DNA from: Candidatus Fermentibacteraceae bacterium
Lineage (GTDB): Bacteria > Fermentibacterota > Fermentibacteria > Fermentibacterales > JCC-6
Direction: 5' to 3'
Assembly: GCA_030596465.1 (NCBI GenBank)
Contig: JAUVJW010000002.1
Span: forward strand, 1 to 39,949
Length of the DNA: 39,949 bases
Part shown: one piece after another, positions 1 to 39,949 of the stretch
Numbering within the stretch: position 1 is the first letter of the stretch
How the letters are laid out: each line of letters opens with the position of its first letter
Program-made: the position numbers and the translations under genes
The notes under the pieces: generated by a model
Told to the model about the DNA's origin: nothing
The model's input: the letters and a program-made list of their open reading frames with translations, nothing else
The model's database searches: none

Positions 1-375
1 ATTAACTCCAATGAATATGTGTTTTGCCTTTCTTGATTCAGCAATACCCAGAGCAATCGAAAGAAATACAGTGTTTCTGGCAGGAACATAGGTGGAAGGT
101 ATCCGGTCTGAAATACTTTCCCTGCTTTCAGGTACTGGAATATCCCCCGTGAGTGATGAGCCCTTAAAAGGCTCGGGATCAAGATCAATGACTATGTGCT
201 CTTTCACACCGAAGTGCTTTGCAATGACCTCTGCCCTGCTCAGTTCCCGGGTGTGTTTCTGACCATAACTGAACGAGAGCGCGGTAACCTCCATGTTATC
301 ATCTGCTGCCATGGCAAGTACAGTGGTGGAGTCCAGTCCTCCGCTGAGAAGAACTACTGCTTTCTCTCTGTTCAT
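1..375 (-). CDS. queC: 7-cyano-7-deazaguanine synthase QueC, N-terminal ~125 aa (3' end runs off the window)
   Basis: My own reverse-strand translation from the ATG at 375 gives MNREKAVVLLSGGLDSTTVLAMAADDNMEVTALSFSYGQKHTRELSRAEVIAKHFG...STYVPARNTVFLSIALGIAE. It has the SGGxDS PP-loop and YVPxRN motifs typical of QueC. It is absent from the ORF track because there is no stop in the window. Its start forms an ATGA overlap with the upstream stop (372-375). Confidence 0.85.
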   Translation of the reverse strand, partial: MNREKAVVLLSGGLDSTTVLAMAADDNMEVTALSFSYGQKHTRELSRAEVIAKHFGVKEHIVIDLDPEPFKGSSLTGDIPVPESRESISDRIPSTYVPARNTVFLSIALGIAESRKAKHIFIGVN

Positions 376-1637
376 TCTACCACTATTTTCATGTCTTTAA
401 TCTTTGTAAGCAGGGTTCTGTAACTAACTCCAAGTATCTCTGCCGCTTTTCTGCGATTGCCGCCAGTCTCCGCGAGAGCTGAAGAAATCAGAGCCCTCTC
501 CTTTATCCTCGCTGCATGAGCTGCCTGCTCTACCATTGAACCATCAGACTTGTGTTCAGGGAATTCAAGCATTTCCTCTGTAATAGTTTCCTCTGAGGAA
601 TTGATACATGCCCGCCTGATAAGATTTTTCAGCTCTCTGATGTTTCCCGGCCAGGTGTAGTTGCGCATTGCACGAAGAGCGCTCTCGGCAAAGGAGTTAC
701 CACGATACATTTCAAGATAATGCAGAGCGAGAAGGTAAATATCATCTCCTCTTTCACGAAGTGGTGGCAGTTGTACAGGAAATTCACTGATCCTGTAAAA
801 GAGATCTTCTCGAAACAGCTTTCTTTGAACCATACTGTGAAGATCCCTGTTACTGGCCGCAATAACCAGAGCATCTGATTTCAATTCCTTCGTTCCGCCA
901 ACTGAGTGGTATGTGCCTGATTCAAGTACCCTGAGAAGCTTGCCTTGAAGAGACATGTCCAGATCGGCTATTTCGTCAAGAAAGATAGTACCACCTCTGG
1001 CAATGGTGATCCTTCCGGGACGAGCCTCTGTTGAACCCGTGTATGCTCCTTTTTCCGCTCCGAACAGCTCACTCTCCATGAGGTTCTCTGGTATTGCGGC
1101 GCAGTTCACCGGCACAAACGGACCGCTTGCCCTGCCTCCGTACTGGTGAATTCTTCTGGCAAGTAATTCTTTGCCTGTTCCGCTCTCCCCGAGAATAAGA
1201 ATATTCATTCCACTTGTTGCCGCTCTTTCTGCCCTGCCAACAGTTTCAAGATAAACAGCGGATCTCCCGAGCATGGACTCAGAGTGATCGAAAGAGGCAG
1301 ATGAAAGTTTCTCAAGCAGTTCGTCCAGCTTGAATGGTTTGCTGATAAAATCAGCCGCGCCTTTTTTCATGGCATCTACCGCCATATCAATGGTACCAAA
1401 GGCAGTCATTACAATAACAGGAGTACTGGACGGCGCGTTGCTGAGAACATCAATACCATTGTACCTGCCTGGAATACAAACATCTGTGAGGATTGCACTG
1501 TATGTATTCATCCGCATACTTTTCAGCGCAGAATCACCATCAGAAACTGCTGTGACTTTCCATCCGTCTTCCTCAAGAGCGGTGGAAAGCATTACTCTCA
1601 TTCCTCTTTTGTCCTCAACAAGGAGTATTTTTTTCAT
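372..1637 (-). CDS. sigma-54-dependent response regulator (REC + AAA+ sigma-54 interaction domain + Fis-type HTH), NtrC/AtoC family
   Basis: 421-aa ORF. REC domain (ILLVEDKRGMR...ILTDVCIPG), Walker A GESGTGKE, GAFTGA-like loop EKGAYTGS, Walker B TIFLDEI, and C-terminal HTH GGNRRKAAEILGVSYRTLLTKIK. The start shares 1 nt with the kinase stop (TGATG). Confidence 0.9.
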   Translation of the reverse strand: MKKILLVEDKRGMRVMLSTALEEDGWKVTAVSDGDSALKSMRMNTYSAILTDVCIPGRYNGIDVLSNAPSSTPVIVMTAFGTIDMAVDAMKKGAADFISKPFKLDELLEKLSSASFDHSESMLGRSAVYLETVGRAERAATSGMNILILGESGTGKELLARRIHQYGGRASGPFVPVNCAAIPENLMESELFGAEKGAYTGSTEARPGRITIARGGTIFLDEIADLDMSLQGKLLRVLESGTYHSVGGTKELKSDALVIAASNRDLHSMVQRKLFREDLFYRISEFPVQLPPLRERGDDIYLLALHYLEMYRGNSFAESALRAMRNYTWPGNIRELKNLIRRACINSSEETITEEMLEFPEHKSDGSMVEQAAHAARIKERALISSALAETGGNRRKAAEILGVSYRTLLTKIKDMKIVVE

Positions 1638-3268
1638 CAGTTACCCTCCAGATAGGGAATATTTACTGTAAATACTGCCCCCCCGTCTTCCCTGTTTGCG
1701 GCCCTTATCGAACCCCCCATAGCTCTTACAAGCCTTCTTGTAATGGTGAGCCCCAGTCCCATTCCCCCCTGGGATTCCGCAGTTGTATACATGGGTCTGA
1801 AAACAACCTCTGACTGTTCAGGCAAACCTGAACCTCTGTCAAGTACATTAAATATAAGAGCATGTTCTTCTGAAGAATCATATACAGTTACCTCTACAGT
1901 AGACTGTGGTGCAAATTTCAAGGCGTTTGACAACAGGTTCTCCATTATCTTTGTAATGAGTATTTCACCACCTGGAAGAAGTGCGTCCCGGGTGATGTCT
2001 TTCTTGCTGTTTACCGAACATGTTACAGATTGACTCTCACATATCTCCGCGATCAATGAGACCGCTTTTTCTGTATTGATGGTACTTTCAAAGGAGTTCT
2101 GCTGCGCAAGATTCCTGAATGCTTCCACCATTTTCCTTGCTGAGTCCAGTTCCAGTGCTGCTTCATCAAGAATTCCCCTTGTTCGCTGAGAATCCCCGCC
2201 TCTGCCAAGAAGCTCCAGAAAACCGTCAATGGCACAAAGAGCATTGCCAATTTCATGAGCAATTCCTCCTGAAAGAGCGCCGAGATCGGCAAGAGCACTC
2301 TCCTCGGCAAGCCTTCTTTCAAGCATTACCGAAGCACTGACATCTGTAACAAGAACTATCCTCTCCTCGTTCTGTCCGGGTGTAACTTTGAATCTGAATA
2401 TTTTACTGTTGTCTCCACCATCCCACTCGGTAATGCCTTTTCTCAGATAAGGTGCGAGATGATCTATAAGACTGCTGCTGTTATCATCTTCCCCCTGGAG
2501 TTGAAATAAATCTGATGCCTGCTTGTTCCATAGAGAAGGATTTCCCTTTGAATCAATAACCAGCACTGAGGAACCCATAGCCTCGAGAACAGCACCGGAT
2601 CTTGATTCTGCCGCCTCTGCCCTGTTTAACGCATCCAACCTCATCTCGTCCAGTTGAGAATCCCGCTGTCCGAGAAGGTCTACCAGCTTCTGAAAAGAAA
2701 CATTAGCCGCCGTGGCAGTACTTCCACTGCCACTTTCAAAGCGATCAGCCTCACCAAGTATGCTTCTAAGTGGATCAAGAACAGTCCGCCTGAGAAATGA
2801 CGGCACCATTATCGCGACAACAGTAAGTGTCACGGCAAAAAAAGCAAACAGAATCAGAATTATCGTACTTTCACCCAGAACAGATGGCATTTCCATAAGA
2901 AGAGATACTCTGTATCCATCACCGGATGAATAAGTAATGCGATCGGCGTGTTCAAGTTCATCAAGGCTGACTGATGGATAAGCGAGTACATCCGAGTTGT
3001 CAAAAACAACCACAGCGGCCTTTACACCACCTCCAGGAATAGAAGAGCTTACTATTGACTCAAGAGAGTTCTGTGTAGGCCTGACGCCCAGTGCGTGTGA
3101 GATATACTCCGCTCTGGAGTAAGAAGCGCTCTCAAGAGTTGTACGGGCATCGGAAACAACAAGCCACAGAACGAGAAAAGCAACAACCGCCGCAAGAGCG
3201 GAGGCCCCGCTAACAAAAGCTGTAAGCCCCTCAATCCCCAGAACAAAACGCCGCGCGCCACTTTTCAT
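1637..3268 (-). CDS. membrane sensor histidine kinase (two TM segments flanking a ~110-aa outside loop, PAS-like region, HisKA, HATPase)
   Basis: 543-aa ORF. H-box GGIAHEIGNAL, N-box LLSNALKFAP, G-boxes DRGSGLP and GGMGLGLTI. Hydrophobic segments lie near aa 10-40 and 135-160. ATGA overlap with the upstream GT2 gene. Confidence 0.85.
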   Translation of the reverse strand: MKSGARRFVLGIEGLTAFVSGASALAAVVAFLVLWLVVSDARTTLESASYSRAEYISHALGVRPTQNSLESIVSSSIPGGGVKAAVVVFDNSDVLAYPSVSLDELEHADRITYSSGDGYRVSLLMEMPSVLGESTIILILFAFFAVTLTVVAIMVPSFLRRTVLDPLRSILGEADRFESGSGSTATAANVSFQKLVDLLGQRDSQLDEMRLDALNRAEAAESRSGAVLEAMGSSVLVIDSKGNPSLWNKQASDLFQLQGEDDNSSSLIDHLAPYLRKGITEWDGGDNSKIFRFKVTPGQNEERIVLVTDVSASVMLERRLAEESALADLGALSGGIAHEIGNALCAIDGFLELLGRGGDSQRTRGILDEAALELDSARKMVEAFRNLAQQNSFESTINTEKAVSLIAEICESQSVTCSVNSKKDITRDALLPGGEILITKIMENLLSNALKFAPQSTVEVTVYDSSEEHALIFNVLDRGSGLPEQSEVVFRPMYTTAESQGGMGLGLTITRRLVRAMGGSIRAANREDGGAVFTVNIPYLEGN

Positions 3269-4092
3269 TTATGATCTCTCTTAAATTTCAGGTAGTCTCT
3301 GTACCCATTTGTAAAAGCTCTGTTTCTTTTAATTACAGCAATGAAATAATGAACCGGCAACCAGAAGGCTCTTGATATTCTTCTTGCCGGTGAATTGCAG
3401 TTGTTATCCATGAAAATGAATCTGTTGCGCTCTCTCAGGGTTTCCGACTCCGGAGATCCGCCCATGGTTGCAGCATGCATGTGTTTTACAGTTATGTTTC
3501 CGCATCTCTTCATGTTGTATCCGGCACTGTGCATTCTTACACCCATATCTGTGTCCTCCCAGTATATGGGAGCATACATGGTACTGAGTCCTCCCAGTTC
3601 TTCCCATACATATCGTTTCCAGACGGCACAGGCCCCGGAAGGGTACTCCTCTCCGGGAATACTCTCTCCTGTCACGGCCAGGCCATGCCTGAAGGCCCAT
3701 CTGAAACTGCTGTCGTCGGAACCATCCGGTCTGGTTATTGACGGTACCACAACCGCGATATTCTCCTCCGATTCCTCCAAAGCGAAAACAAGTTTTTCAA
3801 AAGCGTTTTCTTCAGGAATCGTATCATTATTGAGAAGCATGAGATAGCTGCCGGTGGACCTGGACATACCCAGATTAACGGCATGGCAGAAACCGGGGTT
3901 CTGTTTTCTCAAAAGCAGAGTCACCTCAGGGAACTGTTCTGGAATTTCACTTGAGGTGCTGTCGGTGGAACAATCATCAACAACTATCACTTCACCCTGA
4001 ACTCTCTGAGTCTCGTGTATTATAGCCGGAAGAAATTTCTTTAGAATCAAAAGGCCGTTTCTGGAAGGCACTATAACCGAAAGTTTCTTCAT
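3265..4092 (-). CDS. glycosyltransferase family 2
   Basis: 275-aa ORF. N-terminal LSVIVPSRNG...VIVVDDCSTDST and LLNNDT (DxD-like) motifs typical of the GT2 GT-A fold. ATGA overlaps at both ends. Confidence 0.85.
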   Translation of the reverse strand: MKKLSVIVPSRNGLLILKKFLPAIIHETQRVQGEVIVVDDCSTDSTSSEIPEQFPEVTLLLRKQNPGFCHAVNLGMSRSTGSYLMLLNNDTIPEENAFEKLVFALEESEENIAVVVPSITRPDGSDDSSFRWAFRHGLAVTGESIPGEEYPSGACAVWKRYVWEELGGLSTMYAPIYWEDTDMGVRMHSAGYNMKRCGNITVKHMHAATMGGSPESETLRERNRFIFMDNNCNSPARRISRAFWLPVHYFIAVIKRNRAFTNGYRDYLKFKRDHK

Positions 4093-6092
4093 GGCAGAAC
4101 AATTTCTTCTAAGACATCAATTCGGTCAAAATAGACAGGTGATCCATTGTGATGCAGAATGCGAACATTTCCATTCTCTATATCATTGCTGTCAAGTAAA
4201 ACAGTGAATTCCTCCATCAATCTGTTTTCCGGCCAGTCAGGTAATATTCTTTCCGATCTGCCTATTGACCGGAATAAAGAAGGCATTTCAACAAGTGGTG
4301 TTTCAACATTGATAAGATCATCACCAACAGAAAGCACTCCTCCTCCACTGGACATCTGAAGCAACAGTGTATCGCCCGGTTCCACGCCCGGCAACAGAAT
4401 TGACTGTCCCGGCTCGCAGAGTTCAAGCATTCTCTCGCGGCTGTTAAACCAGAAATACCTCTCAACCGGATCCGAAATATACGGATAGAGTGACGCGCCC
4501 TGAACAATCCCGGGTGACATATCCTCAGCCTCATATCCACCGGCATTAAGAGTTAGAAGAAAAGCACCGGCGAATATGATTGCAAAGAAAATTGCCCTGT
4601 ACTTCTCCGCTTTTCCAAGAACCAGAAGCATGGAAACTGAAAGAAGCAATGGCGCCAGCAACTGAACCGGATGACTTCTTACCATGGAGAACCCGCTTGC
4701 CACTCCCAGGACGGTGAGAATGCTGTCTGTTCCATCAGCGTAATTGTATCTGCAAATTGGAGATGCAATGACAAGAGCTGATATTGCTATGGATAGAATT
4801 ACTAGAAGTCTGGTTTCCCTTTTCTGCCAGACAGCGACAAGTCCACAGCCGAAAAGAGGAAGCATTGGCACAAACATCCTTCCAACCGGCGCAGGGAGAC
4901 CATGCCATGAGGGGCCGGACCAGATAACGAGAAAAACCCAGTAAAATACAGACGGGATGAAAAGCCGTTTGAATCGGTCAGATTGCTTCCTGCTGAAAAT
5001 GAATAAACCCGAAATGGCCGCAAGTATCCATGGAGCCCTGAAAAGAAGACCGGCCTCAGGGTCAAAAAGACTCCAGCCTCCATGAACAATGGTTGTAAAA
5101 GGTCTGTGAAATATATTTACCCAGATCAATCTGACAGCCTCAATATTCCCATATCGAGACCAGAAAATCAATCCATTCAGCAGATACCTGTCCACCGCAA
5201 GAATCAATGTCCCCGCTGATAACCACACCAGAGGTGTAATCCACTTCCATTTTCTCCCCGGAATACATGCGTATTCAGCAATAAAGATACCGGCGGCAAG
5301 CCCGATATATCTCATTTTCAAAGCCACAAGAATCAGTGCTATCAGAAATCTCGCTGCTGTCCATTTTTTTCCTTCGGGCAGCAGAACTCCTGCGGTAAAT
5401 AACCCGACAGCCAGCCAGCCGGTCATGGCCAGACCGAAAACACCAAAACCCGGATAAAGCAAGGCGGTAACCACCGCGATTCGCGGACCGGTTAGTTTTG
5501 CCATAAGAAGAATTGCCAGTAAGGCAAAAATTACAGGCACAATTCTCAGACCCGAATCGCCTGCAAGTAACCCCGGAGCTATAAGAAGAGGAAAAAGCGG
5601 GGTATGGTGTCCCTCTGTACCGCTGATATCACCGGATCTTATATGGGTCTCTGAAAATGTATCACTGGAAATACCTGATAAGTCGGAAGCCTGTTCAGCA
5701 AACCTGACCTCATCACCATTGATCTCCGCCGTAAAAAGGGAAAGAAGCAGCACTGGCAGTATTGCCCTTATTACTCCAAAACGACCGTTTTCCGATATGG
5801 AAATGCTCCATGTTACAAGACCGGCAACAGGCACTGCCGCAGTAATAATCCACCCACTGGGATACAACATCCATAGCCATGCTCCAACAGTAAAACTCAG
5901 TACAACGGGGAAGAACCATCTTCCCCGGTTTATCTTCCCGTTCAGGATTGCAGCCACCAGCCATGCAGCCGGAATAATACGGCCCGCGAAGCCAGGGTCA
6001 GGCATTCCCGCCAGACGCCATGCGACAAATATCCAGACGCCGAATCCCGCCATTACAAAAGAGTGCGGATGGCTCCTGATGAACTTCCTCAC
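4089..6092 (-). CDS. large polytopic membrane protein, putative GT-C-type (polyprenyl-phosphate-sugar dependent) glycosyltransferase with C-terminal soluble domain
   Basis: 667-aa ORF with a GTG start in a GTGA overlap. At least 10 hydrophobic segments by eye. An acidic motif AEINGDEVRF opens the first large hydrophilic loop, and the last ~130 aa are non-membrane. The function is inferred from topology and operon context only. Confidence 0.45.
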   Translation of the reverse strand: MRKFIRSHPHSFVMAGFGVWIFVAWRLAGMPDPGFAGRIIPAAWLVAAILNGKINRGRWFFPVVLSFTVGAWLWMLYPSGWIITAAVPVAGLVTWSISISENGRFGVIRAILPVLLLSLFTAEINGDEVRFAEQASDLSGISSDTFSETHIRSGDISGTEGHHTPLFPLLIAPGLLAGDSGLRIVPVIFALLAILLMAKLTGPRIAVVTALLYPGFGVFGLAMTGWLAVGLFTAGVLLPEGKKWTAARFLIALILVALKMRYIGLAAGIFIAEYACIPGRKWKWITPLVWLSAGTLILAVDRYLLNGLIFWSRYGNIEAVRLIWVNIFHRPFTTIVHGGWSLFDPEAGLLFRAPWILAAISGLFIFSRKQSDRFKRLFIPSVFYWVFLVIWSGPSWHGLPAPVGRMFVPMLPLFGCGLVAVWQKRETRLLVILSIAISALVIASPICRYNYADGTDSILTVLGVASGFSMVRSHPVQLLAPLLLSVSMLLVLGKAEKYRAIFFAIIFAGAFLLTLNAGGYEAEDMSPGIVQGASLYPYISDPVERYFWFNSRERMLELCEPGQSILLPGVEPGDTLLLQMSSGGGVLSVGDDLINVETPLVEMPSLFRSIGRSERILPDWPENRLMEEFTVLLDSNDIENGNVRILHHNGSPVYFDRIDVLEEIVLP

Positions 6093-6868
6093 AATCGCTC
6101 ACCTCCGGCTGTCGCATGGATTACCGAGTGGTTGAAAGGCTTAAAATCCCTCATTAATGAAATGGCCAGGCTGTCTCCGGGAATCATGGTAACACTCAGA
6201 GTATCAGTGCCCGATGGGAGTAACAGAATTTCTTCTCCCAGACGAATAGCCATCATTGGAACGGAATCTCTTACTCCGCCGGCCTCAAGAGCTATCCATA
6301 CAGCCCATGTGCCTTCAAAAGGAGCTGGAAGCAGAACTTCGGGTCTGGAAGTGTTCACTTCCGGAATATCGTAATCGATAACTCCGTCTTTTATTGTTGA
6401 TCCGGCAATTACAGGTTCCACTGCCAGTGGTCCGGGTAAACTGAAAAATACTGCTGAGAGTGTAAAACCAACAGGAATAAGAAAGTACCTGAGGTGTTTA
6501 TTGCCAATAAAAAAAGCAGCGGCAGCCACAACCGCAAGAGGTACTGAATGGGAAACGGGTATCAGCCAGAGAGTGGATGCGACCGCGATAAAACCGGCAA
6601 TCCTGATTTTCATTGTTCTTCCTGCAGTACAGGCAGGCAATCCTGACACCAGCATAGCCCATGGCATAAGAGCCGGTGAGATCAGACCAACCAGAGAACA
6701 GCCCAGTACAATTGGAAACAAGACAGATCCAGACGATAATCCAAGAAGTGTAAACAAGGCAATCAGGGGAAGTGAATCGGCAGAAAACCCCCTGAAGAGG
6801 TTTACAGCTGCCCAGGCATTGTACCCTGAAAGCATTACAAGGACTTCTCTGTTGTCTTTTGTCTTCAT
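6089..6868 (-). CDS. membrane protein of unknown function (about 5 TM segments + ~100-aa C-terminal soluble domain)
   Basis: 259-aa ORF with ATGA overlaps at both ends. Hydrophobic N-terminal two thirds. No motif I recognise. Confidence 0.6.
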   Translation of the reverse strand: MKTKDNREVLVMLSGYNAWAAVNLFRGFSADSLPLIALFTLLGLSSGSVLFPIVLGCSLVGLISPALMPWAMLVSGLPACTAGRTMKIRIAGFIAVASTLWLIPVSHSVPLAVVAAAAFFIGNKHLRYFLIPVGFTLSAVFFSLPGPLAVEPVIAGSTIKDGVIDYDIPEVNTSRPEVLLPAPFEGTWAVWIALEAGGVRDSVPMMAIRLGEEILLLPSGTDTLSVTMIPGDSLAISLMRDFKPFNHSVIHATAGGERL

Positions 6869-8046
6869 ACTGTTCTGACCTCAACTCTGTCTGAAGAAGA
6901 ATCACAGTGAATGTAAACAAGAGGAGGGCTCTTCGCCAACCTGACTTCCCGTGTTGCGCCGGCGGGGATGCAGAATCTGTTCAATATTGTACCCTCTCCG
7001 CTGGAAATGACGCCAGTAACTGAGTGATTAAGGGCTTTCATGTGAAATATCGCAGACCCTCCATCTGTTCTGATACCGCCCCATGGAGAAACGGTATTAC
7101 CCTTCCAGCCCGGTCCCCTGGAATTTTTTTCAATTCTTGATAGTGGATAATCCATGGGATTACCGAAAAGAATTGCTTTTATCTCTTCAGAAACAGTTAC
7201 TGTATCTACCTTTCTCTTTGTTGTTTTTGCCGTTAAAACAAATCGCCATAAGGGGAACCTACCCTTAAGCATGGAATAAAGAACTATTCGTGCTTCTCTT
7301 TTCCACCAGCGGGCAGAAAGCCTTCCATTTCCCAAATACCTTCGGAACATGCGAATGGAAGATTCCAGTTCCCACTCAATGGCACTCTGTCTTCTGCTTG
7401 AAGCGCCCACCATATGGGCGGCCTCCGCAGCCCGGACAACTGCCAGCTTCCATCCGTCCGCACCCAGCCTGAGGGAAAGATCCGCGTCCTCAAAATACAT
7501 GAAATACTCTTCATCAAAACCGTTAACACCCCTGAGTGCTTCGGTTCTCCAAAGAGATACAGCGGCGGTGATTGCCGGGACTTCAAGTGGAGTTTTCAAG
7601 GGAGACAACTCCAGATGCATAAACCTGCTGTCCCATGCTTCTCCGTATTCCGTGAGAAAAACACCACTGGAAACCGTAACCTTTTCCCAGCCCCAGAGTC
7701 TTACCAGCGGTTGCGCGCCTGCGTATCCCCGGTTCTTTTCAAGAAAAGACACAAGATTTTCAAGTGATTCCGTGTCTATTGAAGCATCACTGTTAAGAAG
7801 AAGTACATATTCGGTGTTCACCTTTTCGAGGCAGCGATTGTTTCCAAAACCGAAGCCATGATTATCTCCTTTAATAATAAGTGCATCCTTCAACAGCCTG
7901 GAAGCCTCCTGTACGGAGCCATCGGTGGAACCACTGTCATAGATCACGGTTTTCAGATCAGCCGGAAGCGAATTTATGGTTTCGGCAAGTTGAGAAACCA
8001 GTTTCTCTCCGTTATACAGAACCACAACCACTGTTACATTTTTCAA
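6865..8046 (-). CDS. glycosyltransferase family 2 (rhamnosyltransferase-like) with ~110-aa C-terminal extension
   Basis: 393-aa ORF with a TTG start in a TTGA overlap. Motifs VTVVVVLYNG...VIYDSGSTDGS...NHGFGFGNN...LLLNSDA are typical of WbbL-type GT2. Confidence 0.8.
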   Translation of the reverse strand: MKNVTVVVVLYNGEKLVSQLAETINSLPADLKTVIYDSGSTDGSVQEASRLLKDALIIKGDNHGFGFGNNRCLEKVNTEYVLLLNSDASIDTESLENLVSFLEKNRGYAGAQPLVRLWGWEKVTVSSGVFLTEYGEAWDSRFMHLELSPLKTPLEVPAITAAVSLWRTEALRGVNGFDEEYFMYFEDADLSLRLGADGWKLAVVRAAEAAHMVGASSRRQSAIEWELESSIRMFRRYLGNGRLSARWWKREARIVLYSMLKGRFPLWRFVLTAKTTKRKVDTVTVSEEIKAILFGNPMDYPLSRIEKNSRGPGWKGNTVSPWGGIRTDGGSAIFHMKALNHSVTGVISSGEGTILNRFCIPAGATREVRLAKSPPLVYIHCDSSSDRVEVRTV

Positions 8047-9275
8047 TACAGTCTCTCCTGGATACTTTCGTAAAATCTGTCGGTGACTTTATACCATGTG
8101 TATTCAGCCAGTGTTTTACCGCGCCCACTCTGTCCCATGGCAATTGCAAGTTCTTCATTGTTTAAAAGGGTGGATATTTTGTTTGAAAGATTCTCTGTAT
8201 CTCCAAATTCCACAAGAAACCCATTCTTGCCATGCTGTATAAGATCGGGCATACCTCCCGCGTTGCAACCGATAACAGGCTTTCCGGAAATCCATCCGTC
8301 AAGCAGAACTATACCAAAAGCATCCAGTCGTGACGGAGCGGCAACTATCCATGCGGCATGAAAAAGATGCTTCCTGATCTCTTCACGGATATAACCTGTT
8401 ACAATGAGATTTCGCTGAGGTATCTCTTCCGATCTGGCATCAAGGTGTTCTCTGAATTCTTTCTGAACCGGTCCCGCCAGCACAAGAATGAAATCTTCCC
8501 CCCTTTTCCACAGGTCAATTGATGAATCCAGCAGAGTATTTGACCCTTTGTCGCGGCAGTGGGCAGTAACGCTCAATACGATTTTTTTATCATGAGGTAT
8601 GGAAAACACCTTCCTTGCCTGATCTCCTTCCGCACCCTCCCATTCACGGGGATCAATACCACTGCCCAGAACAAGAATCTTTTCCCTGTCAACACCACAC
8701 TCATTTTTGTAAACAGATGCTTCAAACCTGTTCTGCGCGACAACCAGACTCGATTGCCGGAGAACTTCCGGCTGATTCCCCGCAAAGTAATGAAGAGGTT
8801 CAATTCGGTGACCGGGGGTTCCCAGGTTCGCGTGAGGTACTGATACCAGAGGTACATTTTTCCTTTTTGCATATCTGTATCCACCGTAAAGAAGAAAGGG
8901 CATGGCATTTGCATGAACAAGATCAAAACCATCCGCCGTCTTTATCCATTTATCAAATTTCGGAATAAATGGATTCGGATAGAAGTACCTGTCAGGACCC
9001 CCTTTTTTCAACCTGCGCAGCACCGCTCTGAATACATTTTGTACCGGAAGATGCAGTACAGGAAACCGTATGATATTAACACCGTCTCTGGAAAAACTTC
9101 CCGGATGAATATGTCTTCCTTGTTTTGATATCAGCCACGACATATCCCATGCATCTGTTGCGACAACTGTTGAGGTATGCCCCCACCTCTTTCCCGCAAG
9201 AGCGTGTTCCCAGACATATCTCTCCGCGCCACCATGATATGGCCATGTTCTGTGAATCAAATGAAGTATTTTCAC
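8043..9275 (-). CDS. glycosyltransferase family 4 (GT-B fold)
   Basis: The ORF track gives 8043..9323. I prefer the GTG at 9275 (VKILHLIHRTWPYHGG...), which forms a GTGA overlap with the upstream stop and gives a typical GT4 N-terminus. C-terminal motif FGIVLLDGWISGKPVIGCNAGGMPDLIQHGKNGFLV. Confidence 0.8.
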   Translation of the reverse strand: MKILHLIHRTWPYHGGAERYVWEHALAGKRWGHTSTVVATDAWDMSWLISKQGRHIHPGSFSRDGVNIIRFPVLHLPVQNVFRAVLRRLKKGGPDRYFYPNPFIPKFDKWIKTADGFDLVHANAMPFLLYGGYRYAKRKNVPLVSVPHANLGTPGHRIEPLHYFAGNQPEVLRQSSLVVAQNRFEASVYKNECGVDREKILVLGSGIDPREWEGAEGDQARKVFSIPHDKKIVLSVTAHCRDKGSNTLLDSSIDLWKRGEDFILVLAGPVQKEFREHLDARSEEIPQRNLIVTGYIREEIRKHLFHAAWIVAAPSRLDAFGIVLLDGWISGKPVIGCNAGGMPDLIQHGKNGFLVEFGDTENLSNKISTLLNNEELAIAMGQSGRGKTLAEYTWYKVTDRFYESIQERLY

Positions 9276-10360
9276 AGGAGACTCCTGTAGAAATTCATGG
9301 CTTTTTCTCCTGTGTCTTTCCATGTAATTCTGGAAGCGGTTTCCGCCTTTTCTCTTAGACTGTCCGCAATAACTCCATTAGCCATTTCCCTGATTGACCT
9401 TACCCATGGTTCTTTTTCAAGTACGGGAAGAATTAATCCGTTTTTACCGACAGTCTCCGGCAGTGCCCCTCCATCAGAGGAAATAACCGGTGTGTCGCAG
9501 GCAAAAGCCTCAAGTACGGGTAAACCCAGCCCTTCGCTGCTGCTGGGAAGAAGCAGAGCGGTGGCGCCCCTGTAAAGCGAGAGAAGCTCGTTGTCGGAAA
9601 CATTTTTCAGAAATACGACTCCCGCGGTGTTTTCAACAATCTCATCCCCCCACTTTTCTGCACCGGCAAGAACAAGCTTCTTATCTGTCCCGGCTTCCCT
9701 AAAGCAACGGATAAGAAAGGGGATGTTTTTCCTGGGTACATAACTGCCTGCATGAAGAAAATAGTTGTCTGTCGCGAGATTAAACTTATTAAGAATTTCC
9801 ATATCCGGTTTTCCAGGGGTAAATATTTCTTCTGCCGCGCCATCCGCATAACCGACTCTTTCCGGAGAGATATCAAAAAGATTCTGCGCAATGGAAGCAG
9901 CCCAGCTGCTTATGGCAAGAACTGCCGCTCCGGAATCTATAAGATTTTTCAATTTGTCTGCGTAAAACAAGGTCTCTCGGGTATGAGATTCCGGTGAAAC
10001 CCAGGGTGTATCATCAAAAAAAGTAACAACCTTGTGTCTTCCGTAACCTTCCGGCTGAACGCCGGACAGGTGAATAATGTCAGGTATTCCCACTGCCTTT
10101 TCAATCCTTGACGATCTGCTCTTTTCCAGCATTCCATGACTCAATAGAATTCGTCTGATCAACGGCAACCTCATCCATAACGGTGGTGGAATAACGGTGG
10201 CGTCCGGTACAGTACAGATGTGTCCGGGATGGGTTTCAGCAGCATCAATGGAGATATGATCTCTGCTTATCCGGAAAAGACCGTTTGAAAGACCTCTGAC
10301 CCACCTCCCGACTCCGCCTCTGCTGTGAGTGCATACCGTAATATCAAGAACTGTCCTCAT
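9272..10360 (-). CDS. glycosyltransferase family 4 (GT-B fold)
   Basis: The ORF track gives 9272..10378. The internal ATG at 10360 (MRTVLDITV...) forms an ATGA overlap with the upstream stop. C-terminal motif SSSEGLGLPVLEAFACDTPVISSDGGALPETVG. Confidence 0.8.
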   Translation of the reverse strand: MRTVLDITVCTHSRGGVGRWVRGLSNGLFRISRDHISIDAAETHPGHICTVPDATVIPPPLWMRLPLIRRILLSHGMLEKSRSSRIEKAVGIPDIIHLSGVQPEGYGRHKVVTFFDDTPWVSPESHTRETLFYADKLKNLIDSGAAVLAISSWAASIAQNLFDISPERVGYADGAAEEIFTPGKPDMEILNKFNLATDNYFLHAGSYVPRKNIPFLIRCFREAGTDKKLVLAGAEKWGDEIVENTAGVVFLKNVSDNELLSLYRGATALLLPSSSEGLGLPVLEAFACDTPVISSDGGALPETVGKNGLILPVLEKEPWVRSIREMANGVIADSLREKAETASRITWKDTGEKAMNFYRSLL

Positions 10361-11892
10361 AATGCTGTCCATACCCATACACTATCACCTTTATACTGCT
10401 CCTGAAAAATATCTTCATACAGCGAATCGTAATAATTTCTTATGGAATCGGTAAACATCCATCGATTGTAAACAACAATTTCAGCTCCGGCAAGAATAAT
10501 ATCAGACTCATCCGGTACAACAGTGCTGCCCCATCTCAGGCTTTCAGGGATACTCTCCAACTGACGCTCTCCCCCGCGAGCCAGGAACTTGACAATCCTT
10601 GGTGAATCATCGGCGGTGGAAAAGAATGAATACCTTCTTATCATGTTTGAGGAGGGAATTTCCAGTGTGACTCCGGAAGCAATGTCTGTTGAATAGAAAC
10701 CGGGTATGGCATCTTCAATGGACCGCACTCCAAATGGAACGATTTCAAGGAGAACCAGACTGGTGAGAAGCCATCCTGTTTTAGCTTTTCTGCGTTCAAT
10801 AAAAGCACCCGCGGCAATTGCAGCCATTATTCCGGTGAGAATCGCAAGCCTTGAAGGAGCCCTGGCGGCGGAAAACCAGGGAAGCTTTACCAAAACCATA
10901 TACGGTAATGGAATCGGGGTGGGTATTCCATTTATTTTCAAAAGTGGCCCCATGGACAAAATCACAACAGCAAGCACCGCCATAAGTGCCTTCCAGGACT
11001 TTTCCTTCCAGCAATACAGAAGAGCCAGAAAAGCAACGGTAGCGCCCGGAGTAACAACACCCTCAAAATCGTTTGGCATGTAATCAAGAATCAAAGGGTT
11101 TCCCATAAATGATGGAAGAAAATAGGACTGAGGTTCTGCCGCCCAGAAAACCGCCTCTTTCCAGTCTTTTTCCGGATTCTGTCCAAGAGCGCCCGGGGTT
11201 GTAATAAACCAGAGGACTCCAAGTAGACATCCAGCACCGGTAAGTAGTCCTGCAATCAGAGATCGTCTTGTGTACTCTCTGCCTGTGAGAAAAGATGATA
11301 TCAGCCATCCAAAAGCTATAGTTATTCCGTGATATAGACTTTCCATTACCGCAATAGCGGCGAAAAGAATGAGCAGAATGAGATTTTTTATGCCGCCCCT
11401 GAGTACCCATTTCCGCAGAAAAAACATAACAAGAAGAACAAAACCGATAGAAGCAATGGGATAATGCTGATACATTCGGATCAAGCGAACGGGCATCCAG
11501 GTAATAATTAATCCCGCCAGAGCAGATCCGTTTTTTCCAAGGCCCCAGGATCGCGCAAGAAAATATCCGGCAAACGCAGAAAATAGAGCTCCGGATAAAA
11601 GCATCAGATTATAACTGCTGCCAGTGATGTAAGAAAAGAAAAGATCCGGCCACCCCATGTTGTGCCAGGCAAGAGGTGTATCTCCGTAAACCCTTGGGTC
11701 AATTCCCCCGGTGAACGCACTTCGAACCCAGTGAACATGCCAGATGCAGTCATAGACATCGCTGTCCCCTTGAACAAGAACATGCTCATCGCGGGCATAC
11801 ATTCCCACAATTCCGTTGCTGCCTGCAAGCGTAACAGCCCAGGGTAGAAGAAAAACAGCGGCAAGTAGAATAAGAAGGCACTTAGTATTCAT
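10357..11892 (-). CDS. polytopic membrane protein, putative second GT-C-type glycosyltransferase
   Basis: The ORF track gives 10357..12000. I prefer the ATG at 11892 (MNTKCLLILLAAVFLLPW...), because the longer form would overlap the upstream gene by 119 nt. After TM1 there is an acidic loop ARDEHVLVQGDSDVYDCIWHVHW, then many TM segments and a ~110-aa soluble C-terminus. Confidence 0.4.
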   Translation of the reverse strand: MNTKCLLILLAAVFLLPWAVTLAGSNGIVGMYARDEHVLVQGDSDVYDCIWHVHWVRSAFTGGIDPRVYGDTPLAWHNMGWPDLFFSYITGSSYNLMLLSGALFSAFAGYFLARSWGLGKNGSALAGLIITWMPVRLIRMYQHYPIASIGFVLLVMFFLRKWVLRGGIKNLILLILFAAIAVMESLYHGITIAFGWLISSFLTGREYTRRSLIAGLLTGAGCLLGVLWFITTPGALGQNPEKDWKEAVFWAAEPQSYFLPSFMGNPLILDYMPNDFEGVVTPGATVAFLALLYCWKEKSWKALMAVLAVVILSMGPLLKINGIPTPIPLPYMVLVKLPWFSAARAPSRLAILTGIMAAIAAGAFIERRKAKTGWLLTSLVLLEIVPFGVRSIEDAIPGFYSTDIASGVTLEIPSSNMIRRYSFFSTADDSPRIVKFLARGGERQLESIPESLRWGSTVVPDESDIILAGAEIVVYNRWMFTDSIRNYYDSLYEDIFQEQYKGDSVWVWTAL

Positions 11893-13009
11893 TTTCGGTT
11901 CTTTCCAGAAGATCAAGCCACTGCCGAAGACATTTTTTTCTGTCACTGACATCCGCAAAATAGCGCGCTGCACCTTCTGAAATTGAAAAACGCGCATCAT
12001 TGTTGTTTAAAAGATATCTAAGAGCCGCGTATGCCCCGCCCGCACCCGCGTCTGCCGGAATTCTTAAAACAGCATCGGCGGGTATGTCTCTAAATGAGCC
12101 TTCAGCGGATACAACCGCGGGAATACCGCTTCTCAGAATATCCATCATTGATCCGCTGGTTTCACCACAGGTGTGATGTCTGAGATCAATGGCAATATCA
12201 AATCTCTCAATCTGCTCCCGGAACTCGTTATCAGGCAGTCTACCGGTTACTGTAATCCAGGATTTATCTGTTTCCGGCCACCCTCCGCCGACAACAAGCA
12301 GACGGGAGTCAGTTTTTCTTCTTAACATTGCTGCCGCGCTGACCATTTCCTCCCAGCTTCTGCCGTAGTGAAATGTACCGGCAATACCGATGATTACAGT
12401 ATCACTTTTCCTTTCAGGTATGTTTACTCTTTCCAGAAAATCGGGCAGAAAACCCATTCTTACAACAGGTTTCCCATGTGCAAGCTTTTCCAGCTCCAAT
12501 TTTGCCGTATCGCTGAGTACTGCTATCAGGTTGCTTGCTGAGACCAGCTTCCCAACAAGAGGATTCTTTCTAAGTCGTCTGTCGTATTCAGATAAGCTCT
12601 TTGCTTTTTTTCCCATGACCTCCAGAAATGCTTTTGATCTTTCTCCGTAGTCATGTACCGCATGTTCATGGTAGCTGCTCCAGTCGCCGCTGTCTTTTGC
12701 TCTGTTTCTTAATACATGATGCATATTGGTTTCGTGAAATAGCCCCGTTCCACCATGGGCAAGCAGTGTTTCTATGACTTCCTCACAGTGGGGTGAATTA
12801 CCAATCTGGTAGATAACAGGTATTTTGAAATCTTTTTTTCGCAGTTTTGAAATTGGAATACAGCGAAAGCCTTCTACCGGCTTTGCCTGCCCCGGATAAG
12901 CAACAGTCCATTCAATATGGTCTTTTGTAAGTGAAAGTATTCTCATCGCGTAGTCCGCAAGACCTGTTGGCTGCGGTGGAAACGGAGTAACAAGCATAGC
13001 CTTTATCAT
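11882..13009 (-). CDS. glycosyltransferase, GT4-like (GT-B fold)
   Basis: 375-aa ORF. C-terminal CGETSGSMMDILRSGIPAVVSAEGSFRDIP resembles the GT-B nucleotide-sugar binding motif. ATGA overlap with the upstream gene. Confidence 0.65.
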   Translation of the reverse strand: MIKAMLVTPFPPQPTGLADYAMRILSLTKDHIEWTVAYPGQAKPVEGFRCIPISKLRKKDFKIPVIYQIGNSPHCEEVIETLLAHGGTGLFHETNMHHVLRNRAKDSGDWSSYHEHAVHDYGERSKAFLEVMGKKAKSLSEYDRRLRKNPLVGKLVSASNLIAVLSDTAKLELEKLAHGKPVVRMGFLPDFLERVNIPERKSDTVIIGIAGTFHYGRSWEEMVSAAAMLRRKTDSRLLVVGGGWPETDKSWITVTGRLPDNEFREQIERFDIAIDLRHHTCGETSGSMMDILRSGIPAVVSAEGSFRDIPADAVLRIPADAGAGGAYAALRYLLNNNDARFSISEGAARYFADVSDRKKCLRQWLDLLERTENEY

Positions 13010-13725
13010 CTTGATATCCCTTGCCAGCTTCTCAATCTGAAAGCAACCAACTGCCTGAACATCTCATAGATAGGACCGATTTTTACAAACGCAATAAATC
13101 CGCTTCTTGCACTTTCAAAAGAAACTGTTCCGGCACGCCTGTTGTAGTGACTCACCGGTAACTGTTTAACCCTGTAGCCCATATCACGAGCTAAAGTAAG
13201 GATTTCAAAGTCAATCACTCCACATGTGGATTCAGGTCTGACATCTTTGAAAATCGATGATCTGTACAGCTTGAAAGATGAATCTACATCTTTGAAGCCT
13301 CTGAGAAAAAGCATAAGTGTCAGTGTGTTCCATAGCAACGAATAGCCGAGACGCATACCGGGATCTTTTCGGTTCCTTCTGAAGGCGGATACAATATCGG
13401 CGCTCTTGCGTCTTTCCCATACAAGATCAAGTTCCTCGAGATCGAACTGACCATCGCAATCAGTGTAGAATATCCACTCTTTCTTTGATTGCTCTATTCC
13501 TGTTCTCACCGCCCTGCCGAATCCAAGATTGTTCCGGTGTGATATCAGTCTTATTCGGGAATCATTTTTCGACATTGATCTGGCTACTGATGCTGTACTA
13601 TCGGTAGAGCCATCATCTACTACTAGAATTTCCCAATTCTTTCCCACAACCCTGTCCAGTGCTTTTCTGGCACTTGAAACCATGTATTCAACATTTTCTT
13701 CCTCGTTGAATGCAGGAAAAAACAA
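13006..13725 (-). CDS. glycosyltransferase family 2, polyprenol-phosphate glycosyltransferase type (DPM1/ArnC/GtrB/CsbB-like)
   Basis: 239-aa ORF with a TTG start preceded by GAGGGA. Motifs FPAFNEEEN...ILVVDDGSTDST...NLGFGRAV...YTDCDGQFDLEEL...DVDSSFKLYR are typical of the soluble-domain polyprenol-P sugar synthases. It is the first gene of the overlapping string. Confidence 0.75.
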   Translation of the reverse strand: MFFPAFNEEENVEYMVSSARKALDRVVGKNWEILVVDDGSTDSTASVARSMSKNDSRIRLISHRNNLGFGRAVRTGIEQSKKEWIFYTDCDGQFDLEELDLVWERRKSADIVSAFRRNRKDPGMRLGYSLLWNTLTLMLFLRGFKDVDSSFKLYRSSIFKDVRPESTCGVIDFEILTLARDMGYRVKQLPVSHYNRRAGTVSFESARSGFIAFVKIGPIYEMFRQLVAFRLRSWQGISR

Positions 13726-13826
13726 ACTTATTCCCTCATTTGAAATCTGATACCCCCCGTTAGAAACATGCTTTCCTGAAAAGGGAATATTAGCTTAAAA
13801 GTGTTTTTCTACAACCGATGGGGTCT

Positions 13827-14210
13827 TCAGGAAGCTGCAATGTGATGAATGGGCGCTGCTATGTGTTTCTCCACTGATTCCATCATGTCAAGTTCCAGCA
13901 GCTTCCTCATTTCCCTGAGAATGCTGTTTTCTCTTGATCTTACCGTATCAGCCGCCTCTGTGGCATTGATGAACATACAACCTTCTATTCTTGCTCTTTT
14001 GCAATTTTGTATTCTGAACAATACCGGTTTTTCCATTCCGGGGCCTTTGATATACAGCATCCCGGATGCCAGTATAATCACCGCTGCTCTTGAGTTTGTA
14101 TTCAACACTATTGCCATTGTTTTTCTTCCCGGCTCTTCTTCAACCGCTCCCCACACAGCATCAGCACTGTGATCTCCTTTTTCTGTCTGAACAGTCCATC
14201 TTTTTCTCAT
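13827..14210 (-). CDS. hypothetical protein (~127 aa)
   Basis: The ORF track gives 13827..14219 with a GTG start. The ATG at 14210 lies 8 nt after GGAGG. No motif recognised, and no TM segment or signal peptide. Confidence 0.5.
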   Translation of the reverse strand: MRKRWTVQTEKGDHSADAVWGAVEEEPGRKTMAIVLNTNSRAAVIILASGMLYIKGPGMEKPVLFRIQNCKRARIEGCMFINATEAADTVRSRENSILREMRKLLELDMMESVEKHIAAPIHHIAAS

Positions 14211-14253
14211 TTTCGTCACCTCCGCTCTTACTATACAGTATTATCGTCCCGAT

Positions 14254-14269
14254 GTAAACACCTGTTTAC
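14254..14269. promoter_or_regulatory. perfect 7+2+7 palindrome GTAAACAccTGTTTAC, candidate operator
   Basis: Read directly at 14254-14269, in the 99-nt gap between the mutS stop and the hypothetical gene, about 45 nt upstream of its start. A 2-nt centre is too tight for a terminator hairpin. Confidence 0.3.
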
Positions 14270-14318
14270 CTTCTTCCTATAGCATTGCCCGTCTTGCTGT
14301 TATGATACAATCAATTGT

Positions 14319-16871
14319 TTATGTGTTGAGTCTGTCCCGGAGCAGGTAGATAAGCTCCAGTGCTTTGCGTGGAGTCAGACTGTCGGGATCCATCTTTCTT
14401 ATTTCTTCAAGAACAGGATGTTCCGGATTTGCGAGGGGCAGTGTCATCTGACCGGTTTCATCTCTGCCGCTGGAAGGAAGAAGATGTTTACCCGATTCAA
14501 GATCCTGAAGAACCTTTCTGGCTCTTCCAAGAACTGTGGACGGCACACCGGCCATTGCCGCAACATGGATTCCGTAAGACCTGTCCGCTGCGCCTTCCTC
14601 TACCTTGTAAAGAAAAGCGATTCTGTTTCCCATCTCGCGAACAACAACATTTGCATTGGCACAAAGCGGTAATCTCGACGCCAGTGAAGTCAGTTCATGG
14701 TAGTGGGTGGCAAAAAGAACCATTGGTCTGTGGTCTCTGTTATCGTGAAGATACTCCAGCATTGACCATGCTATTGAAAGACCGTCGTAGGTGCTGGTTC
14801 CCCTGCCAACCTCGTCAAGAATCGCAAGACTGTACCTGGTACTTCCATTGAGCAGAGACGCCGCTTCCGCCATCTCTACAAGAAATGTTGATTGCCCTCT
14901 GGAAAGACGATCACCTGAACCAATTCTTGTGTAAATTCTGTCCACAGGACTGAATGTCATTGATTCCGCCGGTACAAATGATCCGCACTGGGCAAGAATG
15001 ACCAGAAGAGCGGCCTGCCTCAAGTAGGTGGATTTTCCTGCCATATTGGGTCCTGTCACGAGGAGAATTCTGTTCTCTCTATTCAGTGTAACATCGTTGG
15101 GAACACACTCCCCGCGGGGCAGCATGTCCTCAAGAACGGGATGTCTTCCCTCAACTATTTCCAGTACTGGTTCGTTGGACAGCACCGGCCTCACCCATCC
15201 CTTTTCTGCTGCGATAACCGCCATCGAACAAAGAACATCCAGCCGGGAAAGGGCACGCCCTGCCTTCTTTATCCGGCCAACGGCGGAAGCGACCTCTCCA
15301 AGAAGCTCACTGAATATTTCCGCTTCCAGAATTGCAATATTGTCATCTGCGTTAAGAATTTTCTCTTCCATCTCCTTAAGCTCCGGAGTTATGAACCTCT
15401 CTCCGCCAACAAGGGTTTGTTTTCTAATGAAATATTCAGGAACAAGATGCTTGAAAGAGTTTGAAACCGAAAGGTAATAACCGAATACCTTGTTGTATCC
15501 AATGGTGAGTTTTGCTATGCCGGTCTTTGTTCTCTCCCTCTCCAGCATCTCTTCCATCCACAATCTTCCACCGGTCTTTACTACCCTGAGGTTATCAAGC
15601 TCGTCAGAGTATCCGTCTCTTATGTAGCCACCGTCAGATACCCTTGCGGGAGGATCATCGGACAAAGTTTTGTCAATTCTCCCTGCAACATCGGCAAGTG
15701 AGTCCATATGTGAAAGCTCGTTCAGCAGGATTGATACTGACCCGGAAAGATGCTCGTTAATACGGGGAATGAGGACAGCCGTCTGTTGAATTGATCTCAG
15801 GTCTCTTGGAGTGGCCCTCAGGGTGCCCAGTTTGCCGCCCTGACGCTCCAGGTCTGTGGCTTCCGCAAGGATTCTTCTGATGTGTTCGTACAGACCGGTC
15901 GCAATCAGATCTTCCACTGCCATGTGCCGTTTTTGTATAACAATTCTATCCACAGGTGGCGACATCAACCACTGTCTCCACAGTCTGCCGCCCCCGGAAG
16001 TCTCAGTTCTATCGGTTCTGTTTGCTAATATCGCGTCTTCCTCTCCAGGTGGAGAATCTACAATCCCGAGAGATCTGGAGCTTGATCTGTCCATGACCAG
16101 ATAGTCGCTCTGTCTGTAAACTCCCCTGAATTCAAGATGGGAAACACTGGATCTTTTCGTGTGCCCGATGTAGGCGAGTAAAGCTCCCATGGCAGAAAGA
16201 AGAACCGGGCTGTCGGCAATACCAAATCCCTCTGCTGAAGCCTTGCCAAAGGTGTGAGATATCTCCCGCTCACCTGACTGGGGATCAAATTTCCAGCTCT
16301 CAAGGATGGTAATTTCGCAACCGTCAGGTATGGTAATCAAGGTGTCATCGGAAACAACAACCTCTCTGGGAGCCGTTCTTGCCAGCTCAACAGTCAGCTG
16401 AGAAGCCTTCAACTCAGTTGCCCGGATATCTCCTGTGGACAAATCGCAAAACACAAGTGCTGCCCTGTGGCCTCTCATTGATACCGATGCGAGAAGAGCG
16501 GTGGATCTTTCATCAAGAGCAGAACCACTCACAAGGGTTCCAGGTGTTACAATTTCAACAACATCCCTTCTAACAAGTCCCCTGGCCTTCTTTGGATCTT
16601 CCGTCTGCTCGCACACAGCCACACGACAACCGGCTCGAATCAGCTTTGTGAGATACCCGTCAAGGGCATGATACGGGAAACCCGCAAGAGGTATTCCCTC
16701 TCCGGTGTCTTTGTTTTTCTGTCTGGCTGTCAGTGTTATCCCGAGAATTGATGAAACCTTCTTTGCGTCATCCAGAAATGTTTCGTAAAAATCACCCATG
16801 CGAAACAGCAGCACAGAATCCGAATACTCCTTCTTCATATCAAGATACTGCTTCATCATGGGGCTGTTCAT
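14319..16871 (-). CDS. mutS: DNA mismatch repair protein MutS (full-length MutS1 type)
   Basis: The ORF track gives 14319..16928. The ATG at 16871 (MNSPMMKQYLDMKKEYSDSVLLFRMGDFYETF) gives the canonical N-terminus and an ATGA overlap with the GT9 stop. Walker A GPNMAGKST and Walker B LAILDEVGRGTSTYDG. Confidence 0.95.
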   Translation of the reverse strand: MNSPMMKQYLDMKKEYSDSVLLFRMGDFYETFLDDAKKVSSILGITLTARQKNKDTGEGIPLAGFPYHALDGYLTKLIRAGCRVAVCEQTEDPKKARGLVRRDVVEIVTPGTLVSGSALDERSTALLASVSMRGHRAALVFCDLSTGDIRATELKASQLTVELARTAPREVVVSDDTLITIPDGCEITILESWKFDPQSGEREISHTFGKASAEGFGIADSPVLLSAMGALLAYIGHTKRSSVSHLEFRGVYRQSDYLVMDRSSSRSLGIVDSPPGEEDAILANRTDRTETSGGGRLWRQWLMSPPVDRIVIQKRHMAVEDLIATGLYEHIRRILAEATDLERQGGKLGTLRATPRDLRSIQQTAVLIPRINEHLSGSVSILLNELSHMDSLADVAGRIDKTLSDDPPARVSDGGYIRDGYSDELDNLRVVKTGGRLWMEEMLERERTKTGIAKLTIGYNKVFGYYLSVSNSFKHLVPEYFIRKQTLVGGERFITPELKEMEEKILNADDNIAILEAEIFSELLGEVASAVGRIKKAGRALSRLDVLCSMAVIAAEKGWVRPVLSNEPVLEIVEGRHPVLEDMLPRGECVPNDVTLNRENRILLVTGPNMAGKSTYLRQAALLVILAQCGSFVPAESMTFSPVDRIYTRIGSGDRLSRGQSTFLVEMAEAASLLNGSTRYSLAILDEVGRGTSTYDGLSIAWSMLEYLHDNRDHRPMVLFATHYHELTSLASRLPLCANANVVVREMGNRIAFLYKVEEGAADRSYGIHVAAMAGVPSTVLGRARKVLQDLESGKHLLPSSGRDETGQMTLPLANPEHPVLEEIRKMDPDSLTPRKALELIYLLRDRLNT

Positions 16872-17791
16872 TGAACCAGACACATGGCCTCCTCGAATAG
16901 ATCTCTCGGAACAAGCATTCTTCTGCATTGTTCATCTCCGGCGGTACACTTCTTCCCGCCATGTCGGTGACAGGGCCTGCATGGAACAGGATTGACCATA
17001 AAAGCCCCTTTGAAATCCCCGGACCAGAAACCCAGAGCAGGTGAAGTTGATGTAAAAACAACCTGTACGGGAACTCCAAGCGCCATTGCAAGATGGGCGG
17101 GGCCGGAATCCGGAGATATGAGCAGATCAAGCTTCTCAATTCTGCTGATCAACCGGGATATTCCACCTTCACCAGCTACGGTTTTTACACTCCTGTATCC
17201 GCACTGTTCAACAATACGCTCAGCAAGAGGACGGTCTCCGGAATCACCCATAACAAGTACTTGAGCACCTTTGATATCACAGAATAGACGAGCCAGTTCC
17301 GCCACCACACCCGGAGGAATGGTTTTCATTGGCCATCTCCCCCCCGCTACAATTCCAACGGTAAACCTGCCGTCTGCCGGAGTTTCGAGTCTTGTCAGTC
17401 CGGGAGATGGATTCCCGTGATCTGACCAGGTTTGCAGATATTCCTCCGCGCGCCAGGGAAGGGTAATACCAGAACCAAGCAGAACTTTTCTTCTTAACCT
17501 GCGGCTGAAACGAAATCTTTTAACATCTCTTCCGGTAAAAGCCAGCCTGGTTGTAAAGTTGTTCTGCATGTCAACAATAGTTGAGAAATTTTGAGAAACT
17601 CTTCTCAACTCAATCCAGCTTCCTGTAACGGGAATCGGCTTTATGTCGCCCGGAATTCTTCTGATTATTGGTTCATACACAGCTCTGGAAGCAAAACTGA
17701 CCGGTCCGCTTCGGGACATCGCAACAGCAGTACCGGATGCAAGAACTACATCTCCCAGTGAATGAAGCCTTACCAGAAGATTTCCGGACAT
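16868..17791 (-). CDS. glycosyltransferase family 9 (LPS heptosyltransferase-like)
   Basis: The ORF track gives 16868..17839. The ATG at 17791 (MSGNLLVRLHSLGDVVL) starts 1 nt after the upstream stop. The LxxRLxSLGDV N-terminus and the SPDSGPAHLAMALGVP motif are typical of GT9. Confidence 0.8.
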   Translation of the reverse strand: MSGNLLVRLHSLGDVVLASGTAVAMSRSGPVSFASRAVYEPIIRRIPGDIKPIPVTGSWIELRRVSQNFSTIVDMQNNFTTRLAFTGRDVKRFRFSRRLRRKVLLGSGITLPWRAEEYLQTWSDHGNPSPGLTRLETPADGRFTVGIVAGGRWPMKTIPPGVVAELARLFCDIKGAQVLVMGDSGDRPLAERIVEQCGYRSVKTVAGEGGISRLISRIEKLDLLISPDSGPAHLAMALGVPVQVVFTSTSPALGFWSGDFKGAFMVNPVPCRPCHRHGGKKCTAGDEQCRRMLVPRDLFEEAMCLVQ

Positions 17792-17792
17792 A

Positions 17793-19682
17793 CTAGAATT
17801 GCATTTTCCAGAGAGAGTGATACTTTCCATTAAGAGCAAGCAGTGTCTCGTGAGTTCCCTCTTCCAGTATCCTGCCGTCCTCTACGTAGAGTACCCGCGT
17901 GGCCTTTTTGACAGTACTGAGCCTGTGGGCGATCACCAGGGATGTTCTTCCCTCCACAAGCATGTCTATAGCCTGTTGAACCAGCTTCTCACTTCTGGTG
18001 TCAAGAGCACTCGTAGCTTCATCAAAAATAAGAATAGGTGGGTTCTTCAACACTGCTCTGGCGATAGCCAGCCTCTGTCTCTGTCCGCCGGAAAGGGTAA
18101 CTCCTCTTTCACCGATAACTGTAGAAAACCCCAGGGACATTTTCTCTATGAACTCAAGCGCGTTTGCAACCTCTGCTGCTTTTTTTACCCGTTCCATGGA
18201 GATATCAGCATCACCGTAGGCAATATTATTAAACACCGTATCATTGAATAGAACTGTTTCCTGGGTTACAACACCAAGCTGGCTTCTAAGACCCGCAATA
18301 GCCAGCTTCCTGATATCAATCCCATCAAACAGTATCCGCCCGTGATCGGGGTCATAAAACCTGGGAATCATGTCTGCCAGAGTACTCTTTCCTCCACCGC
18401 TGGGGCCAACAAGAGCTACAATTTCACCTGAGCTTATCTCCAGGTTTATATTCTTTAATACAGGTTTTTCAGGATCGTATCCGAAAGATACATTCTCAAA
18501 TCTGATAGATCTTGATAGCTGCTCTGGAACAATGGCAGATCGATACTCTACTATGGCTGGCTGTGTATCTATAATACCGAAGACTCTTTCTCCCGCGGCA
18601 AGCCCCGCCTGAATAGAAGTATAAGTCTTGCTGATACCCTTTGCCGGATCCATCATGCTTAGCGCAGCCGCGAGAAACACCATGAATTTCCCCGGAGACA
18701 TGCCGGTACCGTTAATCACTGCATTTCCACCGTACCAGAGTATAACACCGGCTGCGACAGCCCCCAGAAATTCTGTCATAGGCCCGGAAAGAGCCTTCAA
18801 CCGGCGAAGGGAAATCTCGTATTTTCTGTGAGCATTAACACTTTTCATAAATCTTTTCTCTTCGAAATTTTCCATGGCGAATGCCTTTACCACCCGCACA
18901 CCGGTAATGGTTTCTGTGAGAAAACTTGCAAAATCGGCCATTTTTTCCTGCGAACGGTGACTTTTCCTTCGAAGACTCCTGCCAAGAAGCAAAATGAGAG
19001 CCATGCTGGGCGGAAGTACCGCAATAGTCACAAGGGTCAGTTTCCATGACACCCACAGGGTAATGGAAAAGAAGATAACTAAAAGAAAAATTTGTCGAAT
19101 CAACGTAATAAGAGACTGCGTAACCGTTCTCTTGATCCTTACAACATCTGCGGTAATACGGGTAGTTAACTCCCCGGAACGACTTACGGAAAAGAAACCA
19201 AGATCAAGTTTAAGAAGGTGAGAGTAAACTTTTACTCTCAAATCCCGAAGCATTCCTTCCTCAACGGAAGCAATGAAAAAAGTCTGAAGAAAATAGGCCG
19301 TGTTCTTAATAAATATCAGAGAAATAACCGTTATTATTACAGCAAGAAGAGCCTGAGAAGGAGATGATATGTGTATCCCTTCAAGAAACGCGCCCGGTAA
19401 AGTCTTAGCGTTTTCCAAAATTAAAGAGGTGTCCCCGCTGGAAATTGAATTCTTTAATTCTTCCAGACCGGGCAATAGAGTTTGCGACATGGCCCGATCA
19501 AGACTGAGAGTGGATTCGACGTTCTCCCCTGCTCCAAGTACATCATCAAATATCGGAAGCAGCATGGCCAGCGTAGCCCCACTGGAAACGGCGAATATCA
19601 GAGCAAACAGGAGCGCGAGAGCAACTCGTCCTTTGTATGGTCCGGCCATGGCAAGTATTCTAAGAAATATGTTATTCTTCAT
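17793..19682 (-). CDS. ABC transporter, fused permease/ATPase, MsbA-like lipid A exporter family
   Basis: 629-aa ORF. Six-TM N-terminal half, Walker A GPSGGGKST, signature LSGGQRQRLAIARA, Walker B ILIFDEATSALD. Confidence 0.85.
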   Translation of the reverse strand: MKNNIFLRILAMAGPYKGRVALALLFALIFAVSSGATLAMLLPIFDDVLGAGENVESTLSLDRAMSQTLLPGLEELKNSISSGDTSLILENAKTLPGAFLEGIHISSPSQALLAVIITVISLIFIKNTAYFLQTFFIASVEEGMLRDLRVKVYSHLLKLDLGFFSVSRSGELTTRITADVVRIKRTVTQSLITLIRQIFLLVIFFSITLWVSWKLTLVTIAVLPPSMALILLLGRSLRRKSHRSQEKMADFASFLTETITGVRVVKAFAMENFEEKRFMKSVNAHRKYEISLRRLKALSGPMTEFLGAVAAGVILWYGGNAVINGTGMSPGKFMVFLAAALSMMDPAKGISKTYTSIQAGLAAGERVFGIIDTQPAIVEYRSAIVPEQLSRSIRFENVSFGYDPEKPVLKNINLEISSGEIVALVGPSGGGKSTLADMIPRFYDPDHGRILFDGIDIRKLAIAGLRSQLGVVTQETVLFNDTVFNNIAYGDADISMERVKKAAEVANALEFIEKMSLGFSTVIGERGVTLSGGQRQRLAIARAVLKNPPILIFDEATSALDTRSEKLVQQAIDMLVEGRTSLVIAHRLSTVKKATRVLYVEDGRILEEGTHETLLALNGKYHSLWKMQF

Positions 19683-19723
19683 AGTGCCTATTCTGCCGAA
19701 TGAGATAGTGTGTGGTCAACCTT

Positions 19724-19750
19724 GGAACAAATCCTGTTTCGGCGGGTAAA
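19724..19750 (+). promoter_or_regulatory. candidate ECF-type promoter GGAACA-N16-GTAAA upstream of the ECF sigma gene
   Basis: Read directly. GGAACA is at 19724-19729 and GTAAA at 19746-19750, about 30 nt before the ATG at 19781. The same architecture occurs upstream of the C25 peptidase gene. Confidence 0.35.
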
Positions 19751-19780
19751 AGTATTAGATTAGCTGAATCAGGAGGAAGC

Positions 19781-20374
19781 ATGCTAAGGACGAATGTCTT
19801 GAAGAAAAATAAAGAAAAGGATCCCCGGTCAGACTCTCAGTTGATGATAGATCTCTGCGGCGGAGATGAAGATGCTTTCAGCCACGTAGTTAAAAGATTC
19901 CAGCGTCCGCTTTTCTCTCATCTTATTCGTATGCTGGGTAACGAGGAAGATGCCGAGGAACAACTTCAGATGACTTTCTGCCGGGTTTATAAGTACAGGC
20001 ATAATTACGACCCCGAACGTCCTCTCATAACCTGGGTATACACCATAGCCAGTAATCTGGCCAAGAAAGAATGGAGACGGCGTTCTCGCTGGTCAATGGT
20101 CTCTCTTGAAAAAGTGGTTCTAAAAGGTTCCCACAAGATGACACCCCATTACCGCGAGGGCAGAAGAGAACTGGGCGCCAGCATAGAGGAAGCAATCAAC
20201 GAACTGCCTGAACACTACCGTGAGCCTTTTTTGCTTCGGGAAAAACAGGGTTTTTCTTACGAGGAAATTTCCGAAGTACTGGGAATAAAGATAGGAACTG
20301 TTAAGTCTCGAATTAACAGAGCCCGCGCGGGCCTTCGCAACTCTCTTGAAGATGTATGGGAGATGTGGAAATGA
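19781..20374 (+). CDS. ECF (group 4) sigma-70 family RNA polymerase sigma factor
   Basis: The ORF track gives 19712..20374. The ATG at 19781 follows AGGAGGAAGC. Region 2 is DAEEQLQMTFCRVYKYRHNYDPERPLITWVYTIASN and region 4 is REKQGFSYEEISEVLGIKIGTVKSRINRAR. Confidence 0.9.
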   Translation: MLRTNVLKKNKEKDPRSDSQLMIDLCGGDEDAFSHVVKRFQRPLFSHLIRMLGNEEDAEEQLQMTFCRVYKYRHNYDPERPLITWVYTIASNLAKKEWRRRSRWSMVSLEKVVLKGSHKMTPHYREGRRELGASIEEAINELPEHYREPFLLREKQGFSYEEISEVLGIKIGTVKSRINRARAGLRNSLEDVWEMWK

Positions 20375-20829
20375 AATGTAATGAAGCACTGCTTTTGATG
20401 GACTCGCTTCTTGATGGCGAAGCTACTGCCAGAGAGGAACAACTGTTGCGGTTTCATGTTAATGGATGCCCCGCATGCCGCAGAGCTATGATGCTTAACA
20501 GATCCATAAGCGAAAACATAAATAATCTTGAAGAACCGGAACCCCCGGCCGACCTGATGGATATGGTTTTCCGGAGGCTTGCCTCCGGAAATTACGATCA
20601 ATCCCCTGTCACAAACAAAAAACGTTCCAGGTTGCCTGTCTGGCGTATCGCCGCGGTTGTTCCCTTTGCCGCCGCTCTGGTTTTAATTCTACAGAACTTC
20701 GCTGTAGAGGATCCATCCAACTACGGGAACAGAACTGTTAAAACCGTCACTGTTCAGGAAAATACCACACAGTATGCTCCTGCGCCCGTTGTGGCTTATT
20801 CCAGACCATCCTCCGTTTCAACGTTTTAG
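20371..20829 (+). CDS. anti-sigma factor, zf-HC2 type, single-pass membrane
   Basis: The ATG at 20371 forms an ATGA overlap with the sigma stop. H-x3-C-x2-C motif HVNGCPAC. TM segment WRIAAVVPFAAALVLIL. Confidence 0.8.
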   Translation: MKCNEALLLMDSLLDGEATAREEQLLRFHVNGCPACRRAMMLNRSISENINNLEEPEPPADLMDMVFRRLASGNYDQSPVTNKKRSRLPVWRIAAVVPFAAALVLILQNFAVEDPSNYGNRTVKTVTVQENTTQYAPAPVVAYSRPSSVSTF

Positions 20830-20835
20830 AGCATC

Positions 20836-21696
20836 ATGTTCAGTCTTCTCATTACTCTGCTGATCTCATCGGGTTTTTTCCCCTCATTCCTTGATTCCCC
20901 CGCCCTTTCCGTTGGAAGAACGGGTGATGAATCCGGGTTTGTGGAAGTATGCAGTGGCGTCGCTGTATCTCCCAGGCATGCCGTAACGCTATTCGCTTTT
21001 ACTGAAAACTCCGATGTTTTCATAATAGACACTGGCTCCAGACTGTATCCGGACTCTGTGGTAAATTTCAGAGATATGGGGCTTTCAATGCTTGTCTTTG
21101 AGGATGATGTATTTTCTTCTTTCGAACAACCAAGATACACTTCTCCGGCAAATGGAGCCGCGCTGATGATAGTTGCCGATCACCCTACCGGGCTTTCGGT
21201 TGTTCGTACTTTTCCCATGGAACAACTCTCCGATGGTGCTCTTCTTCTTGCCTATCCTCCGGAATCGGCACTTATGGGTGCTCCCGTTTTTGACGCTTAT
21301 GACAGGCTTTCCGGAATAGTGACCGGTTCATTTGACCCTGGTGACGGCAGAGGTGAACTCATGGCCATGATTCCCTGCAATCTATGGTATTTCTGGGTTG
21401 AGACAATTCTTTCAGATGCCGGCATGCACACCCCCCTCTTTGGAATCACTGCCATGCCGGCCACCTCAGGCCTGTCACCTGTTCAGGGAATTCTTCTGCT
21501 TGATGTTGAAATTAATTCACCTGCGTACAGATGTGGTCTTATGGAAGGAGATATCATTACCGAGGTTGATGGAGAAAAAGTTTACCATCCGGAAGCCTTG
21601 AGAGTAATGATACAAAATTCAACAGACGAACTTGATGTCATAGTGCAGAGAGATCTCGAAACCACCGAAATAGTGATTCCCTCACTTCAACAGTAA
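20836..21696 (+). CDS. secreted/anchored PDZ-domain protein with degenerate HtrA/DegS-like protease region
   Basis: 286-aa ORF starting 6 nt after the anti-sigma gene. N-terminal hydrophobic segment. C-terminal PDZ (GILLLDVEINSPAYRCGLMEGDIITEVDGEKVYHPEAL). The upstream region resembles a trypsin-fold, but I cannot find TNxHV or GNSGG-type motifs. Confidence 0.6.
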   Translation: MFSLLITLLISSGFFPSFLDSPALSVGRTGDESGFVEVCSGVAVSPRHAVTLFAFTENSDVFIIDTGSRLYPDSVVNFRDMGLSMLVFEDDVFSSFEQPRYTSPANGAALMIVADHPTGLSVVRTFPMEQLSDGALLLAYPPESALMGAPVFDAYDRLSGIVTGSFDPGDGRGELMAMIPCNLWYFWVETILSDAGMHTPLFGITAMPATSGLSPVQGILLLDVEINSPAYRCGLMEGDIITEVDGEKVYHPEALRVMIQNSTDELDVIVQRDLETTEIVIPSLQQ

Positions 21697-22629
21697 TGTT
21701 ACAGAATTTCCATTTGTCACAAGTGCCTGTTCACAATCCTCCGAGAGAACAACGAACGGGGTTTTCCCAAACTCATCCGCCCTCCAGGCAATTTCTCCGT
21801 TTGCCAGACATACCTGAATACCGGCGGATGGACATACTGCGTACACACAGGATACTTCACTGTCTGACGCGGCTGAAATCGGTGTTTCAGGGAAAGTGAA
21901 CATTACCTGAATCATAAGATCAGCAGGAGAACAAACGGCCACTTCGTTCCAGGTATCAGTTGAGAAAATAAGATTTTCATTCCCTGCTCCCGCCATGAAT
22001 ATCAAAGAGCCATTCACCTTTTCCGCTGCAACTTCAGAGAACGATGAAATTGAAAGAGAGATTATTGTTCCGTCCTCGTACCCCAGGGAAATTAACCCGG
22101 GGAATCCCTGAATGCATGTGATTCCTGTGTCTTCCGGAGTGTAGTTATCTATCAGGGTCAGGTCTGTTCCGCTGTAAAGAGCAAGTGAACCATCTTCCAG
22201 AAGAACAATAGGATCATTGCCGCAGACCGTTATGGCTTCGCCCACTCCCGGTAACTCTCTGGAAGCTGTCACAGCAAAACCTTCAATACAGACAAGCTGG
22301 TCGGAATAGACCACGAAAGCCTTCGAATCATGACCTGCGTCAAGACCTGTAATTTCACCGTCAATCGCCGTTTTTCCGTGTATTCTGCCGTGGCGAAGTT
22401 CCATGTGGTAAAGCGTGTCACCTGAAGCTATCAGCCCATAGTTACCTGCCCCGGAAAACACGGGAGGCACAGTAACAGTGGAGGGGAAAGAAGCTTCCCC
22501 CTCCTTGTATGTCGGGAATGTAACCGTGTCCTCTGCTCCCAGCATGCATGCGGCAAATGGGAGCAGTGAGAAAAGTAGAATAAGCTTTGTGTTAGCGGAC
22601 AACGGCCATTTTCCTTGTGAAAGCGGCAT
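21682..22629 (-). CDS. lipoprotein of unknown function, repeat-rich (possibly beta-propeller-like)
   Basis: 315-aa ORF with lipobox-like LLPFAAC. An alternative TTG start at 22602 would give MSANTKLILLFSLLPFAAC and cut the overlap with the C25 gene from 38 to 11 nt. The 3' end overlaps the convergent PDZ gene by 15 nt. Confidence 0.55.
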   Translation of the reverse strand: MPLSQGKWPLSANTKLILLFSLLPFAACMLGAEDTVTFPTYKEGEASFPSTVTVPPVFSGAGNYGLIASGDTLYHMELRHGRIHGKTAIDGEITGLDAGHDSKAFVVYSDQLVCIEGFAVTASRELPGVGEAITVCGNDPIVLLEDGSLALYSGTDLTLIDNYTPEDTGITCIQGFPGLISLGYEDGTIISLSISSFSEVAAEKVNGSLIFMAGAGNENLIFSTDTWNEVAVCSPADLMIQVMFTFPETPISAASDSEVSCVYAVCPSAGIQVCLANGEIAWRADEFGKTPFVVLSEDCEQALVTNGNSVTLLLK

Positions 22630-24814
22630 CTTCCGTCTGCATGATTACAAAGTAAATACCCGGGTTCAGCTCTGAAGCGTCAAGTGTTATTGATCCTGCC
22701 CCGGACGATATCTGACCATCCTGAACCGTATCGACAACTCTGCCCGCGATGTCCAGGACGCTGATGTTCACATAACCATTTACAGGAGCGATAAAGGAGA
22801 TATTCGCCATACCGCTGACAGGGCTGGGTGTTACCGGGAAAAGTTCCGGATTGAATGTCTCGCCACCCTCTATACCCGTTGTAACAACATCAATGGTTCC
22901 TGTTACAGATGCGTAGTTGTGTAACCTTGCTCCATAGTAGAGATCCTTGTCCTCAAGTGCAGTGAAATTCAGCCATACTTCGCCTGAGCTGTTTGTGATC
23001 TGCTGCTCATAGAAAGACTCTGTACAGGAAGAGTGGTTACCGATACCATCAGTGATGGTAACAACCACTCCTTCCACAGGAGAGCCTCCTGATGTTATGG
23101 TAGTGTAAAGAGTATTCGGACCAATATTCAAAGCTGTCGGAACATCAAAATTCATTGCGAATGGGGCACCACTCACATCACTGTTTGGAATGTCCATGGA
23201 TGGATCGCCAAACCAGTGGTACATTCTGGAGTTATTAACTCCCCCGGCACCCTGAGTCTGAATGATGTCGGCCTGAGATGCGGCAAACATTTCTCCGGCA
23301 CAGGTATTCCCCTCGTCGAAAATCTCCCAGAAAAGTACCCTCTGCATTCTGTTGTTGACAGCGGTTAAAGAAGGAGCACTTGCACCAATATTACCGCTGG
23401 CTCCTTTATCGAGAGCATCCATCCAGCTTTCAGACAGACAGTTGTAGGAAAGATCATGTGTACCATTGTTGCATGCGATGTTGAAAACAATGGGAAAATA
23501 AGTGTTGGTCAGATCATAAATGGCACCCGCGTTCCAGCTGCCGGTCCACTGCCAGGTAGTGATTGATCCGTGCCCTCTGTAGTTAACAATTCCAACACCG
23601 TTGTTGATTGCCGCTGAGACATCATCAGGGGTTCCACCCTCTGGCGGATACACTGTCTCAAAAACAATATCAGCCAGATCATAATCCCATGTTCTTACAG
23701 CTTCGCTGTTTGCTGTGTACTTCCCCGGGTATTCCTCCTGGTGCGCCGCGAGAACAGCACTTGCCGGAAGAGAGGGCTGTCCGGTTTCTCCGGCATAGGT
23801 AGTGTAAGACATAGCTTTCGCGGTCTGATTTTCAAGCTGAGTGTAATTGCCCGGGAACCTTCCTACAGCGATGTCAGGAAGGTTATCCGAGTCCAGGCAC
23901 TCATAATAATAATCTCCCACAAAAGAACCGTAATTCTTCGACTCAAGCTGCTGATAGCGAGCGGGGATCAGTGCAAATCTTGTAATACCTTCCTGATATA
24001 CACCACTGATAGCACCTTTTATGGCATAACTGGTAGTTCCGCATTCCATCTCTATTATGTTTACATGATGCCCGAGAGAATTGACCATCGCAAGAAATGG
24101 TGTAACCGATTCCAGATTCTCCGGCGGAACCACACAGATGTAAACATCATCATCCATGGACACAGGAGAGGAATCAACCATGATGTTCAGTGCGTCATAG
24201 TTCACAATTCTTGAGCGATGCATACTGGCTATCTCAGGTCTCACAGAAACCTGATAACCTCTGTTTCCCTGGAAATCAATTCTGGCGGTTAAGGAAGACG
24301 CCACCCGAAATTCACCGGTTGAGGCATTCCAGGTAAACGGGTTCATCTGAAGAACAACAGTGTTTACACCTGCCCAGCTGCCCTGCTGGAAAAGGTTGAC
24401 AGTGTTTTGCGGGTAAACACCCTGAAGATTGGTGGAAAGATCCACGAAAAAGAAAGGCTCTACCGCATCATCTGTACGGAGAGGTTGAACGGGATACGGT
24501 GTTCCGATTCCCGCTGAAGCCCAGTCCTCATCAAGCAGGGAAACTGAAGGGGTAGTACCTTCCGGAAAACCCACAACAACAGATATCATGGGAAGCTCAG
24601 GGCTTCCAACAGGAGCATCCATGTCCCAGCCATGTCCGGCGACATTCAGACGGGAATACCGGGAAAACTGCTCCAGATTGTAACCTGAAAGATGAATTTG
24701 AATGACCGCGTGATTCTCGTCCGCCTCAATTACTGTTACCTCAGGAGCAGAAGGACAGTTTCCCCCAGGAGAAACCCAGGATCCAAGAATCGAAAGAATT
24801 ATAACCATACCCAT
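22592..24814 (-). CDS. peptidase family C25 (gingipain-like cysteine protease) with T9SS C-terminal sorting domain
   Basis: The ORF track gives 22592..24856. The ATG at 24814 (MGMVIILSILGS) lies 8 nt after GGAGG. C25 motifs are GDYYYECLDSDNLPDIAVGRFPG, catalytic-type VNYRGHGS and FNIACNNG. The C-terminal tail NISVLDIAGRVV...GIYFVIMQTEDAAFTRKMAVVR resembles the Por secretion tail. Confidence 0.8.
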   Translation of the reverse strand: MGMVIILSILGSWVSPGGNCPSAPEVTVIEADENHAVIQIHLSGYNLEQFSRYSRLNVAGHGWDMDAPVGSPELPMISVVVGFPEGTTPSVSLLDEDWASAGIGTPYPVQPLRTDDAVEPFFFVDLSTNLQGVYPQNTVNLFQQGSWAGVNTVVLQMNPFTWNASTGEFRVASSLTARIDFQGNRGYQVSVRPEIASMHRSRIVNYDALNIMVDSSPVSMDDDVYICVVPPENLESVTPFLAMVNSLGHHVNIIEMECGTTSYAIKGAISGVYQEGITRFALIPARYQQLESKNYGSFVGDYYYECLDSDNLPDIAVGRFPGNYTQLENQTAKAMSYTTYAGETGQPSLPASAVLAAHQEEYPGKYTANSEAVRTWDYDLADIVFETVYPPEGGTPDDVSAAINNGVGIVNYRGHGSITTWQWTGSWNAGAIYDLTNTYFPIVFNIACNNGTHDLSYNCLSESWMDALDKGASGNIGASAPSLTAVNNRMQRVLFWEIFDEGNTCAGEMFAASQADIIQTQGAGGVNNSRMYHWFGDPSMDIPNSDVSGAPFAMNFDVPTALNIGPNTLYTTITSGGSPVEGVVVTITDGIGNHSSCTESFYEQQITNSSGEVWLNFTALEDKDLYYGARLHNYASVTGTIDVVTTGIEGGETFNPELFPVTPSPVSGMANISFIAPVNGYVNISVLDIAGRVVDTVQDGQISSGAGSITLDASELNPGIYFVIMQTEDAAFTRKMAVVR

Positions 24815-24861
24815 CTGAACAACCTCCATATAATATTTTTGAAAACAGGATTGCAACTAAC

Positions 24862-24888
24862 ATAACAACTATAGATCAGATGTGTTCC
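24862..24888 (-). promoter_or_regulatory. candidate ECF-type promoter GGAACA-N16-GTTAT upstream of the C25 peptidase gene
   Basis: On the reverse strand the 94-nt gap reads ggtGGGAACAcatctgatctatagttGTTATg, about 48 nt before the ATG at 24814. The hexamer and spacing are identical to the site upstream of the ECF sigma gene. Confidence 0.3.
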
Positions 24889-24950
24889 CACCGACAGTCA
24901 CCGGACAACAGCACTTATCATCTTCCGCTGAAAATCTATAGATCTGTCGT

Positions 24951-27506
24951 TCATTTCTTCTCCGAAGCAAATGCTCTTTTTACCCGGGTCAGAAACATTT
25001 TTCTTCTTATCGGTTTTCTTATGTAATCAAGCGCGCCCAGTTCATATCCTCTTTCTTCCTTGTCCATGCTGTCATTGCCTGTCAGAAAGATCAGAGGCGT
25101 ATCCAGATTTTTGCTTTTCAGTGCCTGGAGCATTGTAAACCCATCCAGCCCGGGCATCTCTATGTCAGATAATACAAGATCGTAGTTGCTTGTTCTAAGG
25201 GTAACTATGGCTTCCACTCCATCTGTTGCCTGATCAACATCGTAACCGGCGGTTTCCAGAAGTATCGAAGCAAGATTTCTGAAATCCTCATCGTCATCAA
25301 CAAGAAGTATCCTTTTCTTCCTGTCTTTATCGTTGTCCAGACCTCTGGACTCCAGTTCGTTATCTGTGCGTCCGGTAAGTCTCAGTTCTTCCAGCAGAAC
25401 ATGTCTATACACATCATCAAGAGCGAGAAGCCCCATTCTTACCTTCATTATGGCATGATCGCTTATGAGAAAAACCCCGGCTTTCTCCTGAAGCTCTCTC
25501 CTCATTACCGGAACCGACTCCGCGTGTTTAATAATTTCAGTTACGGCAGGATTAAACCTCATCAGCTCATAAACACCCTGTCTACCGGCATATCCGGTAA
25601 AATTGCATTTGGGACACCCCTCAGGATGAGGCAACTCCTTTGGAATGTCATCTGTAAAGGGAAGCAGCTTTTTTCTTTCTTCGGGGGTAACAGGCTTCAT
25701 CCTTCTGCATCTCTGACACAGGCTCTTCAGAAGTCTTTGAGCCACAATACAAAGCAGATTATCAGCGGAATCATCTTTTGATATTCCCAGCCGGGAAAGT
25801 CGGAACAAGGCAGTGGAGGTATTTGAACTATGCAGAGTAGCCATGGTCAAGTGACCCGTACTGGCAAGATCGATACAGGTTTTTGCACTGAAAGCATCTC
25901 TGATCTCACCCAGGTAAACAATGTCGGGATCCTGACGAACCGCTGACTTCAGGAGGGCTTCAAATGTAACGCCTGCCTTCTCGTTAACCTGCTGCTGATT
26001 GGCATAGGGAATTCTGTACTCCACCGGATCCTCAATGGTCATAAGACTTCTGCTTTTGATATCCAGGTGGGATATCATACTGTACAGAGTTGTTGTTTTT
26101 CCACTTCCTGTAGGACCAACAACTATAATAGCACCGCTGGTCTGACTGGACACCTCGTAAAGATCTCCGGACTGTTCTTCGGTCATACCAAGCTCGGTGA
26201 GTTCACGAGGTTTCGCGTACAGATCAAGCATTCGCACAATAAGGCTTTCACCCTGTGGAGTGGAGGTTGTAGCAAAACGCATTTTGAAGGGTTTTCCACC
26301 GATATTCGCCTCTGCCGTACCATCCTGAGGTTTTCTTCTCTCGGCAATATCCATACCGCCAAGAACTTTGAAACGGCTGATAAGAACTGCACCTGTCCTT
26401 TTCTTCAGTGTGAACATATCCTTCATGTCTCCGTCAACACGAAACCTCACAAGAACCTTATCAGGCTTAGGCTCGATATGAATATCGCTTGCTCTTTCGG
26501 CTACGGCAGAGAATAAAATACTGTCGGAAATGTACCTGATAGGGAACTTCCTGATATCATCTTCCGATGGCTTCTCCATAATTTCAAGAGAGCTGCTTAT
26601 ATCGGCGGCATCATCTTCAGGCGTACTTTTTTCTTCGTCCTCCTCCCCTATATCGGCAAATGCGGAGTCCGGGCCGTGTGATTCCTCTTTGCGCAACAGA
26701 GCATCAATGCAGTCAGGGCAGGTTATTCCCAGTAATGGTGCTCTACCCGTGAGAGATTCCAGCATCTCAATAAGCTGTGGTTCATAAGGATTGGAGACAA
26801 CAAAGCGAAACTCATCCTTTTCCCTGAGTGCAAGAACTCTGTGTGCTTTGGAAAATGCCGCCGGCAGCATATCACTCTCCACGGATTCGGGGTCAATGTA
26901 GGGATAATTCGGAAGATGAAGATAAGATGAAAGAAGCTTTGCTGTCTCAATGCTGTCAAGACCAATATCAAGTGTTTTCTCGTAAATATCTCTGGGCTGC
27001 GCCAAACTGAGTGTGGCGGTATCCTCCCGGGACAGGCTTGAATTATCTCTCAAATACTCAATAAAACCCTGAATATCCTGTAGCCGCGTGGAAGGTGTCG
27101 GATTATCAAGTCTGCCCCATTTCTCTGATCTGTCAAGAACTTTCTTCACCTTGGCGCGGAGTGTTTTTCTGTTCAGCTCTGATTTAGGTACAAAATCCGC
27201 TACGCCTGCGTTAAGGGCATCCCGTCTTGTTTCATCATCAGCCCTGCTGGTTATCATGATTACCGGAATTCTTGAAAGAACTCTATCGGACTGAAGACTC
27301 GCGCAAAATTCAAGCCCGTTCATTCCCGGCATGAGAAGATCAAGAAGGATAACGCTGATTACGCTGCTCTGCAGCATCCCCATAGCAGTGGCCGCACTCT
27401 CCGCAGTTTCAGTTTCATAACCTGCTTTCCGGAGGATATGGGATAGCAACAGTCTGGTATCCTCATCATCATCTATAATGAGGATTTTTTTATTCTTCGT
27501 CGACAT
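24951..27506 (-). CDS. REC - T2SSE_N-like - GspE/PilB-family secretion ATPase - REC fusion protein
   Basis: 851-aa ORF. N-terminal REC is ILIIDDDEDT...LLDLLMPGMNG...DFVPK. ATPase core has Walker A GPTGSGKTTT, Asp box LMTIEDPVEY, Walker B DPDIVYLGEIRD, His box TGHLTMATLHSSN and tetra-Cys CQRC..CPKC. C-terminal REC is ILLVDDDEDF...VLSDIEMPGLDG...DYIRKP. Confidence 0.85.
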   Translation of the reverse strand: MSTKNKKILIIDDDEDTRLLLSHILRKAGYETETAESAATAMGMLQSSVISVILLDLLMPGMNGLEFCASLQSDRVLSRIPVIMITSRADDETRRDALNAGVADFVPKSELNRKTLRAKVKKVLDRSEKWGRLDNPTPSTRLQDIQGFIEYLRDNSSLSREDTATLSLAQPRDIYEKTLDIGLDSIETAKLLSSYLHLPNYPYIDPESVESDMLPAAFSKAHRVLALREKDEFRFVVSNPYEPQLIEMLESLTGRAPLLGITCPDCIDALLRKEESHGPDSAFADIGEEDEEKSTPEDDAADISSSLEIMEKPSEDDIRKFPIRYISDSILFSAVAERASDIHIEPKPDKVLVRFRVDGDMKDMFTLKKRTGAVLISRFKVLGGMDIAERRKPQDGTAEANIGGKPFKMRFATTSTPQGESLIVRMLDLYAKPRELTELGMTEEQSGDLYEVSSQTSGAIIVVGPTGSGKTTTLYSMISHLDIKSRSLMTIEDPVEYRIPYANQQQVNEKAGVTFEALLKSAVRQDPDIVYLGEIRDAFSAKTCIDLASTGHLTMATLHSSNTSTALFRLSRLGISKDDSADNLLCIVAQRLLKSLCQRCRRMKPVTPEERKKLLPFTDDIPKELPHPEGCPKCNFTGYAGRQGVYELMRFNPAVTEIIKHAESVPVMRRELQEKAGVFLISDHAIMKVRMGLLALDDVYRHVLLEELRLTGRTDNELESRGLDNDKDRKKRILLVDDDEDFRNLASILLETAGYDVDQATDGVEAIVTLRTSNYDLVLSDIEMPGLDGFTMLQALKSKNLDTPLIFLTGNDSMDKEERGYELGALDYIRKPIRRKMFLTRVKRAFASEKK

Positions 27507-30500
27507 ATTCTATTCGAACGGTGTTAAGGTATTTTTCGAGTTCATCAATCCCCAAAAGAATTTCAGAGCCATCCCGAGATTTTGCCGCAATCTCCATGAC
27601 AGCCCCCAGGTGTGTTATTTTATCAAACCCGTAACCACCCCCGGAACCCTTCATGCTGTGTGCAAGTCTCTGGGCCTCTGAATAGTCATCATCCTGAACA
27701 AGTTGTCTGATTACAGCAACATCTGTTCGTCTGTTTTCTAAATACCCCGGGATCAGAGACTCAAGATCCATTGGAACAAGAGCAGTAGGACCATGAACAT
27801 TTTCAGCAGACTCAAGCATCTCAACTGAAGTTCCCTTTCTGTCAGTTGACAATTCCGGTATACCTTCACGAGGGCCCATAATTTTCAACAAATCATCAAG
27901 TTTTTCCAACAGACTCTTTTTTCTCACAGGCTTTGAAATATGGATATCACAACCGGCATCAATGCACTTCTGCACCTCTTCTTGAAGCGCATGGGCGGTA
28001 AGAGCCGCAATAGGTATATGTTCGCTCATGGAAATTGATTCGTGGGCTCTTATGGATCTTGTTGCCTCATATCCGTCTATAACAGGCATCTGCATATCCA
28101 TCAGTATGAGATCAAACTTACTCTTCAAGTAGCAATCAAGAGCTTCCTGTCCGTTAACTGCCACGGTGATCTCCCAGGGAAAAGCCTCTGTGTATTTCAT
28201 AATAAGGAATCTGTTATCCGGTGAATCTTCTGCCAGTAGAACCGAAAGTTTCCTTTTCTCTATATCATACCCGGCTTTTATATGTAATATATCTGATTCT
28301 TCAGCCGTAACTGTGCCGTCAAGAACATTCATTATACGCTTTTTGAGATCATCTCTTCGCACCGGTTTGAATATGAAATGGTCAATGCCTGACAATCTGC
28401 ATTTGTCGATATGAGCATTGCTGCTTTCGCGGGTGAGCATCATTATTACATTGCTGATTATGATCTTATCCCTCTTCATGGAATCAACGATCTCAAACCC
28501 ATTCTTATCAGGCAAAATGTGGTCAAGAAAAATTACATCGTATTCTGTATCCCTTACCATTCCAGGCACAGGAATGCCACAATCAGCCAGATCAACAGAA
28601 GCGCCAAGGTTCTCAAGAATCTCCCTGAGTATTATCCTGTTATTCCTGTTATTATCCGCAACAAGAATACGCTTACCTGAGAGGTTCACGGGCTGAACCG
28701 GGAGGTGATCAAATGAATCAATTTCAGGCAGATCGCAGAAAAACGCAAATGAACTTCCCGAACCAACTTTACTGGTAACAGATATCTCCCCACCCATGAG
28801 ATCAACAAGTCTGGTACAGATGGCAAGCCCAAGCCCGGTACCTCCGTATCTTCTGGTGTGTGATGAATCCGCCTGTGTAAAACTCATAAATATTGCTTCT
28901 ACCTTGCCCTCTGGAATGCCAATTCCTGTATCGGTAACTGAAAAATTTATTCTGTCCTTGTCGAAAGGTTTAACTGCTACAGCAATTTCTCCTTCGGAAG
29001 TAAATTTAATTGCATTGCCAACAAGGTTAATAAGCACCTGCTTTAACCTGGAAGGATCACCCAATACCCATCCGGGTGTCTCCGGGTGGATTCGGCAATT
29101 CAGTTCAAGCCCCTTTTCATGGGCTCTCAGTGCAAGAGTTTCACAGGTATTTTCAATCTCCTCATAAAGATCAAATGGGATTTTTTCAAGCTCAATCTTT
29201 CCAGCCTCAACTTTGGATATATCAAGAATATCATTTATCAGATCAAGAAGGTTATCACTTGCGTTTTTACTTACTCTTAAATAACTCTTCTGTACGGATG
29301 TCAGGTCTGTTTCCAGCATTAAATCTGTAGTGCCGATAATAGCATTCAAAGGTGTTCTTATCTCATGACTCATATTTGCCAGAAACTCTGACTTTGTTCT
29401 GGTAGCGTTCAGGGCACCCTCACGAGCCTCGATCAGTTCCAGTTCAATTCTCTTTCTTTCAGAAATATCTCTTAATATTCCAGTTGCCTGCCATCCGCCG
29501 TTCAGAAAGAAAGACGAAACAGAAAGTTCAACAGGGAACATCGTTCCATTCTTGCGTCTTCCTTCCATTTCAACCACACGCCCAACCATCATGCCTTCAC
29601 CGGTTTTTCTGAACTTGTTGAATCCCATTTCAATCATTTCCCAGTATAGTTCAGGTGCAATAAGCTTGTGAAGCATCTTTCCAATGGTTTCTGATCTACG
29701 GTATCCGAACATCATTTCTGCCGAGGAATTAAAAAAGGTAACACGGCTATCGGAATCAATGATGATCACGGCATCCTGGGCTGATTCTGTAATTGCCTTG
29801 AATTTAATCTCATTCTCTCCGAGTAATTTCAGAATTGAATCTCGATCAGAGAGATCTGTGTAGACTCCCACTGCTCCCTGATTTTCTCCGTCAATAACTA
29901 TTGGAGCAACCGATACAAAAACACTTTTTTCCTGTTTGCTTTTCCCCCGCCTTGTGCATTCAAGCCCTCGAATTACATGCCCGTCTACTATGGCCTTCGA
30001 GGATATCTCATTCTTCCCTGTTTCCGTGCCAACCAGGTTATCAAGCAGCTGTCCCATGGCTTCATCCACTGTCCAGCCAAACAATTCAACGGCTTCTCTG
30101 TTCCAGCTGGTAACCCTGCCCAGTGCGTCAATTGTAACCACCGCGTCGGGCACGCTTTCAACTACTTCACGGAAATACAGACTCTGCTTGTGTATCTCCT
30201 TCGCCAGTCTTTGTTCTTCACTGATATCAGAAATAATCCCCTCGTAGTATCGAGGATTTCCCTGGCGGTCAAATACGACATGCATTGAACCACGGGCAGT
30301 AAATACCCCTTCATTCTTTCTCTTCAAATCAATTACAAAATCTCTCACCCGTCCATTTTTTCGCAGAGCGAGCATTAACTGATCCCCCTGGGCTTCAGTG
30401 ACATAATAATTAGTCAGGGATGTACCAATAACTTCTTCACGCGTAAAACCACTGAACTCAAATATTGAAGGTGTTACATTAATAACTACTCCGGTCATGG

Positions 30501-30870
30501 AAATCTTACAGTAAAGATCATCCATCTCGTTGAAAATCCTGCGGAGTTCACCACTATCTGAATCTCCGGCAACACTGTTGATGTTAAATGAAACAATTTT
30601 ACAGGTAATACCTTTTATATCCGCGAGCTGAGTTTGTACTTCTGTGCCCGATTTCAACAGTTCCTTGAGCACACTCTCAACGGTATCTCCTAAAATATCT
30701 GATGATTCCCTGTTTAAAGCATTGCAAAGCAATTCGTTAACCTTGATAATCCTGTCATTCTCGCCTGACGCTATTAATGCGCATATACCACCACCACTGA
30801 GAATCTGCAAAAGCGATTCATGTACAGAACTCTCCAGTACTGAATTGTTCTCTGGTTCTGATATGGACAT
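27490..30870 (-). CDS. cytoplasmic hybrid sensor kinase: multiple PAS - HisKA - HATPase - REC - REC - Hpt
   Basis: 1126-aa ORF with no TM segment seen. There are several PAS-like repeats (for example VTFFNSSAEMMFGYRRSE). H-box FLANMSHEIRTPLNAIIG, G2 GGTGLGLAI. Two REC domains (VIFLDHILPD and LILMDMQMPVIDG). C-terminal Hpt AHSMKGSGGGYGF. Confidence 0.85.
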   Translation of the reverse strand: MSISEPENNSVLESSVHESLLQILSGGGICALIASGENDRIIKVNELLCNALNRESSDILGDTVESVLKELLKSGTEVQTQLADIKGITCKIVSFNINSVAGDSDSGELRRIFNEMDDLYCKISMTGVVINVTPSIFEFSGFTREEVIGTSLTNYYVTEAQGDQLMLALRKNGRVRDFVIDLKRKNEGVFTARGSMHVVFDRQGNPRYYEGIISDISEEQRLAKEIHKQSLYFREVVESVPDAVVTIDALGRVTSWNREAVELFGWTVDEAMGQLLDNLVGTETGKNEISSKAIVDGHVIRGLECTRRGKSKQEKSVFVSVAPIVIDGENQGAVGVYTDLSDRDSILKLLGENEIKFKAITESAQDAVIIIDSDSRVTFFNSSAEMMFGYRRSETIGKMLHKLIAPELYWEMIEMGFNKFRKTGEGMMVGRVVEMEGRRKNGTMFPVELSVSSFFLNGGWQATGILRDISERKRIELELIEAREGALNATRTKSEFLANMSHEIRTPLNAIIGTTDLMLETDLTSVQKSYLRVSKNASDNLLDLINDILDISKVEAGKIELEKIPFDLYEEIENTCETLALRAHEKGLELNCRIHPETPGWVLGDPSRLKQVLINLVGNAIKFTSEGEIAVAVKPFDKDRINFSVTDTGIGIPEGKVEAIFMSFTQADSSHTRRYGGTGLGLAICTRLVDLMGGEISVTSKVGSGSSFAFFCDLPEIDSFDHLPVQPVNLSGKRILVADNNRNNRIILREILENLGASVDLADCGIPVPGMVRDTEYDVIFLDHILPDKNGFEIVDSMKRDKIIISNVIMMLTRESSNAHIDKCRLSGIDHFIFKPVRRDDLKKRIMNVLDGTVTAEESDILHIKAGYDIEKRKLSVLLAEDSPDNRFLIMKYTEAFPWEITVAVNGQEALDCYLKSKFDLILMDMQMPVIDGYEATRSIRAHESISMSEHIPIAALTAHALQEEVQKCIDAGCDIHISKPVRKKSLLEKLDDLLKIMGPREGIPELSTDRKGTSVEMLESAENVHGPTALVPMDLESLIPGYLENRRTDVAVIRQLVQDDDYSEAQRLAHSMKGSGGGYGFDKITHLGAVMEIAAKSRDGSEILLGIDELEKYLNTVRIEYVDEE

Positions 30871-30873
30871 TAT

Positions 30874-31437
30874 CTATCCTTTTCCGTCTGTATATCCGAT
30901 AGCCTCCTTGACCATTTTCGAAAGAGAGTCTGCACTGAACGGTTTTCGTAAAAAACCTTGAAGTTCAAGGCCGCCAAACCGTCTGCGGATCTCCTCTTCT
31001 CCGTATCCGGTCGTCAGTATAATCCCAAGTTCAGGAGAAGATCGTCTCAGTTGCCTGAATGTCTGCATACCATCAAGTCTCGGCATAACAAGATCAAGAA
31101 TAACACATTTTATGAGATCCCTGTTCTGCTCATAAACCCCGAGGGCCTCGATGCCATCGCAAGCTGTAAGCACCTCGTACCCTTCTCGTTCAAGTATTTG
31201 CTTCCCTATTCTTCGTATAATTTCCTCATCATCTACAAACAACACCGCGGAACCACTACTGGATTGATTCTTTTCCGGGGATAAAACATTAATAACATGT
31301 CGAACCTCCTTCAGCGCCTCAGTAAGCTCGGTACGCATTACTCCCTTGGTCTGAGTAGCTACGAATGCGATTCTTCTTTCCGCTCTTTTCAGTTTCTCCA
31401 GCAAGACTTCCGTGACCAAAAATCCTCCTTCCTGCAA
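30874..31437 (-). CDS. response regulator, REC domain with ~60-aa helical N-terminal extension, no output domain
   Basis: 187-aa ORF. REC motifs VLFVDDEEIIR...VILDLVMPRLDG...ILTTGYG...FLRKPF. The start is uncertain: the track uses TTG at 31437, but GGAAGGAGGA lies inside the ORF just before a TTG at 31419. Confidence 0.75.
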   Translation of the reverse strand: MQEGGFLVTEVLLEKLKRAERRIAFVATQTKGVMRTELTEALKEVRHVINVLSPEKNQSSSGSAVLFVDDEEIIRRIGKQILEREGYEVLTACDGIEALGVYEQNRDLIKCVILDLVMPRLDGMQTFRQLRRSSPELGIILTTGYGEEEIRRRFGGLELQGFLRKPFSADSLSKMVKEAIGYTDGKG

Positions 31438-31454
31438 TCACAACACCACAACTA

Positions 31455-31483
31455 ATTATTAAATGTTACGGGAAATAGTGCAA
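31455..31483 (-). promoter_or_regulatory. candidate sigma-70-type promoter TTGCAC-N17-AATAAT for the RR/hybrid-kinase/ATPase genes
   Basis: Read on the reverse strand in the 50-nt gap after the MBL gene. The spacing was counted by hand. No other support. Confidence 0.3.
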
Positions 31484-31487
31484 GGGG

Positions 31488-32111
31488 TCACGAAAACTTG
31501 AGGAATGGATTATTCCTCTTTTCTTCTTTCATGGTTGATGATGGTCCGTGTCCTGGAAGAACAACAATTTTATCATCGAAATGTGTTACAATCTTTTCAA
31601 GAGTTGTTCTCATTTCCTCAGGAGAACTCTGTGGCAGATCGGTTCTGCCAATGGATCCGGCAAAAAGCGTATCGCCGGAGAACAACAGACCATGCCCTTC
31701 CAGACATATAGAACCTCTTGAGTGGCCCGGGGTGTGTCTTACATAAAAAGTAAGCATCCCTGCATTTATCCGGTCTCCGTCTTCAAGCAATCTATCCGGT
31801 GGTGGGGGCTGCTGAATTCTGAAACCCCACTGCTCGGAATAAACTGCCGCAGAGGCCATAATCTCCACATCCGCTGAATGTATCATGGTTTGAGGAGCAA
31901 ACCGCCGTATCAGCCCGGCTGCCCCTCCAACATGATCAAAGTGACCATGTGTATAAACAATGATATCTACTCTGGAGAGCCCCTCTTTTATTACAGTGTA
32001 ATCATCACCCGGGTCTATGATAAGCACCGCACCGGTTTCCGGGCATTTCACTATGTAGCAGTTTGTCTGAACCCCGCCTACTACTATTGTTTTCACAATT
32101 GGCTTAATCAC
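31488..32111 (-). CDS. MBL-fold metallo-hydrolase (glyoxalase II-like)
   Basis: 207-aa ORF with HxHxDH motif THGHFDHVGG plus downstream HTPGHS and D/H residues. It overlaps the upstream TPR gene by 8 nt. Confidence 0.85.
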   Translation of the reverse strand: MIKPIVKTIVVGGVQTNCYIVKCPETGAVLIIDPGDDYTVIKEGLSRVDIIVYTHGHFDHVGGAAGLIRRFAPQTMIHSADVEIMASAAVYSEQWGFRIQQPPPPDRLLEDGDRINAGMLTFYVRHTPGHSRGSICLEGHGLLFSGDTLFAGSIGRTDLPQSSPEEMRTTLEKIVTHFDDKIVVLPGHGPSSTMKEEKRNNPFLKFS

Positions 32112-33105
32112 AAACAGCCTCCAGTTCCTGAATTCTTATTCTGATATCGGATGTACCGGCAGTGTCCTGGAGACTTCCCACAAACAATTGATAATTTTCC
32201 AGTGCCCCGGGAAGATCGCCGTACCTGTAAAAACATTCAGCAAGTCCCAGTCTGCTCAGTGGATCACCCGGATTGTTCTCCAGAAGTGATTCAAGTATTA
32301 AAACAGCTTCTTCCTGCCTGCCCTGGGATGAATAAGAAAGGGCAAGGATATTCAAAGCGTCCGGATCGGAAGGTGCTGACGCCAGAACTGACAAAATCTG
32401 TTCCTCGGCTTCAGGGTGTCTGCCGAGAATTCCCAATGTTCTGGCTATCTCAATTTGTGACTGCAGGAAACCGGGATCTATTGCCGTCGCGTCCTGGAAA
32501 AACAGTAGAGCTTCTTCAGGATTTCCGGCCATAAGTGTAATTCTACCACAGTTGTACAGAATGGAGGCATTCCGGGGTTCCCGCCTTAAAGCAGTGTTGA
32601 AACACATGCCTGCGTCCTCATAGCGACCGCTCTCCAGCAAAGCCATTCCGTAGTTATTGAAAGCCAGTCCGTCATCAGGACAAAGCTGAACGGACAAATG
32701 ACCTGTATGAAGAGCCTCAGATAGTCTGCCGGCACCGAGAAGTGCCCCGGTAACATCTGTGAGTACATCAACCCTTGTGGAATCCAGTGCTATAACCTTC
32801 CGGTAAGCGATGACCGCCTCGTCGTACAACCCCAGATCAAGATTTACCGTTCCAAGATTTCTCCAGACATTTGGGTTATCGGGATCCTGAACGGCAACTC
32901 TGATAAGCAACTCCCGGCAGGATACAAGATCACCGTCGCTATACGCTTCCCCTGCAGCAGAAAAGAGAACTGAAGGATCCGGAGTAGCTTCCTGGTTATC
33001 ACCGCAGGAGAAAAGAACAATGCACAACAGAAGAGTCAGGAGTATATTGATAGCTGGATTATATAACTTCGGGAGGTTTTTCTTGTTTACAGTCCTTATT
33101 TTCAT
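32104..33105 (-). CDS. TPR-repeat lipoprotein
   Basis: 333-aa ORF. Signal peptide with lipobox LFSC. Repeated 34-aa TPR-like units (for example AYRKVIALDS, CFNTALRREPRNA, FFQDATAIDPGF). Confidence 0.8.
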   Translation of the reverse strand: MKIRTVNKKNLPKLYNPAINILLTLLLCIVLFSCGDNQEATPDPSVLFSAAGEAYSDGDLVSCRELLIRVAVQDPDNPNVWRNLGTVNLDLGLYDEAVIAYRKVIALDSTRVDVLTDVTGALLGAGRLSEALHTGHLSVQLCPDDGLAFNNYGMALLESGRYEDAGMCFNTALRREPRNASILYNCGRITLMAGNPEEALLFFQDATAIDPGFLQSQIEIARTLGILGRHPEAEEQILSVLASAPSDPDALNILALSYSSQGRQEEAVLILESLLENNPGDPLSRLGLAECFYRYGDLPGALENYQLFVGSLQDTAGTSDIRIRIQELEAVCD

Positions 33106-34213
33106 TCTTTCCTATCCCGTGGATAATTACACGGCAGATCCATACATAATATTTGAACAGTCGGATTCCGCGCTTTCAAGTATCAACACCATTGAATACA
33201 GTTTCACTTTCAGCGGTACAGGAACACTGTCAAACATAATACCTGCACTGGAGGGAATGACATCTCTCGGCTTTCTTCCTGAAACAGATCATCCCCTGAT
33301 GTATCACTCTCTGGAAAGTATGATCAAAGAAGGAGCTATACGGAATATTACAGTACCTTCATCTTTTGTTGCTTCTGTTGATAGCGTTTACTTCGTTGAC
33401 CACGATAAATCCCTTGTATACACTGCTGAATACAACAATACTGCTCATGATATGTTTGATTTTCCACCTGCTTCTGTAATGATGGAGTATGTTGTTTCCA
33501 GCCCTTTTATGGATGAAATACTCGCTGACTCAATTGCTGTACTTTTCCCGGTTGAATTAAACGGTGTTCCCTGCCATGTTTTTCATGTTTTTTATGATGA
33601 TAACGAAAGAACCGAAGCTGTCTGGTTCCTGAGTATGAATGATCTGCTTCCAAGAGCTGTTGAAAGAATAAGCTATTATGGCCCGACATCCGCACCCGGA
33701 GGACAGCTTCTTGAAATCAGTAACCTGAACTTTAACTGCCCGGTGCCATCATCTGCCCTTTTACCGGATAATTACACAGCAGTTCCCTGGCTTTCCCTGC
33801 TGGAACCATCTACGCAGGCACCTTCATTCTTCCTCGCAGATAAAGATGGTTTTGCGAGAAGATCCTCTGACTTTGGAGACAGAACTCTTCTTCTCTGCTT
33901 TTTTGCATCCTGGGATCCTTCTTCCATATCTGCTCTTGGTCTCTTAAAATCAATGACTGATGAGTATCCCGATTTTGTTCAAGCGGTTGGAATTTCGATT
34001 CTGGAAAACACTGATCCGTGGTTCAGGTTGAACTCTCTTGGTATTAATTTCCCTGTTCTTGTGTTTGGAGAGGATGCTGCTGAGGATTATAATGTACATT
34101 CTGTTCCCGCGATATTTCTTATCTCAGGAAACAGAGAAGTCCTCTATTCCTCTCAAACTGTCACGGATGAAACTGTATCGGAAATCAGAAGATTGATTGA
34201 GGAAAACATATAA
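33020..34213 (+). CDS. exported two-domain protein: unassigned ~250-aa N-domain + TlpA/ResA-like thioredoxin fold lacking CXXC
   Basis: 397-aa ORF. The C-terminal RTLLLCFFASWDPSSISAL aligns by eye to the FWASWCPPC region of TlpA-type proteins, with both Cys replaced (WDPS). The N-terminal signal-anchor is MHNRRVRSILIAGLYNFGRFFLFTVLIFIL. The first 86 nt overlap the divergent TPR gene, so the start is uncertain. Confidence 0.6.
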   Translation: MHNRRVRSILIAGLYNFGRFFLFTVLIFILSYPVDNYTADPYIIFEQSDSALSSINTIEYSFTFSGTGTLSNIIPALEGMTSLGFLPETDHPLMYHSLESMIKEGAIRNITVPSSFVASVDSVYFVDHDKSLVYTAEYNNTAHDMFDFPPASVMMEYVVSSPFMDEILADSIAVLFPVELNGVPCHVFHVFYDDNERTEAVWFLSMNDLLPRAVERISYYGPTSAPGGQLLEISNLNFNCPVPSSALLPDNYTAVPWLSLLEPSTQAPSFFLADKDGFARRSSDFGDRTLLLCFFASWDPSSISALGLLKSMTDEYPDFVQAVGISILENTDPWFRLNSLGINFPVLVFGEDAAEDYNVHSVPAIFLISGNREVLYSSQTVTDETVSEIRRLIEENI

Positions 34214-34220
34214 TCGAAGA

Positions 34221-34240
34221 AGGGAGCCCGAAGACTCCCT
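34221..34240. terminator. hairpin AGGGAG-N8-CTCCCT between convergent genes, candidate bidirectional terminator
   Basis: Read directly. It has a 6-bp GC-rich stem and an 8-nt loop, and sits between the thioredoxin-fold CDS stop (34213) and the tRNA 3' end (34252). T-rich tracts on both sides are only weak. Confidence 0.4.
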
Positions 34241-34251
34241 GCCTTTATAGA

Positions 34252-34338
34252 TGGTACCGGAGGCGGGACTTGAACCCGCACAGGCTATTGCCCACTAGGT
34301 CCTTAACCTAGCGTGTCTGCCAATTCCACCACCCCGGC
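34252..34338 (-). tRNA. tRNA-Leu (type II, long variable arm), anticodon reads AAG; CCA encoded
   Basis: The reverse complement is GCCGGGGTGGTGGAATTGGCAGACACGCTAGGTTAAGGACCTAGTGGGCAATAGCCTGTGCGGGTTCAAGTCCCGCCTCCGGTACCA. It has a 7-bp acceptor stem, a T-arm GCGGG-TTCAAGT-CCCGC, and an anticodon stem CTAGG/CCTAG with loop TTAAGGA. It resembles my recollection of E. coli leuU, which also follows secG. Confidence 0.85.
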
Positions 34339-34349
34339 ACTGATCATCT

Positions 34350-34574
34350 CTAAAATATTGCCAGTAAAAATGAGACCAGCATAAAAAGCACAGCAAGAAC
34401 AGTGGTAGCTTTGCTGAGAAGGCTGGCAGCACCCCTGTTACCAAAAGAAGCTGTGAGCGCTCCACCGCCTCCGAAGGCTCCTGACAGGCCATCGCCTTTG
34501 GACTTCTGAAGCAGAACAACCGCGACAAGCAGAACACAGATAACTGAATGTAAAAACGTAAGAACTGTAATCAT
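34350..34574 (-). CDS. secG: preprotein translocase subunit SecG
   Basis: 74-aa ORF with two TM helices separated by the Gly-rich loop LLQKSKGDGLSGAFGGGG typical of SecG. The tRNA-Leu lies 11 nt downstream, as in the E. coli secG-leuU arrangement. Confidence 0.85.
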   Translation of the reverse strand: MITVLTFLHSVICVLLVAVVLLQKSKGDGLSGAFGGGGALTASFGNRGAASLLSKATTVLAVLFMLVSFLLAIF

Positions 34575-34602
34575 TTAAGTCTCTCTTTCATTTCGAAGAC
34601 GA

Positions 34603-34631
34603 TATATACAACAAGCGGAACAATCTGGCAA
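34603..34631 (-). promoter_or_regulatory. candidate sigma-70-type promoter TTGCCA-N17-TATATA for secG-tRNA-Leu
   Basis: Read on the reverse strand in the 70-nt gap upstream of secG. The -10 element lies about 29 nt before the ATG. Confidence 0.35.
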
Positions 34632-34644
34632 GGCTTCTTCCAAG

Positions 34645-35187
34645 TTATTTATTATCCATAAGATAGAGTACATCTTCAAGACGCAACTTACTCCCCGGAC
34701 ACTCTGTAGATGATCCTTTAACCAGCCTGTGCAAGGTAACAGAGTCCCGGCTTATTGAATACTCCCCTTTAAGCTTCACAAGAAGAAATCCGAGCGAATC
34801 GATCTGGGCGGGAGTAGGGAGATAATTATTAAAGTTGCCCACAAGACAGATACCTATTGAATCTTCGTTACCGCCTTTTGCGTGCGCGCCCGTGAACGGC
34901 AGCTTTCTGCCTTCCTCAATCTCACCGTCACCACTGAGTGAGCCATTACCTATCACGAAATGATATCCGATATCATTCCAGCCGTTAACAACACGATGGA
35001 GAACCCTGAAAACCGCGGCATTCCCGGTTTCCGTGGCAGAGTGGTGAATCACAATTCTGTTGATGTCTTTCATTTTTTTAGAACCGGGATCCTTCAGCGG
35101 CAGTGCTTTCCCGGCGGCTTCTTCTTCGGAGATTTCAAGATTTCCTCTATGAAAACCCATTTGTTGTAGCCAGTGGAGATATTTCAC
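34645..35187 (-). CDS. N-acetylmuramoyl-L-alanine amidase, amidase_2 (AmpD/PGRP) family, no signal peptide
   Basis: 180-aa ORF with motifs IVIHHSAT, GYHFVIGNG, HAKGGNEDSIGICLVGNF and HRLV...ECPG (Zn ligand pattern). Confidence 0.8.
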   Translation of the reverse strand: MKYLHWLQQMGFHRGNLEISEEEAAGKALPLKDPGSKKMKDINRIVIHHSATETGNAAVFRVLHRVVNGWNDIGYHFVIGNGSLSGDGEIEEGRKLPFTGAHAKGGNEDSIGICLVGNFNNYLPTPAQIDSLGFLLVKLKGEYSISRDSVTLHRLVKGSSTECPGSKLRLEDVLYLMDNK

Positions 35188-35252
35188 TTATATTCAACTC
35201 CGTTCGCCGCAATTTATTGTTTTGACCTGTGTTCTTTTATGGAGGTAATATT

Positions 35253-36086
35253 ATGCCTGACCGCAATGTCGGTACAAGGGTAGGGGTTTATGTAGATGTT
35301 TCCAATCTCACCATGAACGGTGGATACGGTATGCGATACGAAGTTCTAAGAGAATTTGCATGCCGAAACGGAGCCCGTCCAGTTCGTCTGAATGCCTATG
35401 TAAGCTTCGATGAAGTTCGCGCAAGAACAGATTTTGACTATCGCGACAAACAGAGAAGGTTCCACAGCGCCCTCCGGGATATGGGTTTCAAGGTTATCCG
35501 TAAAATAGTCAAGTGGTACACCGATGAGACCGGGGCCAGGTTCGGCAAAGCCAATGTGGATCTCGACCTTGCAGTAGACGCGCTTCTTCAATCGGATAAA
35601 CTTGATAAGGTTCTTATCGCCACTGGTGACGGTGATTTTGTCAGAGTAATAAGTACCATACAAAACAAAGGATGCAGGGTAGAAGTTCTTGGCTTTGATA
35701 ATGTATCCCGTGAACTCCGCGATGAGGCCGATCTCTACATTTCAGGTTACCTTGTACCCAATCTCCTTCCATTTAAAGGGCTGGATGACTACTCCAGGTG
35801 GGGCGAAAAAGGTTCCTTCGTCAGAGGTGTCTGCGTGAGCCATGAGAAAGGCTTCGGCTTCTTCAGGTTCATGGATACTTTCAATGGTGAATTATGGCTT
35901 ATTGATAACAGAGATCCAAAGTCGCCTTATGAAAACATCTTCTTCCACGATTCAAACCTTCCAGGCAGTGTGGATTACCACAAGCTGCCAGACAGAGATA
36001 TGATATTTGAATTTGAAATTACAGATGGAACTGACCCTGGAAAAACACAGGCAATCAACATAGGAAGTTTCAGAGCTCTCACTTGA
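35253..36086 (+). CDS. NYN (LabA/PIN-like) nuclease domain fused to C-terminal cold-shock/OB-like domain
   Basis: The ORF track gives 35229..36086 with a GTG start. The ATG at 35253 lies 8 nt after GGAGG. NYN motifs are VGVYVDVSNL, NVDLDLAVDAL and LIATGDGDF. The C-terminus has RGVCVSHEKGFGFFRF...IFFHDSNL...MIFEFEI, which is CSD-like. Confidence 0.7.
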   Translation: MPDRNVGTRVGVYVDVSNLTMNGGYGMRYEVLREFACRNGARPVRLNAYVSFDEVRARTDFDYRDKQRRFHSALRDMGFKVIRKIVKWYTDETGARFGKANVDLDLAVDALLQSDKLDKVLIATGDGDFVRVISTIQNKGCRVEVLGFDNVSRELRDEADLYISGYLVPNLLPFKGLDDYSRWGEKGSFVRGVCVSHEKGFGFFRFMDTFNGELWLIDNRDPKSPYENIFFHDSNLPGSVDYHKLPDRDMIFEFEITDGTDPGKTQAINIGSFRALT

Positions 36087-36106
36087 TTCGAAGAAGCTCT
36101 TCATAA

Positions 36107-37240
36107 TTAGCATTTCTTCAGTGTAACTGTAAAAGTTGATCCAGCATCAGGGGTGCTGTCAACGGTAACTTCTCCACTGTAAAGAGATGCTGTTTTTCTC
36201 ATAATGGAGAGGCCGAGACCACTTCCCAGAATATTTCTTGTTTTGGCGTTCCTGATCCTTACGAACTCACCGAAGAGTTTCTCCACTTCCTCTTCCGACA
36301 TTCCAATTCCTGTATCGGTAACTGCAATTCGAATCTGATCCGGCATATCCAGAACATTTACCGCAACGCTGCCATTGTCTCTGTTGTATTTCACTGCGTT
36401 CGAGATAAGGTTGTTGAATATGATTTCAATTTCCCCGCTGTCAGCGGTAATGACAGCCTTTTCAGAACTGGATTCAAGAGAAATGGTGATGCCCCGTCTG
36501 TCTGCGTCAGGTTTCATCGTTTCCATGCTGTTACGGGCACACTCAAGAACATCAATATCGGAAAGTTCTCTCTTCTTCTGTCCGGATTCAAGTCTCGTTA
36601 GATCAAGCAGGTCATATATGAGTTTCCGCATACCGCCAAGCCGTATAAGGCTTCTTTGCACCACCCTGTCGTGAACATCAGGATCATCCATTCCAATGCC
36701 ATCGCGGAGCAGGTACAAATAGCCTTCAATGGCGCCAAGAGGAGCTTTCAGCTCATGGGCAAGCACACTGATAAACTGAAATCTTACCCTTCTCTTTTCC
36801 CGTTCAAGCTCACGAGCCTGCCTGAGAGCTACCAGATGAGCGGCCGCCTGCCTTACTGATACCTTCAGCTCCGCTGGAGTAAATGGCTTGGGTAAAAAGT
36901 CATAGGCTCCCTGCTTTGTAGCAGCAATTGCCGTCTCTATTGAAGCATATGCGGTTATCATAATCGCCATAAGATCCAGCTCATTTTCATTAATCCAGTG
37001 GAGAACATCTATTCCTGAAATTCCACCCATTTTGTTGTCAAGCAACACAATATCAGGTGAGGATTCCTTCATAAGAAGAATGGCCTCTTCCCCGGAAGCA
37101 GCCTCCGAAACATCCAATTTGACGAGTTCTCCCGTGTCCTTGGTTTCCATCGAGAAATGCCTGAGGGATCGTTTTACCCCCATACGCATCCCTTCCTCGT
37201 CATCAACAATAAGGAGTGAAAGCCGTTTTTCTTCAGCCAT
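36107..37240 (-). CDS. REC-HisKA-HATPase protein (receiver-regulated histidine kinase)
   Basis: The ORF track gives 36107..37255 with a TTG start. The ATG at 37240 (MAEEKRLSLLIVDDEEG) starts 1 nt after the upstream TAA. REC motifs are VLLDNKMGGISG and DFLPKPF. H-box SVLAHELKAPLGAIEG, G2 GSGLGLSI. Confidence 0.85.
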   Translation of the reverse strand: MAEEKRLSLLIVDDEEGMRMGVKRSLRHFSMETKDTGELVKLDVSEAASGEEAILLMKESSPDIVLLDNKMGGISGIDVLHWINENELDLMAIMITAYASIETAIAATKQGAYDFLPKPFTPAELKVSVRQAAAHLVALRQARELEREKRRVRFQFISVLAHELKAPLGAIEGYLYLLRDGIGMDDPDVHDRVVQRSLIRLGGMRKLIYDLLDLTRLESGQKKRELSDIDVLECARNSMETMKPDADRRGITISLESSSEKAVITADSGEIEIIFNNLISNAVKYNRDNGSVAVNVLDMPDQIRIAVTDTGIGMSEEEVEKLFGEFVRIRNAKTRNILGSGLGLSIMRKTASLYSGEVTVDSTPDAGSTFTVTLKKC

Positions 37241-37241
37241 A

Positions 37242-37631
37242 TTACCGGCTCTCAATCTTCTTCAGTTCTTCCTCTATCTGTTCGAACCTTACAGGCTTGG
37301 AAAGAATGGCATCCGCGTTGATCCAGCCGGAGGAATCGTTCCCGCCCGGAAACTCAATACCGGTTTCACCGGTAACATTTGTGACCATGATAACAGTGCA
37401 ATCTGGAAATTTTTTCTTCAGGCGGTATGCAAGCACAAATCCATCATCATCGTTTTCCATCATCAGATCAATAACCGCGATATCCGGTGTGTACGAATCA
37501 AATATCTCCTCGGCTTCCCTTCTTCCAGGAGCTGTTACCACCTCGTATCCCCGGGAAGAAAACATTATTTCAGTTTGCGACAGGAAATCCGGGTCATCGT
37601 CTACAACAAGAACTCTCTTTACATCAGTCAT
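37242..37631 (-). CDS. single-domain response regulator (REC only)
   Basis: 129-aa ORF with motifs VLVVDDDPDF, AVIDLMMENDDDG, IMVTNVTG and ILSKPV. Confidence 0.85.
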   Translation of the reverse strand: MTDVKRVLVVDDDPDFLSQTEIMFSSRGYEVVTAPGRREAEEIFDSYTPDIAVIDLMMENDDDGFVLAYRLKKKFPDCTVIMVTNVTGETGIEFPGGNDSSGWINADAILSKPVRFEQIEEELKKIESR

Positions 37632-37646
37632 CAGGTATCTCCTTTA

Positions 37647-39641
37647 TCAGTTTGCGGGTCCTCTTCTGGGAAGAGTAACCGAAAATGTTGTTCCTGTGGC
37701 TCCCGCTTCGGGATCTGTATTGGAATCAACCGTTATCTGCCCCCGGTGCATCTTCACAATACCATATGTCACGGCCAGACCCAGACCGGTACCTTCTCCC
37801 ATGCTTTTAGTGGTAAAGAAGGGCTCAAATATTTTTTTCAGATTCTCTCTGGGAATCCCGGTTCCTGTATCGCTAACGGATATTGTAACCATATCAGCAT
37901 CTCCGCCGGTCTTCACCGTGAGTATGCCGGAGTTCCCCATAGCCTGAAAAGCATTGGTGGAAAGATTCGTTAAAACTTGTGCTATCTGATCCTCATCCAG
38001 TTCAGCATACGGTTCTATGTCTTCACTGATAAACTGCAGCTGGATACCATCAGGGCGGTTAATCACACCTGTTACCTTGCGAATCAGTTCCGGAACATTT
38101 ACCAGTGTTCGAGTAACCTTGTTCTGTCTCGCGAAGTCAAGAAGACCGGCAACGATCTTCTTGCACCTGTCAGCATGTACTGTAATTGTCTTCAGATCAT
38201 CCCTCAGGTCTTCATTATCAGGATTCTCTTCCAGCAGAGTATGAGCGAACATCAGAACAACACCAAGAGGATTGTTGACCTCATGCGCAATTCCTGCGGC
38301 GAGCTGACCCATATCAGCCATTTTTTCAGCGTGCTTCAGCGCGACCCTGGTACCCGCAAGTTCATCATGAGTCAGGGCCAGTTCTTCAACGGTATTTTTC
38401 AACTGATCAATAGAGTATGGAAGACACATCTCGCTTTCTGCAAGACCTTTGTATATGGCGATTGCGTGTTTTCTGCATGTTTCATAACCGCAGGCGCCAC
38501 AGTTCAATTCATCCTCAATGGTGAACTTGCCCATTCTCTCCATTATCCGGTTGACCTCAATCTCACTGGGTACTTTCAATCTCATATCCGAGGGGGTAAA
38601 TTCCCTTTTAAGGTCTATGTCGGCACATCTCTCAGAAACGATATTCCATGCATTGAAATTAACTTTTTCAAGACTCTCTCTTGCGTATCTGCTTATTTTC
38701 GCCCTGCGCCTGAAGATAGGTGCTTTGCTGGTCATGCCCGGACCCATAATACACCCCTGACAACACAGGACTTCCAGAAGTCGAGCCTCCATATCGCCGG
38801 ATGCAAATTCCATGACCGCCTCAACAAAGTTGTTCTTTCCGTCCGCGGTAACAATTTCTCCTGAAACAAGATCTTCCTGCATGTCCGCGGCCTGAAGCAT
38901 CCCCCGGTTAATGGGAAAAAGGGTTCCCAGCCCGGGAGTGGGCGGATTAAAACCGCTTTCCTCCACTTTCTCTGGATCAATTCCGTTTATCGCCAGCAGA
39001 TTTCTCATCTCAGCAAAAGTGAGTGTTGCCGTGACATCCTCCCCCGTTTCCTCCTCGGCCTCACCCTTCTTCGCTATACACGGCCCGATGAAAACTATCT
39101 CTGTTTCCTGTCCGTACAACTTTTTCACAACTTTGGCTTCAGCAACCATGGGTGAAGCAATAGGGGCGAGATGGGAAACCAGCTCGGGAATGTACTTCTC
39201 AACATAGCTCACCACTGCCGGGCATGAAACTCCAATAAATCTTTTTTCGGGATTGTCACTCAGCAACTTCTTGTAGGCATGAGCAACAAGATCAGCACCA
39301 AAGGCAACCTCACAGACATACCCGAAGCCGGCAGCCCTCAACATACCCACTAATTTCTCCGGGGAAACCTCGACAAACTCCGCCGGGAAACTGGGTGCGA
39401 TAACAGCAGCAATCTTTTTCCCTGAGGCGAGAAGTTCTGTTACCTGTACTATGGATCCCACAGGCCTTTTTGCGCCGCGGGTGCAGACTCGAACACAGTT
39501 CCCGCAACCGATGCAGCGGTCATCAATAACCTCTGCCTGACCGCCGGTGATTCTTATCGCCTTGGCGGGACATTCGCGAACGCAGGTGTAACACATCTTG
39601 CACTTGTCGGGAATTGTCTGTACCAGAGGGGAGTTTCTCAT
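37647..39641 (-). CDS. [FeFe]-hydrogenase-like sensor histidine kinase (2x[4Fe-4S] ferredoxin + H-domain-like + Cx2Cx4Cx16C FeS module + HisKA + HATPase)
   Basis: The ORF track gives 37647..39749. The ATG at 39641 (MRNSPLVQTIPDKCKMCYTCVRECP) starts 1 nt after the hydrogenase stop. Cys motifs are CIGCGNCVRVC, GVSCPAVV, IGPCIAKKGE and LEVLCCQGCIMGPG, plus CGACGYETCRKHAIAIYKGLAESEMC. H-box GIAHEVNNPLG, G2 GTGLGLAV. Confidence 0.75.
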   Translation of the reverse strand: MRNSPLVQTIPDKCKMCYTCVRECPAKAIRITGGQAEVIDDRCIGCGNCVRVCTRGAKRPVGSIVQVTELLASGKKIAAVIAPSFPAEFVEVSPEKLVGMLRAAGFGYVCEVAFGADLVAHAYKKLLSDNPEKRFIGVSCPAVVSYVEKYIPELVSHLAPIASPMVAEAKVVKKLYGQETEIVFIGPCIAKKGEAEEETGEDVTATLTFAEMRNLLAINGIDPEKVEESGFNPPTPGLGTLFPINRGMLQAADMQEDLVSGEIVTADGKNNFVEAVMEFASGDMEARLLEVLCCQGCIMGPGMTSKAPIFRRRAKISRYARESLEKVNFNAWNIVSERCADIDLKREFTPSDMRLKVPSEIEVNRIMERMGKFTIEDELNCGACGYETCRKHAIAIYKGLAESEMCLPYSIDQLKNTVEELALTHDELAGTRVALKHAEKMADMGQLAAGIAHEVNNPLGVVLMFAHTLLEENPDNEDLRDDLKTITVHADRCKKIVAGLLDFARQNKVTRTLVNVPELIRKVTGVINRPDGIQLQFISEDIEPYAELDEDQIAQVLTNLSTNAFQAMGNSGILTVKTGGDADMVTISVSDTGTGIPRENLKKIFEPFFTTKSMGEGTGLGLAVTYGIVKMHRGQITVDSNTDPEAGATGTTFSVTLPRRGPAN

Positions 39642-39642
39642 A

Positions 39643-39949
39643 CTATTTGAGAACCTCCCGGTTTGAGTAGAATGTATGCAGCATCTCGTGCGCAATATGA
39701 CTGCCGGGTTTCTCCAGATGATCATCATAGAGCTTCTGCAGTGAAACATTCGAGTGTGCGGTTCTCACAGATGCTGATGAATCAATATTGTAAAGTGCCA
39801 TCATTCTTGACCGAATTACCTTCGGGTCAGAGGTAAATGGCTGCCCTCCCCCCGCAATACACCCGCCGGGGCAGGTCATAACCTCCACAAAATGGTATGT
39901 CTTCTCACCGGCAAGTATGCTGTCAATCAGCTTTCTTGCGTTACCCAAT
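39643..39949 (-). CDS. [FeFe]-hydrogenase catalytic subunit, C-terminal ~100 aa (5' part outside window)
   Basis: The frame is open to the window edge. H-cluster L3 motif YHFVEVMTCPGGCIAGGGQP is followed by a small-subunit-like tail RSRMMALYNID...LYDDHLEKPGSHIAHEMLHTFY. Confidence 0.8.
   Translation of the reverse strand, partial: LGNARKLIDSILAGEKTYHFVEVMTCPGGCIAGGGQPFTSDPKVIRSRMMALYNIDSSASVRTAHSNVSLQKLYDDHLEKPGSHIAHEMLHTFYSNREVLK

What the first reader, a model, noticed from the sequence alone, without database searches (positions are those of the whole stretch)
24951..27506. Orphan GspE/PilB-type secretion ATPase sandwiched between two intact receiver domains
Seen: one 851-aa ORF combines four parts.
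- An N-terminal REC.
- A T2SSE_N/MshEN-like segment (LSSYLHLPNYPYIDPESVESDMLPAAFSKAHRVLAL).
- A complete ATPase core with Walker A, Asp box, Walker B, His box and a tetra-Cys motif.
- A second REC at the C-terminus.

Both REC domains keep the acidic pocket, the phospho-acceptor Asp, the T/S and the K.

No GspF/PilC platform, pilin, prepilin peptidase, secretin or PilMNOPQ gene occurs anywhere in the 40 kb. Secretion/pilus ATPases are normally regulated by partner proteins or c-di-GMP.

Direct double-receiver control is unusual and, to my knowledge, uncharacterised. The gene overlaps the preceding Hpt-containing hybrid kinase by 17 nt, which points to a direct phosphorelay onto the ATPase.
Basis: partly seen in the sequence, partly recalled or inferred. 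Interest (0 to 1): 0.7.

Follow-up and report, generated by a model that had tools for sequence, protein, structure and literature searches.

The report
Phosphorelay-controlled pilus/secretion motor ATPase
This gene encodes a pilus/secretion-type motor ATPase with a phosphorylation-receiver domain fused to each end; it belongs to a widespread but unstudied family that always travels with its own phosphotransfer protein and never with the usual membrane platform gene, so a sensor kinase probably switches the motor directly.

Summary
ORF 24951-27506 (minus strand, 851 aa) reads REC, four-helix bundle, N1E (MshEN), PilB/GspE ATPase core, REC. Both receivers and every ATPase motif are intact. It overlaps an upstream PAS hybrid kinase with an Hpt domain by 17 nt. 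The window holds no platform, pilin or secretin gene.

The protein is not a one-off. At least 113 homologues of the same length occur in several phyla; the closest are Candidatus Sabulitectum (Fermentibacterota).

- **Conservation:** the C-terminal receiver is invariant. The N-terminal receiver has decayed in about 12% of members. The c-di-GMP motif of MshEN is absent from all 114.
- **Hpt link:** all 14 complete contexts carry an Hpt. It is fused to the kinase, a separate gene, or fused into the ATPase; a family-specific Hpt model, tested on 11 contexts, matched all 11.
- **Orphan status:** PilC/GspF lies within 10 kb in 0 of 14 contexts, against 24 of 42 ordinary PilB/GspE loci.
- **Pilin link:** five loci in other lineages carry a Zn-ribbon membrane protein and a pilin-lectin gene downstream.

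Best reading: a multistep phosphorelay gates a type IV filament motor whose machinery lies elsewhere. The N-terminal-REC form was catalogued in 2016; I found no functional study. This is a new variant of a known kind, of moderate interest.

The parts
24951..27506 (-). 851-aa REC / four-helix bundle / N1E / T2SSE ATPase / REC protein (the finding)
   Evidence: ORF; Pfam; AF2 model with mean pLDDT 82; Foldseek best matches are PilF, PilB and GspE, with target TM-score about 0.8.
27147..27488 (-). REC1, aa 7-120. Acidic pocket D12/D13, phospho-acceptor D56, T86, K108.
   Evidence: Pfam Response_reg 94.5 bits. D56 is kept in 100 of 114 family members and is P, S or A in the rest.
26919..27074 (-). 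Four-helix bundle, aa 145-196. [quoted passage not shown]
   Evidence: AF2 helices at 145-155, 160-167, 171-180 and 185-196. The RLGxx...LxxQ motif is found in 0 of 114 members, even in a loosened form.
26688..26906 (-). N1E / MshEN_C subdomain, aa 201-273. In GspE this is the domain that binds a partner protein.
   Evidence: Pfam MshEN 31.6-34.2 bits against a cutoff of 23.1. The alignment to Geobacter PilB starts at chain residue 90.
26592..26687 (-). Disordered acidic linker, aa 274-305
   Evidence: AF2 pLDDT below 50 over aa 273-305.
25407..26540 (-). N2E plus C-terminal ATPase core, aa 323-700. Motifs: Walker A 464-472, Asp box 490-497, Walker B 526-537, His box 550-559, Cys4 at 597/600/631/634.
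   Evidence: Pfam T2SSE 333.9 bits. The motif residues checked are invariant across 114 members, except His-box H552, which is kept in 111 of 114. PDB best hit is EpsE/GspE at 275 bits.
24981..25310 (-). REC2, aa 733-842. D737/D738, phospho-acceptor D781, T809, K831.
   Evidence: Pfam 100.4 bits. D738, D781 and K831 are invariant and T809 is T or S in all 114 members.
27490..30870 (-). Hybrid histidine kinase: three PAS domains, HisKA (H502), HATPase, REC (D783), REC (D925), Hpt (H1071). It overlaps the ATPase start by 17 nt.
   Evidence: Pfam; residues; overlap.
27523..27744 (-). Hpt domain of the kinase, aa 1043-1116, with motif HSMKGSGGGYGF. It is orthologous to the stand-alone Hpt genes that precede the ATPase in other phyla.
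   Evidence: A family Hpt model scores 138.8 bits here, matches all 11 family contexts tested (34-161 bits; the low value is L092), and matches none of 77 ordinary PilB loci.
30874..31437 (-). Single-domain receiver protein (187 aa), 3 nt upstream of the kinase gene. Probably part of the same operon, as a phosphate sink or a branch.
   Evidence: Pfam Response_reg 87.1 bits. The gene is conserved in Fermentibacterota loci L001 and L010.

Best explanation
The gene encodes a PilB/GspE-class hexameric assembly ATPase whose activity, or whose recruitment to its machine, is switched directly by a multistep phosphorelay.

**Proposed path.** The upstream PAS hybrid kinase autophosphorylates on H502. 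The phosphoryl group passes to its own receiver (D925, possibly D783), then to its Hpt (H1071). From there it passes to the ATPase: D781 in the invariant C-terminal receiver, and probably also D56 in the N-terminal receiver.

**Role of each receiver (inferred).**
- REC1 is joined by a continuous helix to a four-helix bundle and the N1E partner-binding domain. It takes the place held by the c-di-GMP sensor in MshE-type ATPases. It probably controls docking to a membrane partner.
- REC2 hangs on a short flexible tether from the catalytic domain. It probably controls hexamer state or ATP turnover.

**Partner machinery (inferred).** The platform, pilins and other machine parts are encoded elsewhere in this Fermentibacterota genome.

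**What is shown.** The architecture, the intact catalytic and phospho-acceptor residues, the family-wide conservation, the obligate Hpt linkage, and the lack of a nearby platform gene.

**What is inferred.** The direction of phosphotransfer, which receiver does what, and the existence of a distant partner machine.
For: - **Architecture and residues:**
- **ATPase core:** it matches solved PilB, PilF and GspE structures by sequence (275 bits to EpsE) and by fold (target TM-score about 0.8). All hallmark residues are invariant across 50 diverse members.
- **A coherent family:** the core model scores 507-690 bits on members and no more than 390 bits on ordinary PilB/GspE.
- **Hpt linkage in all 14 complete contexts:**
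  - fused to the kinase in the window, L001, L010 and L092;
  - a separate gene directly upstream in L003, L005, L007, L009, L090, L091, L093 and L095, overlapping the ATPase start by 8-14 nt in six of them;
  - a REC-Hpt protein two genes upstream in L094;
  - fused into the ATPase in L008.
- **REC2 is the constant acceptor:** it is invariant, and the Hpt persists where REC1 has decayed (L092).
- **No c-di-GMP input:** the motif is absent from all 114 members.
- **Link to pilins:** pilin-like N_methyl genes lie directly downstream in L003, L009, L012, L090 and L095.
- **Precedent in trans:** phosphorylated PixG binds PilB1 (PMC11181946). The tandem-REC regulator DrdR binds PilB and PilT and raises their ATPase activity; only its C-terminal REC is functional (PMC13507683).
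- **Type IV pilus genes in the phylum:** Hyd24-12/Fermentibacteria genomes are reported to carry type IV pilus-associated genes and no flagella (PMC5030696).
Against: - No platform (T2SSF), PilM-type or secretin gene lies within 10 kb in any of 14 family contexts. A partner machine is therefore assumed, not seen.
- I could not search the rest of this genome.
- The protein falls below the NCBIfam equivalog cutoffs for GspE (375.8 against 630.25) and for PilB (339.8 against 675.65). It is neither in the strict sense.
- The AF2 domain arrangement is uncertain (pTM 0.46), so the separate roles of the two receivers are speculative.
- The 14 contexts are not all independent. Three are Fermentibacterota, and L003 and L090 are alike.
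- No biochemical data exist for any member.
Confidence: 0.62

Rival explanations
1. The family works without a PilC/GspF platform. It would either drive a minimal system with its own membrane partner, such as the Zn-ribbon/TM protein plus a pilin-lectin seen in other phyla, or, in Fermentibacterota, act as a phosphorelay-driven ATPase output with no filament at all.
For: - PilC lies near 0 of 14 family loci, against 24 of 42 ordinary loci (Fisher p = 5e-4 on 0 of 11).
- A five-gene module (kinase, Hpt, ATPase, Zn-ribbon/TM protein, N_methyl-lectin) recurs in L003, L009, L012, L090 and L095. It was also recovered by searching in reverse from the Zn-ribbon protein.
- REC-fused ATPases of Gemmatimonadota are likewise without a nearby PilC (0 of 8).
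Against: - The Zn-ribbon/TM protein is rare (13 clusters) and is absent from the window.
- Motor ATPases encoded away from their platform genes are common.
- The retained N1E domain and the fully canonical core argue for a conventional partner.
- No platform-free PilB-type system is known (my own knowledge).
Confidence: 0.2
2. The receivers are not signal inputs to the motor. The protein would mainly serve as a phosphate sink or scaffold in the kinase's network, or one or both receivers are structural pseudo-receivers.
For: - REC1 has decayed in about 12% of members.
- A further single-domain receiver is encoded next to the kinase (30874-31437).
- In DrdR the N-terminal REC is a pseudo-receiver.
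Against: - In REC2, D738, D781 and K831 are invariant and T809 is T or S in all 114 members; acidic-pocket position 737 is D or E in 113 of 114. In this protein REC1 is fully intact too.
- All ATPase motifs are invariant, which a mere sink would not need.
- The Hpt is fused to the ATPase in Elusimicrobia.
Confidence: 0.08
3. It is an ordinary PilB or GspE that picked up receiver-like ends by chance in one genome, or the ORF is an assembly or gene-calling fusion artefact.
For: None beyond the unusual length.
Against: - 113 homologues of 780-1100 aa come from independent assemblies (NCBI, JGI, ENA, Logan), and nearly all cover 97-100% of the query.
- The family core is distinct from ordinary PilB/GspE.
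- Synteny is conserved.
Confidence: 0.02

Closest known systems
PilB / GspE (EpsE) / PilF extension ATPases of type IV pili and type II secretion (Pfam T2SSE; PDB 1P9R, 4KSR, 5TSH, 5IT5)
   Same: - N1E, N2E and C-terminal ATPase domains.
- Walker A, Asp box, Walker B and His box.
- Tetracysteine Zn site.
- Same fold, with target TM-score about 0.8.
   Different: - A receiver is fused to each end.
- It scores below the GspE and PilB equivalog cutoffs.
- It forms a separate clade by core-model score.
- It is never encoded beside a T2SSF platform gene.
MshE-type c-di-GMP-regulated ATPases (MshEN domain; Wang et al. 2016, PMC5013675)
   Same: An N-terminal regulatory module (helical bundle plus N1E) precedes the ATPase, so a small-signal input sits directly on the motor.
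   Different: - The 24-residue RLGxx...LxxQ motifs are absent from all 114 members.
- The input is predicted to be phosphorylation of fused receivers, not binding of c-di-GMP.
REC-MshEN-T2SSE architecture (Geobacter metallireducens Gmet_3473), listed in Supplementary Table 4 of PMC5013675
   Same: An N-terminal receiver fused to an MshEN-T2SSE ATPase. It is listed with no functional reference.
   Different: - That table shows no C-terminal receiver.
- Orthology with this family was not tested.
- The distribution given there is beta-, gamma- and delta-proteobacteria only.
Response regulators that act on PilB in trans: PixG/PixH in Synechocystis (PMC11181946), DrdR in Xanthomonas (PMC13507683), PilG/PilH in Pseudomonas (PMC10519157)
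   Same: - A phosphorylated receiver domain controls the pilus extension motor.
- DrdR has two receivers and only the C-terminal one is always functional. That parallels the invariant REC2 and the dispensable REC1 here.
   Different: - Those regulators are separate proteins fed by CheA-type or orphan kinases.
- Here the receivers are fused in cis and fed through a dedicated Hpt.
NtrC-type REC-AAA+ enhancer-binding proteins (mechanistic analogy, from my own knowledge)
   Same: Receiver phosphorylation gates the assembly or activity of a ring ATPase.
   Different: The ATPase fold (AAA+) and its output (sigma-54 transcription) are unrelated.

Membership tests
PilB/GspE-class (T2SSE) assembly ATPase | T2SSE domain above the Pfam gathering score | tested here: met
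   333.9 bits against a cutoff of 24.9, over aa 323-700.
PilB/GspE-class (T2SSE) assembly ATPase | Walker A, Asp box, Walker B, His box and the tetracysteine Zn motif that separates extension ATPases from PilT | tested here: met
   All are present. The motif residues checked are invariant across 114 members, except His-box H552 (111 of 114).
PilB/GspE-class (T2SSE) assembly ATPase | N1E (T2SSE_N / MshEN_C) domain ahead of the core | tested here: met
   Pfam MshEN 31.6-34.2 bits against a cutoff of 23.1.
GspE proper (TIGR02533) or PilB proper (TIGR02538) | Score above the NCBIfam equivalog cutoff | tested here: not met
   375.8 against 630.25 for GspE; 339.8 against 675.65 for PilB.
Type IV pilus / type II secretion gene cluster | Encoded together with a T2SSF platform, pilins, prepilin peptidase or secretin | tested here: not met
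   None in the 40-kb window. T2SSF is near 0 of 14 family loci, against 24 of 42 ordinary loci.
PilB/GspE-class (T2SSE) assembly ATPase | Hexamer formation and ATP hydrolysis | not testable with these tools
   Needs purified protein.
Response-regulator receiver (PF00072), both ends | HMM score above cutoff, plus the acidic pocket, phospho-acceptor Asp, Thr/Ser and Lys | tested here: met
   - REC1: 94.5 bits, with D12, D13, D56, T86, K108.
- REC2: 100.4 bits, with D737, D738, D781, T809, K831.
Response-regulator receiver (PF00072), both ends | Actual phosphorylation on Asp | not testable with these tools
   Needs a phosphotransfer assay.
Multistep His-Asp-His-Asp phosphorelay | HisKA His, kinase receiver Asp, Hpt His and a terminal receiver Asp are all present and genetically linked | tested here: met
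   H502, D925 (and D783), H1071, and D56/D781. The Hpt-ATPase linkage holds in 14 of 14 contexts, including a fusion.
MshEN c-di-GMP receptor | Tandem 24-residue motifs RLGxx(L/V/I)(L/V/I)xxG(L/V/I)(L/V/I)xxxxLxxxLxxQ | tested here: not met
   0 of 114 members match, strictly or loosely. A four-helix bundle remains in the AF2 model.
REC-MshEN-T2SSE architecture (Gmet_3473 type) | N-terminal REC, then MshEN, then T2SSE | tested here: met
   The domain order matches. The extra C-terminal REC is not in the published list. Orthology was not tested.

The most novel reading that the evidence does not exclude
The REC-ATPase-REC family with its private Hpt could be a self-contained, phosphorelay-driven type IV filament-like device that needs no PilC/GspF platform. 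In some phyla it would work with a Zn-ribbon/TM protein to display a pilin-anchored lectin or hydrolase. In Fermentibacterota only the sensor and motor parts remain, which would imply a motor function independent of the canonical machine.
Probability: 0.15. Interest if true: 0.8.

Novelty: new variant of a known kind. Interest (0 to 1): 0.55.

Why it matters
Known control of pilus and secretion motors works through c-di-GMP or through separate adaptor and regulator proteins.

This family would wire a sensor kinase straight onto the motor through a dedicated Hpt. That makes it a natural 'Rosetta stone' fusion for the receiver-PilB contacts now being found in trans (PixG, DrdR).

The prediction is clean and testable: phosphorylation of D781, and perhaps D56, should switch ATPase activity or docking.

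The family spans many uncultured phyla. Its members are annotated only as 'response regulator', 'TadA' or 'PilB', so these annotations hide a distinct signalling output class.

Tried and rejected
- **Genome-wide scan.** Apparent 'full-length' matches in Gemmatimonadota and CPR phyla turned out to be MshEN-T2SSE-REC proteins, or plain PilB whose receiver-domain matches must lie outside the ATPase ORF. No taxonomic census was possible. I reused those loci as the control set for the PilC test.\n- **Isolated linker/N1E region against PDB.** It gave only chance hits.\n- **Promoter and terminator scan, 22-34.5 kb.** Counts were at or below shuffle expectation, so it was uninformative.\n- **Zn-ribbon/TM partner.** It is absent from the window and rare overall, with 13 clusters. 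It cannot explain the Fermentibacterota gene.\n- **PilC elsewhere in the same genome.** I could not search for it. Contig look-ups reach only 10 kb either side, and the supplement of the Hyd24-12 genome paper is not held.\n- **Literature.** Searches for REC-fused GspE/PilB names, for Gmet_3473 and for 'secretion ATPase' with 'receiver domain' found no functional study. One search was wasted because the term setting was too loose.\n- **c-di-GMP sensing.** Rejected on motif absence.\n- **Assembly artefact.** Rejected on the homologues.
Full report
**1. Observation**

The ORF at 24951-27506 (minus strand) is real. It is 851 aa and starts with ATG. Pfam finds T2SSE at aa 323-700 (333.9 bits), MshEN at aa 201-273 (31.6 bits, cutoff 23.1) and two Response_reg stretches. 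Scanned alone, REC1 scores 94.5 bits and REC2 100.4 bits, against a cutoff of 30.2. The two receivers are 31% identical, so they are not a recent duplication.

The canonical receiver residues are all present:
- REC1: D12, D13, D56, T86, K108.
- REC2: D737, D738, D781, T809, K831.

The ATPase motifs are also all present: Walker A (464-472), Asp box (490-497), Walker B (526-537), His box (550-559) and four Cys (597, 600, 631, 634).

The gene overlaps the stop of the upstream kinase gene (27490-30870) by 17 nt. That kinase has three PAS domains, HisKA, HATPase, two receivers and an Hpt. Its relay residues are H502, D783, D925 and H1071. A 187-aa single receiver (30874-31437) lies 3 nt further upstream.

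**2. The rest of the window**

I scanned 32 candidate ORFs with Pfam: 28 long ones on both strands and the four of the operon. They encode:
- a sigma-54 regulator and kinase pair;
- a glycosyltransferase cluster;
- MutS;
- an ABC exporter;
- an ECF sigma, anti-sigma and PDZ set;
- a C25 peptidase with a T9SS sorting domain, directly downstream of the ATPase;
- a TPR protein, an MBL-fold protein, a NYN-domain protein and an amidase;
- two more kinases.

None is a T2SSF platform, pilin, prepilin peptidase, secretin or PilMNOP protein. A T2SSF model built here found nothing in any frame; one sequence of its seed cluster was verified as Pfam T2SSF at 216 bits. A prepilin-motif scan of all six frames found no candidate. 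The 'orphan' observation holds for the 40 kb.

**3. Origin and family**

The closest homologues (70-89% identity, 845-853 aa) are from Candidatus Sabulitectum and Fermentibacteraceae, in the FCB group.

Beyond these, all 120 listed clusters score at least 694 bits. Most are about 840-900 aa and cover 97-100% of the query at 40-50% identity. Where a source names the organism, it is WOR-3, Thermodesulfobacteriota/Deltaproteobacteria, Elusimicrobia or a Coriobacteriia-labelled MAG. Geobacter and Eubacteriales MAGs add to this.

A core-ATPase model built from the family scores 507-690 bits on members and no more than 390 bits on 77 ordinary PilB/GspE loci. The family is therefore a distinct clade. 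A phmmer search with only the family-specific linker and N1E region (aa 125-275) against 1.84 billion representatives found 94 clusters at 50% identity. In most of them the region starts near residue 145-160, which fits an N-terminal receiver.

**4. Conservation (114 sequences; 50-sequence alignment)**

- REC2: D738, D781 and K831 are invariant, and T809 is T in 112 and S in 2.
- REC1: D56 is kept in 100 of 114 and is P, S or A in the others. T86 and K108 decay in the same subgroup. About 12% of members therefore carry a pseudo-receiver at the N-terminus; this window's protein does not.
- The ATPase motif residues checked and the four Cys are invariant, except His-box H552, which is kept in 111 of 114.
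- So are the N2E hallmark residues: DIH at 341-343, R354 and R356, and P393, D395 and G396 of the PQDG motif.

**5. No c-di-GMP input**

The MshEN c-di-GMP site is a tandem RLGxx...LxxQ motif in the N-terminal four-helix bundle (PMC5013675). None of the 114 members matches it, even loosely.

The AF2 model has mean pLDDT 82 and pTM 0.46. It shows, in order:
- REC1, whose last helix runs on (aa 113-134) into a four-helix bundle (aa 145-196);
- N1E (aa 216-270);
- a disordered acidic linker (aa 273-305);
- N2E and the C-terminal ATPase domain;
- a short disordered tether (aa 718-727);
- REC2.

Foldseek places the core with PilF, PilB and GspE at a target TM-score of about 0.8. The low pTM means the relative positions of the domains are not reliable.

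**6. Genomic context across the family**

I examined 14 complete contexts. Every one has an Hpt:
- fused to the hybrid kinase in the window, L001, L010 and L092;
- a separate 102-127-aa gene directly upstream in L003, L005, L007, L009, L090, L091, L093 and L095, overlapping the ATPase start by 8-14 nt in six of them;
- part of a REC-Hpt protein two genes upstream in L094;
- fused into the ATPase as REC-Hpt-REC-...-REC in L008 (Elusimicrobia).

An Hpt model built from these was tested on the 11 contexts held at that point. It matches all 11 (114-161 bits; 34 bits in L092) and none of the 77 ordinary PilB/GspE loci. All the aligned Hpts keep the phospho-His, and most share the motif H-S-M-K-G-S-G-G-G-Y-G-F. 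The three contexts fetched later show an Hpt by precomputed Pfam. This is strong comparative support for Hpt-to-ATPase phosphotransfer. The persistence of the Hpt where REC1 has decayed points to REC2 as the obligate acceptor.

Sensor inputs vary between contexts: PAS, GAF, H-NOX-associated and CHASE8 domains all occur.

**7. Orphan status is a family trait**

- T2SSF lies within 10 kb in 24 of 42 ordinary loci of at least 15 kb.
- It lies near 0 of 11 family loci (Fisher p = 5e-4).
- It is also absent from the three contexts fetched later, by precomputed Pfam.
- These contexts are not all independent, because three are Fermentibacterota.

**8. A link to pilins in other lineages**

In L003 (WOR-3), L090, L009, L012 and L095 the ATPase is followed by two things. 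The first is a homologous protein of about 156-181 aa with a CxxC...CxxC zinc ribbon, one TM helix and a Cys-rich outer domain. The second is one or two N_methyl prepilin-like genes; in L009, L012 and L095 these carry a 3keto-disac_hyd (lectin/glucanase-like) domain.

A reverse search from the Zn-ribbon protein found only 13 clusters. The one context I could open was again kinase, Hpt, ATPase, Zn-ribbon protein, pilin-lectin. The family therefore acts on pilin-type substrates in at least some lineages. This accessory pair is absent from the window.

**9. Mechanism**

Most likely, with confidence about 0.6, this is a PilB/GspE-class motor gated by a His-Asp-His-Asp relay: H502, then D925, then H1071, then D781 and perhaps D56.

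By position, REC1 with the bundle and N1E would tune partner docking, and REC2 would tune the hexamer or ATP turnover. Both roles are inferences.

Published trans-acting cases make the logic plausible. PixG~P binds PilB1 (PMC11181946). DrdR, a tandem-REC protein with only its C-terminal REC functional, binds PilB and PilT and raises their ATPase activity (PMC13507683).

The main rival, at about 0.2, is a platform-independent function.

**10. Novelty**

The architecture REC-MshEN-T2SSE (Gmet_3473) is listed in Supplementary Table 4 of Wang et al. 2016 with no functional reference. The double-receiver form is not listed there. A 2024 review of PilB regulators does not mention fused receivers. 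No other search found a functional study.

As far as those searches show, these points have not been described:
- the double receiver;
- the loss of the c-di-GMP site;
- the obligate private Hpt;
- the consistent separation from platform genes;
- the Zn-ribbon and pilin-lectin module.

The protein class and the idea that receivers control PilB are both known. I therefore rate it a new variant of a known kind, with interest 0.55.

Noticed in passing
window 37647-39749 (-), with 36107-37255 (-): A 700-aa protein combines an [FeFe]-hydrogenase large-subunit domain and 4Fe-4S domains with HisKA and HATPase. It looks like a sensory-hydrogenase/histidine-kinase fusion. A REC-HisKA-HATPase protein is encoded next to it.
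   Followed up: no
window 22592-24856 (-): A C25 (gingipain-type) peptidase with a T9SS C-terminal sorting domain starts 94 nt downstream of the ATPase on the same strand, with no terminator-like site between them. This synteny is kept in Fermentibacterota loci L001 and L010 but not in other phyla.
   Followed up: partly
L010 13473-13898: In the Ca. Sabulitectum reference MAG, a 141-aa single-TM protein with no Pfam hit is inserted between the ATPase and the C25 peptidase. It is absent from the window and from L001.
   Followed up: partly
L003 12564-13648; L009 12678-14983; L012 1497-2901; L090 12561-13588; L095 10001-11339: A conserved pair lies directly downstream of the family ATPase in other lineages: a Zn-ribbon/TM/Cys-rich protein (motifs CxxCG, CPxSGxxY, CPxPxxH) and a prepilin-like gene that often carries a 3keto-disac_hyd lectin-like domain. 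The Zn-ribbon family is tiny (13 clusters) and has no annotation.
   Followed up: yes
L094 7907-9953: In one lineage a REC-Hpt protein and a REC-GGDEF diguanylate cyclase sit between the CHASE8 kinase and the ATPase. The relay may branch to c-di-GMP synthesis, although the ATPase lacks the c-di-GMP site.
   Followed up: no
L007 1-1434 (-) and 10001-12655 (+): Two paralogues of the REC-MshEN-T2SSE-REC family lie 8.5 kb apart on opposite strands in one MAG.
   Followed up: no
L013, L015, L016, L017, L023, L025, L029, L038: MAGs of Gemmatimonadota and Mariprofundaceae carry a different, shorter ATPase with only a C-terminal receiver (MshEN-T2SSE-REC; core score about 350 bits). None of the 8 has a PilC gene nearby. 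Receiver fusion to these motors seems to have arisen more than once.
   Followed up: partly
L003 6984-7526; L090 6937-7251: An H-NOX (HNOB) haem sensor gene precedes the hybrid kinase of the module in two lineages. This suggests NO or O2 as the input there.
   Followed up: no
window 3265-13725 (-), with 372-3268 (-): A cluster of seven glycosyltransferase genes holds three large ORFs with no Pfam hit (4089-6092, 6089-6868, 10357-12000). A sigma-54 response regulator and a PAS kinase follow directly downstream on the same strand.
   Followed up: no
window 33020-34213 (+) against 32104-33105 (-): The thioredoxin-like ORF as listed overlaps the 5' end of the divergent TPR gene by 86 nt. The homologue in L001 is called at 368 aa, against 397 aa here, so the true start is probably further downstream.
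   Followed up: no

What the first reader, a model, noticed from the sequence alone, without database searches (positions are those of the whole stretch)
36107..39949. [FeFe]-hydrogenase gene followed directly by a hydrogenase-domain histidine kinase, a lone REC and a REC-kinase: candidate H2/redox-sensing multi-step phosphorelay
Seen in sequence:
- The partial CDS at 39643-39949 carries the H-cluster L3 motif (VEVMTCPGGCIAGGGQP) and a small-subunit-like tail.
- One nt after its TAG stop, an ATG at 39641 opens a 664-aa protein. It has a 2x[4Fe-4S] ferredoxin motif, an H-domain-like core, a Cx2Cx4Cx16C module and a complete HisKA/HATPase transmitter.
- A 129-aa stand-alone REC follows after 15 nt, then a REC-HisKA-HATPase protein after a 1-nt gap.
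- Every REC keeps the DD / D / T / K signature residues.

Established knowledge: putatively sensory (group C) [FeFe]-hydrogenases are recognised by classification, and Thermotoga HydS has been studied spectroscopically.

I know of no characterised case in which the H-domain is fused to a kinase transmitter and feeds a two-tier REC / REC-kinase relay.

Inference: H2 or redox state sets kinase activity. No DNA-binding or enzymatic output domain is encoded here, so the terminal target lies elsewhere.
Basis: partly seen in the sequence, partly recalled or inferred. Interest (0 to 1): 0.75.

Follow-up and report, generated by a model that had tools for sequence, protein, structure and literature searches.

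The report
Hydrogenase-like sensor kinase beside a hydrogenase
A histidine kinase whose sensing part is a hydrogenase-like domain sits directly after a hydrogen-producing enzyme gene and before two partner signalling genes; this arrangement recurs in hundreds of anaerobic bacteria, belongs to a class already named but never tested, and offers a direct way to test whether such proteins really sense hydrogen.

Summary
On the minus strand lie four tightly packed genes:
- the 3' end of a [FeFe]-hydrogenase gene (hydA);
- a 664-aa protein with 2x[4Fe-4S], an H-domain, a Cx2Cx4Cx16C module, HisKA and HATPase_c;
- a 129-aa lone receiver (REC);
- a 377-aa REC-kinase.

The gaps are 1, 15 and 1 nt.

It is not a one-off. 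At least 574 species genomes from more than ten phyla encode 51-89% identical full-length homologues. The cassette rex-hydC-hydB-hydA-sensor kinase-REC-REC-kinase is conserved. REC-kinase follows the sensor in 68 of 71 loci, and hydA precedes it in 57 of 68.

The H-domain keeps all four H-cluster cysteines plus the Lys358, Glu361 and Ser232 equivalents. It lacks the proton-relay residues, as the studied HydS proteins do, and its L3 loop is one residue shorter.

The most likely function is an H2-responsive kinase that starts a two-kinase cascade. There is no HPt domain, so this is not a classical phosphorelay. No output domain is encoded locally.

The class already exists as HydDB group C1, "histidine kinase-linked, putative". 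The kinase fusion was noted in Hydrogenedentota in 2024. No member has been characterised.

Verdict: a new member of a known but untested kind. Interest is moderate, because the fused kinase gives H2 sensing a direct readout.

The parts
39643..39948 (-). 3' end of hydA, the catalytic [FeFe]-hydrogenase subunit. It carries the L3 motif VEVMTCPGGCIAGGGQP and a small-subunit-like tail. The CDS runs off the window end. Stop TAG at 39643-39645.
   Evidence: Pfam Fe_hyd_lg_C positions 213-245 (E 2.2e-10) and Fe_hyd_SSU (E 2.1e-19). The best NCBIfam model is NF040763, group A6 NADH-dependent. The full-length orthologue L001:7959-9674 passes that model's cutoff, 785 vs 765 bits.
37647..39641 (-). Sensor histidine kinase with a hydrogenase-like input module (HydS-type, fused to a kinase), 664 aa.
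   Evidence: Pfam. 62-sequence alignment with 57-90% identity. AF2 model with mean pLDDT 80 and H-domain pLDDT 90-95. Foldseek: residues 1-430 match [FeFe]-hydrogenases (E 3e-20) and the C-terminus matches the ZraS kinase core (E 7e-19).
39471..39614 (-). N-terminal 2x[4Fe-4S] ferredoxin-like domain (residues 10-57; two CxxCxxCxxxCP motifs).
   Evidence: Fer4 E 1.5e-09, Fer4_10 E 7.6e-09. All eight Cys are invariant or at least 90% conserved.
38739..39419 (-). H-domain (residues 75-301).
- L1: SCP, C140 = CpI C300.
- L2: GPCIAKKGE, C188 / K191 / E194 = C355 / K358 / E361.
- L3: EVLCCQGC, C294 / C297 = C499 / C503.
- The C299 position is Ser, M353 becomes Gly, M497 becomes Leu.
- A 5-residue deletion removes the position where the neighbouring HydA has IEEAN (the E279/E282 region; CpI numbering assigned from published motifs, since CpI itself was not aligned).
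   Evidence: Fe_hyd_lg_C E 1.9e-46. Alignments to TmHydA and TkHydA and to the cassette HydA. Invariant columns. Survey of 150 representatives.
38424..38501 (-). C-terminal Cx2Cx4Cx16C cluster motif (C381, C384, C389, C406), typical of HydS-type proteins.
   Evidence: PF04060 FeS E 2.2e-08. All four Cys are invariant in 62 sequences. The motif is described for M2e/M2f HydS in PMC8163306.
38124..38312 (-). HisKA dimerisation/phospho-acceptor domain (residues 444-506). Phospho-acceptor His453 is at 38283-38285. It is reached from C406 by one predicted continuous helix (residues 407-472).
   Evidence: HisKA E 3.9e-15. H453 and the AAGIAHEVNNPLG box are invariant. Helices H407-424 and H426-472 in the AF2 model.
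37662..37997 (-). HATPase_c catalytic domain (residues 549-660) with N, G1, F and G2 boxes.
   Evidence: HATPase_c E 4.6e-26. N559/N563, D591-G593-G595 and G617-G621 are invariant. The closest named kinases are AtoS and ZraS.
37242..37631 (-). Stand-alone receiver protein (REC1, 129 aa). Phospho-acceptor D55 is at 37467-37469. It has no output domain.
   Evidence: Response_reg E 8.2e-16. DDD/D55/T84/K112 are conserved in 73 orthologues. A stand-alone receiver lies next to the sensor in most loci, either after it or, in a variant, before it.
36107..37240 (-). REC-kinase (REC2-HisKA-HATPase_c, 377 aa).
- Receiver: residues 10-129, D68 at 37037-37039.
- HisKA: residues 155-220, H162 at 36755-36757.
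- HATPase_c: residues 267-375.
- The receiver is its only input domain.
   Evidence: Pfam. All receiver and kinase catalytic motifs are conserved in 74 orthologues. It follows the sensor in 68 of 71 loci. The receiver is most like AtoC, LuxO and NtrC receivers.

Best explanation
The 664-aa protein is a cytoplasmic sensor histidine kinase whose input module is a HydS-type, non-catalytic [FeFe]-hydrogenase domain. It is co-transcribed with the NADH-linked HydABC hydrogenase of an obligately fermentative Fermentibacterota bacterium (closest named relatives: Candidatus Sabulitectum).

**Proposed mechanism** (steps marked as shown or inferred):
1. The H-domain binds an H-cluster matured by HydEFG. 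Inferred from conserved ligands.
2. H2 binds and is oxidised slowly, because the proton relay is missing. This changes the state of the H-cluster and its accessory clusters. Inferred by analogy with TmHydS and TamHydS.
3. The change passes through the C-terminal cluster domain. Its last ligand, C406, starts a continuous helix that runs into the DHp helix carrying His453 and sets autokinase or phosphatase activity. The structure is predicted; the effect is inferred.
4. The phosphoryl group goes to Asp68 of the REC-kinase, whose only input is that receiver, and switches a second kinase. Inferred from near-obligate co-occurrence and matching family types.
5. The second kinase acts on the lone receiver REC1 and/or on an unlinked regulator. 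REC1 may serve as output adaptor or as phosphate sink. Inferred.

**Likely physiological role.** The system would tell the cell when H2 has accumulated so far that NADH-driven H2 production becomes unfavourable. Hydrogenase and fermentation pathways would then be re-tuned, alongside the NADH/NAD+ sensor Rex that heads the same cassette. The sign of the response (H2 activates or inhibits) cannot be told from sequence.
For: **Domain content and fold.**

**Active-site conservation (62 homologues, 57-90% identical).**
- The four H-cluster Cys equivalents are invariant, as are K191 (K358), E194 (E361), A82-P83-S84 (S232) and the four Cys of the C-terminal motif.
- The same residues are kept at about 88-100% in 150 more distant representatives.

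**HydS-like signature.**
- C299 is replaced. Five residues are deleted at the site where the neighbouring HydA has IEEAN (taken to be the CpI E279/E282 site). M353 becomes Gly as in TmHydS, and M497 becomes Leu as in TamHydS.
- Literature values are in PMC8163306.

**Operon structure.** Gaps of 1, 15 and 1 nt, with no promoter-like sites above chance.

**Synteny in 80 species genomes from more than ten phyla.**
- REC-kinase lies downstream in 68 of 71 loci.
- hydA lies directly upstream in 57 of 68.
- Full rex-hydC-hydB-hydA lies upstream in 38 of 57.
- See; the Fermentibacterota relatives are.

**The module is used as an input domain.** Among the 150 nearest 50%-cluster representatives, 46 are fused to HisKA/HATPase, 16 directly to sigma54 enhancer-binding domains, and about 38 to PAS domains.

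**Family-level pairing.** The sensor transmitter is most like AtoS/ZraS. REC2 is most like AtoC/LuxO/NtrC receivers.

**Maturases and Rex.**
- A radical-SAM gene (HydE/HydG-like by size and, in 5 cases, a BATS domain; maturase identity not confirmed) follows the cassette in 18 of 32 same-strand cases.
- Rex operators lie upstream of rex in 24 of 55 loci, against about 0.004 expected per locus by my estimate.

**Ecology.** Ca. Sabulitectum is described as a strict anaerobe that ferments to H2 and acetate (bioRxiv 10.1101/146886).
Against: - No member of this fused family has been purified. H-cluster insertion, H2 reactivity and H2-dependent kinase activity are all untested.
- The L3 motif deviates from every characterised [FeFe]-hydrogenase. 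It has C-x-G-C (two residues between the Cys) instead of C-x-x-x-C, and GPG instead of GGGQP.
- The authors of PMC11406978 could 'hardly' find the H-cluster motifs in their C1 proteins and left H2 sensing open.
- In TamHydS the C-terminal [4Fe-4S] cluster is not reduced under 1 atm H2. That argues against a simple redox relay through this cluster (PMC13104023).
- The wiring among the two kinases and two receivers is not resolved. A mutual-information test across 58 cassettes did not discriminate the four possible pairings.
- No output regulator is identified.
- hydEFG are not in this window.
Confidence: 0.6

Rival explanations
1. Redox or Fe-S sensor, not an H2 sensor. The H-domain has lost the [2Fe] subcluster, as in eukaryotic Nar1/NARF-type hydrogenase-like proteins, or uses it only structurally. 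The kinase then reads the reduction state of its four or five Fe-S clusters, which are fed by ferredoxin, and so reports the cellular ferredoxin or NADH redox state.
For: - The L3 loop is one residue shorter than in any characterised hydrogenase, and GGGQP is lost.
- The proton pathway is absent.
- Three [4Fe-4S] motifs besides the H-site are invariant.
- The cassette also carries the redox sensor Rex.
- H-cluster motifs were reported as hard to find in C1 proteins (PMC11406978).
Against: - Residues that contact the [2Fe] subcluster's CN ligands in CpI are retained: the K358, S232 and E361 equivalents, at about 88-100% across 150 distant relatives. Such retention is not expected if the subcluster were lost.
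- The characterised relatives TmHydS and TamHydS, which share the missing proton relay and the M353/M497 changes, do bind an active H-cluster (PMC8163306).
- The gene is linked to hydA and often to radical-SAM genes that look like hydE/hydG.
Confidence: 0.2
2. Oxygen or oxidative-damage sensor. The O2-labile H-cluster or Fe-S clusters are destroyed or converted on air exposure, and this switches the kinase so that a strict anaerobe shuts down or protects its hydrogenase.
For: - TamHydS shows unusual O2 reactivity, forming a stable Hair state (PMC8163306).
- The host lineage is a strict anaerobe with few oxidative-stress defences (10.1101/146886).
Against: - Nothing in the cassette relates to oxidative stress.
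- The conserved neighbours are hydrogenase subunits, Rex and HydE/HydG-like radical-SAM proteins.
- A dedicated [2Fe]-site environment would not be needed for an O2-labile cluster switch.
Confidence: 0.07
3. Extra catalytic or electron-transfer subunit of the HydABC complex. The kinase part would act only secondarily, for example by regulating the complex through direct binding.
For: - The sensor gene starts 1 nt after the hydA stop, which suggests translational coupling.
- One Antarctic-lake study raised a possible metabolic role for a C1 protein encoded with bifurcation subunits (PMC8542988).
- PMC11406978 treats the related C3 proteins as a 'T subunit'.
Against: - The proton-relay residues needed for fast turnover are missing.
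- A complete, conserved HisKA/HATPase transmitter and two dedicated receivers follow.
- Some loci carry the sensor with REC-kinase but no adjacent hydrogenase: 7 of 68 have nothing related upstream, and 2 have only Rex.
Confidence: 0.05

Closest known systems
HydDB [FeFe]-hydrogenase group C1, 'histidine kinase-linked (putative)' (Sondergaard, Pedersen and Greening 2016, PMC5037454). C1 proteins with a HATPase_c domain were reported in Hydrogenedentota (PMC11406978).
   Same: - A hydrogenase-like protein associated with a histidine kinase and proposed to sense H2.
- Frequently next to group A3-type trimeric hydrogenase genes.
- The loci include 53-57% identical homologues in Hydrogenedentota MAGs (L013, L022, L034, L038, L045, L056, L070). 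Among them is isolate CSSed162cmA_463, which that paper names.
   Different: - The class is defined only by sequence clustering and neighbourhood.
- According to PMC11406978, the best-matching C1 reference in HydDB lacks the HATPase_c domain, so there the kinase is a neighbour rather than a fusion.
- I found no description of the conserved REC plus REC-kinase pair, the rex-hydCBA cassette, or the C-x-G-C L3 variant.
- I could not run the HydDB classifier.
HydS-type putative sensory [FeFe]-hydrogenases: Thermotoga maritima TmHydS (M2f, group C, with PAS) and Thermoanaerobacter mathranii TamHydS (M2e, group D). Sources: PMC8163306, PMC13104023.
   Same: - N-terminal 2x[4Fe-4S], H-domain and C-terminal Cx2Cx4Cx16C cluster.
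- No Cys299 and no group-A proton pathway.
- M353 becomes Gly as in TmHydS; M497 becomes Leu as in TamHydS.
- Encoded next to group A hydrogenase genes.
   Different: - No PAS domain. The cluster domain is joined by a single helix of about 45 residues directly to a HisKA/HATPase transmitter.
- The L3 Cys spacing is C-x-G-C in 45 of 46 kinase-fused representatives. It is the canonical C-x-x-x-C in 59 of 88 non-fused relatives.
- The signalling partners of TmHydS and TamHydS are unknown. Here they are fused or adjacent.
Ruminococcus albus HydS system (Zheng et al. 2014, as discussed in PMC6776011).
   Same: A putative H2-sensing [FeFe]-hydrogenase encoded with fermentative hydrogenase genes. It is thought to adjust hydrogenase and fermentation gene expression to the H2 level in an obligate fermenter.
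   Different: The R. albus protein has a PAS domain and works with a Ser/Thr phosphatase (HydDB C3 type), not with a His-Asp two-component pathway.
[NiFe] group 2b regulatory hydrogenase systems: HoxBC-HoxJ-HoxA in Ralstonia eutropha and HupUV-HupT-HupR in Rhodobacter capsulatus (PMC5665086; details from my own knowledge).
   Same: It works alike: a slow, non-energy-conserving hydrogenase reports H2 to a histidine kinase, which controls hydrogenase gene expression through an NtrC-family receiver.
   Different: - The metal site and protein fold are unrelated ([NiFe] versus [FeFe]).
- Sensor and kinase are separate proteins joined through a PAS domain.
- There is one kinase and one DNA-binding regulator. 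Here there are two kinases and a lone receiver.
Multi-kinase 'four-component' two-component systems such as Myxococcus xanthus RedCDEF (my own knowledge, not checked here).
   Same: A cluster encoding two kinases and receiver-only proteins without a DNA-binding output. One kinase is controlled by phosphorylation, and a single-domain receiver acts as output or sink.
   Different: There is no sequence relationship beyond the generic HisKA and REC domains, and the input signal is different. The wiring here is untested.

Membership tests
Putative sensory [FeFe]-hydrogenase (HydS type; Greening group C / Calusinska M2e-M2f) | [quoted passage not shown] | tested here: met
   Fer4 / Fer4_10 at residues 10-57. 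The Cys are conserved.
Putative sensory [FeFe]-hydrogenase (HydS type; Greening group C / Calusinska M2e-M2f) | H-domain with the four Cys ligands of the H-cluster (CpI C300, C355, C499, C503) | tested here: met
   - Fe_hyd_lg_C E 1.9e-46 over the full model.
- C140, C188, C294 and C297 are invariant in 62 homologues.
- Fold match to CbA5H, TkHydA and CpI.
- Caveat: the spacing C294-x-x-C297 is one residue shorter than canonical.
Putative sensory [FeFe]-hydrogenase (HydS type; Greening group C / Calusinska M2e-M2f) | Loss of the proton-relay Cys299 and of the group-A proton pathway; altered Met353 and Met497 | tested here: met
   - The C299 position is S/T/N/P/A.
- A 5-residue deletion removes the position where the neighbouring HydA has IEEAN (assigned to E279/E282 from published motifs; CpI not aligned).
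- M353 becomes Gly (invariant) and M497 becomes Leu.
- See; reference values in PMC8163306.
Putative sensory [FeFe]-hydrogenase (HydS type; Greening group C / Calusinska M2e-M2f) | C-terminal Cx2Cx4Cx16C [4Fe-4S] motif | tested here: met
   C381, C384, C389 and C406. PF04060 E 2.2e-08. Invariant.
Putative sensory [FeFe]-hydrogenase (HydS type; Greening group C / Calusinska M2e-M2f) | PAS domain after the C-terminal cluster (M2f / TmHydS type only) | tested here: not met
   No PAS family at E <= 0.01. Only about 35 residues of predicted helix lie between the FeS motif and HisKA. It is therefore not an M2f/TmHydS-type member.
Putative sensory [FeFe]-hydrogenase (HydS type; Greening group C / Calusinska M2e-M2f) | Binds a functional H-cluster and reacts with H2 | not testable with these tools
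   Needs expression, maturation and FTIR/EPR.
HydDB group C1 (histidine kinase-linked) | Association with a histidine kinase | tested here: met
   HisKA and HATPase_c are fused in the same polypeptide. A second kinase is encoded two genes downstream.
HydDB group C1 (histidine kinase-linked) | Assignment by the HydDB k-NN classifier or a phylogeny with reference C1, C2, C3 and D sequences | not testable with these tools
- Indirect evidence: PMC11406978 classed HATPase_c-bearing Hydrogenedentota proteins as C1, and this family has 53-57% identical members in that phylum.
HisKA-type sensor histidine kinase (both kinases) | H-box His plus N, G1, F and G2 boxes | tested here: met
   Pfam HisKA and HATPase_c hits for both proteins. 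H453 and H162 and the ATP-lid motifs are conserved in orthologues.
Classical multi-step His-Asp-His-Asp phosphorelay | An HPt (or Spo0B-like) phosphotransfer domain carrying the second His | tested here: not met
   None of the four proteins has an Hpt hit. The second His lies in a complete kinase.
Receiver (REC) domains capable of phosphorylation | Acidic pair, phospho-acceptor Asp, Thr/Ser and Lys | tested here: met
   REC1: D11/D12, D55, T84, K112. REC2: D13/D14, D68, T96, K118. All are conserved in 73 and 74 orthologues.
HydABC-type NADH-linked [FeFe]-hydrogenase operon under Rex control | hydC (NuoE-like), hydB (NuoF-like) and hydA, with rex and a Rex operator | tested here: inconclusive
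   - Only the last 101 codons of hydA are in the window.
- In the 85-90% identical relatives L001 and L003 the genes rex, hydC and hydB precede hydA.
- Rex operators were found in 24 of 55 loci, but not in the three Fermentibacterota loci at <= 2 mismatches.

The most novel reading that the evidence does not exclude
The conserved seven-gene cassette may be a self-contained H2/NADH homeostat with no DNA-binding response regulator of its own. After the kinase cascade, the phosphorylated lone receiver (or the REC-kinase) would act directly on Rex or on the HydABC complex. H2 partial pressure and NADH/NAD+ ratio would then be integrated at one promoter or one enzyme.

Rex stays next to the sensor even in two loci that lack hydCBA between them (L015, L023). 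No regulator with a DNA-binding domain is conserved in the cassette.

A second novel element is that the C-x-G-C L3 loop, shared by the kinase-fused and sigma54-fused forms, might hold an H-cluster in a geometry tuned for sensing.
Probability: 0.1. Interest if true: 0.8.

Novelty: new member of a known kind. Interest (0 to 1): 0.5.

Why it matters
Whether group C/D [FeFe]-hydrogenases really are H2 sensors is still open, and so is how a signal leaves them. Recent work calls the role putative (PMC8924675). It also states that finding the interaction partners is critical, after showing that the C-terminal cluster of TamHydS does not respond to H2 (PMC13104023).

In this family the output is fused to the sensor. 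H2 sensing could therefore be read directly as autophosphorylation and phosphotransfer to two adjacent receivers.

The cassette occurs in hundreds of uncultured fermenters and syntrophy-prone anaerobes, including Planctomycetota, Hydrogenedentota, Myxococcota, Acidobacteriota and Fermentibacterota. It may therefore be a common way for H2 producers to sense product build-up in sediments and digesters.

Tried and rejected
- **Kinase-receiver wiring by covariation.** I computed APC-corrected mutual information between DHp and receiver interface columns in 58 complete cassettes. The four pairings scored alike (top-10 means 0.149-0.172), so the test is inconclusive.
- **Internal promoters and terminators, 35900-39949.** Counts were at or below shuffle expectation, so this is uninformative beyond being consistent with one operon.
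- **The 700-aa ORF from ATG 39749.** Rejected. It overlaps hydA, and the homologues start at the 39641 equivalent.
- **A PAS domain or HPt domain.** None found.
- **hydEFG or a plausible output regulator in the window.** Not found.
  - The NtrC-type regulator at 372-1637 has its own kinase next to it and sits in a glycosyltransferase cluster.
  - The REC / PAS-kinase / T2SSE genes at 24951-31437 are separated from the finding by five genes in mixed orientation.
- **Literature searches.** I searched for a description of the fused kinase plus REC plus REC-kinase cassette, and of sigma54 fusions. Only the HydDB C1 label and the 2024 Hydrogenedentota note turned up.
- **HydDB classification and a phylogeny with TmHydS/TamHydS.** Not possible, because the reference sequences are not retrievable here.

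Full report
**Observation.**

The region 36107-39949 carries four minus-strand genes that are almost contiguous.
- The partial CDS 39643-39948 ends a [FeFe]-hydrogenase catalytic subunit. It matches positions 213-245 of Fe_hyd_lg_C (E 2.2e-10) and Fe_hyd_SSU (E 2.1e-19).
- One base after its TAG, ATG 39641 opens a 664-aa protein. Pfam finds two Fer4 motifs (residues 10-57), a full-length Fe_hyd_lg_C match (75-301, E 1.9e-46), PF04060 FeS (379-408), HisKA (444-506) and HATPase_c (549-660).
- After 15 nt with an AAGGAG ribosome-binding site comes a 129-aa stand-alone receiver.
- After 1 nt comes a 377-aa REC-HisKA-HATPase_c protein.

The signature residues of both receivers are present.

**Whose genome and what operon.**

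The closest homologues (85-90% identical) come from Candidatus Sabulitectum / Fermentibacterota assemblies. This lineage is described as strictly anaerobic, obligately fermentative and H2-producing (10.1101/146886).

Their longer contigs show what lies beyond the window edge: rex, hydC (NuoE-like), hydB (NuoF-like, 664 aa), hydA (572 aa), then the sensor kinase, REC and REC-kinase. A convergent NYN-domain gene follows, as in the window. The relatives' HydA passes the NCBIfam cutoff for 'NADH-dependent [FeFe] hydrogenase, group A6', and Rex passes its own model.

**Distribution and synteny.**

The best 80 cover the whole 664 residues at 51-89% identity. They come from Planctomycetota, Hydrogenedentota, Myxococcota, Acidobacteriota, Lentisphaerota, Fibrobacterota, Marinimicrobia, Krumholzibacteria, Verrucomicrobiota, Sumerlaeota and others.

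I mapped the cassette proteins onto these loci by tblastn.
- 68 of 71 loci with enough downstream sequence have a REC-kinase after the sensor. In 43 the order is REC then REC-kinase, exactly as here.
- 57 of 68 have hydA immediately upstream. In 11 of those, the lone REC sits between hydA and the sensor instead of after it.
- 38 of 57 loci with enough sequence have the whole rex-hydC-hydB-hydA block, and 9 more have hydCBA without rex.

Other cassette features:
- The gene after the REC-kinase is a radical-SAM protein in 18 of 32 same-strand cases, 5 of them with a BATS domain. By size and domain these look like HydE/HydG maturases, but I did not confirm that with maturase-specific models.
- Canonical Rex operators (TTGTGAAnnnnTTCACAA, at most 2 mismatches) lie 40-150 nt upstream of rex in 24 of 55 loci. 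By my own estimate, chance would give about 0.004 per locus.

The neighbours are thus conserved as a unit.

**The sensor module.**

The evidence comes from three alignments: 62 homologues, solved hydrogenases, and the cassette's own HydA. CpI residue numbers below are assigned from the published motifs; CpI itself was not aligned here.
- The four H-cluster ligands are invariant: C140, C188, C294 and C297, equivalent to CpI C300, C355, C499 and C503.
- The Lys358, Glu361 and Ala-Pro-Ser232 equivalents, which surround the [2Fe] subcluster, are also invariant.
- The proton-relay Cys299 position is S/T/N/P/A.
- Five residues are deleted where the neighbouring HydA has IEEAN, which I take to be the Glu279/Glu282 region.
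- Met353 is Gly, as in TmHydS. Met497 is Leu, as in TamHydS.
- The Cx2Cx4Cx16C motif is invariant.

These are the hallmarks reported for the studied putative sensors (PMC8163306).

One deviation stands out. L3 reads E-x-L-[C/A]-C-x-G-C-I-M-G, one residue shorter between the two Cys than in characterised enzymes. This probably explains why the Hydrogenedentota study could 'hardly' find the signature motifs in its C1 proteins (PMC11406978).

An AlphaFold2 model (mean pLDDT 80; H-domain 90-95) superposes on CbA5H, TkHydA, DdH and CpI over about 430 residues. Its C-terminus superposes on the ZraS kinase core. The model places the last cluster ligand, C406, at the start of a continuous helix that runs to the phospho-acceptor His453. 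No PAS or HPt domain is present.

**Is the module a sensor?**

An exhaustive search of 1.84 billion cluster representatives with residues 1-420 gave 1071 hits at E <= 1e-30. I examined the best 150.
- All 150 have the H-domain, and 141 have the FeS motif.
- 46 carry HisKA/HATPase.
- 16 are fused directly to a sigma54 enhancer-binding ATPase with an HTH domain.
- About 38 carry PAS domains.

A module that is repeatedly joined to signalling outputs is behaving as an input domain.

The C-x-G-C spacing is found in 45 of 46 kinase-fused and 14 of 16 sigma54-fused representatives, but in only 26 of 88 others. So the two fused forms share this feature.

**The relay.**

Both kinases keep all catalytic boxes, and both receivers keep their phospho-acceptor residues in 73-74 orthologues. 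The REC-kinase has no input domain other than its receiver. It is also the near-obligate partner of the sensor (68 of 71 loci). The lone REC is common but dispensable and can change position.

The sensor's transmitter is most similar to AtoS/ZraS. The REC-kinase's receiver is most similar to AtoC/LuxO/NtrC receivers. The second transmitter resembles PnpS/PhoR.

I therefore favour this wiring: sensor kinase to REC2, then the second kinase to REC1 or an unlinked regulator. It is an inference. A covariation test could not discriminate the pairings. Because no HPt domain exists, 'two-kinase cascade' describes it better than 'multi-step phosphorelay'.

**What is already known.**
- The Hydrogenedentota study reports 53 C1 genes, 21 beside A3 hydrogenase genes, with a HATPase_c domain that the best HydDB reference lacks (PMC11406978).
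- An Antarctic-lake study notes C1 genes next to kinase genes (PMC8542988).
- Reviews and recent biochemistry still call the sensory role putative and the partners unknown (PMC8924675; PMC13104023).
- I found no description of the REC plus REC-kinase pair, the full cassette, the L3 variant or the sigma54 fusions.

**Verdict.**

This is a real, intact and strongly conserved system. It is best read as an H2-responsive, hydrogenase-domain histidine kinase feeding a second kinase and a lone receiver, co-transcribed with an NADH-linked HydABC hydrogenase.

It is a new member of a kind that is recognised by classification but untested. Its interest is practical rather than surprising: the fused kinase offers a direct assay for a question the field still lists as open.

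The main uncertainties are:
- whether the shortened L3 loop still holds an H-cluster;
- the sign of the response;
- the wiring among the two kinases and two receivers;
- the final output.

Noticed in passing
L001:7959-9674 and the hydA genes of L005-L084 (upstream of the window's partial hydA at 39643-39948): The cassette HydA carries TSCSPGW instead of the canonical L1 motif TSCCPxW in 68 of 71 cases. In CpI numbering, Cys300 (a [4Fe-4S]H ligand) would be Ser, or the register is shifted. The variant was mentioned once, for Melainabacteria ACD20 (PMC3787301). This HydA passes the NCBIfam 'NADH-dependent, group A6' model.
   Followed up: partly
P0152, P0161, P0163, P0172, P0176-P0179, P0196, P0197, P0206, P0216, P0229, P0248, P0255, P0264 (relatives, not in the window): In 16 of the 150 nearest representatives, the same 2x[4Fe-4S]-H-domain-FeS module is fused directly to a sigma54 enhancer-binding ATPase with an HTH_8 domain (730-883 aa). 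These would be one-component candidate H2-responsive transcription activators. I found no literature on them.
   Followed up: partly
L006, L009, L017, L042, L043, L046, L050, L054, L063, L071, L072, L074, L077, L078, L082 and others, directly after the REC-kinase: In other phyla the cassette continues with radical-SAM genes. Those of about 350 aa are HydE-like, and those of about 470 aa with a BATS domain are HydG-like. This holds in 18 of 32 same-strand cases; maturase identity was not confirmed. In this window a convergent NYN-domain gene (35229-36086) follows instead, and no hydEFG is present in the 40 kb.
   Followed up: partly
L006, L008, L017, L047, L050, L052, L058, L060, L066, L070, L079, L082 and others, 40-150 nt upstream of rex: Near-perfect Rex operators (TTGTGAAnnnnTTCACAA) precede rex in 24 of 55 loci. 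None was found at <= 2 mismatches in the three Fermentibacterota loci.
   Followed up: partly
L017, L025, L042, L043, L050, L060, L061, L072, L074, L081: This is a cassette variant. HydB is much longer (a 1085-aa ORF in L017), and the lone REC lies between hydA and the sensor rather than after it.
   Followed up: no
L015 and L023: Rex lies immediately upstream of the sensor with no hydCBA in between. Rex therefore stays linked to the sensor-kinase module even without the hydrogenase genes.
   Followed up: no
window 24951-31437 (minus strand): A second signalling cluster lies here. It comprises a 187-aa receiver protein (30874-31437), a 1126-aa ORF (27490-30870) syntenic with a PAS-HisKA-HATPase-REC hybrid kinase in relatives, and an 851-aa protein with two Response_reg stretches plus MshEN and T2SSE domains (24951-27506). 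It is separated from the finding by five genes in mixed orientation.
   Followed up: partly
window 372-13725 (minus strand): An NtrC-type sigma54 activator (372-1637) and a histidine kinase (1637-3268) adjoin a run of glycosyltransferase genes (3265-13725), several with no Pfam match. This shows the organism uses sigma54-dependent regulation.
   Followed up: no
window 39641-39749: The mechanical ORF list extends the sensor ORF to an ATG at 39749 (700 aa), overlapping the end of hydA. Homologue N-termini support the 39641 start.
   Followed up: yes
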